A program made the translations under genes and the position numbers. The notes below the pieces were generated by a model that saw only the letters and a list, made by a program, of their open reading frames with translations, did not search any database and had not been told where the DNA came from. Source: an uncultured Alphaproteobacteria bacterium (GTDB lineage Bacteria; Pseudomonadota; Alphaproteobacteria; Rs-D84). Taken from it: DNA of 64,000 bases. Location of the stretch: the NCBI GenBank assembly GCA_951801825.1, contig CATOOF010000001.1:380132-444131 (forward strand). Direction: 5' to 3'. Positions 1 through 64,000 of this stretch are shown piece by piece (within the stretch, counting starts at the first letter, position 1; the number at the start of each line of letters is the position of its first letter).

Positions 1-557
1 TCCAATTCGATAATAATTGTATACTCTTTTCGTGGCAGCTGTCCATCATTATTTGCACAGATATAGCTAAAATTTGCCGTCCATGTCAGGCCGTCGGCCT
101 TTCGCGGGACAACGCCCATTGGCGGGAACTCTACCGTGCACGACATGTCAATTGTTGCGCCTGAATACATCAGTGCATCCCACATGGCTGTTTTAACAAA
201 ATTGCTGAATACATCCTGGGTTGACCACATGCTGACCACGCCGTCGGCGCCATTGCCCCACTTGCGCTGCATCACATTGGGGTTTTTGACGATTTCATTG
301 CGTGCTTTTATATATTCTTTCACAAAAGACTGCAGATATAGGTCTACGTTCTTTTTTTCGTCTTTTACCGGCATGGAATACAGGCGTATTTCCATATCGG
401 GCTTTGCCTGGGTGGTTAAAAAGAAAACCTGGGGACGGTTCAGCGGAAACAGCTGCCACAGTGTCAGCCCCAGTGCCCCCAACACGACCAGCGCCGTTGC
501 GAATACAAACGTCATCAGCCTTGATATTAAAACAGGTGGCTCCACGCGGTCCGGCAC
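1..557 (-). CDS. Partial CDS; the start is inside the window (GTG 557, alternative ATG 515) and the C-terminal part runs off the window start. Hypothetical membrane-anchored protein with an N-terminal TM helix and a periplasmic domain.
   Basis: Open minus-strand frame across 3..557 with no stops. SD-like AAGGGAGAG 6 nt upstream of GTG. Hydrophobic MTFVFATALVVLGALGLTLW segment followed by a soluble domain. The plus-strand ORFs 136..579 and 302..592 are low-complexity antisense artefacts. Confidence 0.45.
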   Translation of the reverse strand, partial: MPDRVEPPVLISRLMTFVFATALVVLGALGLTLWQLFPLNRPQVFFLTTQAKPDMEIRLYSMPVKDEKKNVDLYLQSFVKEYIKARNEIVKNPNVMQRKWGNGADGVVSMWSTQDVFSNFVKTAMWDALMYSGATIDMSCTVEFPPMGVVPRKADGLTWTANFSYICANNDGQLPRKEYTIIIEL

Positions 558-713
558 TTTTATCTCTCCCTTCTTATAAATATGTGTGTTGATTGTAGAA
601 GAAAAACAGGGCGCCCTGCAAGCGAAAAAAGCGAAAAATCGCCATTTGCACGAATTTTTAATCCTGTTTTTTGCAATTTGTGTCCAATGTGTTGTTTTTG
701 TGTGCTTTTTTTC

Positions 714-742
714 TTGCGAAAAGGGTAATAAAATCTTATAAT
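714..742 (+). promoter_or_regulatory. Sigma70-like promoter (TTGCGA, 17 nt spacer, TATAAT) upstream of tRNA-Trp/secE.
   Basis: Hexamers at 714-719 and 737-742 with 17-nt spacing, A/T-rich upstream. Confidence 0.5.
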
Positions 743-823
743 ACTTTCCGCTTGATTTTCTGTGGTTGTGTGGTATTGTAGCCCAGACTATTGTAAGCAT
801 ATGCGGCACAACAGGTATGGCAC

Positions 824-897
824 AGGGGCATAGTTCAACGGTAGAATATCGGTCTCCAAAACCGCGGATGAGGGTTCGATTCCTTCTGCCCCTGCCA
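824..897 (+). tRNA. tRNA-Trp (anticodon CCA)
   Basis: Cloverleaf readable: acceptor AGGGGCA/TGCCCCT, anticodon loop CTCCAAA, T-arm GGTTCGATTCC, 3' CCA encoded. Canonical position before secE-nusG. Confidence 0.9.
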
Positions 898-973
898 GAT
901 AAAAGTCCCGGAAATCCGGGAAAATTTGTGGCGACGTTATGCAGGCATCAGGCGGATTAAGGCGGGTTTATTT

Positions 974-1153
974 ATGAAAAAAATACTGGAATATATTAAA
1001 TCGGTACGCAGCGAATGGTTCAAGATTGTATGGCCGTCGCGCGACAGTGTTGTTCGTGCAACAATTATGATTCTGGTCTTTTCCGGTCTGGCGGCATTAT
1101 TCTTTTTTGTTGTTGATTCTGCGCTGAATGCGCTGGTCGGCTGGATATTCTAA
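974..1153 (+). CDS. secE: Preprotein translocase subunit SecE (short single-TM form, 59 aa).
   Basis: Sits between tRNA-Trp and nusG. Basic N-terminus plus one TM helix. The ORF-track start 926 is an upstream extension; ATG 974 is the likely start. Confidence 0.8.
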   Translation: MKKILEYIKSVRSEWFKIVWPSRDSVVRATIMILVFSGLAALFFFVVDSALNALVGWIF

Positions 1154-1176
1154 AACAGGGCAGGGGGCGAAATACA

Positions 1177-1710
1177 ATGGATGGCAATATGCAGTGGTTT
1201 GTCGTAAATGTTCATACCGGGTGCGAGGATAAGGTCGCCCGTGGTTTGCGTGAACAGATTGATAAGCGTCGTTTGAATGCTCTGTTTGGTGAAATATTGG
1301 TTCCGACCCGCGAAGTGACAGAGGTTAAAGGCGGCAAACGCGTAAAGTCTGAAAGAAAATTCTTTCCGGGCTATATCGTTGTTCAGATGGTTATGAACAA
1401 CGAAACATTTTCGCTGGTAAAACTGATGCCTCAGGTTGTTATGTTCCTGGGCGCCAAGAACAAGCCGATTGCAGTAACAGAGGAAGAGGCGCGCCGTCTG
1501 CAAAAGCAGGTTGAAGAAGGCAGTGTTGTTGCCGACGATATTGAATACGATGTTGGCCAGGAGGTTCATGTTATTGACGGGCCGTTCGCGGGCTTTAACG
1601 GCATCGCGTCCGAGGTTGACAATGTAAAGCAGAAAATGACAGTGACAATTCTGGTGTTCGGTCGTGAAACCAGTGTCGAGCTGGAGTTTGAGCAGGTAGA
1701 AAAGGTTTAA
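1177..1710 (+). CDS. nusG: Transcription termination/antitermination factor NusG
   Basis: NGN and KOW domain sequence (WFVVNVHTGCEDKV; C-terminal KOW), operon position, SD AGGGGG upstream. Confidence 0.93.
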   Translation: MDGNMQWFVVNVHTGCEDKVARGLREQIDKRRLNALFGEILVPTREVTEVKGGKRVKSERKFFPGYIVVQMVMNNETFSLVKLMPQVVMFLGAKNKPIAVTEEEARRLQKQVEEGSVVADDIEYDVGQEVHVIDGPFAGFNGIASEVDNVKQKMTVTILVFGRETSVELEFEQVEKV

Positions 1711-1744
1711 TGTGTTATTATCCTGCAGGTAGAGAAGGTTTTGT

Positions 1745-1930
1745 ATGATTAAAAGAGATGCTGTTACCGGCCGAATAACTGTTCAGATGACGCATGATGA
1801 ATTTATGACAATGTATCGTCGCTGGCAAGAGAAACCTGAAACGAAGGCACTGTTTGCGAAAATAGCGGCTGAGCGCAAGGAACGGGTTCAAAGATGGGTT
1901 GCTGAAATAACGGCCCAGAAAACAAAATAA
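1745..1930 (+). CDS. Small hypothetical protein (61 aa, charged/helical) inserted between nusG and rplK.
   Basis: ORF with an SD-like GAGAAGG upstream. Unusual position, since nusG and rplK are normally adjacent. Confidence 0.4.
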   Translation: MIKRDAVTGRITVQMTHDEFMTMYRRWQEKPETKALFAKIAAERKERVQRWVAEITAQKTK

Positions 1931-1937
1931 AGTTTTT

Positions 1938-1968
1938 GGATTTTTGCGGAATAACCCGTTAAAAATCC
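1938..1968 (+). promoter_or_regulatory. Stable hairpin (GGATTTTT/AAAAATCC stem) in the rplK leader. Candidate L1-binding autoregulatory leader or partial terminator.
   Basis: 8-bp inverted repeat with a 15-nt loop directly upstream of rplK. Confidence 0.3.
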
Positions 1969-2023
1969 GGCGGTAGATGCGCCACATCGTACCGCGACAC
2001 TAACCAAAGAAATGGAGTGAAAA

Positions 2024-2455
2024 ATGGCAAAGAAAGAAGTTAAGGGATTGGTCAAACTGGTCGTCCCTGCAAAACAGGCAAATCCTGCGCCTCCGATTGG
2101 ACCGGCGTTGGGTGCGGCGGGTGTTAACATCGCCGAATTCTGCAAACAGTTTAACGACAGGACGTCTGACAAGGAACCGGGCATGCCGATTCCGTGCATA
2201 ATTACCGTCTATACCGACCGCAGCTTTGAATTCATCATGAAACTGCCTCCGGTGTCGTATTACATCAAAAAGGCGTTAAAGCTGAAAATCGGTTCCCACA
2301 AACCGGGCCGTGATTTCGTCGGAACAATTTCCCAGGCGCAAATCAAGGAAATCGCCGAGGCAAAAATGCCGGACTTGAATTGCTCTACCATTGAATCCGC
2401 AATGAACATCGTCGCGGGTCAGTGCCGTTCTATGGGCGTAAAGGTGGAGGAATAA
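2024..2455 (+). CDS. rplK: 50S ribosomal protein L11
   Basis: [30 protein letters not shown] is a signature L11 N-terminus. Confidence 0.95.
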
Positions 2456-2458
2456 GAT

Positions 2459-3133
2459 ATGAAAGCTACTAAAAGACAACAGACTTGGAGTGCACTGGAC
2501 CAGGATAAAATGTATCCGTTGGCCGATGCCATTGATGCATTGCGTGCGTTTACCTCCAAAAAGTTTGATGAAAGCTTGGAAATTGCTATCCGCTTGGGTA
2601 TTGATGTTACCAAGGCCGATCAGAACATCCGTGGTATGTTGAGCCTGCCCAACGGTACCGGTAAAACGGTTCGCGTTGCGGTATTTACAGTAAACAGCCA
2701 GGACGAGGCCAAAAAGGCTGGCGCCGATGTTGTTGGCGGCGAAGAGCTGATTGAAAAAGTTGCGGGCGGCGAAATTAACTTTGACCGTGTTATCGCAACA
2801 CCGGACATGATGCCGAAAATGTCGAAAATTGCGCGCGTTTTGGGTCCTAAGGGCCTGATGCCGAATCCGAAACTGGGTACGGTTACAAACAACGTTGCCG
2901 ACGCGGTAAAGGTTGCCAAGGCTGGTCAGATTGAATATCGTGCCGAAAAGAAGGGTATTATCCACGCTGGTATCGGCAAGATGTCTTTCCCGACAGAAAA
3001 GTTGGTTGAAAACGCGATGGCGCTGATAGAGCAGCTGAAGAAAGTCAAACCGGCATCATCTAAGGGCCAGTATATCTTGGGTATATCGATTGCGACAACC
3101 CAGGGTCCGGGCTTAAAGGTGGACGCAAAATAA
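2459..3133 (+). CDS. rplA: 50S ribosomal protein L1
   Basis: Sequence and operon position. SD GGAGGA upstream. Confidence 0.95.
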   Translation: MKATKRQQTWSALDQDKMYPLADAIDALRAFTSKKFDESLEIAIRLGIDVTKADQNIRGMLSLPNGTGKTVRVAVFTVNSQDEAKKAGADVVGGEELIEKVAGGEINFDRVIATPDMMPKMSKIARVLGPKGLMPNPKLGTVTNNVADAVKVAKAGQIEYRAEKKGIIHAGIGKMSFPTEKLVENAMALIEQLKKVKPASSKGQYILGISIATTQGPGLKVDAK

Positions 3134-3319
3134 TAAATGCGTGCCTGGGAATATTCCGGGCACGCAGAACAGATTTCTGTCCAAGACTGATGGCGCGGCA
3201 ACGCTTAAACCACCAGCCATCATAGACAAAGAAAAAATTCTTTGGGGCAGGAAAAAGCCCCATCCCGTGGTATCACGGATGGAAAGTTAAACAAAACGTA
3301 TGAAGTAAGGATAGAATAT
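3134..3319 (+). promoter_or_regulatory. rplJ (L10) leader region with hairpins. Candidate L10(L12)4 autoregulatory leader.
   Basis: Long untranslated region with GCGTGCC/GGCACGC and GGGGC/GCCCC stems upstream of rplJ. Confidence 0.4.
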
Positions 3320-3799
3320 ATGAAACGCGAAGAAAAATCAGATTTGATTTCAGCGTTGCAGTCGTCCTTGAAAGATGCAAACGGTATCTTCGTGGTTGAA
3401 AATCACGGTGTGACTGTAAAAGAAATGGAAGAGCTGCGCAACGAACTGCGTCCGCTGGTTTCCATGTTCAAGGTCGTAAAGAACCGTTTGATGAAATTGG
3501 CGTTGAAAGACACTGATTTCGAACCTGTATCCGCAATGATGCAGCGTCCGACCGCTGTTGCAATCGCAACAGATGCGTTGGCGGTGACCAAGGTTTTGGC
3601 AAAATTTGCCGAAAGCCATCCGAACCTGACAATTGTCGGCGGTAAAATGGATGCAGATGTTCTGGACACAGACGGCGTTATGCAATTATCCAAGCTTCCG
3701 TCCTTGTTGGAAATTCGCGGCACAATCGCACGTATCCTGGTCGAACCGGGTTCGCGCTTGGCACGTGTTTCCGCAGAGTATGGAAAGAAAGAACAATAA
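3320..3799 (+). CDS. rplJ: 50S ribosomal protein L10
   Basis: Sequence. ATG 3320 has an AAGGA SD; the ORF-track start 3242 is an upstream extension. Confidence 0.9.
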   Translation: MKREEKSDLISALQSSLKDANGIFVVENHGVTVKEMEELRNELRPLVSMFKVVKNRLMKLALKDTDFEPVSAMMQRPTAVAIATDALAVTKVLAKFAESHPNLTIVGGKMDADVLDTDGVMQLSKLPSLLEIRGTIARILVEPGSRLARVSAEYGKKEQ

Positions 3800-3846
3800 T
3801 AAAACACACAATGGCGACATTGTGATAATGATAATAGGAGCAAAAA

Positions 3847-4212
3847 ATGGCAGACATTCAGAAATTAGTTGAAGAATTGTCAAAATTGAGCGTTTTGGAA
3901 GCTGTTGAACTGTCCAAGGCGTTGGAAGAAGCGTGGGGCGTATCTGCTGCCGCCGCAGTTGCAGTTGCAGCTGGTCCGGCCGCGGCCGCCGCAGAAGAAA
4001 AGACGGAATTTGACGTTGTTCTGGCCGAAGTTGGTGCGAACAAACTGGCCGTCATCAAGGCTGTAAAAGATATCACAGGCCTGGGCCTGGGCGAAGCAAA
4101 AGCCCTGGTTGAAGGTGCGCCGAAGACCGTAAAAGAAGCGGTTGCCAAGGACGAAGCTGAAAAGCTGAAAGCGACCTTGGAAGGTGCCGGTGCCAAGGTT
4201 GAATTGAAATAA
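3847..4212 (+). CDS. rplL: 50S ribosomal protein L7/L12
   Basis: Ala-rich hinge followed by a conserved C-terminal domain (EKTEFDVVL...[19 protein letters not shown]). Confidence 0.95.
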
Positions 4213-4340
4213 TTCGCCCCGCACGGAACCCTTTCGGTTCTTTATAAAAAATCCGCGGTATCCGCGGTCCGCCGCCGCCCGCCTGGGGATGAAATTCCCA
4301 GGCGGGCCGAGCGGCGTAAAAAGCATAATAAATAGTTTGT
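4213..4340 (+). terminator. rplL-rpoB intergenic attenuator/processing hairpins.
   Basis: GAACC/GGTTC stem followed by TTTATAAAAAA; CCGCGG-TAT-CCGCGG; 8-bp CGCCTGGG/CCCAGGCG stem. Confidence 0.45.
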
Positions 4341-4373
4341 TTGCAAAACGCACAAAAAAAAGGACTAAAACCC

Positions 4374-7300
4374 ATGGCAGTTATCCAGAAAATTAGAAAA
4401 TCTTTTGGTAAAAGTTTTTTGCAAACTCCGCTTCCTGATTTGGTTGAAATTCAATACGATTCCTACAAAGATTTCCTGCAGGCGGATGTAGAGCCGCAGA
4501 ACCGTAAAAATATCGGTTTGCAGAATGTATTTTCTTCTATGTTCCCAATCAAGGACTATGCGGGTATTGCCGACCTTGAATTCGTAGAGTATACACTGGA
4601 CAAACCTGTCTATAACGTCAAAGAATGCATGCTGCGTAATATGACATATTCCAGCAAGCTGAAGTTGAAGCTGAGATTGATTTTATGGGATGTCGCCGAA
4701 GATGGCAAAAAAACGCTGCGCGACATCAAGGAACAAGAAATATTTATGGGCGAAGTCCCACTTATGACCGAACGCGGCAGCTTTATTGCCTCTGGTGTGG
4801 AACGTGTTATCGTTTCCCAGATGCATCGCGCCCAGGGTGTGGTTTTCGCAACAACAAAAGAGGCCAAGGTCGCGGGCAATCCGACGACTTATACCGCGCG
4901 TATTATCCCTGAACATGGTTCATGGATTGACTTTGAAGAGGCCAAGGGTGTAATTTATGTCCGTATTGACCGTCGCCGCAAGGTTCCTGCAACGGTTCTG
5001 TTGCGCTGTCTGCCGACGGCCGAAGACGAAAAGAAATGGACAGCCGACCCCCGCAAGGCCGGTATCCGCGGCATGACAGATACAGAAATTCTGTCTGCGT
5101 TTTATAAGCGCATCCCGTTGTCGTTTGATGGTGCGTTATGGACCGGCGACACAAATGTATTCGAAGGATTGGATAAATATCGTCTGAACTATGACTTGGT
5201 AAATCCCAAGGATAAAAAGATTTTGGCCGCCAAAGGCGATCGTCTGAATGCAAAGCGTTTGACCAAAATCATGACTGCATCCAAAAAGTTTGGCATTGAT
5301 ACAGAGGCATTGATTGGCGAATATCTGTTCGAACCGATTACGAATGCAGGCGAAGTGTTATTCCCGGCGGGTACTGAAATTACCGAAGAAGTTTTGGCTG
5401 ATTTGTCTAAGCTGGATATAAAGGAAATCTCGCTGATTGCAATTGACAATACCACGGTTTCCGCGCATATGCGCAATACCCTGATGGCGGATAAAACAAC
5501 AAACCGCGAAGAGGCGTTGATTGAAGTTTATAACATCATCCGCCCGGGCGAGCGTCCGACATTAGAGGCCGCGATAAATCTGTTTACGCGCCAGGGATTT
5601 GATCCTGCATATTATGATTTGTCAGCGGTTGGCCGCTTTAAAATGAACAAGCGCCTGAAAATAGAATCCGGCAAAAAACCGGAAGATGAGCGCCTGCTGA
5701 CCAAGGAAGACTTCTTGGCTGTGTTGAAAACATTGACCAATATTATTGACCGCAAGGATACGGTTGATGATATAGACAATCTGTCAAATCGTCGTGTCCG
5801 CACGGTTGGCGAACTGTTGGAACAGAATTTCCGTACAGGTATGGTCCGTATAGAACGCCTGGTCCGTGAACAGTTGTCCAGCCCGAATATTGCCAATATG
5901 CAACCCCAGGACGTAATCAACGTAAAACCGTTGATGTCGCTGGTTGCGGAATTCTTGGGAACATCACAGCTGTCTCAGTTTATGGATGCATACAATCCGC
6001 TGTCTGAATTAGAGCACAAGCGTCGTATTTCTGCATTGGGGCCTGGTGGGTTGAACCGTGAACGTGCCGGCATTGACGTCCGCGACGTTCATCCGACGCA
6101 TTATGGCCGTCTGTGTCCTATTCATACACCCGAAGGTGCGAATATTGGTTTGATTAATCACTTGTCCGCCTATGCGCGTGTAAATCCGTATGGCTTTATT
6201 GAAACGCCGTACTATGTTGTAGAAAACAGCAAGATTACAGATAAACTGGTATATCTGACCGCGGACGAGGAACTGGGGCACAAAATCGCCCAGGGTAACA
6301 CGCCCACCACGGCGGCCGGCGTTTTGTCCGAAGATATGGTAACAGCCCGTGTAGACGGCGAATTTACCATGGTTCCGAAAAACGAAGTTGACTTAATCGA
6401 CGTTGAACCGCGCCAGGTTGTGTCCATTGCGACCGGTCTGATCCCGTTCGTTGAAAACGACGACGCGAACCGTGCGCTGATGGGTTCAAACATGCAGCGC
6501 CAGGCCGTTCCGTTAATGCGTGTTCAGGCGCCGTTGGTCGGTACTGGTATCGAACGCGAAGTGGCGCGTGATTCCCGCACGGGTAAGGTTGCAAAACACA
6601 GCGGCGTTGTAGAATCTGTTGATGCGAACCGCATTGTGGTAAAATGTATGAACAGCCGCAATGTTGTAACTGGTGTTGATATCTATAATCTGGAAAAGTT
6701 TGAACGTTCCAACAGTGAAACAGTTATTCATCAAAAGCCGCTGGTAAAGGTTGGCGACCGCATTTCCGCGGGCGACATCATTGCCGACGGTTCGTCAATG
6801 AACTATGGTGAACTGGCACTGGGGCGCAATGTATTGGTTGCCTTTATGCCATGGCGCGGATATAACTACGAAGACTCTATCGTTATCTCTGAGCGTATTT
6901 CGCGCGATGACGTTTTCACATCTATCAAGATTGTTGAAAAGGAATTCAAGGTTCGCGATACCCAGTTGGGGCCGGAAAGCCTGACGCGTGACATCCCCAA
7001 CGTTGGTGAAGAAGCGCTGAAGAACTTGGATGAATCCGGTATTATCTATGTCGGTGCGCGCGTAAAACAGGGTGACATTTTGGTCGGTCGTGTATCGCCG
7101 AAATCTGAAACGTTGCTGACCCCGGAAGAAGCGTTGTTGCGTAACATCTTTGGTGAAAAAGCGCTGAATGTAAAAGACACTTCGCTAAAGGTTGGGCCCA
7201 ACGAAGAAGGTACGGTTATCGGTGTAAACGTCTTGACGCGTCATGGCGTTAAGAAAGACGAACGTACCCAGATGATTGAACTGCAAAAGATTGAACAAAT

Positions 7301-8510
7301 AAATAAAGACCGTGACGAGGAAATCGCCATCATTGAAAAGGGCTTTGCGGACCAGGTATTCCAGATTGCCGAAGGCCAGACGATTGAGGCCGGCACAGGC
7401 AGCCTGAAACCATTTATCGGCAAAAAGCTGACCGGCGAGGTCTTTGAAGGCATCAAGGCAGCAGACGTTAAAAAGCTGGTTGTAAAGAACAAAGAAGCCC
7501 AGGCAAAAATCGATGAATTGCGTGAACAGCATATCGTAAAGCTGAAATTGCTGAACGAACGTGCAGATTCCGAAGTAGCAAAGGCAACGGAAAGCAATTC
7601 GCTGGCGGCGGGTGTTCTGAAAGAGGTAAAGGTTTATATCGCCCACAAGATGAAGTTACAGCCCGGTGACAAAATGGCGGGACGTCATGGTAACAAGGGT
7701 ATTGTATCAAAGGTTGTGCCTGTCGAAGACATGCCGCACTTGGCTGATGGTACGCCGGTTGACCTGGTTTTGAATCCGTTGGGTGTGCCGTCTCGTATGA
7801 ACATTGGCCAGATTCTGGAAACCCACCTTGGTATGGCGGCGCGCACATTGGGCGCCCAAATAGGCGAGGTTCTAGAAGAGGTTAAGGCAAAGCGTGCCGT
7901 AACAGACGATTTGCGCAATGTCATGGGCAAAATCTATGGCAAGGAAACCGCAGAAAAACTGGACAAGATGACAGATACCGACGTCCGTGCAGAGGCCGCG
8001 TTGTTGCGTGATGGTGTTCCAATGGCGACACCGACATTTGACGGTGCGACGCCAGAGGATATTCGCCGTATGCTGAAACTGGCAAAACTGCCAGAAACGG
8101 GTCAGTTTGATTTGTATGACGGTATGACCGGTGAAAAGTTTGCACGCCCTGTTACGGTTGGCGTAATGTACATGCTGAAACTGCATCATTTCGTTGATGA
8201 AAAGATTCACGCACGTTCCATCGGTAACTATTCGCTTGTCACACAACAGCCGTTGTCCGGTAAGGCCCACATGGGCGGCCAGCGACTGGGTGAAATGGAG
8301 GTTTGGGCGCTTGAGGCGCATGGTGCCGCGCATCTGTTACGTGAAATGTTGACGGTAAAATCGGACGATATTGTTGGGCGTAACAAGATGTATGAATCCA
8401 TCATCTCGGGCAGCAATGATATCCAAACCGGCACACCAGAGGCCTTTAACGTGTTAGTTCGCGAATTAAAGGGTCTGGGCCTGGCGATGACACCAAAGAA
8501 AGTAGACTAA
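4374..8510 (+). CDS. rpoB: DNA-directed RNA polymerase subunit beta
   Basis: Unmistakable RpoB sequence. ATG 4374 is preferred (SD AAAAGGA); ORF-track 4341 is a TTG upstream extension. Confidence 0.97.
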   Translation: MAVIQKIRKSFGKSFLQTPLPDLVEIQYDSYKDFLQADVEPQNRKNIGLQNVFSSMFPIKDYAGIADLEFVEYTLDKPVYNVKECMLRNMTYSSKLKLKLRLILWDVAEDGKKTLRDIKEQEIFMGEVPLMTERGSFIASGVERVIVSQMHRAQGVVFATTKEAKVAGNPTTYTARIIPEHGSWIDFEEAKGVIYVRIDRRRKVPATVLLRCLPTAEDEKKWTADPRKAGIRGMTDTEILSAFYKRIPLSFDGALWTGDTNVFEGLDKYRLNYDLVNPKDKKILAAKGDRLNAKRLTKIMTASKKFGIDTEALIGEYLFEPITNAGEVLFPAGTEITEEVLADLSKLDIKEISLIAIDNTTVSAHMRNTLMADKTTNREEALIEVYNIIRPGERPTLEAAINLFTRQGFDPAYYDLSAVGRFKMNKRLKIESGKKPEDERLLTKEDFLAVLKTLTNIIDRKDTVDDIDNLSNRRVRTVGELLEQNFRTGMVRIERLVREQLSSPNIANMQPQDVINVKPLMSLVAEFLGTSQLSQFMDAYNPLSELEHKRRISALGPGGLNRERAGIDVRDVHPTHYGRLCPIHTPEGANIGLINHLSAYARVNPYGFIETPYYVVENSKITDKLVYLTADEELGHKIAQGNTPTTAAGVLSEDMVTARVDGEFTMVPKNEVDLIDVEPRQVVSIATGLIPFVENDDANRALMGSNMQRQAVPLMRVQAPLVGTGIEREVARDSRTGKVAKHSGVVESVDANRIVVKCMNSRNVVTGVDIYNLEKFERSNSETVIHQKPLVKVGDRISAGDIIADGSSMNYGELALGRNVLVAFMPWRGYNYEDSIVISERISRDDVFTSIKIVEKEFKVRDTQLGPESLTRDIPNVGEEALKNLDESGIIYVGARVKQGDILVGRVSPKSETLLTPEEALLRNIFGEKALNVKDTSLKVGPNEEGTVIGVNVLTRHGVKKDERTQMIELQKIEQINKDRDEEIAIIEKGFADQVFQIAEGQTIEAGTGSLKPFIGKKLTGEVFEGIKAADVKKLVVKNKEAQAKIDELREQHIVKLKLLNERADSEVAKATESNSLAAGVLKEVKVYIAHKMKLQPGDKMAGRHGNKGIVSKVVPVEDMPHLADGTPVDLVLNPLGVPSRMNIGQILETHLGMAARTLGAQIGEVLEEVKAKRAVTDDLRNVMGKIYGKETAEKLDKMTDTDVRAEAALLRDGVPMATPTFDGATPEDIRRMLKLAKLPETGQFDLYDGMTGEKFARPVTVGVMYMLKLHHFVDEKIHARSIGNYSLVTQQPLSGKAHMGGQRLGEMEVWALEAHGAAHLLREMLTVKSDDIVGRNKMYESIISGSNDIQTGTPEAFNVLVRELKGLGLAMTPKKVD

Positions 8511-8600
8511 AAACGGCGGCGGACCGCGTATGGGTGAAAAGTCCACCCAACGTGGTTCGCGCGACAGTACTGTGAAAGCGACTTGAAAGGAGCAAAATAT

Positions 8601-12710
<4,110 letters not shown>

Positions 12711-12721
12711 ATACGGTTGGC

Positions 12722-12760
12722 GGGCGCCTGTGTTAACTGGGCGCCCCACCGTAAATTTTC
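12722..12760 (+). terminator. Putative rpoC terminator hairpin (GGGCGCC/GGCGCCC).
   Basis: 7-bp GC stem 12 nt after the rpoC stop, followed by a weak T-run. Confidence 0.35.
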
Positions 12761-12819
12761 CTTGCAAATGCGGGGGAAATAAATAAAATATACAAAAGTT
12801 AAAAATAAAAGGATTTAAA

Positions 12820-12969
12820 ATGGCAACGCCAAAAAGTAAAACCAGCAAAGCACGTAGCGCTCAGCGTCGTTCACATGATGCCTTGTCCGTAATGCCGGCA
12901 AGCGTTTGCAAAACATGTGGTGAAAAAAAGCGTCCGCATCATGTTTGCGCGGCATGTGGTGCAAAATAA
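12820..12969 (+). CDS. rpmF: 50S ribosomal protein L32 (49 aa; below the ORF-track size cutoff).
   Basis: MATPKSKTSKARSAQRRSHDAL...CGEKKRPHHVCAACG is typical L32. Classic rpmF-plsX linkage. Confidence 0.9.
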   Translation: MATPKSKTSKARSAQRRSHDALSVMPASVCKTCGEKKRPHHVCAACGAK

Positions 12970-13038
12970 TATTAACAAAGGATATAAAGGCAGATTTGGG
13001 CGCGCCATGCACCCTTTCTGCTTTTTTTATGGTCGAAC

Positions 13039-14103
13039 ATGTCTTCTGAAAAGAAAATTATTGCGATTGATGCCATGGGCGGGGACAAGGGTCCGGCGGC
13101 TGTTTTTGGTGGCATGAATCAGTTTTTATATCAAAACGCCGATGCAAATGTTTTTTTTAGAGTATTTGGCGACGAGAAAAAGTTGCGTAAGCTGGCGGCA
13201 AAATATCCTCGCGTTGGGCGCAATTGTGAAATCATTCATGCCCCTAATGCCATTCGTGCCACCGACAAGGTGCGCGATGTAATCCGCCATGCCCAGGATA
13301 CGTCAATGTATATGGCAATAAAAGACGTTCGTGAGGGGAAAAGTAGCGCTGTAATCAGTGCCGGTAACACGGGTGTTTTGATGTCGTTGGCGAAACTGGC
13401 GCTGAAAACGATTGACGGTATTTCGCGTCCGGCGATTACGACCATGTTGCCCTCTGGTGGCGGGGACAGTCGTGTTGTAATGCTGGATTTGGGTGCCAAT
13501 ATTCAGTGTGATGCGATAAACCTGTTTGATTTTGCCGTTCTGGGCAGTGTGTATGCCGAAAAAATAGGCAATATGCCGCGCCCGAAACTGGGGGTATTAA
13601 ATATTGGTGAAGAAGACACCAAGGGTAATGAAACCCTGCGTCATTTGAATCAGGTGTTAAGTGCGCACAAAGACGTGTTGCCGTATGAATATGTTGGATT
13701 TGTAGAAGGTACCGATATCAGCGCCGGCGTTGTCCAGGTTGTTGTTACCGACGGTTTTACCGGCAATGTTGTTTTAAAAACGGTTGAGGGTACGGCCCGC
13801 CTGATAAAGCGCGTTCTGATGGATAACTTAAAAAAGTCATGGTTGGCAAAAATCGGTGCGTTTTTCCTGATTCATGTGTTTAAGCGTCTAAAGCACAAGA
13901 TAGACCCGCGTTCATATGCCGGGGCAATGTTCCTGGGGCTAAAGGGATTTGCCGTTAAAACGCACGGTAACAGTGATGCGTTGGCGTTTGCAAACTCTAT
14001 TCGTCATGCATGCGGCCTGATAGGTGCAAATTTAAATGACATAATAGCGGCGCGCGCCCAATCGGTTTCCCAAATCCGCGAGGAATTAAAAGTCGAAGAA
14101 TAA
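13039..14103 (+). CDS. plsX: Phosphate acyltransferase PlsX
   Basis: IAIDAMGGDKGP N-terminus and overall PlsX sequence. Confidence 0.93.
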   Translation: MSSEKKIIAIDAMGGDKGPAAVFGGMNQFLYQNADANVFFRVFGDEKKLRKLAAKYPRVGRNCEIIHAPNAIRATDKVRDVIRHAQDTSMYMAIKDVREGKSSAVISAGNTGVLMSLAKLALKTIDGISRPAITTMLPSGGGDSRVVMLDLGANIQCDAINLFDFAVLGSVYAEKIGNMPRPKLGVLNIGEEDTKGNETLRHLNQVLSAHKDVLPYEYVGFVEGTDISAGVVQVVVTDGFTGNVVLKTVEGTARLIKRVLMDNLKKSWLAKIGAFFLIHVFKRLKHKIDPRSYAGAMFLGLKGFAVKTHGNSDALAFANSIRHACGLIGANLNDIIAARAQSVSQIREELKVEE

Positions 14104-14108
14104 ATATA

Positions 14109-14135
14109 ATCCCGGTCCGCCGGGATTTTTATTTG
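14109..14135 (+). terminator. Intrinsic terminator after plsX (ATCCCGG/CCGGGAT plus T-run). Overlaps the -35 of the leader A promoter.
   Basis: 7-bp GC stem plus TTTTTATTT. Confidence 0.7.
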
Positions 14136-14320
14136 CAATCTGTATCATGTCTGGTATAATTCCCATTGCATCGGGTGATACCCGGTGTGAGGTGTAACAA
14201 CCTCCAATAGTTTTAAAACTCCACAACCGGTTGGAGGGCTGTGATATATCTAAATAAACAGCACTATACTATTGTAGTTGTTAACCTCCAACCGCCCTTC
14301 ATCACGGCGGATTTTTGTTT
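14133..14320 (+). promoter_or_regulatory. Leader family copy A. Promoter TTGCAA-16-TATAAT (14133-14160), ~150-nt structured leader with a CCAACCGGTTGG hairpin, alternative antiterminator (GGTTGGAGG vs CCTCCAACC) and an intrinsic terminator (14291-14320).
   Basis: Near-consensus promoter. CCGCC/GGCGG stem plus T-run immediately upstream of the SD GGAGG of the HTH gene. X1/Y/X2 complementary segments. Homologous to the element at 25176-25365 (reverse strand) and 38318-38504. Confidence 0.6.
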
Positions 14321-14341
14321 TTCAAAAATACGGAGGATAAA

Positions 14342-14560
14342 ATGAAAACAGAACAGGAATTCGCAATTGCCTTGAAAAAAGCGATGCGCTATGCTCGTAA
14401 ACACAAATGCCCCCAGTATATCGCGCGACATATGGGACTGTGCCCCGGGGTATATTTTGCCTATGAATCAGGCGCTATAAAATTATCTGCATACCAGCTG
14501 TATGTGTTTATTCATTTAACCGGCATGGGACCGGATTTTATCACGAGTATTTATAAATAA
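14342..14560 (+). CDS. Small XRE-family helix-turn-helix protein (72 aa)
   Basis: SD GGAGG 5 nt upstream. HTH-like EFAIALKKAMRYARKHKCPQYIARHMGLCPGVYFAYESG. Paralogous to 24931..25155. Confidence 0.65.
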   Translation: MKTEQEFAIALKKAMRYARKHKCPQYIARHMGLCPGVYFAYESGAIKLSAYQLYVFIHLTGMGPDFITSIYK

Positions 14561-14647
14561 AAACAGTCCGGCGGCAATTACTTGCCGCCGGCCGCTCCTC
14601 TCCTTCCGATTACTCGGAAACTGTTTTGCCCAGAACCGCTTTAACCT

Positions 14648-14980
14648 TTATGCGGCCATGGCGACGCCGCGTTCGGATGAACCTTCGACATCGATAATCT
14701 TTTTAGCCTCTGCGAATACCATTTCTTTTACGCGCAGCGCCAATGTTTTTGTGTCCAGTCCTTCGGCGGCAACATCGAAATTATCTGTGCGAATCTGCAA
14801 TGATACGTATGCACCCACCAGTGATGCGCGTGGCAGGTCTTCAATAGAGCGTGGGGCGTTGTTCATGCCAATCTGCAGTTCATCCGACAGCGATATAATC
14901 TGGCGTGCTTCGTTAACCCATACCGTTGTTGTCAGAACCTTGTTTAAGGCAATCATTATTTCTTTTATATTTTTTGCCAT
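14648..14980 (-). CDS. Hypothetical protein (110 aa)
   Basis: Strong SD AAAGGGGGGA upstream. Terminator hairpin CCGGCGGCAA/TTGCCGCCGG plus T-run downstream on the minus strand. The overlapping plus ORF 14658..15008 is rejected as S-rich low complexity. Confidence 0.55.
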   Translation of the reverse strand: MAKNIKEIMIALNKVLTTTVWVNEARQIISLSDELQIGMNNAPRSIEDLPRASLVGAYVSLQIRTDNFDVAAEGLDTKTLALRVKEMVFAEAKKIIDVEGSSERGVAMAA

Positions 14981-15356
14981 GGCGTATCCCCCCTTTCTTG
15001 GATTTTAGGCCGAAAACATAAACTTCTTGTGTATTTACACCAGTATTTACATTTTCTGAATCAAATTGTGTCTCTTTGTTTCGTTTTTTGGCAGAAATCC
15101 GCTTTTATACGGTTTTCTGGGCTTTTTTTATCTTTTTCTCTTGTCTATACACGAATCATAGAACAAAAACGAATCGCAGGTCAAGCGGAAAATATGTTGA
15201 TTAAAATTTTATTTAAAAAAACACTATGTTGTATCAATATGTCATGGTTTCCCATAAAATAATTATAATATGGCATTGACAACCATAAATGGCCGTGCTA
15301 CATTGTCCACGAAGAACGGAGATGCCGGGCAAGTTCGGAAAACATAAGAACATAAA

Positions 15357-15809
15357 ATGTCATTGTTTCTCTCATCTTATGAAAATCGTTTGGATACAAA
15401 GGGGCGAATTTCTGTCCCGGCATCTTTCCGGGCTTCGATTTCATCAGATAAATTTGCCGGTGTTGTGCTGTTTCGCTCTTTTACGCATAATTGCATAGAG
15501 GGGGTCACAATGGCCCGCATGGAACAGCTGGCGGTGGCGGCCGATAAAAAGGGTGTTTTTGATTCCGAACTGGATGATTTGTCTGCGATGCTGTTTGCGG
15601 ATGCGCGGCCATTGGCGTTTGATGTGGCGGGGCGAATTGTGATACCGGCTGATATGCTGGCGCATGCCGGAATATCCGACCGTGCTGTCTTTGTCGGTCG
15701 CGGCAACAGTTTTCAAATCTGGGAACCGGATGCGTTTCATATGGCTCAGCACAAATCGTTACAAAAACTGCGTTCCGCGCGGCCGGATTTAAAAGTATTG
15801 GATAATTAA
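15357..15809 (+). CDS. mraZ: Transcriptional regulator MraZ (orphan; not followed by rsmH or the dcw genes)
   Basis: FLSSYENRLDTKGRISVPASFR is a signature MraZ N-terminus. Two MraZ repeats. Confidence 0.85.
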   Translation: MSLFLSSYENRLDTKGRISVPASFRASISSDKFAGVVLFRSFTHNCIEGVTMARMEQLAVAADKKGVFDSELDDLSAMLFADARPLAFDVAGRIVIPADMLAHAGISDRAVFVGRGNSFQIWEPDAFHMAQHKSLQKLRSARPDLKVLDN

Positions 15810-15835
15810 AAATCCCGATGTTCCCGGGATTTATT

Positions 15836-17824
15836 TTACCACAGTTTTATTCTGTCTTCCGGTTTGATGTACATCGGGCATTCGGGCGTTATTTTAAATG
15901 CATCATACCATGCGCTGATATGGGGCAGTATTCCGTTAACGCGATTTACGCTAAGCGAGTGTTCGTCTGTTTTTGTCAGGCGCTGTGCCTCTTCGGGTCT
16001 GATGTTTTGGCGCCATGCGTCGGCATATGCGATAAAGAAACGCATGTCCGGGGTCAGGCCTGCGGCGTCGTCTGATGGCGTGCCAAATTTTTTATATGCA
16101 TCAAACGCGATTGTAACACCGCCATAGTCGGCCAGATTTTCGCCCAGTGTAAATTCGCCGTTTGCATTTATTCCCGGTGCCACTTTGATATTGTCAAAGA
16201 ATTTACGCAGAACCTCTGCACGCTTATCAAACGCTGTGGCGTCTTCGGCTGTCCACCAGTCGTTTAAATTTCCGTTCTTGTCAAATTTGCGGCCGGAATC
16301 GTCAAATCCGTGTGTCATTTCGTGGCCTATAATCGCACCGATTGCACCATAGTTGAACGCGTCATCCGCCGTCATATCGAAAAACGGGTACTGCAGTATT
16401 CCCGCCGGAAAACAAATTTCATTTGTTGATGGGTCATAGTATGCGTTAATCTCGTGTGCGTTCATGTACCATAGGTTAGGATCATTTTTCTTTTCTATTT
16501 TATCCAGCCAGAACTGGTCTTCAAATTCTGCCACGCGCACCATATTGTCCCACAGTGAAATGTCGGGGGATATTTCCAGTTTGCTGTAATCGCGCCATTT
16601 GTCTGGGTATCCTATTTTTGCACGGAATGTCCCCAGCTTTTCCAGCGCGCTTGTCTTGGTCTGGTCCGACATCCAGTCCAGGTCTTTTATGCGTCCGGCA
16701 TATGCCCGTTGCAGGTTTTGCACCAGTTTTTCCATGCGGGCCTTGGCCTCGGGCGGGAAATATTCTTTTACATATATGCGTCCAATTTCTTCGCCCAGCG
16801 TTCCGTCCAGCAGTGCGATTGCGCGTTTCCATTTTGGTTTGGGTTCCGGCTGGCCCGCGATTGTGCGATTGTGGAAATCAAATGTTATGTCATAAGATTT
16901 GTCGTCTAACAAGGTGTCCGACGCATCAATAATGCGTAATTTCAAATAGTCCTTTATCAGGTTGATGTCTGTATCGTTCATGATTTTTATGGATTCTGCG
17001 ATTGCGCTGGGCTGGGCGATGTTTATTTTTGTTGCCGCCGCTGCCCCGCGTGCCGCCAGATATTTGTCCCAGTCAAAATCCGGATACTTTTCTTTTATTT
17101 CCGCGATGCTCATTTTGTGATAGTTGGCATGCGGGTCGCGCAAAACTTCTTTTGTGTGGAATGCGCGTGCCATGCGCTCTTCCAGGTCGTACAATTTGTC
17201 TGCATCTATCTTTATGCCGAAATTGGCTGACTGGCTGGCTATGAATTGTTTGTATTTTTTGCGTATTTCTTGGGATTTTTCATCGTTGTCGAAATAATAA
17301 TCGCGCGCCAGTCCGATGCCGCCCTGAAAAATGTGATAGATGAAATGCTCGCTGTCTGTGTCGTCCAGTGCGACCGTGTCACTCCAGAACCCGCCGGAAA
17401 ATTTATGCGCGCGTCCCAGATATTCCGGCAAATCAGCCGCGGACTTTATTTGGTCGACCGCGTCCAAATACGATTGAACGGGCGCTGTTTTTTCACTGTT
17501 GCGGCGTTCGTCATCCATTACGATTTTATAAAGCGTTCCGATTTTTCCTGTGTCTGTTTCGGCAATTTTGCGCACCCGTTCCAGATTGGTATTATGAAGA
17601 ACCTCAAACACGCCATATCGCGAATAATCATTGGGTATTGGATTGGCCCGTCGCCAGCCCAATGTCGCGTAATCATAAAAGTTGTCGCCTGGTTTGACGG
17701 TTTGGTCCATGTTTTCTATTTTTATACCCATTGTCATTACTTTTTCCTCCGTATAATTGTGTGCAAAAAGCAGGGCGCCAATCACCCCCAGAATTCCCAA
17801 TATGTTCAGAATTTTGTTTCTCAT
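15836..17824 (-). CDS. M13 family zinc metallopeptidase (PepO/neprilysin-like), secreted
   Basis: HEMTHGFDD (HExxH), GENLADYGG and other M13 motifs. N-terminal signal/anchor. Confidence 0.88.
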   Translation of the reverse strand: MRNKILNILGILGVIGALLFAHNYTEEKVMTMGIKIENMDQTVKPGDNFYDYATLGWRRANPIPNDYSRYGVFEVLHNTNLERVRKIAETDTGKIGTLYKIVMDDERRNSEKTAPVQSYLDAVDQIKSAADLPEYLGRAHKFSGGFWSDTVALDDTDSEHFIYHIFQGGIGLARDYYFDNDEKSQEIRKKYKQFIASQSANFGIKIDADKLYDLEERMARAFHTKEVLRDPHANYHKMSIAEIKEKYPDFDWDKYLAARGAAAATKINIAQPSAIAESIKIMNDTDINLIKDYLKLRIIDASDTLLDDKSYDITFDFHNRTIAGQPEPKPKWKRAIALLDGTLGEEIGRIYVKEYFPPEAKARMEKLVQNLQRAYAGRIKDLDWMSDQTKTSALEKLGTFRAKIGYPDKWRDYSKLEISPDISLWDNMVRVAEFEDQFWLDKIEKKNDPNLWYMNAHEINAYYDPSTNEICFPAGILQYPFFDMTADDAFNYGAIGAIIGHEMTHGFDDSGRKFDKNGNLNDWWTAEDATAFDKRAEVLRKFFDNIKVAPGINANGEFTLGENLADYGGVTIAFDAYKKFGTPSDDAAGLTPDMRFFIAYADAWRQNIRPEEAQRLTKTDEHSLSVNRVNGILPHISAWYDAFKITPECPMYIKPEDRIKLW

Positions 17825-17827
17825 TTT

Positions 17828-18880
17828 TTATTTTATTAATTCTACCAGCATATGTTCTAATGTCAACACTCCATCAGGGGTTGCGCAAAGTCTTTTATCC
17901 TGTTCTTTTATTAAATCAGGATTTTGTGACACCCAGTCCCAGTTAATTATTTTTTCTGTGTCCGGGGTAATTTTAACACCGCGAACAGTTCGCATGCCGG
18001 TAATGATTTTTTCGGTCGCGCGTGCCTCTGGCGACAGTGGCGAAAACCGTGCGCCGGCCCCCATTTGCTCAAACCAGCCGTCTGTTGTATATATCCGCCC
18101 GGCAGCGCCGCGTCCGATGCCGATATAGGGCGCACCATCCCAAATGTTTAAATTGTGCCTGCATTCAAATCCGGGGGCGGCGTAATTTGATATTTCGTAC
18201 CGTGTCAAATTCAGTGTGTCGCCAATCGCCGTGTACATATCGGCCATTTCATTGTTAGATGGCATTTCCAGACCCATTTTTCCAAACGGCGTGTCTGGCT
18301 CAATTGTAAGTTCATACATAGAGCAATGCTGCAGCCCCAGTCTGTTTATGTCGCGGCACATTCCAATAACAGTATCCGCCGTATGTCCCGGCAGGCCGTA
18401 TATAAAATCGGCGCTAACCCGTATGCCGCGTTTTCCTGCCGCGTCCAACAGGCCCAGTGCGTCGTGCACGGTGTGTCGGCGCCCCATAAATTCTAACTCA
18501 GTATCGTTTAAAGATTGGACGCCGACGGACAGCCTGTTGACCCCGCTCTCGATAAATTCTGTCATACGTGCGGCATCCAGTGTTCCGGGATTTGATTCCA
18601 GTGTAACCTCGCAGTCTTTGGCGATACGAAAGCAGTGATTGATTTTATTCATTATCTGGGAAAATGTCGAGGTCGGCATCAGGGATGGTGTTCCGCCCCC
18701 GAAAAATATTGTAGGAATATCCGCCGGGCCCAGGATTGTCCCCCAGTATTCTAGTTCGCGGCAAATTTCATTGGCATATTTATCCCAATCGGGCCGCACG
18801 GCCATTGAATAAAAAGCGCAATACTTGCACTTGGATATGCAAAAAGGGACATGAATATAGATATTATGGCTGGCGGTCAT
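17828..18880 (-). CDS. hemW: Radical SAM heme chaperone HemW (HemN-like)
   Basis: YIHVPFCISKCKYCAFYS CxxxCxxC radical SAM motif and HemN-like body. Confidence 0.85.
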   Translation of the reverse strand: MTASHNIYIHVPFCISKCKYCAFYSMAVRPDWDKYANEICRELEYWGTILGPADIPTIFFGGGTPSLMPTSTFSQIMNKINHCFRIAKDCEVTLESNPGTLDAARMTEFIESGVNRLSVGVQSLNDTELEFMGRRHTVHDALGLLDAAGKRGIRVSADFIYGLPGHTADTVIGMCRDINRLGLQHCSMYELTIEPDTPFGKMGLEMPSNNEMADMYTAIGDTLNLTRYEISNYAAPGFECRHNLNIWDGAPYIGIGRGAAGRIYTTDGWFEQMGAGARFSPLSPEARATEKIITGMRTVRGVKITPDTEKIINWDWVSQNPDLIKEQDKRLCATPDGVLTLEHMLVELIK

Positions 18881-18950
18881 AATGGCATTGTAGCGCGCAA
18901 TGCACTTCTTGCAAGGTCTAAATTATTATGCTATAATACGGCCATAGCGT

Positions 18951-20495
18951 ATGGATAGGATGAAATCAAGATTTGGTGTATTTTTATCAGGAATGTTGTT
19001 GCCTTTTGCGGCCTGGGCCGCGAACGAGGGTGTCCCGTCTTACTATCAAAAATCTTCCGGACCAAACGCCAATCAAATAGGGTATAGCCAGTACAGCAAC
19101 CAGGGTTATTCCAAATATGTTGGCTCGTCGGGCCAAAAACAGGTTGTCGGTACGCGTTCAACGTCTTATCAGGTGCCGCGTGCAAATACCGCCGTGCCTA
19201 CAAATTATGGCGTAATGACGACAAATGGTGTGGCTATGCCGCCCGCGGCCGAGCATCGAACCAATATATATGCGGGCTATTCGCGTCGTTTCGCAGATTT
19301 TGAATTTAAAACAGGCGTTAATTCCATTCTTGAATGGGATGATATGGTCTTTAATGAAATAAACGTCGGGGCCCAGCATAATTTTTCTCTGCGCGATTTT
19401 GACATGTTTGTATACGGCCAGTATGCCTATGGCAGACAAGAGCATGGCGGTTTGTCAATGGACTATGACCTGGAACCGTATGATTCTGCCTATCCGTCAG
19501 AGGGTATTTTTACCATATCCATTGGTAACCAGTCCGGAACGTCAAATCATTTTAAGTTTGGTATTGGTGCACGCCATATATGGGATATCGGGGGCTGGAA
19601 ACTGTCGCCGTCAATCGGATACGAGATATTCAAGCATGACTTGAAAATGTCGGACCATTATTATCCGAACCCGGGCATTTATCTGCCATTGCTGACGACA
19701 AAGGGCGACTATGTATTTGGTGATGCGGCCGGAAATTACTATGCATTCCCGCAAGGGGTTGAGGCGCCGGACGACCTGTATCAGGTGTGTATGTCGCCTG
19801 AGGATATAAAACTGGTCGATACGTCGGTTGTTGCCCCCGGGACGGGTATAATTTTACCAGAAGGCGGCCTGCACATGACGGATTACAATTCGTCCATGGG
19901 TACGACGCCGTGGGGTGTTGGGCCGGGCGACTGTGTTGTTATTGGTGGCGATGGCCCGGTAATAGTAGAGGGCACAACGCATATATATAACACAACATGG
20001 AGTGGTTTTTTCGTCGGTCTTGAAATTGAAAAGCAAATGACGCTGGCGGACAAGTTACGTTTTTATGTTCAGTTTGGTCTGCCCAAATATTCGTCTGAGG
20101 GAACATGGCCCATGCGCACTGATTGGCAGCAGAACCCCAGTTTCTTGGACGAGGGCAGCAAGGGTGCCTATTCGTACGCAGCAGAGATGGAATACAACCT
20201 GCGCCTGTCGGACAGACTGCAGTTGGCGTTAAAGGTTGATACAAACCTGTTCCATGTGGGCAAGATTCCGGGCAAGCTTTATGTTGCAGAATATACGGAC
20301 GTATCTGTTGACGAAAACGGTAATCCAATATTTGTTAAGGAAATTATAACAGACCCGGCTACTGGTTCCCAGACGACTGTTTTGGTACCCCAGCTGGAAA
20401 CGATTCCTGCGCATACCGAACACATCAGCAATTCGCTGAAAGAGGCCACGTGGCAGTCGTTCGGCCTGCATCTGGGCGTTAAATACGCATTTTAG
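18951..20495 (+). CDS. Outer-membrane beta-barrel protein (hypothetical)
   Basis: Signal peptide MKSRFGVFLSGMLLPFAAWA. Alternating amphipathic strands. C-terminal ...LGVKYAF aromatic terminus. Confidence 0.6.
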   Translation: MDRMKSRFGVFLSGMLLPFAAWAANEGVPSYYQKSSGPNANQIGYSQYSNQGYSKYVGSSGQKQVVGTRSTSYQVPRANTAVPTNYGVMTTNGVAMPPAAEHRTNIYAGYSRRFADFEFKTGVNSILEWDDMVFNEINVGAQHNFSLRDFDMFVYGQYAYGRQEHGGLSMDYDLEPYDSAYPSEGIFTISIGNQSGTSNHFKFGIGARHIWDIGGWKLSPSIGYEIFKHDLKMSDHYYPNPGIYLPLLTTKGDYVFGDAAGNYYAFPQGVEAPDDLYQVCMSPEDIKLVDTSVVAPGTGIILPEGGLHMTDYNSSMGTTPWGVGPGDCVVIGGDGPVIVEGTTHIYNTTWSGFFVGLEIEKQMTLADKLRFYVQFGLPKYSSEGTWPMRTDWQQNPSFLDEGSKGAYSYAAEMEYNLRLSDRLQLALKVDTNLFHVGKIPGKLYVAEYTDVSVDENGNPIFVKEIITDPATGSQTTVLVPQLETIPAHTEHISNSLKEATWQSFGLHLGVKYAF

Positions 20496-20521
20496 TTAAC
20501 GTTATTAAAAGGGGATTTGAT

Positions 20522-21580
20522 ATGAAATCCAGGAATATATTGCGCGTGTGCGCCGTTGTTTTGACGTTGTGTTGTGTTATGCCGGCACGTGGTGACCGCG
20601 GTACGTTTGATATGGAGCGTTGGGATGAAATATTGGCCGATGTGCGCAGTCGTGCGGCGGCAAACAATATATCAAATGCCACGATAAAGGCGGCACTTAA
20701 AACCCCGGCTTTTATTCCGTCCATTGTCCACAGCGATAAAAATCAGTCAGAGTTTAAGCTGACCCTGGACCAGTATCTGGCCCGTACTGTAAATGCAAAG
20801 CGTATTGCCAACGGCCGTCGCATGCGCGGGGTGTATCCCACGATGCTGACGCGTGTGGAAAATAAATACGGTGTTCCGCCGCATGTTATTTTGGCGTTTT
20901 GGGGGCTGGAGTCAAATTATGGCGAGTACAAGGCCGCGCACCGTCTGACGGATGCATTTTTAACACTGATGTATGACGGTCGGCGCCAGACTTTTTTTGG
21001 AAATCAGTTGTTGGCGCTGATGAAGATTGCGGATGATAACAATCTGGATATAACTCAAATCAGGGGCAGCTGGGCCGGCGCAATGGGGCACTTTCAGTTT
21101 ATACCGACGACGCTGGCGTCATATGGGGTTGACGGCAACGGCGATGGCAGTATTGATATAATCGGCAGTGTTGGCGACGCAATGTTCAGTGCGGCAAACT
21201 ATCTGAACAAACTGGGGTGGAACCAGAATGAAAGAATTGTGCGTGCGGTTGTGGTTCCGGCTGGTTTTGATACGGATATGCTGCGCGGTGATGTGAAAAA
21301 GAATCTGGCCCAGTGGGCCGAAATGGGGGTCACACTGCCTGATGGCGGGCCACTGCCGGCGGTTGACATGATGGCCGGGTTGGTCGCGGATGTTGCCGCA
21401 ATAGAGGCGGCGCGTGCCGCTGGCAATGCGGCGGCTGATGCTGATATGGATACAGATGTTGCCCCGCAGCCTGTTATAAAGGCATACCTTACTTATCCTA
21501 ATTTCTATCGTATAAAGAAATGGAATAATTCCAACTGGTATGCGATTGCGATTGCGTCACTGGCGGACGAGTTAAAGTAA
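20522..21580 (+). CDS. mltB: Lytic murein transglycosylase (MltB/Slt35 family)
   Basis: FWGLESNYGEY..., GAMGHFQFIPTT motifs typical of MltB-family lytic transglycosylases. Signal peptide. Confidence 0.8.
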   Translation: MKSRNILRVCAVVLTLCCVMPARGDRGTFDMERWDEILADVRSRAAANNISNATIKAALKTPAFIPSIVHSDKNQSEFKLTLDQYLARTVNAKRIANGRRMRGVYPTMLTRVENKYGVPPHVILAFWGLESNYGEYKAAHRLTDAFLTLMYDGRRQTFFGNQLLALMKIADDNNLDITQIRGSWAGAMGHFQFIPTTLASYGVDGNGDGSIDIIGSVGDAMFSAANYLNKLGWNQNERIVRAVVVPAGFDTDMLRGDVKKNLAQWAEMGVTLPDGGPLPAVDMMAGLVADVAAIEAARAAGNAAADADMDTDVAPQPVIKAYLTYPNFYRIKKWNNSNWYAIAIASLADELK

Positions 21581-21669
21581 ATTCAGCATAAATCGTTAAA
21601 AATAATAATAATTGCTAATGGCGGGATTCTTTGATAATCTTCCCAATATAAATATATAAAGGATATATT

Positions 21670-22635
21670 ATGGCAATCAAGGTTCGCGATTATGAAGTTC
21701 GCATGGCCCGCAATCGGGAAGAGCGCAAACAGGTTCGTCAATTGCGATATGATGTTTTTGTAGAGGAAGAGGGCGCCGGTGCAACCGAGGAACAGCGCGC
21801 CCTGCGTGAAGAATATGATGCATACGACCGCCATGCGGATTATATGGTCGTTCTTCATGCTGGAAAAATAGTGGGCACATACCGCATCATCAGCCGCAAT
21901 GCGGCCGAAAAAATGGGTGGCTTTTACACGGAAAACGAATTTGATATATCCAAGATCAAAAAGGCCCGTGGCAATATTGCCGAAATGTCGCGTGCATGCG
22001 TTGCGCGTGAATATCGCGAAAATGCATTGGTAATGCGCATGCTGTGGGCGGGATTGGGCGAATATGTTGTACGGCATAAAATTGCTATTTTGTTTGGCGT
22101 TGCGTCATGGGTTGGAAAAAATCCGGTTGCATCTGCCCAGGCGATATCATATCTGTATTACAACCATTTGTCGCCGACCAATCTGCGGGCAAAGGTTTTG
22201 ACGGATAATTTCGCCGATGGCGTAAACCCAAAAATGTCTCGCATGAACATATTGCCAGAGGTTTTTGTCGACAAAGACATGGCCACGCATGAAATGACCC
22301 CGCTGGTAAAGGGATATCTGCGCCTGGGGGCGTCATTTGGGCGCGGGGTATTTATTGATGCGCCGTTTAATTCCTATGATGTGTTTGTAATGTTACAGAC
22401 CAAGAACATTGCACCGGCGTATCAAAAGCATTTCTTGGGGCGTGAAAACGCACTGGCCGGTTTGGATGCGGATGCATCGAACGGCACAATGCGCACCATC
22501 GGCAAGATTGTTTCTTTCCCGGTTACCGGCCCGTTAAAGGTAATGGGTGCATTTGTTGAATTCTTATTACGCGAGGATGCGGCCGATGCAGAATACCGTG
22601 ATGATTCCAAAGACCCGGCGGAGGACGAAGACTAA
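21670..22635 (+). CDS. olsB: Ornithine-acyl-ACP N-acyltransferase OlsB (GNAT-like, hemolysin-like acyltransferase family)
   Basis: N-terminal YEVRMARNREERKQVRQLRYDVFVEEEG...TYRI motif block. Directly followed by a PlsC-type acyltransferase (olsA arrangement). Confidence 0.7.
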   Translation: MAIKVRDYEVRMARNREERKQVRQLRYDVFVEEEGAGATEEQRALREEYDAYDRHADYMVVLHAGKIVGTYRIISRNAAEKMGGFYTENEFDISKIKKARGNIAEMSRACVAREYRENALVMRMLWAGLGEYVVRHKIAILFGVASWVGKNPVASAQAISYLYYNHLSPTNLRAKVLTDNFADGVNPKMSRMNILPEVFVDKDMATHEMTPLVKGYLRLGASFGRGVFIDAPFNSYDVFVMLQTKNIAPAYQKHFLGRENALAGLDADASNGTMRTIGKIVSFPVTGPLKVMGAFVEFLLREDAADAEYRDDSKDPAEDED

Positions 22636-22637
22636 TT

Positions 22638-23468
22638 ATGGCGCGCGTCCGCAGACAAAATATTTTTAATACGACCCTGGCGGTGATAAAGTTCACAGTA
22701 TTCTGGTTGTTGGTGTTTTTACAGATGCCGGTAATCATACTGTTGCCGCGCGGCCGGGCCAGTGTATGGTACATGCGCGTTTTTATGTGGTTTCTGTTGA
22801 AAACCGCCGGTATACGCGTACGTGTCCATGGGGGGCTGGTTTCACATCGGCCGCTACTGGTTATAACAAATCATATTTCAATATTTGAAATCGCAACGTT
22901 TCCTGTTGCATTCGGGGGCAGTTTTGTCGCCAAGAAAGAGTTGGAATCCTGGCCGGTCGTGGGCTGGGTTGCGAAAAAGTTTGGTGTTATATTTGTTGAC
23001 CGCCGGCCGTCACATGCACGCGATGCCCTGGCGGTGGTTCAAAAGACAGTCCAGACCGTATCCTATCCCATGTTTCTGTTCCCGGAGGGGACAACAACAA
23101 ACGGCGCATATGTAAAGGAATTTAAAAGCACATTGTTTAACTTTGTAGAAAATTCCAATGTTACCGTTCAGCCCATGGCGACCGTTTACCGTCATTTGGA
23201 CGGGGTGCCCATATCTGATGAAGACATGGCGACACATTATGCCTATTTTGACAATTCAAAACAGGATTGCGGCCCGCGTGCGCCGCGTGAACGCAGTGCT
23301 TTTTCTCAGCTGTTTCACGTAATGGTTATTGGTGGGTTTCGCGTTGATATTACCGTTCTGCCGCCGGCCGACCTGGCGGGCATGGACAGAAAACAGATAG
23401 CGGCCGCACTGCAGAAAACAGTGTCTGAAAAATACATGGAATTAAAAGATAAAGAGATAAAAAAATGA
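22638..23468 (+). CDS. olsA: Lyso-ornithine lipid O-acyltransferase OlsA (PlsC family)
   Basis: NHISIFE(x)...FPEGTTTNG acyltransferase motifs. 3 nt after olsB. Confidence 0.7.
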   Translation: MARVRRQNIFNTTLAVIKFTVFWLLVFLQMPVIILLPRGRASVWYMRVFMWFLLKTAGIRVRVHGGLVSHRPLLVITNHISIFEIATFPVAFGGSFVAKKELESWPVVGWVAKKFGVIFVDRRPSHARDALAVVQKTVQTVSYPMFLFPEGTTTNGAYVKEFKSTLFNFVENSNVTVQPMATVYRHLDGVPISDEDMATHYAYFDNSKQDCGPRAPRERSAFSQLFHVMVIGGFRVDITVLPPADLAGMDRKQIAAALQKTVSEKYMELKDKEIKK

Positions 23469-24901
23469 AGACAGCAATAACACCCACGCGTGCTGAAAAT
23501 TTCAGCGAATGGTATCAGAATCTGATAACAGCGGCCGACCTGGCGGAAAATGCGCCGGTTCGCGGCTGTATGACGATAAAGCCGTACGGCTGGGCGATAT
23601 GGGAACTGATGCGTGATGAAATGGACCGTCGTATAAAGGCCCAGGGCGTCCTGAATGCAAACTTCCCTCTGCTGATTCCAATCGATTTCTTTAACCGAGA
23701 GGCGGAACATGTCGCCGGATTTGCGAAAGAGGCGGCGGTTGTCACACATTACCGCTTGAAAATGATTGAGGGTTCCCTGGCGCCCGACCCGGAATCCAAA
23801 CTGACCGAGCCATATATAATCCGCCCGACATCCGAAACAATAATAGGCGAGGCGATGTCTCGCTGGGTTCAGTCATACCGTGACCTGCCGATGAAATTGA
23901 ACCAGTGGGTAAATGTAATGCGCTGGGAAATGCGTCCGCGCATGTTCCTGCGTACATCCGAATTTAACTGGCAAGAAGGCCACAACGTATTCGCCACGCA
24001 CGAAGAGGCGAACGCCGATGCACGTAAAATGCATAAGCTCTATGGCGACTATATGCGCGATGTTTTGGCGATTCCGGCAATCATGGGTGAAAAAACACCA
24101 GAAGAGCGTTTTGCCGGCGCCGACCATACATATACCACCGAACAGATAATGCAGGACGGCAAGGCGCTGCAGGCGGGCACATCCCACGACCTGGGCCAGC
24201 ATTTCTCAAAATCGTTCGGTATAAAATATTTGGGCACCGACGGCCAGTTGCACCATGCATGGACAACATCATGGGGTACGTCAACGCGTATGATGGGCGG
24301 TCTGTTTATGACGCACAGTGACGACGATGGTCTGGTCCTGCCGCCAATGGTCGCCCCGTACCAGGTTGTGATTATACCGTTGGTTCGCGACGGAAATGAT
24401 GACGCGCTAAATGCGTATGCGGAAAAAATCGGTGATGACCTGCGTGCGCATGGCATTCGCGTTCTGGTCGATACATCCGATATGCGCGGGCCGGATAAAA
24501 TGTGGAAATGGATTAAGCGCGGCGTGCCACTGCGTGTGGAAATCGGTGCGCGCGAAATGGCGGCGGACCAGATAACCGTCACACGTCGTGACCTGGGCAA
24601 GGCGTCAAAGCAGACAATGGCGGCGGCCGAATTTGCATCCGTCGCCGCGGAAATGCTGCACGTGATGCATAAAGACATGTATAACGCCGCCGCCGCGCGC
24701 AATGCAACGATGATAAAGAATGTTGAATCGCTGGACGCGCTGGCCGCGGCATTAGGGGCGGGTGAAATCGGGTTCTTCCGCTTAAAGTATGATTTGACAT
24801 TGGCGCCGGAATTCGATGCGATTATGGATACGTACAAGGTATCGCGTCGCTGTCTGGATGATGCGGACCCGACATACGTGTTTGTCGCAAAATCGTATTA
24901 A
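23465..24901 (+). CDS. proS: Prolyl-tRNA synthetase (archaeal/eukaryote-type class II, ~478 aa)
   Basis: RAENFSEWYQNLI N-terminus, class II motifs. Overlaps olsA by 4 nt. Confidence 0.9.
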   Translation: MKTAITPTRAENFSEWYQNLITAADLAENAPVRGCMTIKPYGWAIWELMRDEMDRRIKAQGVLNANFPLLIPIDFFNREAEHVAGFAKEAAVVTHYRLKMIEGSLAPDPESKLTEPYIIRPTSETIIGEAMSRWVQSYRDLPMKLNQWVNVMRWEMRPRMFLRTSEFNWQEGHNVFATHEEANADARKMHKLYGDYMRDVLAIPAIMGEKTPEERFAGADHTYTTEQIMQDGKALQAGTSHDLGQHFSKSFGIKYLGTDGQLHHAWTTSWGTSTRMMGGLFMTHSDDDGLVLPPMVAPYQVVIIPLVRDGNDDALNAYAEKIGDDLRAHGIRVLVDTSDMRGPDKMWKWIKRGVPLRVEIGAREMAADQITVTRRDLGKASKQTMAAAEFASVAAEMLHVMHKDMYNAAAARNATMIKNVESLDALAAALGAGEIGFFRLKYDLTLAPEFDAIMDTYKVSRRCLDDADPTYVFVAKSY

Positions 24902-24904
24902 ACA

Positions 24905-24933
24905 ATCCCCGCCAGCGCGGGGATTTTTTTTTA
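24905..24933. terminator. Bidirectional intrinsic terminator between proS and the convergent HTH gene.
   Basis: ATCCCCGC/GCGGGGAT stem flanked by T/A runs. Confidence 0.7.
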
Positions 24934-25155
24934 TTTCCAATCTTTTAACAGCTCAATATTACACATGTGTATCAGACGATATACCTGGTACGGTGTCGGG
25001 TGAATCTTGCCCTTTTCAATCTCGTAATACACCAACCCATGTATCCCCAGCATGCGTCCCGTGTAATAAGGGCTAAGGTTTGTCTTTTTCCGCATGCGCC
25101 GCATAATATGCCCCAGCGACCTGTAAAACTCTTGCTCTGATTGTAATTTTTTCAT
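24931..25155 (-). CDS. Small XRE-family helix-turn-helix protein (74 aa), paralogue of 14342..14560
   Basis: SD GGAGGATAAAC upstream on the minus strand, nearly identical to copy A. HTH segment LGHIMRRMRKKTNLSPYYTGRMLGIHGLVYYEIEKG. Confidence 0.65.
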   Translation of the reverse strand: MKKLQSEQEFYRSLGHIMRRMRKKTNLSPYYTGRMLGIHGLVYYEIEKGKIHPTPYQVYRLIHMCNIELLKDWK

Positions 25156-25175
25156 GTTTATCCTCCATATTGGTT

Positions 25176-25365
25176 TTATAAAAAACATACCGCCGTGATG
25201 AAGGGCGGTTGGAGGTTAGATACTATTCGTCATAGTCCTGCTTATTTAGGTATATCACAGGCCTCCAACCATGTTGGAGAATAATTTAACGAAGAGGTAT
25301 CTACACCTCACATTGGTAATCATCCAATGCGGTATGAATTATAACATAATAATTGCGCTTTGCAA
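25176..25365 (-). promoter_or_regulatory. Leader family copy B (reverse orientation): promoter TTGCAA-16-TATAAT on the minus strand (25338-25365), structured leader, terminator (25176-25208).
   Basis: Reverse complement aligns along its length with 14161-14320, including GTGAGGTGTA, CTCCAAC-ATG-GTTGGAGG, CCTCCAACCGCCCTTCATCACGGCGG. Confidence 0.6.
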
Positions 25366-25368
25366 ATT

Positions 25369-26751
25369 TTAATATCTGTCGTATATGACGGGTGTTTTAT
25401 TTATCGTATATATACGCCCGTCATTTTTGCGGTTGTAAAATATGTACATAACGTTTGAAATTGTATCCTTTATCCATGGGTTGGCGCTGCCTATGACCTG
25501 GCGCTGGGTGTTATGCGGGAACACTGTGTGAAATGTATTGTCAAACACGCGCGTATATGCGTCGTCAAACGTCGCGCTAAGTACCATGTTCATAATAATT
25601 ATTCCATCTGGCGCGATGCGTGATTTTATTCGCGACATAAATTCCGCCGTGATTAAGTTTTCCGGTATCTGATATGAATTGGAATATACGTCCAATATAA
25701 TCAAATCGTATTCTTGGGTTGTATGTTTCAAAAACTGGCTGGCGTCGCGAACAATAAACTTTTTATTTGGTGTCAAATCGCGTTTTAAAAATTCTTTTTC
25801 CGAAATATCTTTCAGCGTGCTTTCGATATCCACAAACGTATAATCGTTGAAATCGTCGTTCAGTCCGGCTGTAAATCCGCCCGCCCCCAGTACCAGTATT
25901 TTGCGCACCCGGTCCCGCGGCATGTTGTATATAAAGTTTGTATTGATATAGTTTATATATTCGGCCCCCATCTGCGAACTGGGATAATACACCGACATCG
26001 GCAGGCCGTTCATATATAAAACCTTTACCGTTTCGGCATCCATAACAGATATGGTTGAATTTGCGTTATTGACGATTATTCCGAAATATTTTTTCTGTAC
26101 CGCACTGCTGTTGATAATCACGGTGGCCGCCATTATCAATGTGGCGGCAATGGCGCCGCCCAGGCGCATGCGGCATATTATTGCGGCAAAAATCCCCATC
26201 CCCACAACAAGTGTTATCGTATGATTTACGCCGATAAACGGCATAAAGGCCAGTGTTGTTGCAATCGATGCGATTACCGACCCGATTGTATCCCATGCCA
26301 TAATATTTCCGGCATAGTTTGTATTGTATTTATGCAGCATTCGCGACAACAGTGTTGTGTTGTATCCGAACAAAAACGGCCCCGCCGATAAAAACAGGAA
26401 TGAAAATATAAATGTCTGGATAATGCCCGATGTGATGCCGATTTGATACATCCATTCAAAATATTTTGATACCAGCGGAAATGACCCGGCCAGGATTGCA
26501 AACACGGCAATAACAAGAAAACTTTTCCCCAGTCGTCTTCGCGCCCGCGCAGGGGTTATATTGCTGCGCGTGCCCATAAAATACCCCAGTGACATAAACC
26601 CCATAAAGCTGCCCATTATGATACTGGTAATTACGGCGGCGCTGCCTACGAAAAACGACAACTGGCGCATCACGACCAGTTCCAGTGACATGCTGACATA
26701 ACCGTTCAAAAATATTAAGAATACCAGCCACAGGTGCAGTTTTTTTGTCAC
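25369..26751 (-). CDS. Polytopic membrane protein fused to a spermidine/spermine synthase-like (PABS) domain
   Basis: N-terminal ~220 aa of TM helices. C-terminal VLGAGGFTAG...IDIES..ILDVY Rossmann-fold methyltransferase/PABS signature. Confidence 0.65.
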   Translation of the reverse strand: MTKKLHLWLVFLIFLNGYVSMSLELVVMRQLSFFVGSAAVITSIIMGSFMGFMSLGYFMGTRSNITPARARRRLGKSFLVIAVFAILAGSFPLVSKYFEWMYQIGITSGIIQTFIFSFLFLSAGPFLFGYNTTLLSRMLHKYNTNYAGNIMAWDTIGSVIASIATTLAFMPFIGVNHTITLVVGMGIFAAIICRMRLGGAIAATLIMAATVIINSSAVQKKYFGIIVNNANSTISVMDAETVKVLYMNGLPMSVYYPSSQMGAEYINYINTNFIYNMPRDRVRKILVLGAGGFTAGLNDDFNDYTFVDIESTLKDISEKEFLKRDLTPNKKFIVRDASQFLKHTTQEYDLIILDVYSNSYQIPENLITAEFMSRIKSRIAPDGIIIMNMVLSATFDDAYTRVFDNTFHTVFPHNTQRQVIGSANPWIKDTISNVMYIFYNRKNDGRIYTINKTPVIYDRY

Positions 26752-26814
26752 GATGAAATTCCTCCTTTGCGGTCAAAATGGTAAAGGAAAAATTGTTTTC
26801 AGGCAATGTAAATT

Positions 26815-27114
26815 TTAGTTCGCATTCATTAAGCGGACATCGCTGAATTCCGGATGTCTGTTAAACATTGCGGCGGCAAACGGGCACAGTGCGACAACTT
26901 TTCTTTTTTGGGTGCGTGCTATGTCGACCACGGCCGATACCAGCCCCAGTCCCACGTGTGCGCCGCGGTATGATTCTTCGACCTCTGTGTGATCTATTAT
27001 CATCTTGTCGCCGCCGGTGTGAACAAACGTGATTTCCCCAACGGTATGCCCGTCACAGTGGGCATAAAAACCCTGGCCGTCGTCAAATAAAATATATTTT
27101 ACATCGTATGCCAT
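26815..27114 (-). CDS. GNAT family N-acetyltransferase (small, ~99 aa)
   Basis: GxGLG-like HVGLGLV motif and size typical of single-domain GNAT. Confidence 0.55.
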   Translation of the reverse strand: MAYDVKYILFDDGQGFYAHCDGHTVGEITFVHTGGDKMIIDHTEVEESYRGAHVGLGLVSAVVDIARTQKRKVVALCPFAAAMFNRHPEFSDVRLMNAN

Positions 27115-27291
27115 TTTTGTCGCTCCACGATAAAACTATAGCATACCAATTTTGCCCGGCCATAGGGTTGTTATCCGACACAATGCTGGAAAACACTAAT
27201 CAGCATTAAATTGAATTTTTTATTATATAGCCCATGATTCGCGCAGACTTTATATTTGACTAACTATTATGAAATAGTTAAAATTTTTCTT

Positions 27292-27684
27292 ATGAAAAAG
27301 TTACTTATCTTTTTTTCACTATACATATTATTCACATCCCCAGTGCGTGCGGATCAATGTGAATGGGTATTTTGGGATGTGGCAGAAAAAGCGTACAAGT
27401 TATTGGAACATTCTAAGGATTATACCGAATTTTGTGCGCCATGCATGGACAAAGAGCCGATAACTCGGCAAATAAATACATTGGATATACAGCCGGTGCA
27501 TCAAAAAGATACTGATGAAAGACTGTATCAAATTTTGATAAACGGTAAATCAATTGATATCGCATACGTTTACATAAATGGTAAAAATTTGGGGATGCAG
27601 GCAAACTGCACCCCAATAAGTGGCGTTCCGGAATATATTGATGATTTTTTAACTGGTCGCTGGCAACCAGAAGAAACATTATAA
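27292..27684 (+). CDS. Secreted hypothetical protein (signal peptide, 4 Cys), AT-rich
   Basis: MKKLLIFFSLYILFTSPVRA signal peptide. Low GC; part of the tRNA-Thr-linked islet. Confidence 0.5.
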   Translation: MKKLLIFFSLYILFTSPVRADQCEWVFWDVAEKAYKLLEHSKDYTEFCAPCMDKEPITRQINTLDIQPVHQKDTDERLYQILINGKSIDIAYVYINGKNLGMQANCTPISGVPEYIDDFLTGRWQPEETL

Positions 27685-27697
27685 TATTTATATTGCA

Positions 27698-28222
27698 TCA
27701 ATATTTATTCGTGCGTTTTGTCCAGCCAATCTTGGCTGTTGGCCAGTTGGGGGTTTTCTTTAAATATTCAAAACGCTCAGCTTTTAAAGTTTCCATAAAA
27801 TCTGATACTTTATTTGCGGGGATAGAGTTTAAAGCATCTATCGTCTTGAGGCCAATTGCTCCGTCCACGGCAAGACTAGCATCACTAAAATCATTCAGCG
27901 CTCTTTGAACCACTTTTCCAGCTCCTCCCATAACATTCATATCGAATACAGCGTTTCGTACTCGATCATTTTCTATTTGTGGGATTTTTGTTTTGTCCCA
28001 ATACATATCCTTATAAATTTCTTTTACTTGCGGACGCTCTAAATCTATTACGTCTTTTGGTAAGTCTTTTTCAGGATGTTTTCTCGCATAATAATTCAGA
28101 GTACTTTGTTTTATTCCCATGTTTGTCGGTTCATCACTAACCTGATTTGTGCCGTCGGTATATTTTCCTTCTGGCTCTTTTAATTTATTATATGCTTCTT
28201 CAAATTTTTCATCTTTTATCAT
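27698..28222 (-). CDS. GH108-family lysozyme-like protein with a C-terminal PG_binding_3 domain
   Basis: EGKYTDGTNQVSDEPTNMGIKQSTL resembles the GH108 catalytic block. C-terminal VDGAIGLKTIDALNSIP...W motif. ATG 28222 has SD AAGGAAAC; the ORF-track start 28354 is an upstream extension. Confidence 0.55.
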   Translation of the reverse strand: MIKDEKFEEAYNKLKEPEGKYTDGTNQVSDEPTNMGIKQSTLNYYARKHPEKDLPKDVIDLERPQVKEIYKDMYWDKTKIPQIENDRVRNAVFDMNVMGGAGKVVQRALNDFSDASLAVDGAIGLKTIDALNSIPANKVSDFMETLKAERFEYLKKTPNWPTAKIGWTKRTNKY

Positions 28223-28425
28223 ATCTTTTGTTTCCTTCTTATCCTTCGATTTATATGGTTTGCTTTCGATTACAAGTGAAAAAGCCCCGCGGGTGCGGGG
28301 CAATAAAAAACGGCGATACCTATCGCCATTGTTCATAGGTATATTATACCACAATTTCTAATAAAAATCTATTAAATACCCCACATGCCAAAACAAAAAA
28401 ATCCGCGAAAATTCGCGGAAATCCT

Positions 28426-28500
28426 GGTGCCGGCTGTCGGACTTGAACCAACGACCCTCTGATTACAAATCAGATGCTCTACCAGCTGAGCTAAGCCGGC
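28426..28500 (-). tRNA. tRNA-Thr (anticodon TGT)
   Basis: Reverse complement GCCGGCTTAGCTCAGCTGGTAGAGC...anticodon loop TTTGTAA...GGTTCAAGTCC...CCA. Confidence 0.88.
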
Positions 28501-28595
28501 AACGAGCATTACTATACATTGTTATAAAAAAAATAGCAAGTGTAAAAATTCATAAATTACTTGCTTTTGATGTCCCGCGGGTAAATCATAGGCTT

Positions 28596-29846
28596 ATGAT
28601 TAAATTACCTGAACTTTTGGCGCCGGCCGGAACGCTGGACGCATTTAAAACGGCCATTTTATATGGCGCTGATGCAATATATGCGGGACTGCCCGGTTTT
28701 TCTATGCGCGCCCGTGCAAAAATTACCACCGAAGAGGTAAAGGCCGGAATCGAATTGGCACATGCCGCTGGGAAAAAGGTTTATTTGGCCTTTAACCTGT
28801 TTGCACATGATGCAGAATATGCAAATCTTTCGCGGGTCAGTGAAACAATACGCTATCTGCGGCCTGATGCGCTGATTGTTTCCGACCCCGGTATTGTAAT
28901 GTGGGTGCGTGAAAATCATCCCGATATTCCGATTCATATTTCAACCCAGGCAAATATATGTTCGGCGCGTTCTGTAAAATTTTGGCAGGCGGCCGGTGCC
29001 CGTTTATGTGTTCTTGCGCGTGAGGTATCGCACAGTGAATTCAAATCGATACGCGCGGCATGCCCTGATGTTGGGCTGGAAATATTCGTTCATGGTGCGA
29101 TGTGCATGTCGTATTCCGGGCGGTGCCTGTTGTCTAATTTCGTGACCGGGCGTCCGGCAAATCGTGGGGCGTGCGCCCAGCTGTGTCGTTGGAAATACGA
29201 CGTTATATTGCGCGAGCGCGAATCGGGCCTGGAAATGCCCCTGGAAGAAGATGAGCGCGGCGCATATATAATGAACTCAAAAGATTTGTGTTTGATGCCC
29301 CGCCTGGGCGAGGTTGTCGCCGCCCGGCCGGATTCTCTGAAGATAGAGGGGCGCAACCGCAGCGAGTATTATGTGGGCAGTGTAGTGCATGCATATCGCT
29401 GTGCGCTGGATGCATATGCCGCCGCCCCGGATAAATTTGACCCGGCGCCTTTTATGGCGGCGTTGAATGTTTTAGAAACACGTGGATATACGACGGCTTT
29501 CTTTGATGGGCCCGTTGGTGCCGACGCGCATGATTATAATACCACGCGATCTACGTCAGAATATCATGCCGCCGGGGTTATAACGGCCGTTAATTCTGAT
29601 AAGATTACATTGGAATTGCGAAATGAAATAAAGGCGGGCGATGAAATAACATTTATACTGCCCGGAACAATGGATAATGTATCTGTATTGCTAGAGCGGA
29701 TTATAAACGCGGCCAACGGCGCGGATGTTCCAAAAATGGCCGCGGGCCAGCGTAACAGCATAATTATTCCGCGCCAATGGTTGTGCGGTGCACCTGTGGA
29801 AAATTTCGCGGTAAACGTTCTGGCATATAAGAAAAAGAATAAATAA
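28596..29846 (+). CDS. Peptidase U32 family protein (YhbU/RlhA-like)
   Basis: MIKLPELLAPAGTLDAFKTAILYGADAIYAG N-terminus characteristic of the U32 family. The ORF-track start 28443 overlaps the tRNA and is rejected. Confidence 0.8.
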   Translation: MIKLPELLAPAGTLDAFKTAILYGADAIYAGLPGFSMRARAKITTEEVKAGIELAHAAGKKVYLAFNLFAHDAEYANLSRVSETIRYLRPDALIVSDPGIVMWVRENHPDIPIHISTQANICSARSVKFWQAAGARLCVLAREVSHSEFKSIRAACPDVGLEIFVHGAMCMSYSGRCLLSNFVTGRPANRGACAQLCRWKYDVILRERESGLEMPLEEDERGAYIMNSKDLCLMPRLGEVVAARPDSLKIEGRNRSEYYVGSVVHAYRCALDAYAAAPDKFDPAPFMAALNVLETRGYTTAFFDGPVGADAHDYNTTRSTSEYHAAGVITAVNSDKITLELRNEIKAGDEITFILPGTMDNVSVLLERIINAANGADVPKMAAGQRNSIIIPRQWLCGAPVENFAVNVLAYKKKNK

Positions 29847-29875
29847 ATCCCCGCAAAATGCGGGGGATTTTTTTA
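29847..29875. terminator. Bidirectional terminator between the U32 peptidase gene and cvpA
   Basis: ATCCCCGC/GCGGGGGAT stem plus T-run. Confidence 0.7.
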
Positions 29876-29886
29876 CAGTTGTTTTT

Positions 29887-30651
29887 TTACTCGCCTTCTT
29901 CCTGCTGCTCGGCCGCGCGTGCGGCGGTCTCTATTTGCAACAGTTGGTTTTCCAATGCGGTGCGTTCTGATGACTTATATCCCGTTTCTGTCGGGGTGTC
30001 CGGCGCCGGGACCGGTGCCGGTGCTTTTTTATCAGACACGGTTACTGTTTCTGTTGTGGGTTTTGGTTTGTCGGACACGGCCGGATTGATAAGATTGTTG
30101 TATATCTCAATCGCTTCTCGTGTGCCGGCCAGGTCGCGCTGTAACAGCTTGTTTTCGCCACCAGGCAAGAACCACTTGTTTAACTTTATTGCGGTTAACT
30201 GCATTATTGGTCGCGTGCGTGCCTGGGCAATCCATCGCGGCAGTTCGGGTGCGTCCGAATAGTACCACAATGCCGCCCAATAGACCACGCCCATAACGAC
30301 AATTCCGCGTACAATTCCGAATATAACCCCCAACGTGTGGTCCGTGACATTCATCATGCTTTCCTGGATTTTATCGCGCAGTTTTTGGTTAAAGAAACCC
30401 ACCACCAATAAAATCACAAAGAATACGATGAAATACGACGACACCAGCGTCCCAACCGTTGATTCGGCCAGTCCGAACCATTTCTGCAACAGCCCATCCA
30501 GCATGGGCGAAACGAAACGAGCGGTCACTGCGGCGACAACCCATGACAAGGTTGCCACCGTTTCATATATTCCACCGCGAATTGTTGCCCACACTGTGGA
30601 CGCCAATATAACGCCGATATATATGTAATCAAGACTTGTTAAATCAAACAT
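29887..30651 (-). CDS. cvpA: CvpA family membrane protein with a Pro/Thr-rich C-terminal extension
   Basis: Four-TM CvpA-like N-terminal region. Confidence 0.65.
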   Translation of the reverse strand: MFDLTSLDYIYIGVILASTVWATIRGGIYETVATLSWVVAAVTARFVSPMLDGLLQKWFGLAESTVGTLVSSYFIVFFVILLVVGFFNQKLRDKIQESMMNVTDHTLGVIFGIVRGIVVMGVVYWAALWYYSDAPELPRWIAQARTRPIMQLTAIKLNKWFLPGGENKLLQRDLAGTREAIEIYNNLINPAVSDKPKPTTETVTVSDKKAPAPVPAPDTPTETGYKSSERTALENQLLQIETAARAAEQQEEGE

Positions 30652-30688
30652 GTGCGTTTCGCCTTATTTTACGTGCCGGATATCTGGC

Positions 30689-31255
30689 TTAGTTACGCTT
30701 TCCTTTTTTCAACAGGACAAACCCCAGTCCCGCAACCAGTGCCACCAACAGGCCCCAGAACCAGATTGTGGAATTGCCTTCTGTTTTGTTTGACTGCGCC
30801 GCCGCGGCATCATACTCGGAAATTGCGTTTGCACGCTCCGCATTGGCGGCCTTAAAACCCTCGGCATCCTTTTCCATTTCAGCCTTGTTTTCTGCCGCTG
30901 TTTTCTTTTCAGCATCGGACATATCCGCTTCTACCGCGGTGCGCAAATCGTCCTGCATAAAGTCGGCATAACCCTGAAAGCATTTTTCGCCGACAACCAA
31001 AACAGGCACGCCACCGGATTCGTATTCACATTTTGTCAGTGTTTCCTGAAACATTGGCAGGTTTTTTTCATCCATTACATTGACTTCTGTAACCTTGATT
31101 GTCGGATATTCGTAAACCAGTGCACTGCTGATGAAATCGCGGGCATGGTGACAATGCGGGCATGTTGGCGAATAATAAACGGTAATATCCGCGGCGGATG
31201 CCGAACCAATAAACGCCAGCCCCATCATGGCCGATATAACAGATGTTTTTTTCAT
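30689..31255 (-). CDS. Periplasmic thioredoxin/glutaredoxin-fold protein (CPHC active site) with a C-terminal membrane anchor
   Basis: Signal peptide, YYSPTCPHCHHARDF motif, C-terminal hydrophobic helix plus KKGKRN. Confidence 0.6.
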   Translation of the reverse strand: MKKTSVISAMMGLAFIGSASAADITVYYSPTCPHCHHARDFISSALVYEYPTIKVTEVNVMDEKNLPMFQETLTKCEYESGGVPVLVVGEKCFQGYADFMQDDLRTAVEADMSDAEKKTAAENKAEMEKDAEGFKAANAERANAISEYDAAAAQSNKTEGNSTIWFWGLLVALVAGLGFVLLKKGKRN

Positions 31256-31401
31256 GTTTTCTCCTTTTTGACATGTAGATTATAAAAATACGTCAGTTGC
31301 GGTGCAAGACCTTTTTAATGTAAATATCGCAAAAAATTCCTGTTGTATTTTATGCCTATGATACGCACAATGTACATTGATATAATAACGGAGGCTTTAT
31401 A

Positions 31402-31986
31402 ATGTTTACTTTATCTCAGTTCCCTCTGCCGTATGCGTCTGATGCGCTGGCGCCATACATCAGCAGTGACACCATATTTTATCATCATGGCAAGCATGTT
31501 GGCACATACATTAAAAATCTGAACGATTTGATTGCAGGTACGGCGTATGCGGATATGCCGTTGGTAGATATCATAAAAACATCTATTAACCGCGACCCAA
31601 AGGTGTTTAATAACGCCGCCCAGGTTTACAATCATGATTTCTTTTTTCATTGTCTGCGCCCGGCAAAGGAAGAGATGCAGATGCCCGCGGAACTGGCGGC
31701 GGCATTTGGCGGTGCCGATGCATTGAAAGAGCAGTTTCGTACCGCGGCTCTGTCTGTTTTTGGCAGTGGCTGGACATGGATTGTTCGTGATGGCGATGCA
31801 TATAAAATAATTACCACTGCAAACGCCGATACGCCGATTGCACATGGTTTGACGCCGGTATTTACCCTGGATGTGTGGGAACATGCATATTATCTGGATT
31901 ACCAGAATCGTCGTGCGGACTTTATAGATGCGGTTCTTGATAACTTGGTTAATTGGGAATTTGTAGCAGAAAATATGAAAAAATAA
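31402..31986 (+). CDS. sodB: Fe/Mn superoxide dismutase
   Basis: HHGKHH-like, DVWEHAYYLDYQNRR signature. Confidence 0.93.
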   Translation: MFTLSQFPLPYASDALAPYISSDTIFYHHGKHVGTYIKNLNDLIAGTAYADMPLVDIIKTSINRDPKVFNNAAQVYNHDFFFHCLRPAKEEMQMPAELAAAFGGADALKEQFRTAALSVFGSGWTWIVRDGDAYKIITTANADTPIAHGLTPVFTLDVWEHAYYLDYQNRRADFIDAVLDNLVNWEFVAENMKK

Positions 31987-32052
31987 AAAACGGGGGCGAT
32001 ACCCCGTTTTTTTTGATATAATATCTTGGGTAAATAATATGGAGCGGAAAGA

Positions 32053-32988
32053 ATGAAGATAGCTATTATCGGAATAGGTGCAGTTGGTGCGGCGGTTGCA
32101 ACAGCGGTTGCTGGTACGGGTTTGGCGCGTGAAATGGTTTTGTTTGACAGAGACGGCCTGCGCGCACGTGCCGCGGCCGAAGATTTAGGGCATGCGTCTG
32201 CTTTTTCCTATGATGTAAAGATAACGGCTGTTAATAATTATCGCGGCATTCGGGGCAGTGACATAGTAATAATTGCCGCCGGTGCAAATCAAAAGCCGGG
32301 CGAGACACGGACCGACTTGCTGGAAAAGAATGTTGCGGTTGTATCGGACATAATTCCGCGTGTAATGGCCAATACGGATACAAAGCGTGTAAAAATAATT
32401 GTTGTTACAAATCCGCTGGATGTGATGGTTATGCTGACCCAGAAACTGTCAAAACTGCCGGCGGGGCGTGTGATTGGAACGGGTACTATGCTGGACACGG
32501 CGCGTCTGCGCACTATATTGGGGCGTGCGCTGGGGGTGTCGACCAGGGCGGTTCATGCATACGTTCTGGGCGAGCACGGCGACAGCAGTGTCGTTGCATG
32601 GAACGCGGCCAGCGTTGGTGGCCTGCCGCTGGATGATTTTTGCCGCCAGACTAAAAATTCTCTGACCGCGGCATCGCGCCAGACGATTGAATATCGGGTT
32701 CACAATGCGGCGTATGAAATTATTCGTGGTCGTGGCGCCACATGGGATGGAATTGGCGCGGCGGTTGCCGATTTGGTTCGATGCATTGCAAACGACGAAC
32801 GCCGTATCCTTACCGTCAGTATGGTCGAAGGCACGGGCCGTGCGGCATTGGCGATGTCGTTGCCCCGCATTGTTGGCGACGCCGGTGTTGTCGCCAGCCT
32901 GCGTCCGCGGCTTTCCGTTTCGGAATCTGCCGGCCTGCGTAAATCAGGCAAGATAATTCGTGCAAATTTTGATGCGATTGGGAAATAA
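32053..32988 (+). CDS. ldh: L-lactate dehydrogenase
   Basis: GANQKPGETR (Gln at the substrate-specificity position) and LGEHGDS motifs of L-LDH. Confidence 0.75.
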   Translation: MKIAIIGIGAVGAAVATAVAGTGLAREMVLFDRDGLRARAAAEDLGHASAFSYDVKITAVNNYRGIRGSDIVIIAAGANQKPGETRTDLLEKNVAVVSDIIPRVMANTDTKRVKIIVVTNPLDVMVMLTQKLSKLPAGRVIGTGTMLDTARLRTILGRALGVSTRAVHAYVLGEHGDSSVVAWNAASVGGLPLDDFCRQTKNSLTAASRQTIEYRVHNAAYEIIRGRGATWDGIGAAVADLVRCIANDERRILTVSMVEGTGRAALAMSLPRIVGDAGVVASLRPRLSVSESAGLRKSGKIIRANFDAIGK

Positions 32989-32991
32989 AAA

Positions 32992-33017
32992 ACGCGCCCA
33001 TGTGGCGCGTTTTTTTA
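32992..33017. terminator. Bidirectional terminator between ldh and a convergent gene
   Basis: CGCGCC/GGCGCG stem flanked by A and T runs. Confidence 0.65.
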
Positions 33018-33018
33018 A

Positions 33019-33552
33019 TTATGATATTTGCTTGATATGCTTTTGTGCGGCCATATACAGTAATATTTTTTGCCGCATCTGATGCGGTTCGATGTCTTTG
33101 GCCGCATGTGCGTTTGTTTTGTCTTTTTGTTTATAGCGCTCAATCTGTGTGTTTATGATACGCATTGCGTCGCCTATTTGTTTGGCGCGTGCCGAGTTCC
33201 ATTCGTGTCGCTGTTCAGGATTGCAATCCAGTTTTTTGTCCTTGTTTGCATTTGTCATTATAATCTGGGACCATTTTGCGTTATGTGCGGCAAAAATCTG
33301 ATTTAAATACATTGCCGCCGGGTTTGATTTATCCTTGGCACCAATCATTGACTTTATCTGTTGCAGTGCCTTGAACCAGGCCGCGCCCAGATTTTGTTCG
33401 CCCTGTGCCCAATTTGCCCCGGATAATCCAAAGAACAGATTAAAATAAGCATCGGAAAGTTGTTTTTTGTCTGCCTTTTCTAACTGTTTTTCTGGCGTGC
33501 CGGCGTTTTTCCCCATTAAGATTGCCATGTTTTCCTGTATTTCCGGATTCAT
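33019..33552 (-). CDS. Hypothetical protein (177 aa)
   Basis: Clean ORF, convergent with ldh and sharing its terminator. Confidence 0.45.
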   Translation of the reverse strand: MNPEIQENMAILMGKNAGTPEKQLEKADKKQLSDAYFNLFFGLSGANWAQGEQNLGAAWFKALQQIKSMIGAKDKSNPAAMYLNQIFAAHNAKWSQIIMTNANKDKKLDCNPEQRHEWNSARAKQIGDAMRIINTQIERYKQKDKTNAHAAKDIEPHQMRQKILLYMAAQKHIKQIS

Positions 33553-33782
33553 TTTGCCACCTCTTTATTCTTTCTTTTTATATGTAGGCCGCGGCATAGG
33601 ACTTTTCAAGTATCATGTCAAGATAATCTTTTTTTTGACATTATTCCTATTGAGTGCCACCCTATATGTGTTCGTGTCATAAAAACGTGTCTGTTGCCAA
33701 GAATGGGCGGGCATGGATGCGGACCCCGGTCTTGCCAATAATGGGGGCTGTGGACTTCATCAAAGAACAAGGAGTTATACTG

Positions 33783-34952
33783 ATGAAAAAATCTATTAAG
33801 CTGGCGATGGTAACGACAATGTTGGCGGCGCCGGCAATGGCGGACACTGTTCCGATGCCATATAACACATTGAATTCAAACATGGAAAACCCGCTGTATA
33901 TGCCGGGCAAGCGTGTTTTTTATTCTAAACTGTCAAATGGCCTGATGTTAAAGGTTGCAGACGATTCCCAGGCGCACAAGGACAAGCACCACGACGGCGC
34001 GGTAGAGTTCCCGATTATCCGTATCCAGGAAGAAATGGGTTATGGTATTACCGATCGTTTGGCGGCACATTTCTCGGTTCAGTACACACACGACGACGAT
34101 ATTCAGCGTACCGGTCTGTCTGCGGGTCGCTTGGGGCTGACATATCGCTTGCTGAACCTGTATAACGGTTTTGTATGGGATATTTATGGTGATTTGCACT
34201 TGGGCGGCTTGGGTGAAATGCGCGGCCAGTATAATATCTCTGGCGACGCCGAAGTGGCTCAGAATACAATGGCACAGCAGATGCCTGCGATTATGGCTGA
34301 CAAATTAACACCAGAAAAGGCCGCAGAGAATGCATTAGGTGCGGCTTTGCTGAATGCGCATGGTGTAATCGATTATGATAACTATTCCAATGGTATGTGG
34401 GGTTTCCATGTCGGTACCAAGGTGGGTAAGGTTTGGGATAAATTAACAACATCCGCATTTGTTGAAGTATTGCGTACATTTGGTGACGATAACAGCCGTA
34501 TTCGCATTGCGGGCAGCAACACACCGATTTTGCCGGGCTATTCGACTGCGCTGGTTTTGGCACTTAAGGGGGCGCCATCTGAAATTGCCGCAGAATTCAA
34601 ATCCACGACAGAGGTTAATGCCGGCTTGAACGCGTTCTATCAGTGGACGTCGAAATGGTCGACCGGTGCATGGTTCCGCTATGAACATCATGCCGACCAG
34701 GGCATAGAAAAAATCACAACCAAGGTTGCGCCTGATTTGGAACCGGTAAAAAAGGCGTTGGAAAACAAGCTGTCGGATATGAACGACGGATTTGATGATT
34801 ATATCATCGGTTTGTCCCTTGCGCATCAGTTCACAGAACATGCCCAGGTTGCATTGTATGGCGAATACACGTTTGACACGGCGCACGAACGTTCCCAGAA
34901 CGGTACGGATGCCAAGGTTGAGGCCGGTGTTCGCGTGAACTTTAAGTTCTAA
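33783..34952 (+). CDS. Outer-membrane beta-barrel (porin-like) protein
   Basis: SD AAGGAG, signal peptide MKKSIKLAMVTTMLAAPAMA, C-terminal ...GVRVNFKF. Paralogous to 35071..36177. Confidence 0.65.
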   Translation: MKKSIKLAMVTTMLAAPAMADTVPMPYNTLNSNMENPLYMPGKRVFYSKLSNGLMLKVADDSQAHKDKHHDGAVEFPIIRIQEEMGYGITDRLAAHFSVQYTHDDDIQRTGLSAGRLGLTYRLLNLYNGFVWDIYGDLHLGGLGEMRGQYNISGDAEVAQNTMAQQMPAIMADKLTPEKAAENALGAALLNAHGVIDYDNYSNGMWGFHVGTKVGKVWDKLTTSAFVEVLRTFGDDNSRIRIAGSNTPILPGYSTALVLALKGAPSEIAAEFKSTTEVNAGLNAFYQWTSKWSTGAWFRYEHHADQGIEKITTKVAPDLEPVKKALENKLSDMNDGFDDYIIGLSLAHQFTEHAQVALYGEYTFDTAHERSQNGTDAKVEAGVRVNFKF

Positions 34953-35070
34953 AAAGAAAAAATATAAACAAATATTGGACAAGTAAAAGCCCCCGCCCGG
35001 GGGCTTTTTTAATGTTTTGCGCTCAGACTTTTTTATGTTATAATGTACCTGAAAGGACTAGAGAAATATT

Positions 35071-36177
35071 ATGAAAAAATTCGGCTTCGGCGCCGCTTTG
35101 TTCGGCTTTTTATTAGGTGGGCATGGTGCGGCCATGGCGGCATACCCCGCACACCAGGCGTACCAGGCGACAAATGCCCAGGGCCAGATGGTATATCTGC
35201 CCGGGAATTCTGTCACTGTTTCAAATGGGGCGGTTATGGGGAAAAATTCTGTTGTCATTCCCAACAGTGGCAATGCCGCACCCACAACACGTATAACAGG
35301 TGCGTTGCCGCGCGTCGGCACCGCGGCCAGCAGTGCAGGGCGCCAATATTACCAGCCCGCTGATTATGATCGTCTGGCCGATAGTGGGTTGTATATCGGT
35401 GTTTCTGTTGCTTACTCCGCATCAATTATGGGCAATATTCATGCAGACTATACCGGCGAACAAAATGCATTTTTCGTTCCTGGTGCATTTAAAGATGCAG
35501 ATTTTGACTCTGATACGGTTATTCCGTTACAGCTGTCGGTTGGTGCGGCCATTAATAACGATATCCGAATAGATTTTTCGTATCTGCGTTATTCCGGCCT
35601 GGAATATCCGGGGCGTGTGGAATCATCCAATGGTGCCGGTGGCTATGTTGAAACAACAGTTGACGGTGGCGCGATAACCTCAAATGCAACAATGTTAAAC
35701 CTATATTATAACATTGATACGTTTACCGGATATATTGCCGGCGGAATGTTGCGGCCATATATCGGTGCGGGTGTTGGTATTTCGTTGAACACGATTGCGG
35801 ACTATGTCGTATATGACAATACTTTTTATTCTGAAAAAGAGCCTGCATATGCGGCGGCCGGTGAATTAACCGGTATTTCGGATATTTACGCATATCATAA
35901 CGGCGGAACCGAGGAACAGTTTGCGTTCATGCTGGAAGGCGGTGTCACAACAGAATTGGATAATGGGCTGAAACTGGACTTTTTTGCGCGCTATGCCAAC
36001 CTGGGCAAGGTAAAGACATCGGGCAGTATCATCGTATCCCAGACAGAATGGCTGGGGGATGGTGCCGGCGGCGAGGTTGTGGCCCCATATGACAGTGTTT
36101 TCCATTATACGAACTGGTATGAAAGCGGACGTATCAGCATGGTTGATGTTGGCGCACGCGTTCGACTGCAGTTCTAA
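35071..36177 (+). CDS. Outer-membrane beta-barrel (porin-like) protein, paralogue of the preceding gene
   Basis: Signal peptide, C-terminal ...GARVRLQF. Confidence 0.65.
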   Translation: MKKFGFGAALFGFLLGGHGAAMAAYPAHQAYQATNAQGQMVYLPGNSVTVSNGAVMGKNSVVIPNSGNAAPTTRITGALPRVGTAASSAGRQYYQPADYDRLADSGLYIGVSVAYSASIMGNIHADYTGEQNAFFVPGAFKDADFDSDTVIPLQLSVGAAINNDIRIDFSYLRYSGLEYPGRVESSNGAGGYVETTVDGGAITSNATMLNLYYNIDTFTGYIAGGMLRPYIGAGVGISLNTIADYVVYDNTFYSEKEPAYAAAGELTGISDIYAYHNGGTEEQFAFMLEGGVTTELDNGLKLDFFARYANLGKVKTSGSIIVSQTEWLGDGAGGEVVAPYDSVFHYTNWYESGRISMVDVGARVRLQF

Positions 36178-36246
36178 AAAGCTATTTCAGGCGTGCCGAA
36201 CATTGATGTTTCGGCGCGCTTAGTAAATACAACCGGGCGAGAGAGA

Positions 36247-38007
36247 ATGAGACCTAAATCCATAATTTCATATTATTCATTATTGGCCGGATTGCTGGCT
36301 GTTTCGCCGGCGGCGGCCGGTGTTCGCGTTGGCAATTTATCGCGCAGTTATGCGGATTCTTATAATCAGGTAAACGGCCTCAGGATGGGGACGGTCGGTG
36401 GTGCGCATGCTGTGGACGGCCGGAATCAAAACAATTCAGCTCCAGTGACGGGGCCTGTTGTTAATGGGGCGGGTGTTACGTCTGCGATTGATAATACGGG
36501 GGCAACCGTGTCATTGCCAATTCGTGTGGCAAATGCCGATTTGGCAAAGCGTATTGGTCTGGGTGAAACTGTTGGTCGTGTAAACATGGGAACCTTGGAA
36601 TCGTGCAGTCGGATTTACCCTGATGGCGATTTTGCATGGGATACCCCGACCGGCGGTGTTGGTGCGGGCGGTGCCCAGACATGCGTCGCCGTGGTTGAAA
36701 TGCGGGCTGTTAATGCCGATGGTCGCGGCACGGACGAAGTTCTGGCGCGTGTTAATCTGGCCGCGGGCGACAGTATAAAGTGTAATATATCCGAATTTCC
36801 GGAATACAGTTATCTCGATGCCGCGACCAAGATAGAGTTCCCCGCCGACCGAGAGCCCACGATGGACGACGTAATTGCCCAGATGAATAAAGAACAGAAA
36901 CAAAATGCGGGCTTAAAAATTGCGGCCGGTGCGATAATAGGTGGCATTGGCGGAAATATGGCCGGCAAGCCAGAGCGTGGTTCCGACAGTCTGCTGGGGA
37001 CCGGCAAGGGCAAGATGCAGGGTGCGGCCATTGGGGCGTTGTCTGGGGCGGCGATAATGGCGGGTAATTCATATGCCGGCAAGGTTGGCGGTGATGTCAT
37101 ATTGTCTACGGGGGTAAATGCGGCCGCCGGCGGCGTTATGGGTAACATCATGGCATCGGGCAACAGTGTTTTGCGTGTCGAAGAATGTGATGTAAACGGC
37201 GTAAAGCAGAGTTGTTTGTGGGGTTCTGTTATCAAAACCAAGGATTGGAGCCTTAACGATGCAGATGGCAACCCAGACAAGACCGCGTATTACAACATCT
37301 CTTCGCGTGAGGTTTATGAGTGCGATGTTAATGGCAAACAGTGTAAACCAAAGAGTCTTGCAAACATTGTTCTGGCTGGAAATATAAAGGTTTCATCCAC
37401 CGGGCTGTCTGCAAAAGATACCGCCAAGATAAAAAGTAATTCCGAAAACTTGTTTGGTATAGCAAGATCTGCAGACGATCCGACGGCCGGCATGGTTGCC
37501 ACGCCCTATAACGAGGCCATGCACAGTAATACTGGCATGCTGGTAAAGATAGAGTCTGCATCCGAAGAAGAGGGCATGCCCATTCGTGCCATAATTCCGG
37601 GTGTAAATAACAAGACATTTGGACTTAAAGCCGAAGACTGGGCCGGTATGAACAAGGCTGGCCTCCAGGTGTGGGGGCGTGACTATAACGGTGATGCATA
37701 CGCCTTGGACAAGAATGAATACACTATTGATAATTTTCGCCCGTTGACAATTGATGCAGAAGATGGCGGCATAATTGATATCAGCAACAAGGCGCGCATG
37801 AAGAGCACATTGACCGGTGCCGGTATCGGCGGTGCCATGGGTGGATTTGTCGGATACCAGGGTGCCCAGAGTGATATTGACCAGCGCTGGGTCAGCGAGG
37901 TTCGCAACTATAATGACTCGCTTGGGCGGGTGTATTGCATAACCGGGCGTCGTTATATGGGGCGCTATAATGACATGGTAATTATTCCGTCAATGTCAGA
38001 ACAGTAA
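36247..38007 (+). CDS. Large secreted Gly-rich protein with glycine-zipper-like segments (hypothetical surface/toxin-like protein)
   Basis: ATG 36247 with signal peptide MRPKSIISYYSLLAGLLAVSPAAAG. GxxxG repeats (AGAIIGGIGGNMAG...GAAIGALSGAAIMAG). Confidence 0.55.
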   Translation: MRPKSIISYYSLLAGLLAVSPAAAGVRVGNLSRSYADSYNQVNGLRMGTVGGAHAVDGRNQNNSAPVTGPVVNGAGVTSAIDNTGATVSLPIRVANADLAKRIGLGETVGRVNMGTLESCSRIYPDGDFAWDTPTGGVGAGGAQTCVAVVEMRAVNADGRGTDEVLARVNLAAGDSIKCNISEFPEYSYLDAATKIEFPADREPTMDDVIAQMNKEQKQNAGLKIAAGAIIGGIGGNMAGKPERGSDSLLGTGKGKMQGAAIGALSGAAIMAGNSYAGKVGGDVILSTGVNAAAGGVMGNIMASGNSVLRVEECDVNGVKQSCLWGSVIKTKDWSLNDADGNPDKTAYYNISSREVYECDVNGKQCKPKSLANIVLAGNIKVSSTGLSAKDTAKIKSNSENLFGIARSADDPTAGMVATPYNEAMHSNTGMLVKIESASEEEGMPIRAIIPGVNNKTFGLKAEDWAGMNKAGLQVWGRDYNGDAYALDKNEYTIDNFRPLTIDAEDGGIIDISNKARMKSTLTGAGIGGAMGGFVGYQGAQSDIDQRWVSEVRNYNDSLGRVYCITGRRYMGRYNDMVIIPSMSEQ

Positions 38008-38015
38008 AATGCATT

Positions 38016-38042
38016 GCCCCCGCAACGGCGGGGGATTTTTTT
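38016..38042 (+). terminator. Intrinsic terminator after 36247..38007
   Basis: CCCCCGC/GCGGGGG stem plus T7. Confidence 0.75.
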
Positions 38043-38094
38043 ATAGCATTTAACGCACAAATAGGATATGGTGCCACTTGTAATAGGGAACCTA

Positions 38095-38265
38095 TTATGC
38101 GAGATTAGTACTCTCGCCCAACAACCGCCTGCGCAGGCGTAAAATGCCAATCCCATCCCGGGGGTTGGATGCGGTGAATATATGGAATAAGCCGTAAGCA
38201 TGTTGTTGTGCGAAGTACTAACTTCAGCCCCCGCCCTGTATTACATGGCGGCTTTTATATTTTCG
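38095..38265 (+). promoter_or_regulatory. Degenerate leader-family-like unit (C1) ending in a CCGCC/GGCGG terminator (38231-38265)
   Basis: Contains CCCAACAACC, GGGGGTTGGATG and CCCCCGCCCTGTATTACATGGCGG plus T-run, resembling the X/Y/terminator layout of copies A and B. Confidence 0.3.
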
Positions 38266-38282
38266 TAAAATATTATGGCAAT

Positions 38283-38504
38283 GCCATAATCTCGAATATA
38301 TAATTTGGTGTGGCGCGTAATGGAAAAAACTGTTACCAGCGCGAGGCGTAGAAAACCTCAAGTACACGATCGCCTGTTGTGTTACGGGCGTTAAACTTCC
38401 AACCCGTGGTTGGAGGCGGGTCTTATATATTGAAAGGACCCGGGCAATTCATAGTGTATTGTTTTTCTACCCTCCAACCACCAATGTTTTCAGGTGGTTT
38501 TTTG
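38283..38504 (+). promoter_or_regulatory. Leader family copy C2: 17-bp palindrome TTATGGCA-A-TGCCATAA overlapping the -35, -10 TATAAT (38309-38314), structured leader with TCCAACC-CGT-GGTTGGAGG hairpin, CCTCCAACC, terminator AACCACC/GGTGGTT plus T-run (38476-38504)
   Basis: Homology to copy A in the segments AAACTTCCAACCCGTGGTTGGAGGCGGGTCTTATATATTG and CCTCCAACC-terminator. Followed by SD GGGGGAGAG and an ATG. Confidence 0.5.
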
Positions 38505-38530
38505 TTAAAGCCTAACAGGGGGAGAGACCG

Positions 38531-38809
38531 ATGAAAAAGAAAGCCGCTGAAAATGCGTTTGCGCCCGATTCCAACGAATTGAAAAGAGAAAGTGGGGTAA
38601 ATATACCGGAATCAGAATTTCCGGCGCCATTGATTTATAAACTATCAGAATTTTATCGACGCTGGCCGGATTATCCGACGGGCATTGTTGAAATAGCCAT
38701 CCTCGCGCGTATTTTGCATACTGAAATGGACAAGTTTTTACATCGGCCGCATAAACAGGTAACGCAAATATATTTCGACTGTGATGCCGCCGACAAACAT
38801 TTGGTATAA
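38531..38809 (+). CDS. Hypothetical protein (92 aa) downstream of leader copy C2
   Basis: SD GGGGGAGAG, terminated by the bidirectional terminator. Confidence 0.5.
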   Translation: MKKKAAENAFAPDSNELKRESGVNIPESEFPAPLIYKLSEFYRRWPDYPTGIVEIAILARILHTEMDKFLHRPHKQVTQIYFDCDAADKHLV

Positions 38810-38812
38810 AAA

Positions 38813-38841
38813 ATCCCCCGCTGTTGCGGGGGGATTTTTTT
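38813..38841. terminator. Bidirectional terminator shared with the convergent ferredoxin gene
   Basis: CCCCCGC/GCGGGGG stem flanked by A/T runs. Confidence 0.7.
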
Positions 38842-39022
38842 ACTTCGCATCCGGTGCGATTGCCGCCACCGGGCAAATTGCTGCACATGTGCCGCATGAT
38901 ATGCATTTTGCTGGGTCGATAACACATTTGCCATCAGGGCCGACAGATATTGCCATAACCGGGCATGCCCCCATGCACGTATGGCATGCGATACATTTTG
39001 CCGGATCAATTTTATATGCCAT
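38840..39022 (-). CDS. 2x[4Fe-4S] ferredoxin (60 aa)
   Basis: Two CxxCxxCxxxCP motifs (CIACHTCMGACP, CISCGTCAAICP). Confidence 0.88.
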   Translation of the reverse strand: MAYKIDPAKCIACHTCMGACPVMAISVGPDGKCVIDPAKCISCGTCAAICPVAAIAPDAK

Positions 39023-39034
39023 TTTGTATACTCC

Positions 39035-39751
39035 TTAATTACGATTCATCAGGCTTAACAAATATTGGAACATTGCCACAAACGATATATACATATGCAG
39101 TGCCCCCAGCACAGCCAGCTGGTTGCGCTGTTTTTCGTCTTGTGTAACCGCATATGCGCGTTTCAGCGTCTGCATGTCCAGCGCCGTAAACAGCGCAAAC
39201 ACCAATACACCGATTAAGCATACGATTGTTGCAAATGTACTGCCCAGGGGCCATATAAACGATGCAACACCGACCAGAATCAGGCCGATCATGCCCATTT
39301 GTAAGAATATGCCCATAAAGGATAAATCTTTTACCGTTTTATATCCGAACAATGCCATTGCACCGAACATCAGCGCCGCAATAATGAATGCATACAGTAT
39401 CGACAGCGGATTAATCGCCAGTGCACCCCAAATCAGCGGTGTCATGCCAAATCCCATTAATACGGCATACAGCGCCAACAGCCCCGCCGCCGTTCCAGGT
39501 TTCAGCGAGAATGCACGCACCTGGGCCCATATTGACAGTGCCAATGCGCCGAATATAACGATGTAGAACAGTGCCGACATTCCGCCTTCATTTACCAACA
39601 GGCGAATTCCACCACCATATATCGTAAACCAGGACACCAATGCCGACAGCCCCACCGCCCCAAACATCAGTGCAAAGATTCTTTTAAAATACAGCTCTAT
39701 CCCGCCGCCATTTTGTGCGGAAAGAAGTTTTTTGGTATTTTTTTCCACCAT
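39035..39751 (-). CDS. Bax inhibitor-1/YccA family membrane protein
   Basis: Seven TM helices, conserved C-terminal region (...QDEKQRNQLAVLGALHMYISFVAMFQ). Confidence 0.75.
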   Translation of the reverse strand: MVEKNTKKLLSAQNGGGIELYFKRIFALMFGAVGLSALVSWFTIYGGGIRLLVNEGGMSALFYIVIFGALALSIWAQVRAFSLKPGTAAGLLALYAVLMGFGMTPLIWGALAINPLSILYAFIIAALMFGAMALFGYKTVKDLSFMGIFLQMGMIGLILVGVASFIWPLGSTFATIVCLIGVLVFALFTALDMQTLKRAYAVTQDEKQRNQLAVLGALHMYISFVAMFQYLLSLMNRN

Positions 39752-39824
39752 TTATTTTCTCCTTGTTATTTGGATTATATATAATATAATTTGCGCAGAA
39801 ATTCAAGAATAAAAGGAAAATATA

Positions 39825-40076
39825 ATGAACATTGCACCTGTCAGAACAATAAAAGTGACAGACACATTGGGCCATCCAGCTCCAGATGAGATAATGTCAA
39901 TGGAAAGTCATAAACGGCGCAAGAATGTATTGACTGCATTGGATGCAATACTGGTTCAGCGTAATCGGGAATTACAGGAAGAACTGGTAAAACCAAATCC
40001 GGATAAGGAATATATTGCAAGACGTATTGCTATAATAAATAATATTAAAAATACCCTTCGGGCGGCTCAACGATAA
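39825..40076 (+). CDS. Small hypothetical protein (83 aa)
   Basis: ORF with SD-like AAAGGAAAA upstream. Confidence 0.4.
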   Translation: MNIAPVRTIKVTDTLGHPAPDEIMSMESHKRRKNVLTALDAILVQRNRELQEELVKPNPDKEYIARRIAIINNIKNTLRAAQR

Positions 40077-40086
40077 AATATTTTTT

Positions 40087-40911
40087 ATGGCAATCACTAT
40101 AAATCCAATTTCTCCGGTTGCATTTTCCATATTTGGACTGGATATCAGATGGTATGCGCTGGCGTATATCGCTGGGTTTATAATTGGCTATTTTCTTTTC
40201 AAATATCTGGCATCCCGCCGCAATAGCGGTGTTTGTATATCCAAAAAGCAAATGGATGACCTGCTTACCTATGTTATATTGGGTGTTATTCTGGGCGGCC
40301 GTCTGGGGTATGTGCTGTTTTATAATCTGCCGTTTTTCCTGGCACATCCGTTGGAAATATTTGCCGTATGGCACGGCGGGATGAGTTTTCATGGCGGCCT
40401 GATTGGTGTAATTGCCGCCACATTTCTGGCCGGGCGGAAAATGAAAATTAATCCGTGGCGCATGTTGGATTTAATGGCGGTTGTCGGGCCTATTGGATTG
40501 TTCTTTGGCCGTATTGCGAATTTTATAAATATGGAGGTTATGGGCCGTCCCACGTCGAACCCCTGGGGGGTTGTGTTTGCTGGTACTGGCGATGTAATCC
40601 CGCGTCACCCAAGCCCCTTGTACGAGGCCGCAACCGAGGGTGCGCTGCTGTTTATTATAATGCTGTGCCTGTATTGTTTTACCGGTCTGCGTCGTCGTCC
40701 GGGGGCGCTGGCGGGAATGTTGGGTATGTTGTATGCAGTATTTAGAATCTTTTGCGAACAGTTTCGCGCCCCCGATGTTCAGATTGGTTTCTTGACCAGC
40801 TGGGGGCTAACCATGGGTCAGTTGCTGTCGGCGGCAATGTTTGCGGCCGGTGCGGTAATTTTTTCTATTTCGCTAAAGCGCAAACAAGTAGGGACGGATT
40901 GTAGTAAATGA
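40087..40911 (+). CDS. lgt: Prolipoprotein diacylglyceryl transferase
   Basis: Lgt signature region ...RHPSPLYEA... and TM topology. Confidence 0.9.
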   Translation: MAITINPISPVAFSIFGLDIRWYALAYIAGFIIGYFLFKYLASRRNSGVCISKKQMDDLLTYVILGVILGGRLGYVLFYNLPFFLAHPLEIFAVWHGGMSFHGGLIGVIAATFLAGRKMKINPWRMLDLMAVVGPIGLFFGRIANFINMEVMGRPTSNPWGVVFAGTGDVIPRHPSPLYEAATEGALLFIIMLCLYCFTGLRRRPGALAGMLGMLYAVFRIFCEQFRAPDVQIGFLTSWGLTMGQLLSAAMFAAGAVIFSISLKRKQVGTDCSK

Positions 40912-40967
40912 AAAATTACAATTGCGTTTTAAAAAAAATAGGATAAAATATTTTGGTATAAAGTTTC

Positions 40968-41057
40968 GGATGGTTGGCAGAGCGGTCGAATGCGGCGGTC
41001 TTGAAAACCGTTGAGGGTGCAAGCCCTCCGGGGGTTCGAATCCCTCACCATCCGCCA
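40968..41057 (+). tRNA. tRNA-Ser (anticodon TGA), long variable arm
   Basis: GGATGGTTGGCAGAGCGGTCGAATGC...CTTGAAAA...long extra arm...GGTTCGAATCCCTCACCATCCGCCA. Followed by a terminator hairpin at 41086-41115. Confidence 0.9.
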
Positions 41058-41184
41058 GGAATCAGTTATATTTTGAATATGTAAACATATCACGCGCAGG
41101 GCCCCGGAAAATTGGGGCGTTTTATTTATAACTCATCCATGGTATATCGTGAATTTTTAGAAAACGGCAAATAAAAAACACTTT

Positions 41185-41470
41185 CTATACATTGGCCTTT
41201 TTCGCCCTGGCAGTAGGTTTCGGGATTATATTTGATGCTTTGGTGCAATGGCAAAGATTTTCACCACACTGCACGGCATCAAATAATTCCTGGGGTATGA
41301 TTGGGGCATGTTCGCCACGGGCGGTGGTGCCGGTAACCTTGCACTCAACATAACCCAGATATATCTTACTGCGTAGCATTCTGTGCAATGCCATTTTCTT
41401 GATTGGATTCCCGCCAATAACGCGACCGCCGTGCGTCGCCCATTTCTTGGCATAAATCCCGATGGTGGGC
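41185..41470 (-). pseudogene. Remnant of a large serine recombinase (recombinase domain only; no resolvase catalytic domain, frame disrupted)
   Basis: Translation ...KKMALHRMLRSKIYLGYVECKVTGTTARGEHAPIIPQELFDAVQ matches the Recombinase-domain block (NPxYxG ... HEPIIsxELFexVQ) of large serine recombinases. Sits immediately next to the tRNA-Ser 3' end. Confidence 0.5.
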
Positions 41471-41653
41471 AGGTGTGGGAGAAAATAGAATGTGCAGAGT
41501 TAGAACCTGAGCCGGAACAATTGGATTTGTTTAAATAACACTTCCTTTCTCATAACGGTAGCTCCCGCTTTATTAGCTGTAACGCTTGTTAGGATTTTCC
41601 GGTGTAATAAATTCTATTGAAGTCCCGTAGTGTTTCTTTAGCAATATAACGCG

Positions 41654-42406
41654 TCAAATATAATGTATCGTGTATATAAGCTGTGTTGGCTGTTTGACGG
41701 ACAGTATTCCTGATAGGAGAGGTTGGCGTGAAACAGACTTCATAATATTTTTTAGTAATTCTTCTTTGCCAAAAAAATTTTTAAGGGGGAATATTTGCTC
41801 ATTATTTTTTATAGCTAAGATATCTAAGTGTATCTCTGTCTCATTATCATCGCATTTTTTTAAGGTCAGTATAGTTGCATTTGTATTCAGAGTTAGGTAA
41901 TAATCAGACTTTGTTCCTAAATCCTTATTGGCAGCACAGCTCATACATACTGCAAGTAAAGCAATGATAATATTTGAATTCAACTGCATTATATTATTAG
42001 AGTCTATGCTGATAATTTGTAATGACGGATCACTAGTGCCCCCTATAATGTTGAAATTGCTAGGAATTGATTTTCCATGATGGATGTGACATCGAAATAT
42101 ATGATACACAATTTCAGCCAAATCTGGCCCAAAGCATCCACCTACAACACGTCCTTTTTCATCCGTTATTTTTATACCTGGATAAAATTTCCAAGCCTCA
42201 CATTCTGGTAATCCCATAAAAGGTTCCATAATCCAGTAATAATTGCGTAGTAAATTTATATAGTCGTATCTTGAAATATAATCTTTGTTATACCAGTTTC
42301 TAGCAGTTCCTTCTATTGCCAATGTTGCAAAGTTAAATGCGGCTGTGAAATCTTGGGTGTTATAGGCATCAAGTGAGCGTTCTATGTTTCGAATTAATTC
42401 GGTCAT
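41654..42406 (-). CDS. Hypothetical protein (250 aa), AT-rich island cargo
   Basis: Clean ORF in a ~33% GC region. No recognisable motif. Confidence 0.45.
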   Translation of the reverse strand: MTELIRNIERSLDAYNTQDFTAAFNFATLAIEGTARNWYNKDYISRYDYINLLRNYYWIMEPFMGLPECEAWKFYPGIKITDEKGRVVGGCFGPDLAEIVYHIFRCHIHHGKSIPSNFNIIGGTSDPSLQIISIDSNNIMQLNSNIIIALLAVCMSCAANKDLGTKSDYYLTLNTNATILTLKKCDDNETEIHLDILAIKNNEQIFPLKNFFGKEELLKNIMKSVSRQPLLSGILSVKQPTQLIYTIHYI

Positions 42407-42529
42407 TTATTTATTCTTTTAGCTATGTATATAGGGATATTTTTGATAGGTTACAAGGTATATTCTTTTACAAGAAATCTACGACAAATGATATCGTAAG
42501 GATGTAATTTGTAAAAAGAACAGTAGGTG

Positions 42530-42955
42530 TTACAAATTTACAATCTCAATATCCGGGAACTGGGTGGCGATATATTCAGCGGCGAGTCTGCGGTGACATT
42601 GTAAAGCGCTCTTCTCGGTGCAGAGTAAGCATATTCGGTCAAGGTCGGGCGGGGCGAGCCCATCGGTCGGATGGCGTGTGGTCAGCAATTCATGGTACAT
42701 ACGCTCATAATCAGGCCAGGTAATGCGGCCGTCTTTGTAGCCGGCAAGGATTTCGGTGCTTGGGGCGAATTCTGTATGGTATTCATATCGGTCGCCCAGT
42801 GCGGCGGCCAAATTTGTGCCGCTATAAAACGGAACAAAACGACTGGTGCGCCACAGCCGAATATCCCAAACGCAACTTGCTTGGGTCGCGTTCAGGATAT
42901 CCATAAAATCGTCGGGCTTTTTGCCACTGAAGCCAATCGTAAAAATCTTTGCCAT
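42530..42955 (-). CDS. DUF488 (YeaO-like) family protein
   Basis: MAKIFTIGFSGKKPDDF...DIRLWRTSR N-terminal block typical of DUF488. Confidence 0.55.
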   Translation of the reverse strand: MAKIFTIGFSGKKPDDFMDILNATQASCVWDIRLWRTSRFVPFYSGTNLAAALGDRYEYHTEFAPSTEILAGYKDGRITWPDYERMYHELLTTRHPTDGLAPPDLDRICLLCTEKSALQCHRRLAAEYIATQFPDIEIVNL

Positions 42956-42956
42956 A

Positions 42957-43259
42957 TCAGTACAAAAATAGCCCGTTTAGCATCAAATAGCAATGATTTT
43001 CCTGCATCAGGAACTTTCGTGCCAATCCTATGCGGCAATGAGCGTACTGACTGTTGGAAATAGCATTGTTCAGACTTTTGATGTCTTTATCTTTTTCAAA
43101 TATATCACGTAAGTACTTGCAACTGACCTTTAATTCATAGGTTTGTTTGGAATAGTCCGTAATACGGGCACGCAATTTACCGTCTTCTGTAAAGAATTCA
43201 ATATTGTGTGCCGGAATCAATATGGCACCTAACGAAGGACATTTGGTTTTCTGTGGCAC
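42957..43259 (-). CDS. Hypothetical protein (100 aa), translationally coupled upstream partner of DUF488
   Basis: Stop codon 1 nt before the DUF488 start. AT-rich. Confidence 0.35.
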   Translation of the reverse strand: MPQKTKCPSLGAILIPAHNIEFFTEDGKLRARITDYSKQTYELKVSCKYLRDIFEKDKDIKSLNNAISNSQYAHCRIGLARKFLMQENHCYLMLNGLFLY

Positions 43260-43418
43260 ATAGGCATTTTCTTTGACGTGGTGATGGAATATGCCTTGTG
43301 TGTCTTTTTCCTCTTATGTTTGTGCAATGAATGCTTACAAACCGAGTCGAGTCAAGATATTAAGTATTGCTTGTAGTTATATAGTTGTTTGCTATGATTA
43401 GACAAATGGGAGAAATTA

Positions 43419-44408
43419 ATGCCAACAACTCGACATACTTTTGTTTGTCCAATATATAATATTGATGTAGATAATGATGTTTTGGGTGTTGATTATAATG
43501 GTTATATAATTATTTCTGCATCTGAATTTCACGAAAATTATGTGTCTCAATTATATTGTGATAATATGGGATTATTGGATGATATAAAATTACCGCAGCT
43601 TGGTTCAATAGTTGACCGGCCCACGGCTCGGTATATTATAATTTCTTATATAGATTTAGAAGATGGCTATAACCAAGATGTTATATCAGCTAATAACAAA
43701 AAGATAGATGAATTCTTTTGTGGCTTTTGCTTCGTAATAATGGCATTGAGATGGTTAGCCCCTGGAAATATACAGGTAAATAATGCTTATGTTTTATCAA
43801 GCAGAAGTGCAAGAAGAAGAGATTTTGGGATTTCTACACCATTGTATGGGCTAAGTAATATGTATACTGAAGGAACCACTCTTTTGTTCCTTAATAATTA
43901 TAGAATAACAGATGTTCTTTTAAATAGAGCGATTGAGCTCGGACAGAAAATAATAGATAATTATAGTGCCATCGAATATCCAGCGGTATATTTTAATCAG
44001 TATTACCAAACATATCATTTGCAAGATAAATTAATAAAGTTAATGACTTTGCTTGAAACTAGTTTAATGGGAGATAGTCCGATTGAAAAGCAATACGCAT
44101 TAATTTGTCGTGGATGTTATTTTTTGAATAAAAATATCGGGTTAACCTTAAAATGTGCATATTCAATCAGAAGTGAATATTTACATTCTGGTGATATTAA
44201 GCAGAAAACAGGTAAAAAAATTCAACAAATTGTGAATAAGCAAAATGAATGGGAAGCTTTATTTGTTTTTATAACGGAGTATCTCGAATTTATTTCTAGA
44301 GAAGTTTTAAATAAGTTATTTTTAGAAATTCTGGCTACAGGACATAAAATAGACCAAATAGATCGCGATTTAGATGAGCAAATTTATGCCAAATTAAGTA
44401 GCTCCTAG
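43419..44408 (+). CDS. Hypothetical protein with a possible HEPN-type Rx4H motif (Abi-like)
   Basis: C-terminal segment CAYSIRSEYLHSG fits the Rx4-6H HEPN signature. AT-rich. Assignment tentative. Confidence 0.35.
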   Translation: MPTTRHTFVCPIYNIDVDNDVLGVDYNGYIIISASEFHENYVSQLYCDNMGLLDDIKLPQLGSIVDRPTARYIIISYIDLEDGYNQDVISANNKKIDEFFCGFCFVIMALRWLAPGNIQVNNAYVLSSRSARRRDFGISTPLYGLSNMYTEGTTLLFLNNYRITDVLLNRAIELGQKIIDNYSAIEYPAVYFNQYYQTYHLQDKLIKLMTLLETSLMGDSPIEKQYALICRGCYFLNKNIGLTLKCAYSIRSEYLHSGDIKQKTGKKIQQIVNKQNEWEALFVFITEYLEFISREVLNKLFLEILATGHKIDQIDRDLDEQIYAKLSSS

Positions 44409-44582
44409 TTTTGGGTATTTAATCAGTTGATTTAAGTAATTCTTTATGCGAAACTGAAATTGAACTTATTGGGAATTGGGTTCGGGATTTGCCCAGAGAC
44501 GGCGGAACATTCGCTTGTTAACACCAACTCCCCGACCGCCATTATCCCATGGCGGTTAAATATTATCTATGGGAAGTAAATA

Positions 44583-45485
44583 ATGTCACATGAAATTCTG
44601 TTGAAAGATATTTTGGATGGGATAAAGGTAGATTCGTCTGCAAATCGTCGGCGCAAGCTGCGTTTCAATACTTCATGGATTGATCAGGATACAAAGATAT
44701 TCAGAGATTTCCGGTCAATGTATATGGATAATGACGAATGTTTTGTGCCATGGACTTTGTCTACTCGGTCGAATAAGCAAAAAAGACTTAGTGACATTGA
44801 CACGGTTTTTCAGTTTATTGAAATAGAACCGCATAAATGGTTGTTTGTAGGCGCATATGAAATAATTGACTTGAATTTGTCTGCGTTTGACAAAGTTATT
44901 GGTAAACCATTTGATTATGCAAATGCAAAAAGATTGGCCGAATTTGATAAGTTATCTGACAGATTAGTGGTGGAACACACTAATACACCAAAGAAATTTT
45001 TTTATACTGATCCTAATATAATTGACAATGTAAAGGTTTATACTATTTTGCCGCGACCGTATCGCGGTTCTGCAGAAGAGTTTCCAGGATATGAAAATGT
45101 ATGTAAAGATTATAAATCATTGTCGCATTGTATAAAAGACTCTGCGTGGCATGATGCCCTATGCAATGTATATGGTGTATATGTTTTGACTGATACAAAA
45201 ACTGGGAAATTATATATCGGGTCTGCAACGGGGGCGGATGGAATATATGGCCGGTGGCAAACTTATCTGAAAAGGGGATATGATGATTCTGATAAAGACT
45301 ATCCGAATAAAAAATTGAAAGAGTTGGTAAAAAAAGAAGGTATTAAATATATCCAGGATAATTTTCAATACAGCATATTAGAAATTTTCCCAAAGACAGA
45401 TATTGGATGCAATAAAGCGTTAGAACGCGAAAGTTATTGGAAAAATGTATTCAAAACGCGTATGTTTGGATATAATGATAACTAG
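44583..45485 (+). CDS. GIY-YIG nuclease domain protein with an uncharacterised ~190-aa N-terminal domain
   Basis: C-terminal GVYVLTDTKTGKLYIGSATGADGIYGRW...ALERESYW...FGYN reproduces the GIY, YIG, Arg, Glu and Asn positions. Confidence 0.65.
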   Translation: MSHEILLKDILDGIKVDSSANRRRKLRFNTSWIDQDTKIFRDFRSMYMDNDECFVPWTLSTRSNKQKRLSDIDTVFQFIEIEPHKWLFVGAYEIIDLNLSAFDKVIGKPFDYANAKRLAEFDKLSDRLVVEHTNTPKKFFYTDPNIIDNVKVYTILPRPYRGSAEEFPGYENVCKDYKSLSHCIKDSAWHDALCNVYGVYVLTDTKTGKLYIGSATGADGIYGRWQTYLKRGYDDSDKDYPNKKLKELVKKEGIKYIQDNFQYSILEIFPKTDIGCNKALERESYWKNVFKTRMFGYNDN

Positions 45486-45569
45486 GAATATCTAATGCTG
45501 TCAAAAGAGAAATGGGCTTTAGAATAGGCAGAATACAAAGACGTTAGTTGTAACTTTGGATATACCATA

Positions 45570-45956
45570 TTGCATAAGACGGGTAATACAGAATACTTGT
45601 CGGGCGCGTTTCGCAGTGCATTTGCAGAATGGACGACATTTAAAGATATAGAAAGCATGGCGTCTTTTATCGCGCTGTTATTATCTAGCCGGGTATTGAT
45701 TGAAGTTGATGTTTTATCAGCAGAGATATTTCCAGAACTGGAGCAATCTAAAATATTACAGTTTGCGCCGGGAATGTTAGATACATCAACCTTTCAATAT
45801 ATGGCTTTTAATGATGCAATGGCTGTGCCGGAAGTTCGTGATATAGAGGCAGGCGTTGGCCCATGTTTATCTATTTTTACCGCTTTGCCAGAATTGCGCG
45901 AAATCCAAGATTTGGATAAGCGAATATTTATATATGTTGATTTTAGACGCGTTTAG
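45570..45956 (+). CDS. Hypothetical protein (128 aa). GC higher than its neighbours.
   Basis: Clean ORF, convergent with the ParB-like gene. Confidence 0.4.
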   Translation: MHKTGNTEYLSGAFRSAFAEWTTFKDIESMASFIALLLSSRVLIEVDVLSAEIFPELEQSKILQFAPGMLDTSTFQYMAFNDAMAVPEVRDIEAGVGPCLSIFTALPELREIQDLDKRIFIYVDFRRV

Positions 45957-45979
45957 GATTGGTTGTGCCGGCCAAGCCG

Positions 45980-46471
45980 TCAGATGTCGCCCCGGTGGCA
46001 CTGCTGGTCTTCGTCAGTCAGCGCGGGAATGGCATCCGCTTTCGGATCACTTGCTCCATCACCGTCCAGAATTAGGTCAATCTCGGCGGTCTCAAAACCG
46101 GAGATTTCCAGATTGAAATCCAGGTCCAGGTTGCTCAATTCACTGAATTCCAGATTCAACAATTCGATACTCCATTTGCCGAGTTCCGTAAGTTTGTTGT
46201 CCGCGATGCGGTACGCGCGTTTTTGTGCATCCGTCAGATGCGACAGAATAATTGCCGGCACTTCGATCATGCCGGCATCCTTGGCCGCCGCCACGCGCCC
46301 ATGCCCGGTGATGATTTCCAGATTCTCGTCCAGCAAGACCGGATTGATAAACCCGAACTCGCGGATGGATTCGCGTATTTTTGCGACTTGGACTTTGGTA
46401 TGCAGCTTCGGGTTGTTTTTGTACGCCCGAATGTCAGTTATTTTTATGTTTTGGATTTGTAAGTTGGTCAT
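45980..46471 (-). CDS. ParB-like nuclease domain protein (ParB/Srx N-terminal domain only)
   Basis: IREFGFINPVLLDENLEIITGHGRVAAAKDAG contains the ParB GxxR box. ATG 46471 has a GGAG SD; ORF-track 46582 is an upstream extension. ~50% GC inside an AT-rich island. Confidence 0.6.
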   Translation of the reverse strand: MTNLQIQNIKITDIRAYKNNPKLHTKVQVAKIRESIREFGFINPVLLDENLEIITGHGRVAAAKDAGMIEVPAIILSHLTDAQKRAYRIADNKLTELGKWSIELLNLEFSELSNLDLDFNLEISGFETAEIDLILDGDGASDPKADAIPALTDEDQQCHRGDI

Positions 46472-46687
46472 TAGACACTCCGTATAAGTTTTGTTAATCA
46501 TCACTATAAATTTTTTATAGGGGGGTATATATATGGAAAAGTGAAAGTTTACTTGAGTGTTCGCGCCACGAAACCTATACACTTTCCCTCTTATAAGGCG
46601 ATCTGAAAGTTTATGTTTTGATATATGGCTAAAAATAATGTGTTATACTTGAAAAAATGGCTGGTGTGATATATATAGAAATATACT

Positions 46688-48265
46688 ATGAGAATTAATA
46701 AGTCGGCGGGTTTAAACGAGTCAGAGCATCGTCTTGTAAAACTAGGCGAGAAGGTTTTTATGGGATTATGGAGTTATCCTAATCCCAAAATAAAAACCTC
46801 ATCAGGAACCCCGGAATTATGTGATTTGTTAGTTGTTTGTGGTAATAATGTACTAGTTTTCTCAGATAAAGATATCAAATTCAATGAGGATAAAGACTTA
46901 TTAGTGGCTTGGCGCAGATGGGAGCGGAAAGCTATATTAAAATCGATAAATCAGTTAAGACATGCCGAAAATATTATAAAAGATCATCCAGAAAAAATAT
47001 TATTGAATGATACAGATCCTTTTCCTTTGTCATTTCCTGCAAAGAGGGATTTAAAAATACGTTTAATATGTGTGGCAAATGGGGTAGCGGAAGCGTGTAA
47101 AAGATATTTTGGTAAAGGCTGTACAGGAAGTTTAAAATTTTCTAACTTAAACGGTTATACTCAGGTGTCAGATAAGGACTTGTCTAAGTTACCTGTTAAG
47201 GAAAGAGAAGAGTATAAAGAGAGTACGATATTCACTATAGCTGATTATGATTCATTAAAAACCTTTGTACATGTTTTTGATGATTATTCTTTCCCGTTTG
47301 TTTTACAGGAATTAGATACATTGACGGATTTCGTTAAATATTTGGAAGAAAAGGAGCGTTTTATAAGATCTGGGGTTGCGGTATGTTATACTGGCGAAGA
47401 GGATTTATTATACAATTATTTAAAAGAGTTTGATGAAGAACGCAATTGTCATACATTTGTAAATCCAAAAGAAACTAATGCAAATGTATTTATGTTTATG
47501 GAAGAGGATTGGAATTCATTTAAACAGTCCCAACAATATATTGCTCGTATAAAAGCTAACCAAAAAAGCTATTTCTGGGATCAGCTTGTTCAACATAATG
47601 CCCAATGTACATTGGCCGGTATTACTAAAATTTTTGCTACTGCGTCAGCAGACTGTGATATTGCTTTTCGGTATATGGCGCTAGAGGATCGATTGTCGCG
47701 CAGAGCATTTTCCGATAGAATGATAGCTGCAATCAGCAATTTCCCCGATAATTATACGCCAGACAATCACTATATGAGTGCATTTTTCTCTTTTGTGAAT
47801 GATGGATTATTGTACATATTTTTACAAATTCCCAAGGAAAACAACAGTTCTCATGGTGATTACTTAAAAGCTAGACGTGATAAAATGCAAATTTACGCCA
47901 ACTGTGCCAAAGCTAGATGTGAAATAGAGGGTAAGTTTGTAGACAAGGTTATATGTATTGCAACTGAGCCGATGAGAATTGTGAAAAATGTTGATATAGA
48001 CATAATGCTAATGGATATTAAAGAATGGAATACAGAACTACAGAACCATTGGGAATCGGCACGTCGAAACTTAAACATATTTAGAAAATCATTTAAAGAT
48101 CTGCAGCATGCAAAAGAAAAAGAATGGCCTGAGTCTCCGATTTTTGTGCAAAAACGAACTAAAAAGATAGGTCAAAATGATAAATGTCCATGTGGTAGTG
48201 GATTAAAATACAAGAAGTGCTGCGGAAGTGTTTTGAAACCCAAAAAACAAATACCTTACATATAA
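46688..48265 (+). CDS. NERD-like nuclease-related domain protein with a C-terminal SEC-C metal-binding motif
   Basis: N-terminus GEKVFMGLWS...ELCDLLVVCGNNVLVFSDKDIKF matches the NERD pattern (E...ExDhvvv...vfvxExK). The terminal CPCGSGLKYKKCCG is a SEC-C motif. Confidence 0.5.
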   Translation: MRINKSAGLNESEHRLVKLGEKVFMGLWSYPNPKIKTSSGTPELCDLLVVCGNNVLVFSDKDIKFNEDKDLLVAWRRWERKAILKSINQLRHAENIIKDHPEKILLNDTDPFPLSFPAKRDLKIRLICVANGVAEACKRYFGKGCTGSLKFSNLNGYTQVSDKDLSKLPVKEREEYKESTIFTIADYDSLKTFVHVFDDYSFPFVLQELDTLTDFVKYLEEKERFIRSGVAVCYTGEEDLLYNYLKEFDEERNCHTFVNPKETNANVFMFMEEDWNSFKQSQQYIARIKANQKSYFWDQLVQHNAQCTLAGITKIFATASADCDIAFRYMALEDRLSRRAFSDRMIAAISNFPDNYTPDNHYMSAFFSFVNDGLLYIFLQIPKENNSSHGDYLKARRDKMQIYANCAKARCEIEGKFVDKVICIATEPMRIVKNVDIDIMLMDIKEWNTELQNHWESARRNLNIFRKSFKDLQHAKEKEWPESPIFVQKRTKKIGQNDKCPCGSGLKYKKCCGSVLKPKKQIPYI

Positions 48266-48277
48266 ATAGGATGTAAG

Positions 48278-48454
48278 ATGCCGGTTTTTAATAGAAATGG
48301 AGAAGTGATAGGTGTAATTACAGAAACGCCAGATCCAGAAGGTGATTATGATAAATTTGGTTACGGGGTAGCAATTCCTATGGAATATATAGAACAGCTA
48401 GAAAATGAATATGATAGAAAAATAACTTTTATGGATGATATTAATTGTGTGTAA
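48278..48454 (+). pseudogene. Trypsin-fold protease C-terminal fragment, in frame with and separated by a single TAA from the preceding gene
   Basis: IGCKMPVFNRNGEVIGVIT...GYGVAIP parallels the GNSGGPLVNLNGEVIGINT...GIGFAIP block of HtrA/S1 proteases with Ser replaced by Cys. There is no upstream His/Asp region, so it is likely a remnant. Confidence 0.35.
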
Positions 48455-48487
48455 TTAAAATTATCTTTATAACTAATCGTTATTATA

Positions 48488-49873
48488 TTAATAAAATCCA
48501 AATTTTAATTTCCTATTCTCTATTTCTGATTGTAGCATATCAAAATTGAAATCAGAACGATTTATATTTTTATAAAATTTTAGTAAATGATAATGAAAAG
48601 AATTGTGAAATGTCTTTTTTATCATACTATCTAACAAAGTAATATAGTAATCTTCTCTGTTAAGCTCTTTCATTATTTTATATACATTAGATAGTCTAAA
48701 ATCCGGAGAATCTGCAAGAATAGTTTCATCTAGTATAGATGTAATAGTTGGTTCTAATAGTTCATTTTCAAGAAAGTTTATTCCTTTTTTCACTAATAGT
48801 GTAATTATTCGTTTTATCACTCTATCAGATCTAAATGCATATTTTTTCATTTTGTAGTCAAAGAACTCTCTAACAGCAGAATTAAAATTTTCTTTTGTGG
48901 TATCGTCGGATAAGCAACTAATAATATCAAAAGCTTGGTAAATTCTATATTCTGATGCTTTCATAATATGAACTTTACCAACATTTATATTAAGTCCAAT
49001 CTTATATAAAATTTTGGATGCTTCAAAGATATGTTTTTCTGCGGTATACTTATCGTTGCTAAATATTGCCATATCATCAGCAAAACGTATATAAGAAGAA
49101 CCGGAAGCTTGTGTTAAGTTAAATATGCGTTTGTCAAATTCTCTCAGATAAAAATTTGCAAGCTGTCTGGAACAATCGCCGACTTCGTCTTGCGGTATGC
49201 CGGTATGTCGACTAAAATATCCGTCAAAAGGTTTGTTCCAGTAATGTAAAAAGTACATTAGTAAATCAAGTTCATTGCTAAGAGTATTGGGTATTTTATG
49301 GCGCAGGCGTTTTTCTAATAAATCAACTTTTATATTGTCATAGAAGTTAGCTATATCAAATATTGCTACATAAAAATCCTCTCCGAATTTTGATTGATAA
49401 TCTAAAAATACGGAATATGCTTTTCTGGTATATTCATTCCATTCGTTCAACCATGCTCGAATATCTATTGCTGCAGCTGGAAAGTATTGGATTGTATCCA
49501 ACATAAGAAGGTCTTCAAAATTTTCTATTTCTTTAATTGGATTGCTAAATCTCCAGCCGCCAAATGTTCCTTGTGTCCTATCTTTTATGTCGCATATGTA
49601 ATCTTGGAGTTTGTTTAAACAGTAAAAATATGCACAATAGTCTGTAAATTCAAACGTTGGTACTATTCTGGCGACATTACCACCTTTGTTAAATATTATA
49701 TAGTCTCTTGGAATTGTCGGTTGATATGTATTGTTTGAGATGTCGTTATACAAATTAGATAAACCGGTTTGTATATCAATAAGAGGAAACTCTATTAGGG
49801 ATTGTTTTTTTACATGTTTTGCAAAAGGTAACATTGAAGCGATAAACTCAGACTTAGTTTCATGAATTTGCAT
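48488..49873 (-). CDS. Reverse transcriptase of the Abi/retron/DRT-like (non-intron, non-LTR) type, 461 aa
   Basis: RT motifs 1-2 (IFNKGGNVARIVP), A (VAIFDIANFYDNI), B' (GIPQDEVGDCSRQLANFYL), C (YIRFADDMAIFS), D (KIGLNINVGKVHI). ~140-aa alpha-helical C-terminal extension. No maturase or endonuclease domains. Confidence 0.75.
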   Translation of the reverse strand: MQIHETKSEFIASMLPFAKHVKKQSLIEFPLIDIQTGLSNLYNDISNNTYQPTIPRDYIIFNKGGNVARIVPTFEFTDYCAYFYCLNKLQDYICDIKDRTQGTFGGWRFSNPIKEIENFEDLLMLDTIQYFPAAAIDIRAWLNEWNEYTRKAYSVFLDYQSKFGEDFYVAIFDIANFYDNIKVDLLEKRLRHKIPNTLSNELDLLMYFLHYWNKPFDGYFSRHTGIPQDEVGDCSRQLANFYLREFDKRIFNLTQASGSSYIRFADDMAIFSNDKYTAEKHIFEASKILYKIGLNINVGKVHIMKASEYRIYQAFDIISCLSDDTTKENFNSAVREFFDYKMKKYAFRSDRVIKRIITLLVKKGINFLENELLEPTITSILDETILADSPDFRLSNVYKIMKELNREDYYITLLDSMIKKTFHNSFHYHLLKFYKNINRSDFNFDMLQSEIENRKLKFGFY

Positions 49874-50199
49874 AAATTTCCTCTTTTCTGGAATTATAAT
49901 AGGAAAGTGTTTGGTGGTCCAGAATATAGTTATACCTTGAGAGGTATATCAAAAACTTATGAAGCTGATATGTGTTGCCATAATTATGCCGGGTGTTGCG
50001 CCAATAATCATCAATAGTACCTAAATTTTCCCAGATAATACAAAATATTGCTAATTTGTGAGCCGAGATTAGCGATAAGTTTTTATGTTCGTATTCGAAA
50101 AAGTGAATAAAATCGCGTAGTTTTTCGGTTTGTATTCAAAATAATTTGATGGTTTTGCAATGATTTTTAGGTTGTCGCCAAATAATGGCAATCTATACC

Positions 50200-50390
50200 T
50201 TGGCGGGGGTGGGGCGGGGATGTTCCCTGATGTGGGCGGGTGAAATCCCTGTTCCTAATATAAAAATTCCCTGTTATTTTTGTGGGAAATTTTGTGAAAG
50301 TCCCGGAAATCGGGTGCAACGGGTGAAAACGGGGGCGCCGAGATGCCGAAAGTTCCCTGTTAATCCCTGTATTTTGTTGTATGGCGTTTG
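50200..50390 (+). repeat. Locally GC-rich array of five TCCCTGT(T) direct repeats (starts 50224, 50246, 50268, 50354, 50364; spacings 22, 22, 86, 10 nt) interleaved with three GGGTGAAA motifs
   Basis: Read directly from the sequence. The overlapping ORFs 50185..50439 (+) and 50167..50532 (-) are judged non-coding. Confidence 0.6.
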
Positions 50391-50450
50391 CCGTAGAATA
50401 TTGGTGCGCCGTCAGGAATATATTATTGAAATTGCTTAATCTTTTTACAA

Positions 50451-50485
50451 AACATCCGATGTCTGTCGGATGTTCTTTTATAGGT
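50451..50485. terminator. Bidirectional intrinsic terminator (AACATCCGA/TCGGATGTT 9-bp stem, 6-nt loop, T/A runs either side)
   Basis: Perfect inverted repeat followed by CTTTTATA on the plus strand and preceded by TTTTTACAAA. Confidence 0.65.
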
Positions 50486-50557
50486 TTTAAGGGCCAAATT
50501 CGACTTTTGTGGGGGTAAAAATAAACAGGCAACAGTTGTTATAAAAATGAAAACATT

Positions 50558-51067
50558 GTGTTTACGCCCAACACCCCAGCTGAAAAAGCAACATTTGAAA
50601 AGCCGGTTAATACAATGCCTGGTTACTATGCGGTATTTGATGACAAGCAATTTACATTGTATGTGGATGATAAACCGGTAATATCATGGGATGCTGTATC
50701 TGGTCGTTCCGGTTACCAAAGCCCAGAATGTCAAGACCAAAAATCCACAGGGCCAATCCCAGAAGGGACGTATGTTGCAAGACAGGAAAAACTACAGTTT
50801 ATGTCTGCTACAGATTGGCTTATTGGCTGGACGACTAAAGTTACTGATAGGGGTGTTTGGCCCGGGTCTTCAATGTCTTGGGGAAGCTCGCGTGTCTGGT
50901 TAGAACCATCAAAAGAAACAAATACGTTTGGTCGAGGTGGTTTCAGTATTCATGGTGGCGAGGAGCCCGGTTCTGCTGGTTGCATTGATCTAACAAGTGA
51001 AATGCCAGGGTTTGCAGATTGGTTCAAAAAGAATGGAAAAGATTTAATTATTAAAGTAGAGTATTAA
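50558..51067 (+). CDS. DUF2778/Tlde1-like L,D-transpeptidase-fold protein (candidate peptidoglycan-targeting toxin)
   Basis: GRGGFSIHGGEEPGSAGCIDL has the His...Ser-x-Gly-Cys catalytic arrangement of YkuD/Tlde1 domains. Start uncertain (GTG 50558 or ATG 50615). Confidence 0.6.
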   Translation: MFTPNTPAEKATFEKPVNTMPGYYAVFDDKQFTLYVDDKPVISWDAVSGRSGYQSPECQDQKSTGPIPEGTYVARQEKLQFMSATDWLIGWTTKVTDRGVWPGSSMSWGSSRVWLEPSKETNTFGRGGFSIHGGEEPGSAGCIDLTSEMPGFADWFKKNGKDLIIKVEY

Positions 51068-51082
51068 AAACAAAGGCATAAA

Positions 51083-51409
51083 ATGAAAAAAATATTAAAC
51101 ATAACAAGTTATGTCGCGACAATATGTTTGTTTTGTGCCCTGTATATTTTTTTATTTGATTTGGTTTGTATCGGCAAAATTTCAAAATTTAATCATATTT
51201 GGGCAAATGCTTGTCAGTTTGATATTGAAGGCGCATATCTAACCTGTATGACAAATTATGATGTTTCGTGCATTGTGTTGTTGTTGCTCATATTATCTTT
51301 TATGTTATTGCGGCTAATAAGAGTATATAACAAACGTGTCCTGCTCGTTCCGATTTGTGGTTTTTTATTGTTTGTGTTGTCTGTTATAACATGTTGGGGG
51401 CTTGTCTAA
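51083..51409 (+). CDS. Small multi-TM membrane protein, candidate cognate immunity protein
   Basis: Three hydrophobic helices, 15 nt downstream of the Tlde1-like gene. Confidence 0.45.
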   Translation: MKKILNITSYVATICLFCALYIFLFDLVCIGKISKFNHIWANACQFDIEGAYLTCMTNYDVSCIVLLLLILSFMLLRLIRVYNKRVLLVPICGFLLFVLSVITCWGLV

Positions 51410-51515
51410 AACGTTCCTTCTTTGCTCGTTAGATATGGTACGGTTAACTGTTTCTGGATTCGTATATGCCAGGTCTAGGTGGCGGTAAAACTGGCGTGGT
51501 AGTGATTGACGAATG

Positions 51516-52502
51516 TTATGAGTTCTTTATCGCATATTCGGCATATTTTGGACATTCAAAAAAATACTTGGCAAATTCAGCGTCAATCTCACTAAGCCGT
51601 CGTATTGTACCGTCGCTGTCGATAAAAGGTGGATCAACACGCCGCATCTTTTGCGACAGGATAATACCATCTTGGTCGTCTATGGTTGTGCGCCATGCGT
51701 CCGGTGCTTTATACATTGGTGAAAAATCAACCCCGGCCAAATGCATTTTGCGTATAACCTGCATATCGTTTAGCTCAAGGAATTCTTCGCGTGTTAAAAT
51801 TTTCCGCTCTATGGCATTGCGACAAATCCGGGCCAGCATTTCTTCGTAAAACGTAGCGCCATAGCTTGAATAAATCTCTTCGTCGGTCTGATTAAACACG
51901 CGTGCGAACATTTTTGCTGATTTTGCATCCTGTAATACAAATCCATCTGGTGTTGCGACGATTGCCCGGCTTAGTGCTACTTCGTCACAGTCCAACAGCT
52001 TGCCGTGATGGTGCATGTGTGGAATTGCACGCAGACAATAATCAAGTCTGTCCGCGCACAGGTCCGGCAAATCACGTTCTTTTAATATAAATTTTGAGTC
52101 GTCTAATATTTCATCAAGACAAAAGCCGGCACGGGTAATAATTTCCGCCAGCTCAGAGTTTTTTACAAATTTATCGTGAATGTCATCCTGGTATTCCTGT
52201 GTTCTGGATGAGGTTTCGCCGCCGAACAAGCGGTCCGATAAATGCGAGAACGCCGTATGTGACACGTCGTGTATCAGGCCTGCAATTTGTTCCGCCATAG
52301 ATGCGCCATGAATTCGCAACAACATAAACACGCCAATTGAATGATGATATCGGGATACGGGAATGGAGTAAAAAGGCCGACATGGTACCCATGGCCCCAT
52401 GTTTATTCCCTGCAGGCGCTGAAACGTTGGCGCGGCGATAATTTCTTGAAAAACCGGCTCTTCTACATTCAGTACGCCGTAAATTCTATCGCAACAAATC
52501 AT
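51516..52502 (-). CDS. HD-domain metal-dependent phosphohydrolase
   Basis: H...HD...D motif set (YHHSIGV, HDVSHTAFSH, DRLDY). Confidence 0.7.
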   Translation of the reverse strand: MICCDRIYGVLNVEEPVFQEIIAAPTFQRLQGINMGPWVPCRPFYSIPVSRYHHSIGVFMLLRIHGASMAEQIAGLIHDVSHTAFSHLSDRLFGGETSSRTQEYQDDIHDKFVKNSELAEIITRAGFCLDEILDDSKFILKERDLPDLCADRLDYCLRAIPHMHHHGKLLDCDEVALSRAIVATPDGFVLQDAKSAKMFARVFNQTDEEIYSSYGATFYEEMLARICRNAIERKILTREEFLELNDMQVIRKMHLAGVDFSPMYKAPDAWRTTIDDQDGIILSQKMRRVDPPFIDSDGTIRRLSEIDAEFAKYFFECPKYAEYAIKNS

Positions 52503-52619
52503 GGTGTCTAATATAGCGTAAAGTTATATATTTTTCAAGTTTTTAAATGTATTTGTTCCTGATGATTTTATTTGCCAAATAGTCCAAAATTACACCAACC
52601 AACCAAAGGAGTTTTTAAT

Positions 52620-53147
52620 ATGATGCTGAGATTAAAAATATATTCAACCGTTTTTATTTTGTATGAAATATTGGCGGTATGGCTGTTGCACTGTCCGCGC
52701 ACATGTACCGCGATGTTCGGCAACACCTTCTGCAGCGACAGTGTATTTAAATACTTTATCGCGCTGTTTGCGATTCCGGCGATTGTGGGGCTGATTGTTA
52801 TGTGGATTATGCATATCATACATGCGGTCCGTCGCCGTCACTCGTTCTTTTATCGCGCCCAAGAAGCGGTCGAAGATGTTGCCACATCCATTAAAAAGAC
52901 GTTAAAAGAATCCGTATCCAGCAAGGATATTGAAAAGTATATTGTTGCAGCATTGGCGGCCGGCGTGAAGAAGTATTCTGATAAAAATCCGGAACTTAAA
53001 AAGACGTTTGGCAATATCATTGGTGCGATAACGGGTCGTCCGGCGGAATACGCGATTGATGATGACGAAGATGATTACGAAGAAGATGCAAAACCGTCAC
53101 CGCGTCGCGCAAAGGGTAAAAACAACTCTTCTCGCCGCAGTCGCTAA
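52620..53147 (+). CDS. Membrane protein with two TM helices and an acidic/basic low-complexity tail (hypothetical)
   Basis: ATG 52620 with SD AAAGGAG. ORF-track 52572 is an upstream extension. Confidence 0.5.
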   Translation: MMLRLKIYSTVFILYEILAVWLLHCPRTCTAMFGNTFCSDSVFKYFIALFAIPAIVGLIVMWIMHIIHAVRRRHSFFYRAQEAVEDVATSIKKTLKESVSSKDIEKYIVAALAAGVKKYSDKNPELKKTFGNIIGAITGRPAEYAIDDDEDDYEEDAKPSPRRAKGKNNSSRRSR

Positions 53148-53201
53148 GCGGACCGTCCATAATTAGATTAGGCAAAAAAATCGCCCCATTCGGGGCGTTT
53201 T

Positions 53202-53588
53202 TTATAGGGTTTTAATTTTGGCGTTATCTAACTGCGTTCTTAGCAGTTTGCATTTCTTGTCGCATGCATCCATCAGGTGGGTTATATAAAACGTCACAAC
53301 AAACATAGCAGGATAAACAAACAGGCCGGCTCTTGTATGTACTTCGGGGGAAATAATGTCAGATGCGATTATTGATGCAAGTGCCACCAGCTCCGCAATC
53401 AATGCGGCGTTTAATTTAACGGATGTTCTGTATAGGGATTTTAGTGTTTTTCTTATTTCCTGCAGCTTTTTTGCAACGTCTTCCTTGCCAAGGGCTTGCT
53501 CTATAGATATCAGAAGGTCGATATCAAGAATGGTTTTGTCAAACAGACGTTTTTGCTGCAGTGGTGTAGTAAGGTTTTCTAGTTTCAT
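53202..53588 (-). CDS. Hypothetical protein (128 aa)
   Basis: Clean ORF. Bidirectional terminator at 53175-53203 shared with the upstream gene. Confidence 0.4.
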   Translation of the reverse strand: MKLENLTTPLQQKRLFDKTILDIDLLISIEQALGKEDVAKKLQEIRKTLKSLYRTSVKLNAALIAELVALASIIASDIISPEVHTRAGLFVYPAMFVVTFYITHLMDACDKKCKLLRTQLDNAKIKTL

Positions 53589-53700
53589 AATGCGTGATTA
53601 TATTGACATGTTTTGCTATTGTCAAGTCCTATAGTATTTGTTATTGCAAAATACTGGAAAGGGTATAATATTACGCATGTAAATATTTAGGGGTAAGAAA

Positions 53701-55062
53701 ATGCCAGCAAAAACAATCAATGATATTGTCGCATTATGCAAGCGGCGCGGTTTTATATTCACGGGTTCCGAAATATACGGCGGTCTTGGCGGGGCCTATG
53801 ATTACGGTCCGTATGGGGTCGAGTTGATGCGCAATATACGCGATGCCTGGTGGAATGCGATGATATACTCGCGCAATGATGTCGAAGGATTGGATGCGGC
53901 ACAAATCAGCAATCGTCTGATGTGGAAATATTCCGGGCACGAGGGCGGATTTTCTGATCCCTTGGTTGAATGTAAAAAGTGTGGTGCACGCATGCGCCAG
54001 GATAAAATGGCTGACCCCACAAAATGCGACAACTGTGGCAGTGCTGATATCACGGAACCGCGCGCATATCAGCTGATGATGGGGCTGTCCATCGGTGCGA
54101 TGGCCGACGGGGCTGTAAATGCGTATCTGCGTCCGGAAACGGCGACAACGACATATGTTAATTTTAAAAATGTTTTGGATGCCCGCCCGCATAAGTTGCC
54201 GTTTGGTATCGCCCAGATTGGTAAAGCGTTTCGTAACGAAATATCGCCGCGTGGTTTTGTTTTCCGCATGCGTGAATTCGAACAGGCCGAGATGCAGTAC
54301 TTCGTTCGTCCTGATACGGACGAGAAATATTTTGAAATGTGGAAGGCCGCACGTATGGCGTGGTGGACGGATGCCCTGGGAATCCCTGCGGAAAAGTTGC
54401 GTTTTACACCGCACGAAAAATTGGCACACTATGCCAAGGCCGCATGTGACATCGAATATGAATTCCCCGATGGCTTTGATGAGGTAGAGGGTGTTCACAA
54501 CCGCCAAGACTTTGATTTAGGCAGTCACACCAAGGCACAGTCGGAATTTAAAATAAACGCCAACGTGATGGAGAACAAGGACAGCACGGTAAAACTGTCG
54601 TACAGCGACCCCCAGACGGGCGAGAACTTTATCCCGTATGTAATTGAAACGGCGATGGGTGTTAACCGCGCAATGCTGGCGGTAATGCACAACGCATATA
54701 CCGAAGAAGAGCTACCGGACGGTAAATCGCGACTGGTGTTGAAATTGCGTCCGAAATTGGCCCCAGTTAAGGCGGCGGTTATTCCGCTGGCGCGTAATGT
54801 GCCGGAATTGTTGGATATTGCCACAAATATTGAAAACGATTTGCGGCGCTTGGCCATTGGCCGCATAGAGTTGGAAAATTCCGGAAATATTGGTAAAAAT
54901 TATCGTCGTCATGATGAAATCGGTACGCCGGTCTGCATCACGGTTGACCACCAGACATTAGAAGATTCTACGGTGACACTGCGTCTGCGTGACACCATGG
55001 AACAGCGTCGCATCAATATCGCGGACGTTCCGGCCGCCGTTCTGGAAATAATAAACGGATAA
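53701..55062 (+). CDS. glyQS: Glycyl-tRNA synthetase, dimeric alpha2 type
   Basis: GFIFTGSEIYGGLGGAYDYGPYGVELMRNI and class II motifs. Terminator at 55066-55098. Confidence 0.9.
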   Translation: MPAKTINDIVALCKRRGFIFTGSEIYGGLGGAYDYGPYGVELMRNIRDAWWNAMIYSRNDVEGLDAAQISNRLMWKYSGHEGGFSDPLVECKKCGARMRQDKMADPTKCDNCGSADITEPRAYQLMMGLSIGAMADGAVNAYLRPETATTTYVNFKNVLDARPHKLPFGIAQIGKAFRNEISPRGFVFRMREFEQAEMQYFVRPDTDEKYFEMWKAARMAWWTDALGIPAEKLRFTPHEKLAHYAKAACDIEYEFPDGFDEVEGVHNRQDFDLGSHTKAQSEFKINANVMENKDSTVKLSYSDPQTGENFIPYVIETAMGVNRAMLAVMHNAYTEEELPDGKSRLVLKLRPKLAPVKAAVIPLARNVPELLDIATNIENDLRRLAIGRIELENSGNIGKNYRRHDEIGTPVCITVDHQTLEDSTVTLRLRDTMEQRRINIADVPAAVLEIING

Positions 55063-55414
55063 TAAAAAATCCCCGCCGTTTGGCGGGGGGATTTTTTTGC
55101 TTCTGTTTATGTGTTGCACAGGGGCGCGGTATTTTTCCCTTCGTTTGCTTTTTTTAGGACGCCGGCCCTAACTCTTTTATTGTAGTTGGCTTCGGTTTTA
55201 TTTGTTTATTGCATGCGGTTGTTTTAGGGGGAGGATAGTTCTTTATTCTTGCAAATGTTTCATTGGATTGCGGGCTTGTGTCTTTATAGGAAAACTTCCG
55301 TGAAAATTTTAGTTGAATTTTATATGTGTTTCAATCACAATAAGAAACGAGTCCTTGGATTTTGATTGGTGTAAAGGAAAATCGAAAATATAGAAATTTA
55401 AAGGAGAGGGAAAA

Positions 55415-55660
55415 ATGACACATGCAGATATGTGGAATGCAATAGACAGTTTCGCCAGCAGTCGTGGTATGACCTGTTCTTGTATGGCGCGACGCAGCGG
55501 ACTTGATTCAACAACATTGAATCGCAGCAAGCGTTGGACACGCGACGGTAAACCGCGATGGCCATCAATGCAAAGTGTGGCAAAGGTTCTAGATTCAAAT
55601 AATGCGTACATGATAGATTTTGCGCGTTTTTGTCCAATGCCTGACGACAAAGAAAAATAA
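55415..55660 (+). CDS. Small XRE/phage-repressor-like HTH protein (81 aa)
   Basis: Strong SD AAAGGAGAGGG. SSRGMTCSCMARRSGLDSTTLNR HTH segment. Confidence 0.55.
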   Translation: MTHADMWNAIDSFASSRGMTCSCMARRSGLDSTTLNRSKRWTRDGKPRWPSMQSVAKVLDSNNAYMIDFARFCPMPDDKEK

Positions 55661-55680
55661 AATGTGTGTGGCTCAAAAAA

Positions 55681-55705
55681 ATACGGGGATACCCCGTATT
55701 TTTTT
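55681..55705. terminator. Bidirectional terminator between the HTH gene and nrdG
   Basis: ATACGGGG/CCCCGTAT stem plus T7. Confidence 0.75.
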
Positions 55706-56405
55706 ATTCGCGCCAAATAACAGATTCAAACATGGTGTTTATTTTGTCTCGCAAAACATTGTCGTTGAAAAACTGTTCCCGCATGTCGGCTGTTGTTTTG
55801 TCTTTTTCATCGTCAAAATGTGGAATGTATTTTTGTATTGCAATATTTTTCACACCGCGTGCCGCTAACATATCTGTAATTTCTGATAGGTCGGATTTTG
55901 TCATAAAACGCGGATCGCATGTCATGCGCACCTCTAACTCGTGACCCGTCGCCAGCCATATGTCCAGCGATTGTATCATTCTGTCGTATGCGATGTCATT
56001 CCCGGCCAGTTTTTTATACTTTTCGCGGGTTGCCTTGAAATCCAGTCCCACCCAGTCTACGGTTTGTGCCGCCTGGCGTAACTGTTCGGGATAAAAACCG
56101 TTTGTATGCAGCCCGATTGAAAACCCAAGTGCCTTTACACGCCGCATAAAGGCCAGTGTTGCTTCGCCCTGCATCAGGGCCTCGCCGCCGGAAAACACAA
56201 CTGCCTCCAGTTTACCAACGCGGTTTTCCAGCATTGCGAATACTTTTTCTGGGTCGTATTCGCCGTCCCCCACATCCAGTAAATGGCGGTTGGAACAATA
56301 CGCACACCGCAACGGACATCCCCTCAGAAACAGCACCGCGGCAATTTTCCCCGGATAGTCGATTGTGGTAAACGGAACCAATCCGCCAATCTGGACATCT
56401 GGCAT
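55704..56405 (-). CDS. nrdG: Anaerobic ribonucleoside-triphosphate reductase activating protein (radical SAM)
   Basis: GCPLRCAYCSN CxxxCxxC motif. Directly downstream of nrdD. Confidence 0.85.
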   Translation of the reverse strand: MPDVQIGGLVPFTTIDYPGKIAAVLFLRGCPLRCAYCSNRHLLDVGDGEYDPEKVFAMLENRVGKLEAVVFSGGEALMQGEATLAFMRRVKALGFSIGLHTNGFYPEQLRQAAQTVDWVGLDFKATREKYKKLAGNDIAYDRMIQSLDIWLATGHELEVRMTCDPRFMTKSDLSEITDMLAARGVKNIAIQKYIPHFDDEKDKTTADMREQFFNDNVLRDKINTMFESVIWRE

Positions 56406-56410
56406 TTTGT

Positions 56411-56599
56411 TTATGCCGCCTTTTTCATCAGTTCTTCATGGCGTGCGCCGGTGGTCAAACAGTTTGATTCTTTAAATGTCTTTCTTTCGCAGAATTCTGA
56501 AAATTTGCCAATGTTAAAGTTTGATACGGCTCTTATAAAACCCATAGAGCGTGAAAATCGTTCACACGGTGTTCTCTGTAATGTATCTACTCCTGCCAT
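56411..56599 (-). CDS. Stand-alone glycyl-radical domain protein corresponding to the NrdD C-terminus (62 aa)
   Basis: SRSMGFIRAVSNFNIGKFSEFCERK parallels the NrdD C-terminal SRVVGYLRPVSNWNAGKQEEFKDRK block. Own SD AAGGAGGAG. Same frame as nrdD, 12 codons after its TAA. Confidence 0.7.
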   Translation of the reverse strand: MAGVDTLQRTPCERFSRSMGFIRAVSNFNIGKFSEFCERKTFKESNCLTTGARHEELMKKAA

Positions 56600-56635
56600 G
56601 ATTGTCTCCTCCTTGTTTATTGGCTTTCTGTTTGT

Positions 56636-58693
56636 TTATTGGTCATTCGATGCCCGGGCCGCGGCGGCAATTTCGGCGTCGCATTTCGGACAGAATTCAT
56701 AGTTCCCGGCCAGATATCCGTGTTTCGGGCATATCGAGAATGTCGGGGTCAGTGTCATATACGGAATCCGATAGTTTTCAAATATCGTACGTACAATCTT
56801 TTGCGCGGCATCGCCACTGGATACGGGTTCGCCCATATACAGGTGCAACATCGTCCCGCCCGTATATTTACGCTGCAGCTCTTCCTGGTGTTCCAGTGCG
56901 ACGAACGGGTCGTCAGTAAAGTTTACCGGTAACTGGGTCGAATTTGTATAATACGGTGCATCCTTTGTTCCGGCGGTAATGATATCCGGGAAGTTTTTGA
57001 CGTCCGTTTTTGCAAACCGGTAAGAGCATCCCTCGGCCGGTGTTGCCTCCAGATTATAAAGATTTCCGGTCTGTTCCTGGAAACTGGCCAGGTTTTCGCG
57101 GATAAAGTCCATAACGTCCAGTACCAATTTCTTGCCGAATACGGATGCGATATTTTCCGCCCCGTCTGTAAAGTTCAATACCATTTCATTCGCGCCATTA
57201 ACACCAATGGTCGAGAAATGATGATTCCAGTCGCCCAGGTAGCGGCGCGTGAACGGATACAATCCGCGTTCCATATTTTTGCTGATAATCGTACGTTTGA
57301 TTTCCAAACAGTCGCGCCCCAAATCCAGCAAACGTTTCAGTTCGCAGAACAGGCCTTCGCGGTCGCCCTTGTGTGTATAACCCAGGCGGGCCAGATTGAT
57401 TGTTACCACGCCAATCGAGCCTGTTTTTTCCGCCGACCCGAACAGTCCGCCGCCGCGCTTTAGCAATTCGCGTACGTCCAGACGCAGCCGACAGCACATA
57501 GAACGCACGTCCGTCGGATTCAAATCAGAGTTCAAGAAATTCTGGAAATTCGGAATACCGTATTTTGCCGCCAATTCAAACAGTGGTTTTACGTTTGGAT
57601 GATTCCACGGGAAATCAGGCGTGATGTTGTATGTCGGAATCGGGAATGTAAAGGGCCGACCCATGGCGTCACCCTCGGTCATGACCTCAATAAACGCCTT
57701 GTTTATCATATCCATTTCCGCCTGCAGGTCGCCATATGTGAAATCGACCATTTTTTTGCCGACAAATGGACGCTGTTCGCGTAAATCTTTTGGACAGGTC
57801 CAGTCAAATGTAAAGTTGATAAACGGTGTCTGCGTCCCCCACCGGCACGGTACCGCACAGTTAAAGACCAATGTCTGCATTGCGTTTTTAACATCTGCAT
57901 ATGACATATTGTCGATTCTGACATATGGTGCCAGATAAGTGTCCACGGACGAGAATGCCTGGGCGCCTGCAAATTCGTTCTGCAACGTTCCCAAAAAGTT
58001 TACCATATGCGAAATTGCCGTCGCCATATGCTTGGCCGGCTCGCACTGCAGGTATCCTGGAACACCGTTAAATCCTTCGTAGAGCAGTTCACGCAGTGAC
58101 CATCCCGCACAGTATCCCGTCAGCCACCCCAGGTCGTGAATATGAATCGCGGCCGTCTTGTGTGCCTCTGCCACGGCGCGCGGAAACAGATTCAGCCAAT
58201 ATTCTGCCGTCACGCGTTCAGATGTACGCAGAATCAGGCCGCCGATTGAATATCCGATATTGGCATTTTCCTTTATTCGCCAGTTGGAACCGCCAACATA
58301 TCCTTCAATAATATCAACGGCGTCAACCGTTGAATTACGAATCTCGCTACGTTTTTGGCGATATATTATATATGCCTGGGCTGTTTTATATGCATGCGCA
58401 TCCATCAGGGACTGAATTACAGTGTCCTGAATTACCTCAACCGTTGGGGTTTTCCCGGCAAACAGTGCATCGAGTCTGTTCAGTGCATTTTGTGTAATTT
58501 TTACAATTTCTTCATCTGATATTTCATCAGTTGTTGCCACTGCCTTTTTTATTGCGTCAAAAATTTTGCGCGAATCAAACGGTACTGTTTCGCCGCTACG
58601 TTTTTGTACCGCCACCAATTTTGTGGCAAGTGTTGGAATAACTTGAATTTTGGTTTCTGAACAAGACATTTTTAACCCCTGTTTTTTTGTCAA
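56636..58693 (-). CDS. nrdD: Anaerobic ribonucleoside-triphosphate reductase large subunit, lacking the C-terminal glycyl-radical motif
   Basis: N-terminal ATP-cone, class III RNR body, C-terminal Zn-ribbon CPKHG...CPKC, then TAA. Confidence 0.88.
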   Translation of the reverse strand: MTKKQGLKMSCSETKIQVIPTLATKLVAVQKRSGETVPFDSRKIFDAIKKAVATTDEISDEEIVKITQNALNRLDALFAGKTPTVEVIQDTVIQSLMDAHAYKTAQAYIIYRQKRSEIRNSTVDAVDIIEGYVGGSNWRIKENANIGYSIGGLILRTSERVTAEYWLNLFPRAVAEAHKTAAIHIHDLGWLTGYCAGWSLRELLYEGFNGVPGYLQCEPAKHMATAISHMVNFLGTLQNEFAGAQAFSSVDTYLAPYVRIDNMSYADVKNAMQTLVFNCAVPCRWGTQTPFINFTFDWTCPKDLREQRPFVGKKMVDFTYGDLQAEMDMINKAFIEVMTEGDAMGRPFTFPIPTYNITPDFPWNHPNVKPLFELAAKYGIPNFQNFLNSDLNPTDVRSMCCRLRLDVRELLKRGGGLFGSAEKTGSIGVVTINLARLGYTHKGDREGLFCELKRLLDLGRDCLEIKRTIISKNMERGLYPFTRRYLGDWNHHFSTIGVNGANEMVLNFTDGAENIASVFGKKLVLDVMDFIRENLASFQEQTGNLYNLEATPAEGCSYRFAKTDVKNFPDIITAGTKDAPYYTNSTQLPVNFTDDPFVALEHQEELQRKYTGGTMLHLYMGEPVSSGDAAQKIVRTIFENYRIPYMTLTPTFSICPKHGYLAGNYEFCPKCDAEIAAAARASNDQ

Positions 58694-58976
58694 AATACAA
58701 TATGTAGTGGTCTGTTCTTTGATTTGTTGTCAATATATAGTTAATGGATTTTTTGCGCAATAAATAAAAATGAAAAATTTTTTTATTTTTTGCTTTACTT
58801 TTAAAAAGGCCGCAGTTCTGCCGTGTTCAAAATATAATGTTTTACATATGTAAAACACAAAAGATTATTTTGTGTCAAAAAATCCTAAAAAACGAATTGG
58901 GAACAGAATCGGTTTTAATATAAAAACACAAAATATAGATAAAAAACTGCGAATCAGAACATATATATTGACAAAA

Positions 58977-59005
58977 ATAGGGGCGGATATGATATCGCCG
59001 CCCCT
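58977..59005 (-). terminator. Intrinsic terminator for the small minus-strand gene 59031..59213
   Basis: GGGGCGG/CCGCCCC stem followed on the minus strand by TATTTTTGT. Confidence 0.55.
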
Positions 59006-59030
59006 AAAATTTTACATAGAATCGTAATTG

Positions 59031-59213
59031 TTATTTAGTTTTTACCTTTGTATTGGTAATTTTTTCATAATATTCTTTATTTTTCGAATCACATGACTTA
59101 AACCCGGCGCCCAATCCCATCATAAGCACAGAGTATAAACAGACAATCAGCAAGGTTTTTCCACCCAGATAAACATTTATGGTTTGATTTTTTCTTTTTT
59201 TAGACATTTTCAT
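59031..59213 (-). CDS. Small membrane protein (60 aa)
   Basis: One TM helix. Has its own terminator. Confidence 0.4.
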   Translation of the reverse strand: MKMSKKRKNQTINVYLGGKTLLIVCLYSVLMMGLGAGFKSCDSKNKEYYEKITNTKVKTK

Positions 59214-59366
59214 TCTTATTCAGGTATATAATTTTAGTATGCGCCATAATTGTTGTCAATATTTAAAATAGGTTGTTTTTCCTCTTTTGGGCAGACATAA
59301 TATTCATATGTCTGGGTAGTGGTTATCCGGACTTTATAATTAATAACATAAAAGAGCATAATTATT

Positions 59367-60953
59367 ATGGTTAAAAACATATATGAAATGCTGCATGAGG
59401 TTTGTATCCAGAATAAAGACCGTATCTTCTTTGTCAGAGAAAACGAAACCTATGCGGAATTGTTAAAAAAAGTGAAACAGCGTGCGGTGCTGTTGGCGAA
59501 ACGATTTGGTATTAAAAAGGGTGATACTGTCGCGATTTTATCCGGCAACACGCCAGAGTTTATCAAGTCTTATTTTGCCATCACGTCCCAGGGCGCGCGC
59601 GTTTTGATGTTGGATACGGGTCTTTCCCCGGCCGAGCATTTGAACATGATGCGGCGCACGAATTGTAAACTGGTTCTGGCGCAAAAGTCTCATTTTGTTG
59701 AAGGTGGTCCGGAAATGTTTGATATCGAGACACCCGATACCACCGACGAGAAAGAATTTGTCGCGGCCGATGTTGCACGCGGTGATTTGGCGATGCTGTC
59801 GTTTACATCGGGTTCCACCGGTAATCCAAAGGTTGTTGGATTGACGCATAACAACGTTTTATCCCTGGGAGAGGGCGCCTTGTTCTATAAGCCTGTGATT
59901 CATCCCGGATATACGTTCTATGGTTTTTTGCCGCTGTATCACATATACGGTGTCGTGATAAATATCATTGCGCCGTTGGTTCTGCAGGGTAAATTATTGT
60001 TACAGCCCGTATTGAACCCGCGTGAGTTTATTGCGGATTTTAAGAAATATCATCCAGAGGTTATCCCCGCTGTTCCCAGAATATGGGAGGCGTTTTATAA
60101 AAAAATTGTATCTGCGGCAAAGGAAAAGCATGTATATACCCTGATGCGGGTTGTTATGGCAACCCAGGGCTTTTTGCGTGCGATTGGTGCGGGCTCGCTG
60201 GTGGACAAGGTTACAAAACCAATTCATGAACAGTTTGGTGGTAATACAAAAGTGATGGTTTCTGCCGGGGCCACGCTAAAACCTACAATCCGCCGATTTT
60301 TTGAAAAGTTGGGTTTTGTTGTTGGCGACTGTTATGGTTTGACCGAGTGCACGGGGCCGGGGAACTTTAATTTCGCATTTCGCCTGCCCAACGGCAAGAT
60401 GTATTATGCGGGGCCGCTGCCGGGTAACGAGTTAAAGATTCACAATCCGGATAAAAACGGTATTGGTGAAATATGGCTGCGCGGCAATATGGTAATGCCG
60501 GGCTATATTGATAATGATGCCGCCAACGCCGCCGCATTCGAAGACGGATGGTTTAAAACCGGCGATTTGGGCATGCTGGACAAAAAGGGGCGTCTGGTTG
60601 TAAAAGGGCGCCAGAAACAGGTTATTGTTTTGGACAGTGGTAAAAATGTTTACCCGGACGAGCTAGAAGATTTGTATCTTCAAAATGAAGAGATTCTGGG
60701 TGCCGCGGTATTTGAATACGTTATAAACGGAAAAACAGTTCCATATGCGGTGTTTCAGGTGGCGCCTGGCACGACTGTTTCGCGCGTTGCAATGCTGTTA
60801 AAGGCATCGAATCTAAAAATTGCCCCGTATAAATGGGTTAAACATTTTGCAATTACAGAAGAAGAGCTGCCCCAGACATCTGCAAAAAAGATAAAGCATT
60901 TTGCTGTAAAGGAAATGCTGGATGCTGGTCTGTTTAATCGTGTAGACGCATAG
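59367..60953 (+). CDS. AMP-dependent synthetase/ligase (long-chain fatty-acid-CoA ligase-like)
   Basis: SFTSGSTGNPKVVGLTHNN AMP-binding motif and C-terminal ligase domain. Confidence 0.88.
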   Translation: MVKNIYEMLHEVCIQNKDRIFFVRENETYAELLKKVKQRAVLLAKRFGIKKGDTVAILSGNTPEFIKSYFAITSQGARVLMLDTGLSPAEHLNMMRRTNCKLVLAQKSHFVEGGPEMFDIETPDTTDEKEFVAADVARGDLAMLSFTSGSTGNPKVVGLTHNNVLSLGEGALFYKPVIHPGYTFYGFLPLYHIYGVVINIIAPLVLQGKLLLQPVLNPREFIADFKKYHPEVIPAVPRIWEAFYKKIVSAAKEKHVYTLMRVVMATQGFLRAIGAGSLVDKVTKPIHEQFGGNTKVMVSAGATLKPTIRRFFEKLGFVVGDCYGLTECTGPGNFNFAFRLPNGKMYYAGPLPGNELKIHNPDKNGIGEIWLRGNMVMPGYIDNDAANAAAFEDGWFKTGDLGMLDKKGRLVVKGRQKQVIVLDSGKNVYPDELEDLYLQNEEILGAAVFEYVINGKTVPYAVFQVAPGTTVSRVAMLLKASNLKIAPYKWVKHFAITEEELPQTSAKKIKHFAVKEMLDAGLFNRVDA

Positions 60954-61046
60954 GACCTGTTGATCTATGCGGGGCATTTTGTCCCGCATAGATAGTTGAA
61001 AAAATTGTTTCTGGTACTATAATAAAAAGAAAGGGGTTCGCGTTAA

Positions 61047-61976
61047 ATGGCAAAATCCGACGTAACATCTTTTATCAAAGCAACATTGAAATACCGCGCA
61101 GGCAAATGTTATGTGGGGCGATTTTCCGGGGCCTTGTTGCATGATTTGCGGACCAAGATTGTTGAAACAGAAATTTCCGGCCAGGGATACTTTTTAAATC
61201 CAGGTGTTATTCATTTGGAATCATTGATTGCCGCATTTAGTCGTGAAATGTCATATAATCCACTGCGCTTTCATTTAGGCGACGACGGTCGATATCCGAT
61301 AAATACGCCGCAATATAATGTGGCCGTAACAATAAACTCCCTGTTGAAAGATTTTCAGACTCTGTGGCCGAATGGAATAGTGAACAGATTTATTGTGGTT
61401 GATTTAACAGATATAAAATATATGTTTCTGTTAAGACTGCGCGACTGCTTTAAACGCATTGCTAATATAAACATGCAGGATTTTAAAATCGCACGGTATA
61501 GGGATGAAATGATAACGTATTTCGCGGGCGCGCCTGAAATAGCGATGCCGGCTGATTTGCGCAACGAGATGAAGGAAATGTCCGTCTTGTCGGCACAAAG
61601 GCGCCATGGAAACAGGATGATTTTGGACTTGCAACGCCGTATAAGCTCATTGGAAAATCTGATAAAAATACACCAGACGCATGACAGGGGCTTTTCTATG
61701 GAACTGGTGGCAGAGCGCGATAGCCTAAAGGCTCAGCTGGATGTGCTGGTGGCGGCCGGTCTGAAAAAGCGTGCACTTTCAGCGCGACCGGTTAAGCGTC
61801 CTGTAAATGCACCGGCTAATCCTTCTAATTTGGATTTTTATGATGAGGACACCACTAACGATGCCTACGAGCGGGAGGCGGAATTATTAAGCACGCTGAC
61901 GCAGGAGCATAGCATGGGAAAAACACCGGATGTCTTTATCGATTACATCGCCAGCCACGGTATTCATAGACGCTAG
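61047..61976 (+). CDS. Hypothetical protein (309 aa)
   Basis: Clean ORF, no recognisable motif. Confidence 0.45.
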   Translation: MAKSDVTSFIKATLKYRAGKCYVGRFSGALLHDLRTKIVETEISGQGYFLNPGVIHLESLIAAFSREMSYNPLRFHLGDDGRYPINTPQYNVAVTINSLLKDFQTLWPNGIVNRFIVVDLTDIKYMFLLRLRDCFKRIANINMQDFKIARYRDEMITYFAGAPEIAMPADLRNEMKEMSVLSAQRRHGNRMILDLQRRISSLENLIKIHQTHDRGFSMELVAERDSLKAQLDVLVAAGLKKRALSARPVKRPVNAPANPSNLDFYDEDTTNDAYEREAELLSTLTQEHSMGKTPDVFIDYIASHGIHRR

Positions 61977-61981
61977 GCTGC

Positions 61982-63226
61982 TTATTTGCATATCGCAATA
62001 TATGGCGGTAATGATTTTTCCGTATCTATTGTTCTGTCGCCGCAATCCATACAGTTGAATTTTCTGTTTTGTGAATGCGCGGCGTCGATCGGAACCGACT
62101 TATTGGAAATCGCTGGGACATTTTCTGCATATTGTTTGCTGGGGAAGCCAAAATAAAACCCGCGTGATGTGCCGCTGCATTCCGTGGTTGTGCCCGGGTA
62201 ACATTTTCCGTCGCCAATCCGTGTCGGGTCCGGAATGCATACAGATTCGCATGTGTCAGGGTCTGTTACCATCTGTTCGCAATCGGTACACGAAGACGTC
62301 TGGGGCACGCGCAATGTTGCGCCGGGCTTTCCATATATGGCGCCGCCGGTAATATGTCCGCATTTTTTGACATCCTCGCTTTGTGTCGGATCTGTTACAC
62401 ATTCCCATTCCAGGGTATTATAGTTTAACCGGGCCACCATGTCCGGCGGACAGTTTTTTTCTGGGAAGGGATTTATGCATTCCCATACGCTGTCGACCAG
62501 AACGGCTGTCTGCTGGCTGGCGCACAGTGGGCGGCGGGATTCGTCGGCCACGCATTCCAACAAATCGGAATCCCAAATCATATCACCGCCGCAATCTGTT
62601 TTCGTGTTGTATCCGATGCACTGCCATCGGCCGAATCTGTATACCTTAACCGTCCCGGCGGGACAGTTTACATTTGCCGCCGTTGCGGCCGCGAACTTGG
62701 TTTCTGCATCCGGTATCTCATACTGGGTCATATATACCAACTGGCCGTCTTGTAATTCCATGTCCGATATAATTCCGGCGGGCACGGCGCGTTTTGTTGC
62801 GGTTCCGCCCGCGACAATCAGTTTGTTTTGAAATATGCCAAATGTCCCGGCATCTGCGAAATGCTGTTCCAGGATTTCCATCATGTTATTGTAGTTTTCA
62901 GGATCAATCGGCGCCGTCGCGGTTACTATAAAGCTGTATGCGGGTTTTTTGTTTCGTATAATTTCACATTTGGTAACCGTCAGATTTGTATTAAGGCAGA
63001 TGAATTTGCTTTCAATTTTGTTTTGCGCGACGCATATGTCTTCAAATTTCGTGTCGTGTATTGTTGCGTTATGTGCGGCGGCGGCGCATTCGGCAATACT
63101 GCGCAAATCAGCACGCTCAATTGCATATTGGGTTTCCTGTTCTGTCATTCGTTGCGATGGCGCCCCCAGCATGTATGCACCCGCCATGAAAATTGCAATC
63201 AAAATCATGACAAAAATATTCATCAT
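61982..63226 (-). CDS. Secreted/anchored Cys-rich hypothetical protein (414 aa)
   Basis: N-terminal hydrophobic segment, many paired Cys. Confidence 0.5.
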   Translation of the reverse strand: MMNIFVMILIAIFMAGAYMLGAPSQRMTEQETQYAIERADLRSIAECAAAAHNATIHDTKFEDICVAQNKIESKFICLNTNLTVTKCEIIRNKKPAYSFIVTATAPIDPENYNNMMEILEQHFADAGTFGIFQNKLIVAGGTATKRAVPAGIISDMELQDGQLVYMTQYEIPDAETKFAAATAANVNCPAGTVKVYRFGRWQCIGYNTKTDCGGDMIWDSDLLECVADESRRPLCASQQTAVLVDSVWECINPFPEKNCPPDMVARLNYNTLEWECVTDPTQSEDVKKCGHITGGAIYGKPGATLRVPQTSSCTDCEQMVTDPDTCESVCIPDPTRIGDGKCYPGTTTECSGTSRGFYFGFPSKQYAENVPAISNKSVPIDAAHSQNRKFNCMDCGDRTIDTEKSLPPYIAICK

Positions 63227-63298
63227 TCCCCCTTGCGATTTATGAAAAGTCTAGCTAATATAAGAATAAACTGCAACTTTAAAAAATATGGTTGTTCT

Positions 63299-63769
63299 AT
63301 GAAGAAATGCCTTTTGTTTTTTTTGCTGGCCGGATGCGGATTCCAGCCGATGTTTGCAAACCGTGATACAGATATTTATGTTTCGCCCATATCTGGCATA
63401 AACGGTATTGATCTGCGCAACAGCCTTAATGCAAAATTTGGTGGCGCACATGACTTGAATGCCGAATATACGCTGAATGTTACGCTGTATGACCCCGTAA
63501 CGCAGTACAAGGCGTTGGAGCATACCGGCGACGCCACCTGGCAGCAGGTATCGGTAACGGCATCTTTTGAATTAATGCGCGGCGATGAAAAGATTGCATC
63601 CGGTCGCGAGGTTGCGGCGGAATCATATACTTTTGTAAGATACCTGGTGGCGGCGAATGCATCTTATAACAATGCGGTGCGTAACATCATAAATGTATTG
63701 GCCGACAAGATTAGTGTTCGTGTAATAACATCTACCGCCGATTATGCAGAAAATCAGGCCCGGCAATAA
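63299..63769 (+). CDS. lptE: LPS-assembly lipoprotein LptE
   Basis: Lipobox LLAGCGF. LptE-like body. Stop overlaps the holA start (TAATG). ORF-track 62828 is an upstream extension. Confidence 0.7.
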   Translation: MKKCLLFFLLAGCGFQPMFANRDTDIYVSPISGINGIDLRNSLNAKFGGAHDLNAEYTLNVTLYDPVTQYKALEHTGDATWQQVSVTASFELMRGDEKIASGREVAAESYTFVRYLVAANASYNNAVRNIINVLADKISVRVITSTADYAENQARQ

Positions 63770-64000
63770 TGAAATGGAAAGAAGCAGATTTTAACAACGG
63801 TATTTCCTCGGTTCGCGGGGTTCTGATATATGGTCCCGACGCGGGCCAGGTTGACGAATTCTGTGATGCCGCGGTGGCCAAACTGGAAATAGAAAAAGAC
63901 AATCTGTTTGCGCTGGATTCGGACGAGTTGCGTGAAAAGCAGGATGCGCTGTTCGCAGAAAGCTGCAGTCCATCCATGTTCGGTGGCCGTAAAATGGTTA
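63769..64000 (+). CDS. holA: DNA polymerase III delta subunit, N-terminal part (partial, continues beyond the window)
   Basis: GVLIYGPDAGQVDEF N-terminal motif. Conserved lptE-holA linkage. Confidence 0.75.
   Translation, partial: MKWKEADFNNGISSVRGVLIYGPDAGQVDEFCDAAVAKLEIEKDNLFALDSDELREKQDALFAESCSPSMFGGRKMV

Follow-up and report, generated by a model that had tools for sequence, protein, structure and literature searches.

A stretch of 64,000 nucleotides from an uncultured gut Alphaproteobacterium (the window) carries a 10.4-kb island that adjoins tRNA-Ser and is real and foreign. This island very probably represents decayed phage-related elements at a tRNA-Ser hotspot, which are immobile and have kept independent single-gene defences. 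The central reading of the original prediction, an integrative element targeted to a tRNA, no longer mobile and holding defence-type cargo, is thereby supported.

The limits of the island (41075–51522) were set by comparison with a sister species, whose core is ~82–85% identical. Homology spans lgt and tRNA-Ser, breaks off after 41074 and is picked up again from 51523 in every sister locus. GC content is 0.362 over this interval and 0.470 across the remaining window, where the other 10.4-kb windows (n = 66) each lie at 0.449–0.490. The tetranucleotide L1 distance of the island, 0.414, exceeds the highest value of the remaining window (0.278). The low-GC stretch beside tRNA-Ser noted earlier is thus borne out by the ARAGORN and Rfam tRNA calls, by GC (0.36 versus 0.47) and by deviant tetranucleotides, and the island exceeds every other 10.4-kb window in deviation. 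It is also mosaic, as had been claimed: cargo genes lie at 0.30–0.35 GC and backbone relics at 0.48–0.54 (DUF488 gene, 0.51; ParB relic, 0.54; terminal repeat region, 0.50). The right end had been placed at 52502, ~1 kb too far, because the HD-domain gene there is conserved core with normal GC.

The sister species keeps the same flanks, lgt/tRNA-Ser on one side and the HD gene/glyQS on the other. Its cargo between them is different: Hachiman, type I and type III restriction–modification (R-M), SoFic, Uzume or an element of 22.7 kb with recombinase and terminase. The locus is therefore a strain-variable hotspot. Flank gene clusters, including that of the HD protein, occur on hundreds of contigs, versus ~17 for the island genes. 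Related genomes had been named as the place where the same genes in the same position would count against the prediction; the flanks proved the same and the genes different, which favours its reading. The layout of the element family comprises a large serine recombinase, DUF2924, a variable slot, TerL, DUF5681, a ParB-methyltransferase, a defence-cargo slot and a conserved, repeat-bearing terminus. In other element copies the cargo slot holds fused PARIS (4e-143), PDC-S46 (2.5e-102), SoFic (1.2e-46), Hachiman, type I R-M or Uzume. An intact 12.5-kb copy with the same terminal repeats (L101) occupies a different chromosomal site and shares the ParB-methyltransferase/SEC-C junction with the window (contiguous 2.3-kb match, 76%). 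The elements have terminase genes but lack capsid and tail genes; they may be either satellites or decayed prophages.

Table 1. Features of the tRNA-Ser island and its borders (window positions).
Feature	Position	Strand	Evidence
tRNA-Ser(TGA), left anchor and integration target	40968–41057	+	ARAGORN; Rfam tRNA 55.8 bits
Left copy of 11-nt junction core CCGCCAGGAAT (tRNA 3' end + 5 nt)	41052–41062	+	blastn breakpoints
Serine-recombinase relics	41229–41475	-	tblastn; Pfam PF07508
HATPase_c_4 relic, last 23 residues	41467–41535	+	100% identical to sister protein
PF27329 (Rv1289-like) protein, 250 residues	41654–42406	-	precomputed Pfam annotation
DUF488 protein, 141 residues	42530–42955	-	Pfam DUF488 2.2e-16
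Small ORF, 87–100 residues	42957–43259	-	ends 1 nt ahead of DUF488 start codon
329-residue two-domain protein, beta-rich N-terminal and C-terminal HEPN domain	43419–44408	+	
UzuA, single gene of Uzume defence system, C-terminal GIY-YIG	44583–45485	+	PADLOC, Pfam
Phage-type ParB-N6/N4 methyltransferase relic	45965–46405	-	tblastn 88% identity
525-residue protein, N-terminal PD-(D/E)xK-like fold and C-terminal SEC-C zinc motif	46688–48265	+	
58-residue ORF, this lineage only	48278–48454	+	
Stand-alone reverse transcriptase, UG/Abi group UG13b	48488–49873	-	PADLOC RT_UG13b 6e-112; Pfam RVT_1
Conserved right-terminal region of element	50177–50413	+	repeats and cross-locus conservation
Right copy of junction core, CCGtCAGGAAT	50409–50419	+	sister-locus comparison
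Segment X, native sequence downstream of tRNA-Ser	50414–50538	+	sister loci L095, L096
Orphan Tlde1 (YkuD-like L,D-transpeptidase) toxin module	50558–51067	+	Pfam Tlde1_dom 4.8e-10, YkuD 1.1e-6
108-residue membrane protein, candidate immunity protein	51083–51409	+	33–35% identity to sister gene
Short relic like 3' end of serine-recombinase gene	51422–51508	-	tblastn and blastn
HD-domain gene, core, right flank of hotspot	51516–52502	-	91% protein identity to sister; GC 0.45

The element backbone survives in the window as fragments only. The frame-broken remnant of a large serine recombinase reported after the tRNA is authentic: 41266–41475(-) corresponds to residues 203–272 of a 343-residue Resolvase+Recombinase protein (94% identity, tblastn), whose intact form occupies the equivalent position in the sister species. 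Positions 41229–41270 match the final 14 residues of an adjoining 178-residue sister ORF (tblastn), and ORF 41185–41394(-) matches Pfam Recombinase PF07508 (E 1.2e-5). The Resolvase catalytic domain is not left in this relic (Pfam, tblastn). The recombinase fragment is joined directly to the end of HATPase_c_4 and, given sister gene order, a ~14-kb backbone deletion has therefore occurred. A gene previously called a ParB-like nuclease is indeed ParB-like, but is a truncated phage-type ParB-methyltransferase: residues 1–147 of 397 remain and the methyltransferase domain is deleted (PADLOC MTase_II profile positions 8–152 of 436; PHROG ParB-like families). Full-length genes are present in L087 and L101. 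Pfam and tblastn searches found no TerL, DUF5681, DUF2924 or methyltransferase domain in the window island. The short relic beside the HD gene matches residues 134–162 of the 178-residue sister ORF (45% identity, E 1e-4, tblastn) and, in L101, the recombinase gene at its 3' end (88% over 49 nt, blastn). It is the vestige of an additional element of greater age.

The right border, formerly described as undefined and as lacking a direct repeat of the tRNA 3' end, lies at ~50413, and each junction carries a copy of an 11-nt core. Breakpoints between the window and sister arrangements coincide exactly with the left core copy (blastn). The two copies match at 10/11 positions, with a local alignment score equalled in 14/500 shuffles; this short repeat is weak alone, and support for the border comes mainly from the sister-species comparison. 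The original prediction also described a repeat-bearing, GC-rich non-coding stretch. Its repeats stand, and its identity is now that of the element's right terminus plus a displaced tRNA terminator. Five TCCCTG repeats (50224, 50246, 50268, 50354 and 50364) precede an almost unvarying block, which reaches the junction with ...CCGTCAG. The terminus shares 83% identity with the sister species and, across its last 55 nt, 91% with L101; a different flank follows it in each context. Large serine recombinases normally need no long repeat arrays. Segment X contains an intrinsic terminator (50451–50474, terminator scan); L095 and L096 carry a 131-nt counterpart (85% identical) directly 3' of tRNA-Ser. 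Insertion of the element displaced the segment and its tRNA terminator by 9.4 kb. The sister species arrangement is tRNA, X', pseudo-tRNA fragment, element.

The gene families named earlier were all found by HMM. The PF27329 protein is an anchor that the sister species also has (90% protein identity, tblastn) with an invariant F-R-C-x-I-H-H-G motif of Rx4H (HEPN) type in alignment; PADLOC, PHROG and PDB searches gave no match. The DUF488 protein matches PADLOC candidate component PDC-M45C (7e-30), and its homologues are intact in sister strains. The small ORF ahead of it, for which no family was found in Pfam, PADLOC or PHROG, occurs only in this strain and is missing upstream of DUF488 in L087, L089 and L111. 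The 329-residue HEPN protein belongs to a rare family that has no Pfam model and is a candidate abortive-infection RNase. A GIY-YIG nuclease with a novel N-terminus had been proposed: the GIY-YIG domain holds (Pfam, 8e-7), but the novelty does not, as the protein is a full-length match to UzuA (PADLOC, 1.5e-48, profile positions 4–278 of 278). The copy in sister strain L088 is 85% identical and has different neighbours. The statement that no described system is present stays valid for multi-gene systems: none can be recognised, since independent modules of one gene each make up the cargo. It fails for single genes, Uzume being described.

The 525-residue protein is a candidate stand-alone defence nuclease. 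Its homologues are located in the E. coli P4 psu-int hotspot, which Rousset et al. 2022 (PMC9122126) defined for P4-like satellites, as well as adjacent to a restriction enzyme within a lambdoid prophage and alongside integrases. HEPN and PD-(D/E)xK folds also support the single-gene reading of the cargo. The reverse transcriptase (RT), anticipated as Abi/DRT-like, is confirmed as such and specifically as UG13b. It holds the family-invariant D173, D266 and D267. The defence role of UG13b is a bioinformatic prediction only (Mestre et al. 2022, PMC9226505). Among 80 other genomes no conserved RT partner gene was found, and none of the window neighbours co-occurs with the RT.

The Tlde1 module corresponds to residues 213–379 of sister MuF-type polymorphic toxins, being 81% and 68% identical to toxins of 379 and 381 residues (tblastn). 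The earlier Tlde1 assignment is correct as to family; what is present is only the C-terminal 167 residues, with a GTG start codon and the N-terminal domain missing. The MuF motif is confined to the sister toxins (25–27 bits, below the Pfam threshold of 29.6) and has no counterpart in the window gene. The membrane immunity candidate gains support: hydrophobic segments are evident, and its match is a 112-residue gene that follows full-length Tlde1 toxins in sister strains.

Other explanations of the locus were weighed. It is highly improbable that a single DRT system of several components is made up of the RT, the non-coding stretch with its repeats and possibly also the convergent SEC-C gene, with the non-coding region encoding a template or scaffold RNA for the RT, as in DRT2 and DRT9. 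The repeats do lie upstream of the RT on its strand, and an RT in L105 (57% identical) has three ACAGGGA repeats 113–242 nt upstream in the same relative orientation. However, the repeat region occurs without an RT in the sister species, in L101 and at 17/17 metagenome loci where the terminus was found (RT at 0/17). It is always at the element end, beside Fic, a 366-residue gene or PARIS, and is lacking from the closest genome RTs (L007, L008). Many RT homologues have gaps of 0–10 nt to both neighbours, and there is therefore no room for a flanking RNA. Promoter-like sites for the window RT (49952–49893, promoter scan) lie within 80 nt of its start codon, a SEC-C homologue is near 0/80 RT loci, and the repeat region has no Rfam match. 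As the RNA partner of the RT, this region was rejected; it is a conserved element terminus that is present without the RT elsewhere.

A still-functional mobile element (prophage, satellite or integrative and conjugative element) is likewise very unlikely. It would fit the tRNA target, the core repeated at the junctions, the conservation of the terminus and the existence of intact relatives at other places, and mobilization in trans by the recombinase of a related element is possible because both junctions persist. Yet the recombinase is reduced to 70 residues without its catalytic domain, TerL, DUF5681, DUF2924 and the methyltransferase domain are missing, and the locus is >99.9% identical in six independent metagenome contigs, occupied in all. 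Little probability also attaches to a locus devoted chiefly to inter-bacterial competition through a polymorphic toxin and immunity gene, the other genes being incidental. Sister strains do encode MuF-type toxins of full length, whose C-terminal domain is Tlde1 or lysozyme; these are followed, beside the HD gene, by arrays in which orphan fragments of toxins and small genes resembling immunity genes occur. The window retains an intact H...SxGC catalytic motif and an immunity homologue. The window toxin (169 residues), however, lacks the N-terminal 212 residues, its GTG start directly follows a terminator with no same-strand promoter-like site found, and it lies outside the element border and occupies <1 kb of 10.4 kb.

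The favoured explanation, decayed elements that kept their defences, can be set out as a proposed order of events. The anatomy, family assignments, variability among relatives, deletions and borders are observed; the succession of events and all biochemical activities are inferred. (i) Elements of the hotspot family would insert at the tRNA-Ser 3' end. (ii) By parsimony, two such elements probably stood in tandem and were later stripped by deletions; the alternative is a single element with internal rearrangement. (iii) One deletion would have joined recombinase codon 203 to the last 23 codons of HATPase_c_4, with the loss of ~14 kb of backbone. (iv) Another would have joined the end of the first cargo to codon 147 of the second element's ParB-methyltransferase. 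(v) The cargo left from the first element would be the Rv1289-like, DUF488, small ORF, HEPN and Uzume genes, and from the second the SEC-C/PD-(D/E)xK protein, 58-residue ORF and UG13b RT. (vi) Beyond these would remain the right terminus and displaced terminator and, outside the element, the orphan Tlde1 module with its immunity gene. Every cargo gene is predicted to work against phages autonomously, as a module of its own. Nuclease activity may be expected of Uzume and the SEC-C protein, and the HEPN protein or proteins may act as RNases triggered by infection. The RT is probably an Abi-like (Class 1-like) polymerase that would need neither a partner gene nor a flanking non-coding RNA. The immunity gene may guard against Tlde1 toxins from relatives.

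Several components have described counterparts. UzuA shares with Uzume an end-to-end HMM match, the C-terminal GIY-YIG and a stand-alone gene with strain-varying neighbours, and differs in nothing at sequence level. The RT is comparable to UG13b and to AbiK, Abi-P2 and DRT4 (UG15) in its full-length RT_UG13b match, stand-alone form (~460 residues) and defence-island context, and its family profile extends to UG15 proteins of solved structure, also over the part that follows the RT core on the C-terminal side. The C-terminal domain of the RT is of putative alpha-repeat type. Unlike in those systems, protein-primed untemplated synthesis is for UG13b only extrapolated from Class 1 relatives. Rugutis of Lactococcus (PMC11381338), compared by description, is also an anti-phage protein encoded by a single gene, in which a SEC-C zinc motif accompanies a fold that is otherwise unassigned; it has 359 residues and an N-terminal SEC-C, whereas in the window protein SEC-C is C-terminal and the PD-(D/E)xK-like fold N-terminal. 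The MuF polymorphic toxins known from temperate phages (Jamet et al. 2017, PMC5576092) have parallels in sister strains, where a conserved N-terminal part bears the C-terminal motif of MuF, toxin domains are interchangeable (Tlde1 or lysozyme), immunity-like genes lie downstream and orphan fragments occur. The window Tlde1 gene corresponds to the toxin module, but is entirely without the MuF part, and phage head genes are absent nearby.

The island is of a common kind, with a few gene families of putative role. As in other tRNA-linked genomic or defence islands, a tRNA 3' end is the target, an integrase remnant adjoins the tRNA, composition is deviant, content varies between relatives and defence genes are clustered. 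The integrase here is a serine recombinase instead of the usual tyrosine type, the border repeat is just an 11-nt core, and the island resembles a fusion of two cargo regions. The P4 psu-int hotspot (PMC9122126) likewise offers a fixed slot between framework genes with a different anti-phage system per copy, and the SEC-C/PD-(D/E)xK family fills both the E. coli P4 hotspot and the window slot. The framework differs: psu, sid, delta and alpha are lacking, and a serine recombinase, DUF2924, TerL, DUF5681, ParB-methyltransferase and repeat terminus are found instead. The host also differs, being an uncultured gut Alphaproteobacterium, and in the window the backbone is deleted and the cargo alone is left.

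Downstream of tRNA-Ser(TGA) lies a hotspot of phage-related integrative elements that target this tRNA; it has decayed and now forms a defence island of independent single-gene modules. Its limits, 41075–51522, are set by comparative genomics. Homology to a related uncultured species (hereafter the sister species) ends at 41074, 17 nt beyond the tRNA, and restarts at 51523; the flanks are collinear. The GC content of the island is 0.362 versus 0.470 elsewhere in the window, where no other stretch of 10.4 kb falls below 0.449. Its tetranucleotide distance is 0.414, compared with a maximum of 0.278 elsewhere. On both measures the compositional drop after the tRNA, which the original prediction had pointed out, is real and far beyond chance. 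Sliding GC lies at 0.25–0.37 from about 41.5 to 51.4 kb, against 0.44–0.52 for the window as a whole, and is interrupted by three bumps. These are more than noise: they coincide with backbone relics at 0.48–0.54, namely DUF488, the terminal repeat region and the remnants of the recombinase and ParB genes. The cargo genes have 0.30–0.35.

Genes and RNA features of the island and its flanks (window positions)
Feature	Position	Strand	Match or basis
lgt (flank)	40087-40911		
tRNA-Ser(tga)	40968-41057		ARAGORN and Rfam
Rv1289-like protein, 250 residues	41654-42406	-	Pfam PF27329 (precomputed annotation)
DUF488 protein	42530-42955	-	best PADLOC match PDC-M45C, 7e-30
Small ORF	42957-43259	-	no HMM matches
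329-residue protein	43419-44408	+	no HMM matches
UzuA (Uzume)	44583-45485	+	1.5e-48, profile positions 4-278 of 278, C-terminal GIY-YIG
ParB_N ORF	45980-46582	-	only the first 150 of 436 ParB-methyltransferase profile positions
SEC-C protein, 525 residues	46688-48265	+	Pfam only C-terminal SEC-C; full-length phrog_18195 match
58-residue ORF	48278-48454	+	
Reverse transcriptase	48488-49873	-	RT_UG13b, 6e-112
Tlde1/YkuD domain protein	50558-51067	+	Tlde1_dom, 4.8e-10
Membrane protein, 108 residues	51083-51409	+	
HD-domain gene (flank)	51516-52502		
glyQS (flank)	53701-55062		

Both junctions of the integrated DNA can be located. An 11-nt core, CCGCCAGGAAT, lies at 41052, and a second copy, CCGtCAGGAAT, at 50409 matches it at 10 of 11 positions. 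By alignment alone this repeat is statistically weak, so the border call is carried by comparative evidence. The segment at 50414–50538, which includes an intrinsic terminator (50451–50474), is 85% identical to the 131 nt directly 3′ of tRNA-Ser in two sister loci (L095 and L096); it is the tRNA's own downstream segment, shifted to this position. The core at both junctions and the displaced segment together give the order tRNA, core, element, core, native tRNA downstream region. The right border that had been considered undefined thus does exist. As had been reported before, the tRNA 3′ end has no long direct repeat (a 28-nt search allowing three mismatches found none). General repeat finding gave only chance-like pairs, and the tRNA is the sole Rfam match between 38 and 56 kb. 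Two further observations concern the attachment region. In the sister locus L095 (10966–11150), tRNA-Ser is followed by the native terminator segment, a 35-nt diverged pseudo-tRNA 3′ fragment and then the element, unlike the window and sister locus L088, where the tRNA is joined directly to the element. Elsewhere in the window, about 100 nt beside tRNA-Thr (28279–28376; tRNA 28425–28500) match, as an inverted copy with 77% identity, the leader of the sister toxin gene, that is, the DNA between element terminus and toxin gene in L087 and other loci.

At least 22 metagenome or MAG contigs encode the exact reverse transcriptase (RT) protein; all of them carry the island at more than 99.9% identity and hence represent one strain. 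Variants are found through other genes. Clusters at 90% identity of the HD gene and the Rv1289-like protein include variants on hundreds of contigs, compared with about 17 for the cargo proteins, and lead to the sister-species loci, whose core DNA is 82–85% identical. Between the same flanks these carry Uzume together with an HNH gene in a short island (L088), a MuF-Tlde1 toxin with DUF488 and a type I restriction–modification (R-M) system (L089), Hachiman (L091), or an element of about 22.7 kb (L087, L092 and L095). Such different content between constant flanks identifies the locus as a hotspot and the HD gene as core. The expectation that the island extends to 52502 is therefore not upheld, since homology already resumes upstream of that limit. 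The possibility that relatives hold the same genes in the same place, raised as a refutation of the island, is contradicted: sister strains keep the flanks and carry different genes. UzuA, RT_UG13b and a PDC-M45C-like gene cluster here. In other element copies, the slot between the ParB-methyltransferase and the terminus is occupied by fused PARIS (AriAB, 4e-143), PDC-S46 (2.5e-102), SoFic (1.2e-46), Hachiman, type I R-M or Uzume. One further copy (L120, 4083–7062), comprising a ParB relic, fused PARIS and the terminus, lies beside ORFs resembling cas2, cas1 and the cas9 C-terminus, recognized by translation only.

Intact relatives define the element family. A 12.5-kb element (L101, 1116–13520) encodes, in order, a 529-residue large serine recombinase, DUF2924, two small genes, TerL, DUF5681, a ParB-methyltransferase, SEC-C, two unknown genes and Fic; it resides at a different chromosomal site, with no tRNA there. 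The 22.7-kb sister element (L095 plus L092) begins with a serine recombinase, DUF2924, an 809-residue ATPase-like protein, HTH and type III R-M. It continues with TerL, DUF5681, the full ParB-methyltransferase, HATPase_c_4, the Rv1289-like protein and DUF488, and ends with SoFic, a 366-residue gene, a repeat region and a toxin. In its first variable slot, the 809-residue protein (L095, 14557–16986) matches the C-terminus of PADLOC Ppl (1.2e-14) and adjoins the type III R-M, which gives the sister element two cargo slots. Both elements are without capsid or tail genes, and their TerL has distant phage relatives only, at most 40% identical. These compact terminase-bearing elements may be phage satellites.

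In the window most of this backbone has been lost. Of the recombinase, a 70-residue internal fragment remains beside the tRNA (41266–41475, minus strand); it corresponds to residues 203–272 of the sister's 343-residue protein at 94% identity and matches the Pfam Recombinase domain. Intact genes are present in L101 and, at the same position, in the sister species. No single intact gene in the island combines Resolvase and Recombinase domains, and only part of the latter survives. The decayed serine recombinase recognized earlier directly after the tRNA is thus confirmed. Fused directly to it, at 41467–41535, are the last 23 residues of HATPase_c_4 (100% identity). The two breakpoints are about 14 kb apart in the sister, so that the backbone was lost in a single deletion. 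The C-terminal part of the recombinase disappeared in another, smaller deletion, together with most of the adjoining 178-residue ORF. The ParB ORF represents residues 1–147 of a 397-residue ParB-methyltransferase: the ParB_N domain and a GC content different from that of the cargo agree with the ParB-like gene of a mosaic island described before, and the gene itself is a truncated relic. A trace of about 90 nt from another recombinase 3′ end lies at 51422–51508. Positions 41465–42955 align contiguously with the sister HATPase, Rv1289 and DUF488 block (86%), and 45957–48282 with the ParB-methyltransferase/SEC-C junction of L101 (76%). A single element would not have the ParB relic on this side of Rv1289, and for that reason the most economical reading would be two tandem elements whose backbones were deleted, leaving their cargoes joined. 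Sister comparison and backbone relics show the earlier idea of a tRNA-targeted integrative element that lost mobility and kept defence cargo to be essentially right.

The 684-bp gap between the RT and Tlde1 genes consists of two parts, the displaced tRNA segment (50414–50538) and, before it, a GC-rich stretch (50177–50413) with five TCCCTG repeats followed by a near-invariant block; five of the 20 TCCCTG occurrences in the window fall within 146 bp. The stretch is 83% identical to the sister's non-coding region between the 366-residue gene and the toxin gene. Its terminal block recurs at the end of L101 (91% identity in the final 55 nt) and, with a weaker match, in L105, a locus with an RT relative. 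It ends in ...CCG(C/T)CAG each time, and is then followed by unrelated flanking DNA with a terminator hairpin. Because it recurs at element ends and is followed by unrelated flanks, 50177–50413 is the right terminus of the element. An RT-associated non-coding RNA would occupy the same place. This reading is rejected, as the stretch occurs in many loci lacking an RT, always at the element end: an exact 21-mer of the terminal block is present in 17 metagenome loci, none with an RT. Most RT homologues, moreover, are without flanking intergenic space, many having gaps of 0–10 nt on both sides (80 genomes). Nor is the stretch a decayed N-terminal toxin domain; it has no protein similarity, and the N-terminal 212 codons of the toxin gene are simply absent. 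The terminal-block pattern has no match in IMG/VR, and so on no viral contig there. Within this right terminus, the TCCCTG array could represent accessory binding sites, an outward promoter, a pac site or iterons. In L105 the RT (8001–9389; 57% identical) has three ACAGGGA repeats just upstream (7759–7888), with the relative orientation seen in the window, and adjoins a KAP NTPase, a NOV_C gene and two Dcm methyltransferases. L105 is probably another stripped element copy with the RT as terminal cargo.

Profile searches with Pfam and PADLOC, proposed as a check on the island, matched UzuA, RT_UG13b, PDC-M45C-like and Tlde1 genes among its ORFs. The RT had been called Abi/DRT-like, and its full-length match to RT_UG13b bears this out (372.8 bits, residues 16–452 on profile positions 13–425 of 430; the runner-up, UG21, scores 103 bits, 3e-30). 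The catalytic aspartates D173 and those of the A-D-D triplet (D266, D267), invariant in a 39-sequence alignment, are present. Homology searches yield 127 relatives, stand-alone proteins of 430–470 residues from bacterial phyla, CPR lineages and some archaea; a scan of GTDB species representatives shows no copy of the window RT above 54% identity. In 80 genomes (L007–L086), about 19 RT genes lie within or beside type I R-M operons, often −10 to +7 nt from hsdS/M or hsdR. Eight are near large serine recombinases, and eight are directly followed by a HEPN protein with an Rx4H motif. None of the genes neighbouring the RT in the window recurs there, and the SEC-C protein, the 58-residue ORF and Tlde1 are rejected as RT partners for lack of co-occurrence. 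With a family profile, matches extend to solved RTs of retrons, group II introns, Drt2 and UG15. In a test of the C-terminal alpha-repeat region, this profile aligns with UG15 structures over positions 250–435, at an E value of 1e-3 only. Mestre et al. (PMC9226505) define Class 1 as RTs with C-terminal alpha-repeats, and predict a defence role for UG13b from individual loci only. Secondary PADLOC matches to UG21, UG19, UG9, UG13a and UG23 suggest that the window RT belongs to Class 1. By extension from its Class 1 relatives, it would be a partner-less Abi-like polymerase.

A GIY-YIG nuclease with a novel N-terminal domain had been proposed for what is UzuA. The nuclease domain stands (Pfam, residues 197–298), but the N-terminus is covered by the end-to-end UzuA match. 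Only uzuA is common to the window and sister strain L088, the neighbours being different; this gene context fits Uzume acting as a single gene. The DUF488 protein also matches M45B (3e-13). A complete PDC-M45 system requires components A, B and C and is rejected, as only the DUF488 gene matches and the adjoining ORFs match nothing. No literature was found on PDC-M45 or on DUF488 in defence. The Rv1289-like protein carries an invariant F-R-C-x-I-H-H-G motif; a PDB sequence search with it and with the DUF488 protein gave no matches.

The two remaining large genes are candidates for new defence functions. The SEC-C protein has 284 homologues of about 490–525 residues, labelled ‘SEC-C domain-containing’ or ‘YecA family’; the closest beyond the window lineage is that of L101 (79% identical). 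Its AF2 model is confident (pLDDT 87), and the conserved residues E13, E43, D46 and D60 fall on helix 11–23 and strands 47–51 and 54–62. PADLOC has no model for the family, and tblastn against GenBank phages gave no match. Of 5426 complete Escherichia coli genomes, 13 carry it. One copy belongs to a P4-like satellite, where it adjoins the integrase on contig L097 and, in a complete genome, lies just upstream of ogr/delta-like and psu genes; this place, occupied by the homologue in E. coli 504838 (L099, 9001–10464), is the P4 psu-int slot defined as a defence hotspot by Rousset et al. (PMC9122126). Another, in E. coli 210205630 (L100, 7968–9431), is part of a lambdoid prophage and has a restriction endonuclease and a HEPN gene as neighbours. 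In Klebsiella aerogenes (L129) the gene comes immediately after a P4-type integrase and has HipBA and a McrA-like HNH gene close by, and on gut contigs (L124–L127) it occupies a variable slot beside a large serine recombinase. Two tentative readings, together somewhat less likely than not, may be drawn from this. The SEC-C family, with its putative PD-(D/E)xK core, would be an undescribed stand-alone anti-phage nuclease, found in mobile-element defence slots of gut Alphaproteobacteria as well as of E. coli P4 satellites and lambdoid prophages; and the compact elements would be an undescribed family of satellite-like vehicles, with a conserved repeat-bearing terminus and a cargo slot that works like the P4 hotspot. 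The 329-residue protein has an Rx4-6H motif in a four-helix HEPN fold, as a HEPN RNase should, so that its description as HEPN-like holds. Its family is rare (48 representatives), with R251 and H256 invariant; the model has a pLDDT of 93.8, no Pfam family matches any member, and one homologue lies after a Bro-N gene. It may be a second undescribed defence gene.

The toxin gene lies outside the element border. Sister toxins are proteins of 379–385 residues with a common N-terminal 210 residues, which carry the C-terminal MuF motif below the Pfam threshold, and swappable C-terminal domains, either Tlde1 or phage lysozyme. Small genes and orphan fragments of toxins come after them, adjacent to the HD gene. 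Swappable toxin C-termini and orphan fragments are the signature of a polymorphic toxin locus (PMC5576092). In four loci (L109, L114, L117 and L118), the full-length toxin is followed by a lysozyme C-terminal fragment, a 75-residue gene and a Tlde1 C-terminal fragment; these arrays also hold two DUF488 C-terminal fragments and adjoin the HD gene. Such arrays are typical polymorphic-toxin cassette turnover. The window gene corresponds to sister residues 213–379 only (81% identity), with a GTG start just after the tRNA terminator, and no promoter-like site was found on its strand. The 108-residue protein is 33–35% identical to the product of the gene that comes after the sister toxins. The predicted pairing of a Tlde1-like toxin with a membrane immunity candidate therefore survives as to families and homologous partner, with the toxin truncated. 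The pair can be read as an orphan toxin/immunity module, of which the candidate immunity function would most probably be the part that matters.

In itself the locus is one more defence island. Its value is that of a well-delimited example and a source of candidates. It shows defence cargo being kept while the backbone is deleted, with breakpoints that can be mapped to the codon along the path from mobile element to fixed island, and it places RT group UG13b in a clean single-gene context. Testable leads are the widespread SEC-C/PD-(D/E)xK candidate, also present in the experimentally tractable E. coli P4 hotspot; the HEPN family without annotation; and, in uncultured gut Alphaproteobacteria, the small elements that bear a terminase and a defined cargo slot. 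No paper was found that describes the SEC-C family as a defence system; the search turned up only Rugutis, a SEC-C defence protein whose architecture differs from that of the window protein. MuF polymorphic toxins have an N-terminal MuF domain that is absent from the window gene, but share with it the arrangement of a C-terminal toxin domain followed by an immunity-type gene.

Follow-up and report, generated by a model that had tools for sequence, protein, structure and literature searches.

The window analysed here, a 64,000-nucleotide stretch of DNA from an uncultured Alphaproteobacteria bacterium, encodes a 525-residue protein that combines a nuclease-like N terminus with a C-terminal SEC-C motif. 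Directly behind its stop codon, and in the same reading frame, lies a short ORF that resembles the end of a trypsin-fold protease, and a reverse transcriptase (RT) gene converges on both. Are these parts of one product, partners in one system, or neighbors by accident of recombination? The last is very probably the answer: an intact nuclease-like gene stands next to an unrelated protease stub that came in with the RT by cassette replacement.

The ORF positions given in the earlier note were borne out by the ORF table and the raw sequence, and the features are collected in Table 1. The 525-residue ORF terminates at a TAA codon (48263-48265), after which the frame reads ATA GGA TGT AAG ATG CCG GTT TTT AAT, translated I G C K M P V F N and continuing R N G E V I G V I T E T P (IGCK-MPVFNRNGEVIGVITETPDPEGDYDKFGYGVAIP), with G Y G V A I P further on. 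The ATG in this run (48278) opens a second ORF of 58 residues, in frame with the first and closed by a stop at 48452-48454. The spacer between TAA and ATG measures 12 nt, not the 14 nt first reported.

Table 1 Features of the locus between the truncated methyltransferase gene and the right edge of the replacement block (window coordinates).
Feature	Position	Strand	Evidence or remark
ParB-N6/N4 methyltransferase, truncated (N-terminal part only)	45980..46582	-	ParB_N only; left edge of the SEC-C module
NERD-like/SEC-C gene, intact, 525 aa	46688..48265	+	ORF; at least 284 homologues of ~480-535 aa; AF2 pLDDT 89
Predicted PD-(D/E)xK (NERD-like) N-terminal domain, ~aa 1-200	46688..47287	+	Putative active-site residues E13, E43, D46, D60, K61
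SEC-C zinc-binding motif, aa 497-513; ligands C500, C502, C511, C512	48176..48226	+	PF02810, E 2e-7, 31.2 bits
Spacer: Shine-Dalgarno (SD) AGGA (48268-48271) and ATG, inherited from the displaced 217-aa gene	48266..48280	+	90% identity to L009
Left recombination junction, CC common to both parental sequences	48281..48282	+	End of L009 alignment, start of L109 alignment
Chimeric 58-aa ORF: borrowed ATG plus last ~55 HtrA-like protease codons	48278..48454	+	phmmer E 4.8e-17; tblastn; alignment A2
1.9-kb replacement block: protease stub, RT gene, ~320 nt upstream of RT	48283..50195	.	L202 alignments on either side
UG13b (UG/Abi class 1) reverse transcriptase, 461 aa, converging on the stub	48488..49873	-	PADLOC RT_UG13b, E 6e-112

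The SEC-C motif named in the earlier note is real. Pfam family PF02810 matches residues 497-513 well above its cut-off of 20.4 bits, all four cysteine ligands are present, and the region also matches the C-terminal peptides of YchJ and SecA in the PDB (E 3e-6 to 1e-4). No other Pfam family is found in the 525-residue protein, and its NCBIfam and PDB sequence matches are likewise confined to this motif. The CxCxSGx8C[C/H] pattern at the extreme C terminus is what the protein shares with SecA, YecA, and YchJ, whereas its remainder is unrelated to them; by analogy with these three proteins, the zinc knuckle may serve as a tethering or sensing module. Roughly 15% of the homologues lack it.

The proposed NERD assignment held in spirit and failed in form. 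The NERD profile (PF08378, gathering threshold 22.1 bits) gives no match to the window protein at E ≤ 1, so that formal membership fails. Four of 41 family members do match at E ≤ 1; the best of them, P0040, scores 20.4 bits against the 22.1-bit cut-off, with its residues 7-99 aligned to profile positions 3-93 of 111, and “NERD-like” is a fair description on this basis. An alignment of 41 family sequences (A1) served as the basis of an AlphaFold (AF2) model (pLDDT 89, pTM 0.87), which displays the restriction-endonuclease-like α/β fold of the PD-(D/E)xK superfamily. The modeled fold resembles the cleavage domains of FokI and BspD6I as well as Can2 and Shedu, with HindIII and McrC also among the matches; Foldseek comparison of the model against the PDB yields nothing significant, and searching the PDB with a profile made from A1 returns SEC-C peptides only. 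According to the model, the N terminus of the 525-residue protein is a PD-(D/E)xK (NERD-like) domain, with the relation to NERD itself supported at the level of fold only.

Comparison with NERD shows how far the likeness extends. Both contain an N-terminal helix with a G-x4-E pattern, a strand that in the 525-residue family opens on the invariant Asp46, and a following strand that ends in D/K. They differ in the third motif element: the Glu of the E-x-K motif is replaced by Ser or Phe and the acid is shifted by one position, which gives the non-canonical S/F-D-K/R in place of (D/E)-x-K (Ser59-Asp60-Lys61 in the window protein). Among 120 listed homologues, Glu13, Glu43, and Asp46 are each retained in 119, Lys/Arg61 in 119, and Asp60 in 117. 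Further near-invariant residues (His195, Asp198, Thr211, Asp214, Gly236-Glu-Glu-Asp239, Trp297-Asp298, Arg335, Arg338, and Arg396) point to a conserved central part, roughly 280 residues long, which follows the nuclease-like domain, has no recognized fold, and constitutes a further difference from NERD.

The pairing of a NERD-like domain with SEC-C, which the earlier note took to be uncommon, is unstudied but common. At least 284 homologues (counted as protein clusters) of 480-535 residues occur in many phyla, and 141 plasmids carry the family, 92 of which are conjugative. Its members are always solitary cargo genes. On IncN plasmids the gene sits between repA and a resolvase, it is flanked by primase and capsid genes on a Klebsiella phage-like plasmid, and on a Xanthomonas plasmid it adjoins an integrase. 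The family is present in 13 of 5,426 complete E. coli genomes, where the copy lies in a P4-like satellite adjoining ogr/psu and, on a short contig, is preceded by a fragment of an integrase gene. Representatives are WP_020324153.1 from IncN and WP_001696486.1 from the E. coli satellite; the interval between int and psu is reportedly a defense hotspot of P4. The closest relatives of the window protein (56-79% identity) are found in elements marked by serine recombinases, terminases, and ParB-methyltransferases, next to genes that include UvrD-like helicases, restriction-modification (RM) systems, AbiJ, SieB, and Fic. The 525-residue gene is an intact member of this large, stand-alone, uncharacterized family of mobile elements.

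Searches for a known function were less productive. A collection of 50,697 phage genomes contains no relative of the 525-residue protein, and when the genome contigs were searched with a profile of the family, matches to the SEC-C pattern drowned out the rest, so that only about three full-length relatives were recovered. PADLOC-DB v2 (2023 models) contains no full-length match, and the protein could not be assigned to a known system; its matches there involve the SEC-C tail alone (residues 479-520; PDC-S12 and E2 models). SEC-C tails are also present on the PADLOC E2/E1-E2 and PDC-S12 models. RefSeq uses the label “YecA family protein”, which appears to be driven by the motif alone; no other known family matched these proteins. 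A literature search on SEC-C combined with NERD or defense retrieved only Rugutis, and no paper found there ties the family to a function. Rugutis is a lactococcal, plasmid-borne, single-gene antiphage protein of 359 residues with a SEC-C motif and demonstrated phage resistance (PMC11381338). Compared by description, and with no homology claimed, the two share a stand-alone, plasmid-borne arrangement and a SEC-C motif on a protein otherwise lacking a recognized fold; they differ in that the motif of Rugutis is N-terminal and no nuclease fold is reported for it (PMC11381338).

Fold, conservation, and context together suggest that the 525-residue protein is a putative stand-alone defense or exclusion nuclease. 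For the family as a whole, which occurs across many phyla on IncN plasmids, in P4-like satellites, and in serine-recombinase elements, we tentatively propose an unrecognized single-gene anti-phage or anti-plasmid nuclease that could use SEC-C as a licensing sensor or tether. That the family instead serves mobile-element maintenance or DNA processing, or is a catalytically dead DNA-binding protein, seems rather unlikely. The location near repA on IncN plasmids, the non-canonical E-x-K motif, the lack of a defense annotation in PADLOC or the literature found, and the empty phage collection all fit such a role; it is opposed by the placement of the gene in variable cargo slots rather than core positions, the E. 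coli copy in the satellite beside ogr/psu, another copy (locus L103) beside RM, AbiJ, and SieB genes, the patchy distribution across E. coli genomes, and the near invariance of the putative catalytic residues. This large and unnamed family is the more useful lead from the locus and the sole part with discovery potential, being solitary both on clinically relevant IncN plasmids and in the P4-like satellite slot. If it proves to be a defense or exclusion factor, it would represent a new single-gene system and would give a functional context to the SEC-C motifs that recur at the C termini of other defense-associated proteins.

The short ORF behind this gene has a different origin. A word-indexed search of 5.8 billion proteins was insufficient to resolve it, as the tail finds only itself, and Pfam, NCBIfam, and PDB sequence searches with the tail alone give marginal DegP matches (E 0.002 to 1; PDB DegP, E ~1; NCBIfam TIGR02037, a marginal E of 0.0018 with the stub aligned to positions 186-226). 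What resolved it was an exhaustive HMMER scan, in which the 62-residue stretch was compared with 1.84 billion representatives and gave 31 matches at E ≤ 1e-3. The best full-length match, the 338-residue protein P0243, aligns its extreme C terminus (residues 281-335) to query residues 6-60 with 62% identity and an E value of 4.8e-17. The parallel with S1/HtrA proteases drawn in the earlier note is correct, and the 58-residue ORF is homologous to the S1/HtrA (Trypsin_2) family.

The intact relatives are 320-350 residues long (~335) and consist of an N-terminal domain of about 150 residues, which belongs to no known family, followed by the Trypsin_2 domain. They are related to DegP/DegQ (E 4e-15) and share with HtrA/DegP/DegQ (S1C) the His, Asp, and Ser triad motifs, here TAxHC, Asp, and GGNSGGPV(L/F)N (alignment A2). 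Unlike those enzymes, they carry the additional N-terminal domain and have neither a PDZ domain nor a signal peptide, and the window copy comprises the last ~55 residues only. Searching the window with P0243 by tblastn recovers residues 281-335 at 48281-48445 and no other protease sequence anywhere. The catalytic residues His173, Asp203, and Ser278 (P0243 numbering) have no counterpart in the window; therefore the stub cannot be a protease. It does retain every family-invariant residue of its segment (A2), it contains no internal stop or frameshift, and it is preceded by a good SD, and a 58-residue peptide may be translated from it. Judged by its sequence, the ORF is a pseudogene stub made of the last ~55 codons of a gene for a cytoplasmic HtrA-like serine protease. 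Decayed copies of the same family occur elsewhere: a 91-residue remnant in L114 breaks near residue 293, and in L115-118 the protease is frameshifted at residue 155. Because the breaks differ from copy to copy, ordinary decay is favored over a conserved mini-protein.

How the stub came to lie in frame behind the SEC-C gene is apparent at its left edge. Using blastn, window positions 48200-48282 align with 9513-9594 of L009, a locus with a related SEC-C gene, across the end of the SEC-C gene, the TAA, AGGAGG, and ATGCC (spacer ATAGGATGTAAG in the window and TAGGAGGTTAT in L009). Positions 48281-48464 align at 72% identity with the protease gene of L109 (6841-7023), beginning exactly at the CCx proline codon of GGNSGG-P and extending slightly beyond the protease stop. 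What these alignments have in common is the dinucleotide CC at 48281-48282. The Ser codon and all protease sequence upstream of it are absent from the window. Owing to the alignment with L009, the residues I-G-C-K-M are recognized as the translated SD, spacer, and ATG of another gene. The Cys that had been placed at the nucleophile position is thus a codon in spacer DNA homologous to L009, in a family whose intact members have GGNSGGP. Spacer lengths differ between the window (12 nt), L009 (11 nt), and a further relative, L202 (10 nt), which indicates that the shared frame is accidental and leaves read-through without comparative support.

The gene that the borrowed start codon once served can be identified from these relatives. 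In both a relative with 79% SEC-C protein identity (L009-L014) and one with 95% (L202/L203), the SEC-C gene is followed by a 217-residue gene for which Pfam gives nothing significant; its two copies share 63% identity. The window matches L202 over 46528-48255 (L202 33-1755, 92% identity), and homology resumes at 50196 (window 50196-50415 against L202 2448-2667, 84%). L202 carries its 217-residue gene between these segments, at 1776-2429. Given the alignments on both sides, the 1.9 kb at 48283-50195 exactly replaced the body of the 217-residue gene. Leftward, homology of the window to L009 starts at 45957, and L009 possesses an intact 419-residue ParB-methyltransferase. A first guess, that the 217-residue gene was the intact version of the tail, was rejected, the two sequences being unrelated. 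A 9-nt direct repeat, TATACCTTG, with one copy at the right junction and another close to where the RT begins, occurs at about chance expectation and was not used.

These comparisons are consistent with the following course of events. The ancestral element would have carried the SEC-C gene and, 10-11 nt further on, the 217-residue gene. A 1.9-kb fragment of another island, comprising a protease 3′ end and a convergent UG13b RT gene, would then have been substituted by illegitimate recombination, with a left junction on CC that joins the former SD and start codon, in frame, to protease sequence from the Pro of GGNSGG-P onward. The stub would have arrived together with the RT, from a donor in which evidently 33 nt separated the end of the protease gene from the RT stop. 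The donor arrangement itself, a full protease gene convergent on this RT, is in no database searched. Of the two origins first offered for the tail, the fossil of an S1/HtrA protease gene cut during island assembly is upheld by the homology to P0243 and Trypsin_2, the mapped junction, and the replacement relative to L202. The stub is ordinary as a pseudogene; its value lies in a cleanly resolved cassette replacement within a defense island, with both junctions mappable, the left one to within two bases, and in showing how spacer DNA, when translated, can pass for a catalytic residue.

Might the 58-residue ORF nonetheless have been exapted from the protease tail as a functional small protein, for instance as a regulator or decoy in concert with the SEC-C protein or the RT? 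An SD (AGGA) at 6-nt spacing from the ATG, the open frame, and the retention of all invariant residues of the segment are compatible with this, as is its presence on at least 22 independent contigs. The contigs are uninformative on selection because all were retrieved by exact protein identity. We consider exaptation quite improbable: among the 5.8 billion proteins no other sequence shares this breakpoint, the remnants in L114 and L115-118 break elsewhere, as random decay predicts, and an intact ORF fits a recent event, the DNA of the SEC-C gene still being 92% identical to that of the pre-replacement relative.

The RT belongs to the UG13b group by a full-length match, in which residues 16-452 align with positions 13-425 of the 430-position PADLOC model; Pfam identifies it as RVT_1. 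A defense role for UG13b was predicted from island context by Mestre et al. 2022 (PMC9226505), who also describe protease-associated UG9 RTs (PMC9226505). By analogy with the latter and with type XI retrons, the SEC-C protein, protease, and RT could form, or once have formed, a single defense system. The best PADLOC match of the intact protease family is indeed the protease half of RT-Protease_XI (E 3e-19 to ~1e-18), a resemblance only, and the donor protease gene apparently ended close to the RT stop. In type XI and UG9 terms, however, there is no fusion here, the genes are convergent rather than co-oriented, and the RT is of UG13b rather than retron type. Across 81 metagenomic loci with members of the protease family, neither an RT nor a SEC-C relative was present, and no neighbor of any kind was conserved. 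None of the SEC-C relatives examined has an RT, including the 95%-identical one, and UG13b homologues at 57% and 54% identity, a small sample, have unrelated neighbors and neither a SEC-C gene nor a protease. A meaningful pairing with the RT is thereby left unsupported, a joint system is highly unlikely, and the RT is not a functional partner of the stub.

Least credible of all, to the point of being negligible, is occasional read-through of the TAA to give a 587-residue NERD/SEC-C protein with a Cys-nucleophile trypsin-fold extension: the two ORFs do share a frame, and the Cys codon does lie eight residues before N-G-E, at the Ser position of GNSGG, but TAA is an efficient stop codon, the extension would supply the last strands of the second barrel only, with His and Asp absent, its I-G-C-K-M codons fall within the homology to the L009 spacer and SD, the 10-11-nt spacers of the sister loci (L202 and L009) put any extension out of frame, and none of the 120 listed homologues carries a protease domain.

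The region at 41-51 kb adjoins a tRNA-Ser gene (40968-41057) and contains a serine-recombinase fragment, and across the island the GC content falls from ~46% to 28-34%. An Rfam search of 45500-51000 found nothing. Besides the genes in Table 1, the island encodes UzuA-like, DUF488, and Tlde1/YkuD proteins, and its ParB-methyltransferase is truncated. The 41-51 kb region is a decayed integrative element with defense-type cargo.

In the two closest relatives, L009 and L202, the SEC-C gene is followed after only 10–11 nt by a 217-aa gene, a spacing so short that translational coupling of the two is probable. The 217-aa product has no significant match in Pfam, and its gene is absent beside the more distant SEC-C family members whose neighbours were inspected. 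It may be a clade-specific partner of the SEC-C gene that has since been lost from the window.

Features of the island and of related loci
Feature	Locus	Position	Remarks
tRNA-Ser(TGA), then large serine recombinase fragment	window	40968-41460	fragment of ~60-70 codons
DUF488 protein and adjoining 100-aa ORF	window	42530-43259	same strand
GIY-YIG protein, 300 aa	window	44583-45485	PADLOC UzuA (Uzume), full length, E 1.5e-48
ParB-N6/N4 methyltransferase, truncated	window	45957-46582	N-terminal ParB part alone left
Region upstream of UG13b RT	window	49874-50195	~320 nt
GC-rich non-coding stretch	window	50196-50415	
Tlde1/YkuD protein (169 aa), then hydrophobic ORF (108 aa)	window	50558-51409	
217-aa gene	L009	9590-10243	
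217-aa gene	L202	1776-2429	
HtrA-like protease, ~335 aa	L109	6001-7017	example of family

The methyltransferase truncated in the window is intact in L009 (419 aa). Homology to L009 begins abruptly at window position 45957, where a second breakpoint forms a boundary of the SEC-C module. The recombinase fragment shares homology with recombinases encoded in L009 and in a further locus, L098; together with the tRNA gene it marks the island's degraded integration end.

Some RTs of the UG/Abi group make use of a non-coding RNA encoded next to them. The region upstream of the UG13b RT moved together with the RT inside the 1.9-kb block that replaced the 217-aa gene, and it is much longer than the spacers preceding the RT homologues in L105 and L106. 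The GC-rich stretch lies between this swapped slot, directly upstream, and the Tlde1/YkuD gene downstream, and is conserved in L202 (84%) and also in L009. It contains repeated motifs (TCCCTGTTA, CGGGTGAAA, and GGCGGGG) and has no match in Rfam; it may serve as an array of operators or as a site specific to the element.

Among the remaining cargo, the DUF488 protein matches PADLOC PDC-M45C (E 7e-30) and the adjoining ORF belongs to no known family; the two genes may form a two-gene module. The Tlde1/YkuD domain is an L,D-transpeptidase-like toxin domain, and the arrangement of its gene with the hydrophobic ORF resembles that of an effector–immunity pair.

The intact protease family behind the 58-aa stub, collected from metagenomic loci L109–L198, is cytoplasmic and combines an N-terminal domain of no known family with an HtrA-like domain. 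Its gene is solitary, with neighbours that vary from locus to locus and in L109 include Hachiman, GmrSD, and PDC-S01. The family may itself be a candidate for single-gene defence; in three of the lineages examined it has been pseudogenised.

Follow-up and report, generated by a model that had tools for sequence, protein, structure and literature searches.

Classification of the reverse transcriptase gene

The window analysed here, a 64,000-nt stretch of an uncultured alphaproteobacterial genome, carries a reverse transcriptase (RT) gene that a sequence-only reading had described as an orphan of Abi/DRT type with an unusual catalytic box, possibly belonging to an uncharacterised defence module. 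The locus raises the questions of which RT group this gene belongs to, whether it acts with its neighbours and what its product might do. The open reading frame lies exactly where that reading had placed it (Table 1) and, from an ATG start, encodes 461 aa followed by a stop codon. A 421-aa gene call is found elsewhere, and the longer start is preferred because the N-terminus aligns with homologues from residue 1.

The best PADLOC profile for the protein was RT_UG13b (372.8 bits, E = 6e-112), which matched end to end (residues 16–452 against positions 13–425 of 430) and was also the top profile for all 34 homologues tested. Pfam RVT_1 matched above the Pfam cut-off (E = 1.3e-12). The UG13b group was defined, and predicted to be defensive, by Mestre et al. 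2022 (PMC9226505; PADLOC model PDLC03750), and the window RT has its length class, single-ORF architecture and defence-island association in common. Judged by these comparisons, the gene is an intact member of the named UG13b group of UG/Abi RTs. The proposed Abi/UG/DRT-type identity, among defence genes, was supported, and the label of orphan was not. The sequence-only reading had named, as evidence against it, a position within a well-described clade whose partners are known; what we found is a named clade, predicted to be defensive, but with no known partner set. UG13 is missing from the Class 2, Class 3 and unclassified lists of the same study (PMC9226505), and is therefore Class 1 by elimination.

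The next-best profiles over nearly the full length were those of two Class 1 groups, UG21 (103 bits, E = 3e-30) and UG19 (E = 7e-24), which scored 270–290 bits below UG13b and are 503 and 562 positions long, respectively. These are probably the nearest sister groups of UG13b; the defence prediction for UG21 was rated inconclusive (PMC9226505). UG13b homologues are uniform in length (about 430–470 aa, which the window RT fits), are conserved in length across many phyla and are among the most compact enzymes that join an RT to an alphaRep domain. The family is a rare one, with 138 clusters reaching E ≤ 1e-30 out of 1.84 billion representatives. An identical RT was present on 22 contigs, and the closest other sequence found shared at most 57% identity. 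The subclade of the window RT is small and mostly alphaproteobacterial, and its members have a slightly extended insertion separating motifs 2 and 3. In the literature searched, we found no experiment on defence, product or structure for any UG13b member. An apparent orphan has thus become a classified gene, a UG13b Class 1 UG/Abi RT in a defence hot spot.

Table 1. Positions of the RT gene, its parts and its surroundings within the window (1-based)
Feature	Position	Strand	Basis or remark
SEC-C nuclease-like protein gene	46688–48265		
58-aa chimeric remnant ORF, left junction of the segment	48278–48454	+	Comparison with L089/L091
Low-GC segment carrying the RT, about 1.9 kb, 30% GC	48300–50195	.	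Alignment to RT-less contigs
Complete UG13b RT gene	48488–49873	-	ORF list and PADLOC RT_UG13b profile
C-terminal helical (alphaRep-like) domain, about residues 321–461	48491–48913	-	AlphaFold2 model
RT fingers/palm core, motifs 1–7, about residues 40–320	48914–49756	-	
Motif C box FADD (F264, A265, D266, D267)	49073–49084	-	Translation
Motif B variant GIPQDEVGDCSRQLANFYL	49145–49201	-	Translation
Motif A FDIANFYDN	49334–49360	-	Translation; catalytic D173
Tyr50 codon, fingers loop	49724–49726	-	Y50 invariant in 101/101 sequences
RT promoter and ribosome-binding site, probable	49874–49960	-	Consensus matches only
Tlde1-type gene	50558–51067		

Catalytic residues and family-wide motifs

All five RT motifs quoted in the sequence-only reading are present, three of them confirmed by translation. 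Motif A residues D173, N176 and Y178 were invariant in 101 sequences, as were both aspartates of motif C (D266 and D267) among the 101 homologues and, judged from the translation, the polymerase triad D173, D266 and D267 is intact in the window RT. The FADD box had been called unusual, but both it and the motif B variant proved to be shared by the whole family rather than oddities of the window RT. Among the 101 homologues, residue 264 is a tyrosine in 74 and a phenylalanine in 27, and the box itself reads YADD in 63, FADD in 26, YSDD in 9, YTDD in 2 and FSDD in 1, so that FADD is ordinary in this family. Since P227, Q228, S235, R236, N240 and F241 are invariant across the same 101 homologues, the motif B variant is a family trait, and it includes a family-specific acidic insertion (PQ-DE-x-GD-x-SR).

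Tyr50 lies within loop 47–56 of the AlphaFold2 model and is a candidate priming residue; AbiK Y44 and Abi-P2 Y61 are also in a fingers loop (PMC12783706). The invariance of Tyr50 may, on the other hand, simply reflect its correspondence to a Tyr that template-dependent RTs conserve in motif 1.

Predicted fold and nearest characterised systems

The AlphaFold2 model was confident (pLDDT 90.5, pTM 0.88) and bore out the helical C-terminal extension of about 140 aa that had been proposed, with eight helices across residues 327–453 at pLDDT mostly above 90. The best full-length Foldseek matches were DRT4/UG15, DRT6, Abi-P2, AbiA and AbiK, at moderate TM scores (0.5–0.58; 0.53–0.58 to DRT4/UG15 and DRT6). 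The longest structural alignments were to DRT4 (352 aa) and DRT6 (349 aa), followed by AbiK (322 aa), Abi-P2 (317 aa) and AbiA (311 aa), and identity to the characterised Class 1 enzymes was 13–16%. In the model, the fold is that of a Class 1 UG/Abi RT, an RT core with a C-terminal alphaRep-like domain.

Within Class 1, membership of DRT4 (UG15) or DRT6 (UG12), both single-gene systems, was ruled out by low identity (13–15%), by length (UG13b proteins are 30–90 residues shorter) and by an NCBIfam scan of the RT that gave no Drt4 match, and 19 bits against a cut-off of 550 for Drt5. AbiK, Abi-P2 and AbiA, abortive-infection polymerases of lactococcal and P2 origin, share the Class 1 architecture over 311–322 aligned residues at about 14% identity, and the PADLOC AbiA profile matched the RT core (E = 1.2e-17). 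The window RT differs from these three, and from DRT4, in its shorter helical domain (much shorter than in the Abi enzymes), from AbiA in having no HEPN domain, and from the Abi RTs in a motif B that keeps PQ...SR..NFY and not the Abi-type sequence.

Other RT classes were examined by Rfam, NCBIfam and repeat searches, which bore out the reported lack of any retron, group II intron or DGR context. Rfam at gathering thresholds returned three tRNAs only across the whole window; no group II intron RNA was among the matches, and over 48–51 kb even E ≤ 1 gave nothing. The retron St85 RT model scored 43 bits against a cut-off of 235, and there were no a1/a2-type inverted repeats suiting an msr/msd near the RT and no long inverted repeat within 40–56 kb. 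The group II RT/maturase model TIGR04416 reached 60 bits against a cut-off of 300, over the RT core only, and no TR/VR-like direct repeat of the DGR kind was found within 40–56 kb. For the ncRNA-dependent Class 2 systems (DRT2, DRT9 and DRT10), the Drt2 model scored 43 bits against a cut-off of 390, and Class 2 DRTs do not have the alphaRep domain that the window RT carries.

The RT gene lies on an exchanged segment in a defence hot spot

The RT is carried by a segment of 30.0% GC, compared with 47.6% in the core. The window is 98.9% identical to the related contig L089 up to about position 48299, homology returns at 50196 at 81%, and the junction alignments agree. In contigs that lack the RT, a 217-aa gene occupies the place of the segment, and all 22 contigs with the exact RT have the same segment context. 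The exact 1.9 kb segment, with a probable promoter region of its own, is defined. Within that region, two sigma-70-like matches stand on the minus strand (49952–49923, TTGATA-18-TATATT, and 49921–49893, TGGACC-17-TATAAT; each 10/12), and an AGAGGA ribosome-binding site precedes the RT ATG by 7 nt.

The segment sits beside a tRNA-Ser gene, within a strain-variable defence hot spot. PADLOC placed a Uzume-like gene and a DUF488 defence candidate near the RT, and in relatives this site is occupied by genes for Type I restriction–modification (R-M), Hachiman, Fic, GIY-YIG or Uzume-like proteins. A search for an island-delimiting repeat of the tRNA-Ser 3′ end found none. At the left junction, the 58-aa ORF shares about its first seven codons with the 217-aa gene of L089 and L091, and the remainder is a weak match to the C-terminal portion of the DegP-type protease domain TIGR02037 (E = 0.0016). 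We considered this ORF as a conserved small partner and rejected it, as a chimera at a recombination junction with no homologue in other RT loci. That a 255-nt AT-rich stretch between two copies of CAAGGTATA is a MITE was not supported, its sole inverted repeat not being terminal.

A stand-alone abortive-infection enzyme is the favoured function

Across 80 homologous loci there was no conserved partner gene or flanking ncRNA: the commonest neighbouring gene cluster occurred in at most 19 of them, and no flanking sequence was conserved among UG13b loci. Because protein lengths are uniform, no neighbour is widely common and, in 17 of 66 loci, the gap on each side of the RT is below 50 nt, we propose that the enzyme acts alone. 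By analogy with characterised Class 1 systems, the UG13b RT would most likely constitute an abortive-infection system by itself, producing DNA from a protein primer and with no template, a reading to which we assign a probability of about 0.62. AbiK, Abi-P2 and AbiA provide the precedent for protein-primed, template-independent synthesis. Untemplated synthesis is described for Class 1 as a whole (PMC13174585), and DRT4 and DRT6 make protein-primed random ssDNA, with Y125 reported as the priming residue of DRT4 and ORF55 as a trigger (PMC12783706).

Following AbiK, Abi-P2, AbiA, DRT4 and DRT6, the RT would oligomerise; Abi-P2, AbiK and DRT4 form trimers or hexamers. Synthesis would be primed on a tyrosine of the protein itself, as in Class 1 relatives, with Tyr50 in the fingers loop or a Tyr or Ser, such as Y130, in the disordered loop 111–137 as candidates, and ssDNA would then be extended with no nucleic-acid template. 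If the enzyme behaves as its relatives do, host exonucleases would hold the product low in uninfected cells, and during infection a phage DNA-binding protein would stabilise it, so that its build-up stops the cell. The priming site is not transferable by homology, since identity is 13–16% and the placement of the priming residue differs among Class 1 enzymes. The moderate TM scores and a helical domain smaller than that of DRT4 or AbiK also weigh against the analogy.

Nor is a random ssDNA product guaranteed for UG13b, because DRT3b, also a Class 1 RT, shows that the product can be a defined repeat and that a second RT and an ncRNA can be required (PMC13174585). An unlikely but more far-reaching version is that UG13b enzymes are the smallest Class 1 DNA-writing RTs and make a product not yet seen, for example protein-templated, sequence-defined DNA like that of DRT3b. 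The acidic insertion in motif B could then replace a template, and the recurrent position within Type I R-M operons could mean back-up firing when restriction is inhibited. To our knowledge, every newly studied DRT group (DRT3, DRT4, DRT7 and DRT9) has given a different DNA product, which makes UG13b a reasonable target.

Association with Type I R-M operons

Type I R-M genes (hsdM, hsdS or hsdR) were found on the strand of the RT in 20 of the 80 homologous loci, in several phyla. The RT is directly beside an hsd gene in 13 loci, often overlapping it or separated by a very short gap, and stands between hsdS and hsdR in seven; L035 and L060 have such operons, in the order hsdM-hsdS-RT-hsdR. The PrrC anticodon nuclease is embedded in the prr hsd (Type I R-M) operon, and the slot between hsdS and hsdR is the PrrC position. 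In the related strain L086, a Type I R-M system occupies the hot spot that holds the window RT. These placements would fit UG13b RTs being accessories or guards of Type I R-M in the manner of PrrC, with the window copy a displaced cassette that has lost its partner. We consider this quite unlikely, because three quarters of the loci, the window included, lack Type I R-M genes within 10 kb. Unrelated defence genes are known to insert commonly into Type I R-M operons, so that the embedding may reflect co-mobility and not coupled function, and some of the operons that hold an RT also contain Fic genes. The likeness to PrrC is one of gene placement only: its protein and chemistry are unrelated to those of an RT, and the window copy has no adjacent R-M system. 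That about a quarter of the homologues sit inside Type I R-M operons is a concrete hint at how UG13b enzymes are deployed.

The GC-rich element as a candidate ncRNA

The repeat-rich GC island reported beside the RT is real (50196–50420, 50% GC, five CAGGGAW repeats) but is not specific to the RT, as relatives that lack the RT carry it at 81–84% identity. It stands immediately upstream of the RT, in divergent orientation, which raised the idea that the enzyme copies a neighbouring ncRNA, as DRT2, DRT9 and DRT10 do, with this element or the 322-nt upstream region as the template. The 57%-identical RT of L082 has a diverged copy of the element in the corresponding place, five versions share an unchanged core of 50 nt, a terminator-like hairpin that differs from version to version comes after each of them on the plus strand, and undiscovered ncRNAs may exist in other UG/Abi groups (PMC9226505). 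We nonetheless judge the idea improbable. Besides its presence in RT-less relatives, the element occurs in none of the 80 other UG13b loci, RNAalifold gave no covariation on either strand, and Rfam had no match. Folding of the 322-nt region did not surpass that of shuffled sequence (z = -1.2), and no other locus conserves its sequence. The short flanks noted above leave little room for an ncRNA, many RTs of the family belong to operons in which stop and start codons overlap, and the predicted fold is Class 1 and not Class 2. A scan of viral contigs for the element gave 0 matches; a metagenome scan with an exact 18-mer gave 81, only 7 of which proved to be genuine copies, each of them in the same bacterial lineage.

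Decay and neighbouring genes

The low-GC, foreign character of the segment, the gene remnants at its flanks and the rarity of the family could also suggest a retroelement remnant, selfish or in decay, that has no function for the cell. This is very improbable: the ORF is full-length with every catalytic and family-invariant residue, the RT is identical on 22 contigs and has no endonuclease, maturase or intron RNA, and the family is length-conserved across many phyla and associated with defence loci.

Least credible is a module of the kind proposed in the sequence-only reading, in which the RT would act with the SEC-C protein, the Tlde1-type gene or both: these genes adjoin in all 22 contigs with the exact RT, and the SEC-C protein has a PD-(D/E)xK fold typical of defence effectors, but none of the 80 other UG13b loci has a SEC-C or Tlde1 homologue, and, with the RT classified and probably acting alone, the case for a new multi-gene RT module falls away. 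The RT and SEC-C genes point towards each other, with the truncated gene remnant between them. The SEC-C neighbour had been called NERD/SEC-C, of which the SEC-C motif stood and NERD did not, with no Pfam match for it even at E ≤ 5 and no NERD annotation among 284 homologues; its PD-(D/E)xK nuclease-like domain was seen in the fold search only. In other contigs, near-identical SEC-C genes are followed by the 217-aa gene, with no RT, and distant family members stand alone beside integrases or recombinases. On the other side, the Tlde1-type gene is a conserved flank in relatives that lack the RT.

A stand-alone reverse transcriptase of group UG13b

The reverse transcriptase (RT) is a member of UG13b, a named and experimentally uncharacterised group, and shares no more than 57% identity with any other sequence found. 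Its best PADLOC-DB match was RT_UG13b (E = 6e-112; residues 16-452 against profile positions 13-425 of 430). The runner-up profiles were far weaker (UG21, 3e-30; UG19, 7e-24; UG9, 3e-23; UG13a, 2e-22; followed by UG23, UG34, Drt8 and AbiA), and UG13b was also the top profile in all 34 homologues scanned. Mestre et al. 2022 (PMC9226505) divided UG13 into UG13a and UG13b and, from inspection of individual loci, predicted UG13b to be defensive. As UG13 is absent from their Class 2, Class 3 and unclassified lists, it belongs by elimination to Class 1, the class typified by a C-terminal alpha-helical repeat (alphaRep) domain. Our literature search returned no later paper characterising UG13b or assigning it a DRT number. 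The sequence-only reading was right about the Abi/DRT-like type of the enzyme and wrong to call it an orphan.

The open reading frame was confirmed exactly as first called (Table), preceded by a ribosome-binding site (AGAGGA) 7 nt 5′ of the ATG. Elsewhere the gene has been called as a 421-aa product (P0001), but the 461-aa form is correct, because the homologues' alignment begins at its residue 1. Pfam RVT_1 matched over its cut-off (E = 1.3e-12) and all the RT motifs first quoted were found, three of them verified by translation.

A search of 5.8 billion proteins yielded 127 relatives, all of ∼430-470 aa with RT as the sole Pfam domain; the nearest share 57% and 54% identity. The family is rare: when 1.84 billion cluster representatives were searched exhaustively, just 138 clusters reached E ≤ 1e-30. 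Alignment of 101 sequences showed D173 of motif A and D266/D267 of motif C to be invariant; in the motif B variant, P227, Q228, S235, R236, N240 and F241 were likewise invariant. The motif C box was YADD in 63 sequences, FADD in 26, YSDD in nine, YTDD in two and FSDD in one. FADD, which had been considered unusual, is thus a normal family trait, as is the motif B variant. Only two tyrosines were invariant, Y50 (fingers loop 47-56) and Y178 (motif A), and the C-terminal Y461 was not conserved.

The 101-sequence alignment gave a confident AlphaFold2 model (mean pLDDT 90.5, pTM 0.88), in which loop 111-130 is the sole disordered region. In agreement with the helical C-terminal extension initially proposed, the model places eight helices in residues 327-453. 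DRT4/UG15 (9vdv, 9l9s, 9vdo), DRT6 (9wy8), Abi-P2, AbiA and AbiK were among the best full-length matches by Foldseek against the PDB (TM 0.45-0.58).

Coordinates of the RT, its motifs and neighbouring features in the window
Feature	Position	Strand	Details
tRNA-Ser(TGA)	40968-41057	plus	left edge of low-GC island (41-51.5 kb)
DUF488 protein	42530-42955	minus	141 aa; PADLOC candidate PDC-M45C, E = 7e-30
UzuA (Uzume)-like GIY-YIG protein	44583-45485	plus	300 aa; PADLOC UzuA E = 1.5e-48, full length
Truncated ParB_N-methyltransferase remnant	45980-46582	minus	200-aa ORF; ParB_N part only of ParB_N-N6/N4 methyltransferase
58-aa chimeric ORF	48278-48454	plus	junction of RT segment
RT-bearing segment	48300-50195		1.9 kb, 30% GC; RT, upstream region and part of 58-aa ORF
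RT ORF	48488..49873	minus	461 aa, ATG start
Motif C box FADD	49073-49084	minus	translation
Motif B variant GIPQDEVGDCSRQLANFYL	49145-49201	minus	translation
Motif A FDIANFYDN	49334-49360	minus	translation
Sigma-70-like promoter match 2, RT upstream	49921-49893	minus	putative
Sigma-70-like promoter match 1, RT upstream	49952-49923	minus	putative
GC-rich element	50196-50420 (also 50196-50474)		∼230 nt, 50% GC; five CAGGGAW repeats on minus strand
Tlde1/YkuD (L,D-transpeptidase-type toxin) domain protein and 108-aa hydrophobic protein	50558-51409	plus	169 aa (Tlde1/YkuD protein)

Partners and non-coding RNA across the family

Every ORF neighbouring the RT was clustered at 80 homologous loci, one genome per species, from Bacteroidota, Patescibacteria, Cyanobacteria, Firmicutes, Gammaproteobacteria and a few archaeal MAGs. 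No neighbour cluster was universal across the 80 loci. Type I restriction-modification (R-M) genes were the most frequent neighbours (20/80 loci; hsdM/hsdS at 19 and hsdR at 17), and in these 20 loci, from several phyla, they invariably lay on the same strand as the RT. The RT was immediately beside an hsd gene in 13/80 loci, with gaps often very short or overlapping, and between hsdS and hsdR in seven (L035, L046, L050, L058, L060, L061 and L065). RTs within or ending Type I R-M operons, where stop and start codons often overlap, were seen in 20 of the 80 genomes, among them these seven and L016, L017, L032, L033, L043, L047, L048, L051, L053, L073 and L080. Large serine recombinases (10/80) and Fic genes (6/80) also recurred.

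Median flanking gaps were 82 nt upstream and 81 nt downstream of the RT; both flanks were <50 nt in 17/66 loci and <100 nt in 25/66. In many family members, a DRT2- or DRT9-style ncRNA would thus not fit beside the RT. The 322-nt region upstream of the RT was not conserved at other loci and its folding was not unusual (z = -1.2). Near the RT there was no Rfam match and no DGR- or retron-type repeat, and the NCBIfam models for group II intron RT/maturase, retron St85, Drt2, Drt3a and Drt5 covered the RT core only, far under their cut-offs. These results uphold the initial view that the gene has no retron, group II or DGR context.

The RT is strain-variable cargo of a defence hot spot

The RT lies in an island of 36% GC (core, 47.6%) running from the tRNA-Ser gene to ∼51.5 kb. 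No direct repeat of the tRNA-Ser 3′ end occurs elsewhere in the window and no clean attachment-site boundary was visible. The exact RT is present on 22 contigs in identical context, and cluster-mates of the window's PlsX protein come from MAGs named 'Alphaproteobacteria bacterium'. Related strains, with core nucleotide identity of ∼85%, keep a flank of GlyRS, an HD-domain protein and a Tlde1- or lysozyme-type gene, and beside it the cargo varies by strain (Fic, Type I R-M, Hachiman [HamA and helicase], a GIY-YIG Uzume-like gene, DUF488). We conclude that the site is a defence hot spot with the RT as strain-variable cargo, and the defence context first proposed is borne out by the Uzume-like gene and DUF488 candidate nearby. 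Family scans gave no assignment for the 329-aa (43419-44408) and 250-aa (41654-42406) proteins adjoining DUF488.

In the related loci L084-L088, at about 11-20 kb, the site adjoining the HD-domain gene carries strain-specific defence genes, the Hachiman helicase being of DEAD type, and some strains have a ParB_N-methyltransferase/DUF5681/terminase block resembling a prophage end. Full-length ParB_N-methyltransferases (397-439 aa) followed by DUF5681 occur in L084 and in L082 (the locus of the 57%-identical RT), with a terminase too in L084; the 200-aa ParB_N ORF in the window is probably left over from a prophage-like element that has decayed. The 108-aa hydrophobic protein could be the immunity partner of the Tlde1/YkuD protein. 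In relatives, a Tlde1 or lysozyme domain is fused with a Phage_Mu_F domain.

The RT had been proposed to form a module with its two neighbours, a SEC-C protein encoded at 46688-48265 and a GC-rich patch. This does not hold: relatives of the SEC-C protein were absent from the 80 homologous RT loci, and the GC-rich patch is present without the RT. Near-identical SEC-C genes occur on contigs lacking the RT, where a 217-aa gene starts 11-13 nt downstream. Compared with one such contig (L089), the window is 98.9% identical to ∼48299, seven codons into the 217-aa gene, and homology restarts at 50196. The first ∼7 codons of the 58-aa ORF match the start of the 217-aa gene, and the remainder shows weak similarity to a DegP-type serine protease domain at its C-terminal end (TIGR02037, E = 0.0016). 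The 58-aa ORF, which had no homologues at other RT loci, is a recombination-junction remnant. It is uncertain whether the SEC-C operon took in the RT segment or a fragment of SEC-C arrived beside the RT; in either case, SEC-C and RT are not a conserved pair.

The GC-rich element is kept at 81-84% identity in RT-less relatives, approximately the backbone divergence, where it adjoins other cargo that differs directly past its end (...GCCAAGGTA). It is confined to this alphaproteobacterial lineage, with a 50-nt core invariant in five versions. The 57%-identical UG13b RT has a diverged copy directly upstream (L082:9750-9930), and the element was absent from the other 80 UG13b loci. It is a hot-spot boundary marker, where variable cargo begins, and no component of the RT system. 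Neither covariation on either strand nor an Rfam match was found for it. On the plus strand, a different terminator-like hairpin follows each version, so the element may be transcribed as a leader or small RNA belonging to the flank; it could serve the Tlde1-type gene in this way, or be a site of protein binding or recombination.

A 9-nt direct repeat, CAAGGTATA (RT sense), occurs at 49931-49939 and 50194-50202, and the 255-nt AT-rich stretch between the copies separates the GC-rich element from the RT promoter region. This stretch may represent a small insertion, but a search for terminal inverted repeats gave none. In L082, which lacks the stretch, the element is ∼70 nt from the RT start.

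Proposed mechanism

Characterised Class 1 enzymes suggest how the RT might act. AbiK, Abi-P2 and AbiA each prime on a tyrosine and synthesise long DNA of random sequence, DRT4 forms hexamers that constitutively make protein-primed random ssDNA, and DRT6 shares its trigger with DRT4 (PMC12783706; PMC13174585; PMC13213688). The RT is an intact Class 1 UG/Abi enzyme of group UG13b, encoded by a stand-alone gene in a defence hot spot. By analogy, it would oligomerise, prime DNA synthesis on its own tyrosine and make untemplated DNA, and stabilisation of this product during infection would lead to abortive infection. DRT3b, also a Class 1 RT, makes a defined repeat via protein templating and can act with a second RT; given this precedent, the product need not be random DNA. 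The uncharacterised status of UG13b, a compact enzyme with a confident predicted structure, and the quarter of relatives embedded in Type I R-M operons could make the RT worth experimental study.

Known priming sites lie in a fingers loop (AbiK Y44, Abi-P2 Y61), a linker (AbiA Y298/Y303), the palm (DRT4 Y125) or the C-terminus (DRT3b Y666); as they differ among enzymes, the site cannot be transferred by homology. Of the invariant tyrosines, Y178 occupies a position that holds a conserved aromatic residue in template-dependent RTs too, and Y50 is a candidate priming residue. A second candidate is the disordered loop 111-137, which is rich in Ser and Tyr.

Follow-up and report, generated by a model that had tools for sequence, protein, structure and literature searches.

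A probable member of a conserved box-array family of phage-like serine recombinase elements in a decayed alphaproteobacterial island

The short repeats at 50224..50370 on the minus strand of the window, which is the whole 64,000-nt stretch of DNA analysed here, very probably belong, judging by box sequence and layout, to a conserved array family adjoining the attachment site of large serine recombinase (LSR) elements. The family was defined in this analysis and we named it the ACAGGGAA box array of LSR phage-like elements; a literature search found the array nowhere described. We propose, with about even confidence, that proteins bind the boxes at helically phased positions on one arm of the element attachment site, and that the copy in the window is now a relic.

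Boxes, layout and relatives of the array

The array in the window consists of five boxes of the form (a/t)aACAGGGAa, assigned by a profile match and by the layout of the family. Four boxes read ACAGGGA on the minus strand (50370-50364, 50360-50354, 50274-50268 and 50252-50246) and the fifth is a shorter CAGGGA (50229-50224, minus strand). An inverted half box TTTCCC (GGGAAA on the plus strand) is located at 50284..50289, 9 nt before box 3. The initial annotation had described the repeat as TCCCTG on the plus strand, at 50224, 50246, 50268, 50354 and 50364 with spacings of 22, 22, 86 and 10 nt, and all five copies were found again. The minus strand gives the best reading of the repeat, (a/t)aACAGGGAa(a/t), and its unit on this strand, (T/A)AACAGGGAA, is longer than had been seen. 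Read in this direction, a pair of boxes 10 nt apart is followed by an 86-nt gap and then by three boxes with a 22-nt period. A G/C-rich stretch had also been reported, and the GC content reaches 0.50 in 50200-50399, compared with about 0.31-0.35 for the flanking DNA. The earlier description held in these respects and not in all: GGGTGAAA, said to occur three times, has only two exact copies in the region (50238 and 50321), the third, at 50312, being GGGTGCAA.

Over the full length of the window TCCCTG is not enriched, with 20 matches counted on the two strands and 16.5 expected, but its clustering stands out, with five copies within 150 nt. In 300 block-wise shuffles the largest cluster held three copies and was reached only twice, and none held four, indicating that the repeats are real and non-random.

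A 24-base pattern search retrieved 17 viral contigs, where about 0.1 would be expected by chance according to a hand estimate, and wider scans gave 45 canonical arrays in viral contigs. In the canonical layout two boxes 10-13 nt apart are followed by a gap of 86-121 nt and then by at least two boxes every 21-22 nt, all in one orientation; the window spacings of 10, 86, 22 and 22 nt fit this layout. The consensus of 87 boxes is a-a-T-A-A-C-A-G-G-G-A-A. A profile HMM built from 38 viral arrays only, with the window sequence left out, matched the window at 50370-50219 on the minus strand (nhmmer E=3.1e-13). The palindrome TTCCCTG-cta-ACAGGGAA is present in 27 of 40 arrays, and an inverted half box stands before box 3; the half box of the window corresponds to the family arrangement TTCCCT-N(about 12)-ACAGGGAA. 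The boxes are short and conserved in sequence, and are found both as direct repeats with a spacing of two helical turns and in inverted orientation.

In the DNA fetched around the 45 arrays, an LSR gene was found near 41, DUF2924 near 37, a ParB-methyltransferase near 34, a DUF5681 small terminase near 33 and a large terminase near 28. The order in intact relatives is LSR, terminator hairpin, palindromic att core, about 50 nt, box array and then the packaging side, with ParB-methyltransferase, small terminase (DUF5681) and large terminase; IMGVR_UViG_3300047160_015428 (L169) and IMGVR_UViG_3300031573_000373 (L172) are examples of such relatives. In the commonest arrangement the 3′ end of a convergent recombinase gene follows the array, and in four loci (L173, L188, L198 and L229) the neighbour of the array is not the recombinase gene but the large terminase gene, at its 3′ end. 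When 80 viral loci with a DUF2924-LSR were sampled without bias, the array was present in only 11, so it is no general requirement of that recombinase family. A de novo repeat search in the array-less relatives gave nothing convincing in its place.

Comparison of the element by blastn with cultured phage genomes and PLSDB plasmids gave no match, and no direct terminal repeat was found in the 7-kb contigs examined for circularity. An 83-nt inverted terminal repeat was seen instead in L172. A sequence search with DUF2924 against solved structures returned no informative match. In the literature DUF2924 is noted beside a recombinase only in passing, for Wolbachia phage WO.

Attachment-like core, tRNA-Ser and the decayed island

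The family carries an att-like motif, TGGCGGAGG..CAGTC..GCGAAC..TCTCCG, which has palindromic arms GACTGCG/CGCAGTC and includes the sequence of a tRNA-Ser 3′ end. Among 40 arrays examined, 33 bear the motif, and in 29 of these it lies 50-54 nt before box 1. The TGGCGG of the family motif, about 50 nt before box 1, may be represented in the window by a degenerate TGACGG at 44 nt, and the corresponding degenerate att-like core is ATTCCTGACGGCGCACC (50403..50419, minus strand). On the plus strand this core reads CCGTCAGGAAT and resembles the tRNA-Ser 3′ end and flank CCGCCAGGAAT at 41052-41062. The resemblance is a degenerate one of 11-12 nt and weak if taken alone, as 12 matches with at most two mismatches occur in the window against 5.5 expected; the assignment was based on the position of the core and on the alignment with L173 and L177.

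The tRNA-Ser(tga) gene with its 3′ junction, ATCCGCCA followed by GGAAT, at 40968..41062 on the plus strand, is the probable integration site of the island and comprises the tRNA and an element arm. The sequence of this junction, TCCGCCAGGAAT, is the reverse complement of the L177 motif TTCCTGGCGGA. A real tRNA-Ser ending in CCCTCCGCCA, directly followed by GACAGTCTC, is located 167 nt before the array in L181, and tRNA-Ser genes lie 180-250 nt beyond the arrays in L323 and L350; intact tRNA genes adjoin the array in these few contigs only. An empty site was searched for via the neighbouring Lgt protein and none was found, all 19 contigs retrieved being from the same strain (at least 99.8% identical) with the island present. 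We also considered a crossover inside the array, which would split it between attL and attR, and rejected it because integrated copies keep both clusters. The 13 arrays without the left half of the palindrome have the look of diverged palindromes, not of host DNA.

On the far side of the core, at 50451..50474, is a GC-rich hairpin, AACATCCGA-TGTCTG-TCGGATGTT, flanked by A and T runs. It had been described as a bidirectional terminator, which agrees with its terminator score on the plus strand and with a T-run on the minus strand as well. The suggestion that it forms the 3′ end of an RNA transcribed from the repeats was abandoned: counterpart hairpins adjoin the att-like motif in L173 and L177, and the hairpin is instead part of the conserved module.

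The backbone genes of the element are decayed in the window. The C-terminus of an LSR is left at 51398..51520 on the minus strand (tblastn 45% over 44 aa, E=8e-5), upstream in the orientation of the array as in L177, L182 and L162; the equivalent remnant in L162 has E=7e-7. A second serine-recombinase remnant, covering residues about 207-331, is located at 41224..41523 on the minus strand (tblastn 49% over 84 aa, E=7e-20), 167 nt from the tRNA-Ser, and here the gene caller also marks a Recombinase-family fragment. A truncated ParB-N/DNA-methyltransferase at 45980..46582 on the minus strand shows 37-48% identity in tblastn to the viral ParB-methyltransferases. This gene is part of the backbone of the element family, and its normal place is after the array. 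No terminase genes are left in the island. With its recombinase, methyltransferase and terminase genes ruined or missing, the element would have left the array as a relic, or the array would be used in trans by related elements. The five boxes are perfectly preserved despite the decay of the element genes, which one would not expect if the relic were dead.

Immediately downstream of the array lies the gene of a UG13b-class reverse transcriptase (RT) of 461 aa (48488..49873, minus strand; PADLOC RT_UG13b E=6e-112; Pfam RVT_1). A second slot, bounded by the recombinase remnant on one side and the hairpin on the other (50558..51409), holds a Tlde1/YkuD-like ORF (50558-51067) and a small hydrophobic ORF (51083-51409), both on the plus strand. 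A truncated DuOB gene and a DUF488 gene at 42533..43307 on the minus strand encode proteins 93% and 83% identical to the cargo right after the array of L173. The cargo beside the array varies within the family: a type VI retron in L177, DuOB, DUF488 and a DrmMII-like methylase in L173, AbiTii in L179, and the UG13b RT in the window and L162. The UG13b RT, a SEC-C protein and the Tlde1-like gene are best read as defence or toxin cargo in two variable slots flanking the module. The position of the repeats between the RT and the Tlde1-like gene, which had been pointed out, is incidental; both genes occupy such slots. The att-like core, the terminator and the box array make a recognisable non-coding landmark of the end of a phage-like element. 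It marks a widespread group of alphaproteobacterial-type elements with hypervariable defence cargo alongside, and can help to delimit islands and to find new cargo.

Alternative readings of the boxes

The array could be a pac-type site, which we regard as unlikely. The small terminase would bind the two box clusters and the DNA would be cut in the interval of roughly 90 nt; as a variant, related phages might still package a decayed island in which the site persists, and intact boxes in a gene-decayed island would be sensible if they were used in trans. The pac sites of P1 and SPP1 have two clusters of short repeats flanking roughly 90-100 bp, near the terminase genes, and the two-plus-three layout of the boxes around their interval resembles them. 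In the commonest gene orders the array is upstream of, and points to, the ParB-methyltransferase, the small terminase and the large terminase, and about half of the viral contigs start less than 600 nt upstream of the array. However, the contig starts are scattered over 17-470 nt with no single position, indicating that they are not defined physical ends. The distance between array and terminase varies from 0.3 to 5 kb: types (a) and (a′) have the array upstream of the packaging operon, whereas in the other types it is 3-5 kb away or convergent, with convergence on the large terminase in four contigs. The tight coupling of 50-54 nt is to the att-like core and not to any terminase gene, and most relatives with the same terminase genes are without the array. 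In contrast to P1 and SPP1, neither cleavage nor defined ends were evident here, and the position relative to the terminase genes is variable.

It is quite unlikely that the boxes are operators, bound by a regulator of the element which controls the genes to the right (phage packaging genes in the family, the RT cargo in the window). In the window, in L162, L173 and L177 and in the type (a) contigs, box 1 is followed at 260-620 nt by the start of a co-oriented gene, a sigma-70-like sequence TTGTAA-17-AATAAT is located just upstream of the array (50450-50422, minus strand), and the combination of palindromic and direct boxes is typical of operators. In the most frequent arrangement, though, the convergent recombinase 3′ end after the array leaves no promoter-dependent gene. 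The RT has promoter-like sites of its own near its start, at 49952-49893, in a stretch conserved with L162, and promoter matches in the region are no commoner than in shuffles (5 vs 3.6).

An origin of replication, whose iterons would be bound by an initiator from the element or a helper phage, is very improbable. Phased direct repeats of 22 bp are a hallmark of iteron origins, and the array has the same phasing. In 34 other viral contigs (‘tandem12’) the same nonamer is repeated as 3-5 tandem boxes within a DnaD_N/HTH_36 replisome-organizer gene, which cI/cro-like and DnaC-like genes flank in a lambda-ori-like arrangement. Those contigs, however, were found by the box sequence itself, have a spacing of 11-13 nt and share no genes with the canonical arrays. 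The canonical arrays have no DnaD/O-like, Rep, initiator, primase or helicase gene as a neighbour, and no extended AT-rich unwinding region adjoins the GC-rich members. Iteron origins (lambda ori in gene O, plasmid iterons) are similar in their short direct repeats with a phasing of about 22 or 11 bp, while the canonical array differs in its two clusters and in being tied to the att-like core and the recombinase gene. The 22-nt spacing, together with a TGTGGGCGG string, also raised a Tn7- or Mu-like transposon end, which was rejected on the grounds that there are no transposase genes and that the context is that of a serine recombinase.

One of the two options in the initial annotation was a non-coding RNA (ncRNA) on the plus strand serving the RT. 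An RT-associated ncRNA, encoded by one strand or the other and used by the UG13b RT as a template or guide in the manner of DRT2, DRT9 and DRT10, would suit the position of the array upstream of the RT and on the same strand, which is seen in the window and again in L162, where the RT is 57% identical. The repeated ACAGGGA could in principle allow template jumping, and the plus strand of the window folds better than shuffles (z=-3.05). We consider this reading extremely improbable. Among 167 RT loci (160 with UG13b RT homologues from genomes and metagenomes, and 7 found by exact-protein look-up), the array was missing at 165 and was found only in a second assembly of the window's own locus (L161) and in L162, so its co-occurrence with RT homologues is not conserved; the viral-array profile likewise matched no RT locus but the window, L161 and L162 (E=8e-9 for the last). 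The gaps upstream of the RT homologues are mostly too short for the array, many being under 100 nt, and these regions contain no shared motif and no repeated 7-mers. As L162 shares with the window an LSR remnant upstream, the common order of array and RT is explained by descent of the whole module. All 45 canonical arrays are in viral contigs, and tblastn of 17 of these contigs found no relative of the window RT.

The search for an RNA structure gave the same picture. An Rfam scan of 44000-56000 (E<=1) returned nothing relevant and no retron match, its one weak match, at 53115-53214, being unrelated. RNAalifold on the RT-sense strand of 40 arrays, using a gappy alignment, gave 0 consensus pairs, and in L162 neither strand folds better than its shuffles (z about +0.8 to +1.0), so the fold of the window was not reproduced. 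DRT2, DRT9 and DRT10 (UG2, UG28 and UG17) are alike in having a sizeable non-coding stretch with short repeats upstream of a class 2 UG/Abi RT; the ACA-1/ACA-2 repeats of DRT2 and the A-B-A′ pattern of DRT10 serve template resetting (PMC11100668, PMC12632851). Their ncRNAs, however, are conserved with the RT family and in structure, while the window array is neither and its relatives mostly occur without any RT. No ncRNA was described for UG13b by Mestre et al. 2022 (PMC9226505). A DRT9/DRT10-type ncRNA was rejected for want of an Rfam match and a consensus structure, and a retron msr-msd because the RT is UG13b, not retron-type, and Rfam gave no retron match. A tempting but wrong lead for the UG13b RT is thus removed; the window holds no demonstrated partner RNA, which has to be sought elsewhere or does not exist.

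A coding function is scarcely credible, whether as a small ORF or as a DRT2-like stop-free repeat giving an endless ORF after rolling-circle copying: the distance from box 1 to box 3 is a multiple of 3 in the AT-rich window, L162, L173 and L177 (96, 129, 108 and 120), where the ACA GGG frame is open for 72-124 codons, but over 40 arrays the mod-3 classes of this distance are 16/10/14, no start codon is conserved, the peptides read from the spacers bear no relation to one another and the codons dictated by the boxes are the only conserved ones. The same family-wide statistics, with no start codon and no conserved peptide, led us to reject a Neo-like endless ORF, which was attractive for the window and L162, and a DRT2-type 3n stop-free template unit is true of the four AT-rich arrays and fails family-wide. 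The two ORFs predicted over the repeats (84 aa, plus strand; 121 aa, minus strand) had already been taken, rightly, for artefacts; neither has a Pfam match, and the 121-codon frame is without an ATG.

Possible accessory sites on the attachment arm

We still favour the reading in which the boxes are phased binding sites for a protein, placed on a single arm of the attachment site. The other option of the initial annotation, an iteron-like array of binding sites among which recombinase arm sites were named, was right in kind, the boxes being about 50 nt from the att-like core, and to this extent its interpretation was supported. The boxes would be bound as double-stranded DNA by an element-encoded protein, for which the small terminase and the recombinase-associated DUF2924 or DUF3489 proteins are candidates. 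Aligned on one face of the helix, the bound proteins would form a nucleoprotein complex on the arm, and this complex may control integration and excision, by analogy with lambda-type arm and Xis sites or with the accessory sites of res. For such a recombination-accessory mechanism, drawn from these analogies, our confidence is a little short of even.

We know of no need of large serine recombinases for accessory sites. If the boxes act with the recombinase, they would be unusual accessory sites of an LSR, with a bearing on its directionality and on genome-engineering use, and a DNA-bound directionality or architectural factor would be at work in a class of recombinases regarded as requiring only minimal att sites. 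The slots on either side of the module would then be preferred landing sites for UG13b RT, retron VI, AbiTii and DuOB/DUF488. It is conceivable, though on the whole unlikely, that a clade of tRNA-Ser-targeting LSRs has a phased accessory arm at attP together with a partner protein (DUF2924/DUF3489), or that a packaging signal mobilises decayed islands.

In lambda-type attP sites, and for Xis of mycobacteriophage L5, short phased direct-repeat binding sites are clustered beside the crossover core. The array described here resembles them in several respects. Its two-plus-three distribution is similar to that of P1-P2 and P′1-P′3, the element is temperate and targets a tRNA gene, the sites are left at one end of the prophage after integration, and the boxes adjoin an att-like core at the junction, as indicated by the spacing in the 29 arrays and by the tRNA-Ser genes of L181, L323 and L350. 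Lambda-type systems use a tyrosine integrase whose N-terminal domain binds the arm sites, whereas the recombinase here is an LSR with Resolvase/Recombinase domains and the array is one-sided only; no tyrosine integrase was noticed among the genes of the conserved set. The res sites of Tn3 and gamma-delta and the sites of Sin and beta have a serine-recombinase crossover site with accessory sites tens of bp away. A repeated motif of roughly 9 bp, inverted and direct, beside a serine-recombinase crossover site is common to res and to the present array. In res the same recombinase occupies all subsites, while the boxes are unlike the arms of the att-like core, so a binder protein different from the recombinase would be expected here.

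Repeat array and its relatives in viral contigs

The region 50200-50490 is located inside a 684-nt gap between the RT gene (48488-49873, minus strand), of class UG13b (PADLOC E=6e-112), and a Tlde1/YkuD-like ORF (50558-51067, plus strand). All five copies of TCCCTG in the initial annotation were found (50224, 50246, 50268, 50354 and 50364), as were the G/C-rich stretch in the AT-rich island (GC up to 0.50 vs ∼0.31-0.35 in the flanks) and the hairpin at 50451-50474, which has U/T runs on both strands. GGGTGAAA, reported there three times, has two exact copies. TCCCTG showed no overall enrichment across the window (20 matches vs 16.5 expected), while the largest cluster in 300 block-wise shuffles was 3 copies, vs 5 copies in 150 nt in the real array. 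On the minus strand, which is the RT strand, the repeat unit is (a/t)aACAGGGAa and the array contains a pair of boxes 10 nt apart and, after a gap of 86 nt, three boxes at 22-nt intervals.

Two further features were observed nearby. A 23-nt AT-rich direct repeat, AGTTTTT(A/C)(T/G)GTT(C/T)GTATTC(G/A)AAA, is present in two copies (50078-50100 and 50119-50141), 41 nt apart, within the 350 nt separating the array from the RT start; the RT-homologue locus L162 does not have this stretch, and its array lies only ∼90 nt from the RT. At 53115-53214 (+), a weak, sub-threshold Rfam match to Atu_C8 (26 bits; gathering score, 50) amounts to little more than a GC-rich terminator hairpin 3′ of the 52572-53147 ORF.

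A first pattern of 24 bases, ACAGGGA N2-6 ACAGGGA N70-100 TAACAGGGAA, retrieved 17 IMG/VR viral contigs, with ∼0.1 chance matches expected by our own estimate rather than a tool's computation. None of the 17 encoded a relative of the RT. Two more scans brought the arrays with the layout of the window (canonical arrays) to 45, with the same geometry, and 87 boxes gave the consensus a-a-T-A-A-C-A-G-G-G-A-A. When 38 viral arrays, excluding the window and L162, were used to build a profile HMM, it matched the window once, at 50370-50219(-) (E=3.1e-13), and also matched L162 (E=8e-9). Among the remaining RT loci it matched only L161, a second assembly of the window locus. By blastn, the element had no match among cultured phage genomes or PLSDB plasmids.

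Att-like core and gene neighbourhood

Upstream of the boxes, the alignment of 40 non-redundant arrays contains a conserved block, AGACTGCG-TGGCGGAGGA-CGCAGTCT..GCGAAC..TCTCCG, whose TGGCGG lies 50-54 nt ahead of box 1 in 29 of the 33 motif-carrying arrays. The centre of this att-like core is the reverse complement of a tRNA-Ser 3′ end (TCCTCCGCCA), flanked by 7-8-bp inverted arms. In contig L181 an intact tRNA-Ser ends ...CCCTCCGCCA|GACAGTCTC, 167 nt ahead of the array, so that one arm directly adjoins the end of the tRNA. Within an unbiased sample of loci with DUF2924 and a large serine recombinase (LSR), a tRNA-Ser lies 180-250 nt past the arrays of L323 and L350, and array-less relatives have a tRNA-Ser or tRNA-Gln past the recombinase gene. 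At the start of most arrays a direct box follows a perfect palindrome, TTCCCTG-cta-ACAGGGAA, and an inverted half box lies ahead of box 3. Boxes that are conserved in sequence and occur in both orientations, while the spacers and the copy number vary, are the pattern expected for protein-binding DNA and not for a folded RNA.

An LSR with Resolvase and Recombinase domains was encoded in the fetched DNA of 41 of the 45 canonical arrays. DUF2924, directly upstream of the recombinase, was present in 37, a ParB-N/methyltransferase in 34, a DUF5681 protein at the small-terminase position in 33 and a large terminase in 28. Three gene orders recurred: array, ParB-methyltransferase, small terminase, large terminase, DUF3489, DUF2924 and LSR; a circular permutation of this, with the LSR 240-460 nt ahead of the array; and an order in which a convergent LSR cassette separates the array from the packaging genes. 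Roughly half of the viral contigs start <600 nt upstream of the array. The flanks contain DuOB, DUF488 and a DrmMII-like methylase in L173, AbiTii in L179 and a host histidine kinase in L184. In the AT-rich viral contig L177, a retron type VI system (HTH_VI and RT_VI, 2827-4746) lies directly downstream of the array, so that two unrelated RT-based systems share one slot in different elements. These observations identify the array as a conserved cis-element of an LSR element family, at a fixed distance from the att-like core and kept at the end of integrated copies with variable cargo alongside.

Units of ∼7 kb were seen in L169, L172, L168, L203, L280, L285 and L291. They hold only the array, ParB-methyltransferase, DUF5681 small terminase, large terminase, DUF3489, DUF2924 and LSR, with no portal, capsid or tail genes between terminase and recombinase, and no direct terminal repeat was found in them; they may be pieces of larger prophages or may represent a minimal satellite-like element. 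L172 has a perfect 83-nt inverted terminal repeat (1-105 / 7040-7122) starting exactly at the att-like core. The palindromic core is complete at one end, and a different tRNA-like 3′ end (..CCCAGCCCCACCA) is found at the other. An inversion, a junction of tandem copies or an artefact of assembly could each account for this repeat.

The island in the window

Read along the minus strand, the island begins with an LSR C-terminal remnant (51520-51398), followed by the Tlde1-like gene and a small membrane ORF on the opposite strand, the hairpin (50474-50451), a degenerate att-like core (50419-50403), the array (50370-50224) and the RT. Next are a SEC-C-motif protein matching phrog_18195 (46688-48265, opposite strand), a truncated ParB-methyltransferase (46582-45980), a UzuA-like GIY-YIG protein (44583-45485) and a 329-aa ORF, both on the opposite strand, and truncated DuOB and DUF488 (43307-42533), 93% and 83% identical to the post-array cargo of L173. 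A 250-aa ORF, a second LSR remnant (41523-41224) and a tRNA-Ser (41057-40968) complete the listing; an HD-domain protein (51516-52502) is also island cargo. The AT-rich island as a whole (41058-53600) is a mosaic of defence-type cargo, interspersed with decayed phage backbone genes of higher GC.

The tRNA-Ser junction, TCCGCCAGGAAT, is the reverse complement of TTCCTGGCGGA, the motif adjoining the L177 array, and a copy with 1-2 mismatches, GCCGTCAGGAAT, adjoins the array of the window, a short match not significant alone. We infer two decayed elements in tandem at the tRNA-Ser, with the array as the junction between them. No empty site was seen, all fetched contigs with the region carrying the island. 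L306-L311 and L161, from several unrelated metagenome samples, contain it whole, from Lgt/tRNA-Ser to the Tlde1-like gene, at ≥99.8% identity, indicating that it is fixed in this organism. In L173 and L177 a counterpart of the hairpin lies at the equivalent position, with different genes downstream, and the hairpin is thus part of the module, probably terminating transcription at the element's recombinase end.

Role of the array

A recombination-accessory role is favoured because the spacing to the att-like core is constant. Counting against a general role, the array was present in only 11 of 80 DUF2924-LSR loci sampled regardless of array, and no obvious substitute was found in the others. 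One array-less locus adjoining a tRNA-Ser(gga) (L319) retains, at ∼7020-7200, an inverted pair, TCCCTG-N10-CAGGGAA, and one extra CAGGGAA, which suggests that members of the family have lost the array, or diverged in it, by degrees.

A packaging (pac) site also fits, the array being oriented towards the terminase genes with its boxes in two clusters, and the downstream genes on the same strand fit an operator. The one observation suggesting a replication origin comes from 34 unrelated contigs (L209, L218 and ∼32 other viral contigs), in which the same nonamer as in the array, AACAGGGAA, forms 3-5 tandem boxes with 11-13-nt spacing inside a DnaD-like (DnaD_N/HTH_36) replisome-organizer gene. 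This gene lies between cI/cro-like and DnaC-like genes, an AT-rich stretch follows the boxes, and the arrangement looks like a lambda-type origin inside the initiator gene.

The other proposal of the initial annotation, a plus-strand RNA serving the RT, is not supported. UG13b is a class 2 UG/Abi group with a predicted defensive role, and no ncRNA has been described for it (PMC9226505). The idea was tested first because the ncRNAs of DRT2, DRT9 and DRT10 lie upstream of their RTs (PMC11100668, PMC12632851). At 160 RT-homologue loci and 7 more from an exact-protein look-up, the gaps upstream of the RT were mostly short, often <100 nt or overlapping, and there was no recurrence of the box or of another repeated 7-mer, L162 and the duplicate locus L161 apart. 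L162, whose RT is 57% identical to that of the window, is the only independent RT locus with the element; ∼200 nt can be aligned with the window, among them the box pair, a CGCCCCC tract and a block reading TTCACAAAATT(T)CCC..AAAAA.TAACAGGGAA. The order of LSR remnant, cargo, array and RT is the same at both loci, indicating descent of the whole module. Folding against shuffles was inconsistent over both strands of the two loci (window, z=-3.05 plus and -0.19 minus; L162, +0.96 and +0.79), and RNAalifold found zero pairs in 40 arrays, a weak negative given the gappy alignment.

In the four AT-rich arrays (window, L162, L173 and L177) box 1 and box 3 are separated by a distance divisible by 3, and the ACA-GGG sense frame is open for 72-124 codons (50167-50532 (-) in the window). 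The array is probably not coding, as the frame lacks a start codon, the peptide is not conserved and the multiple-of-three constraint does not hold across the family.

The iteron or arm-site alternative of the initial annotation was right in kind, with the boxes at a constant distance from the att-like core. The array, familiar in concept but undescribed, is a cis-element belonging to a serine-recombinase phage-like element, and its copy in the window is a relic beside cargo genes. For the favoured recombination-accessory role, an element-encoded protein would bind the boxes as phased sites two helical turns apart, and the bound array may act on recombination in the manner of the arm-type and Xis sites of lambda-type attP or the accessory sites of res.
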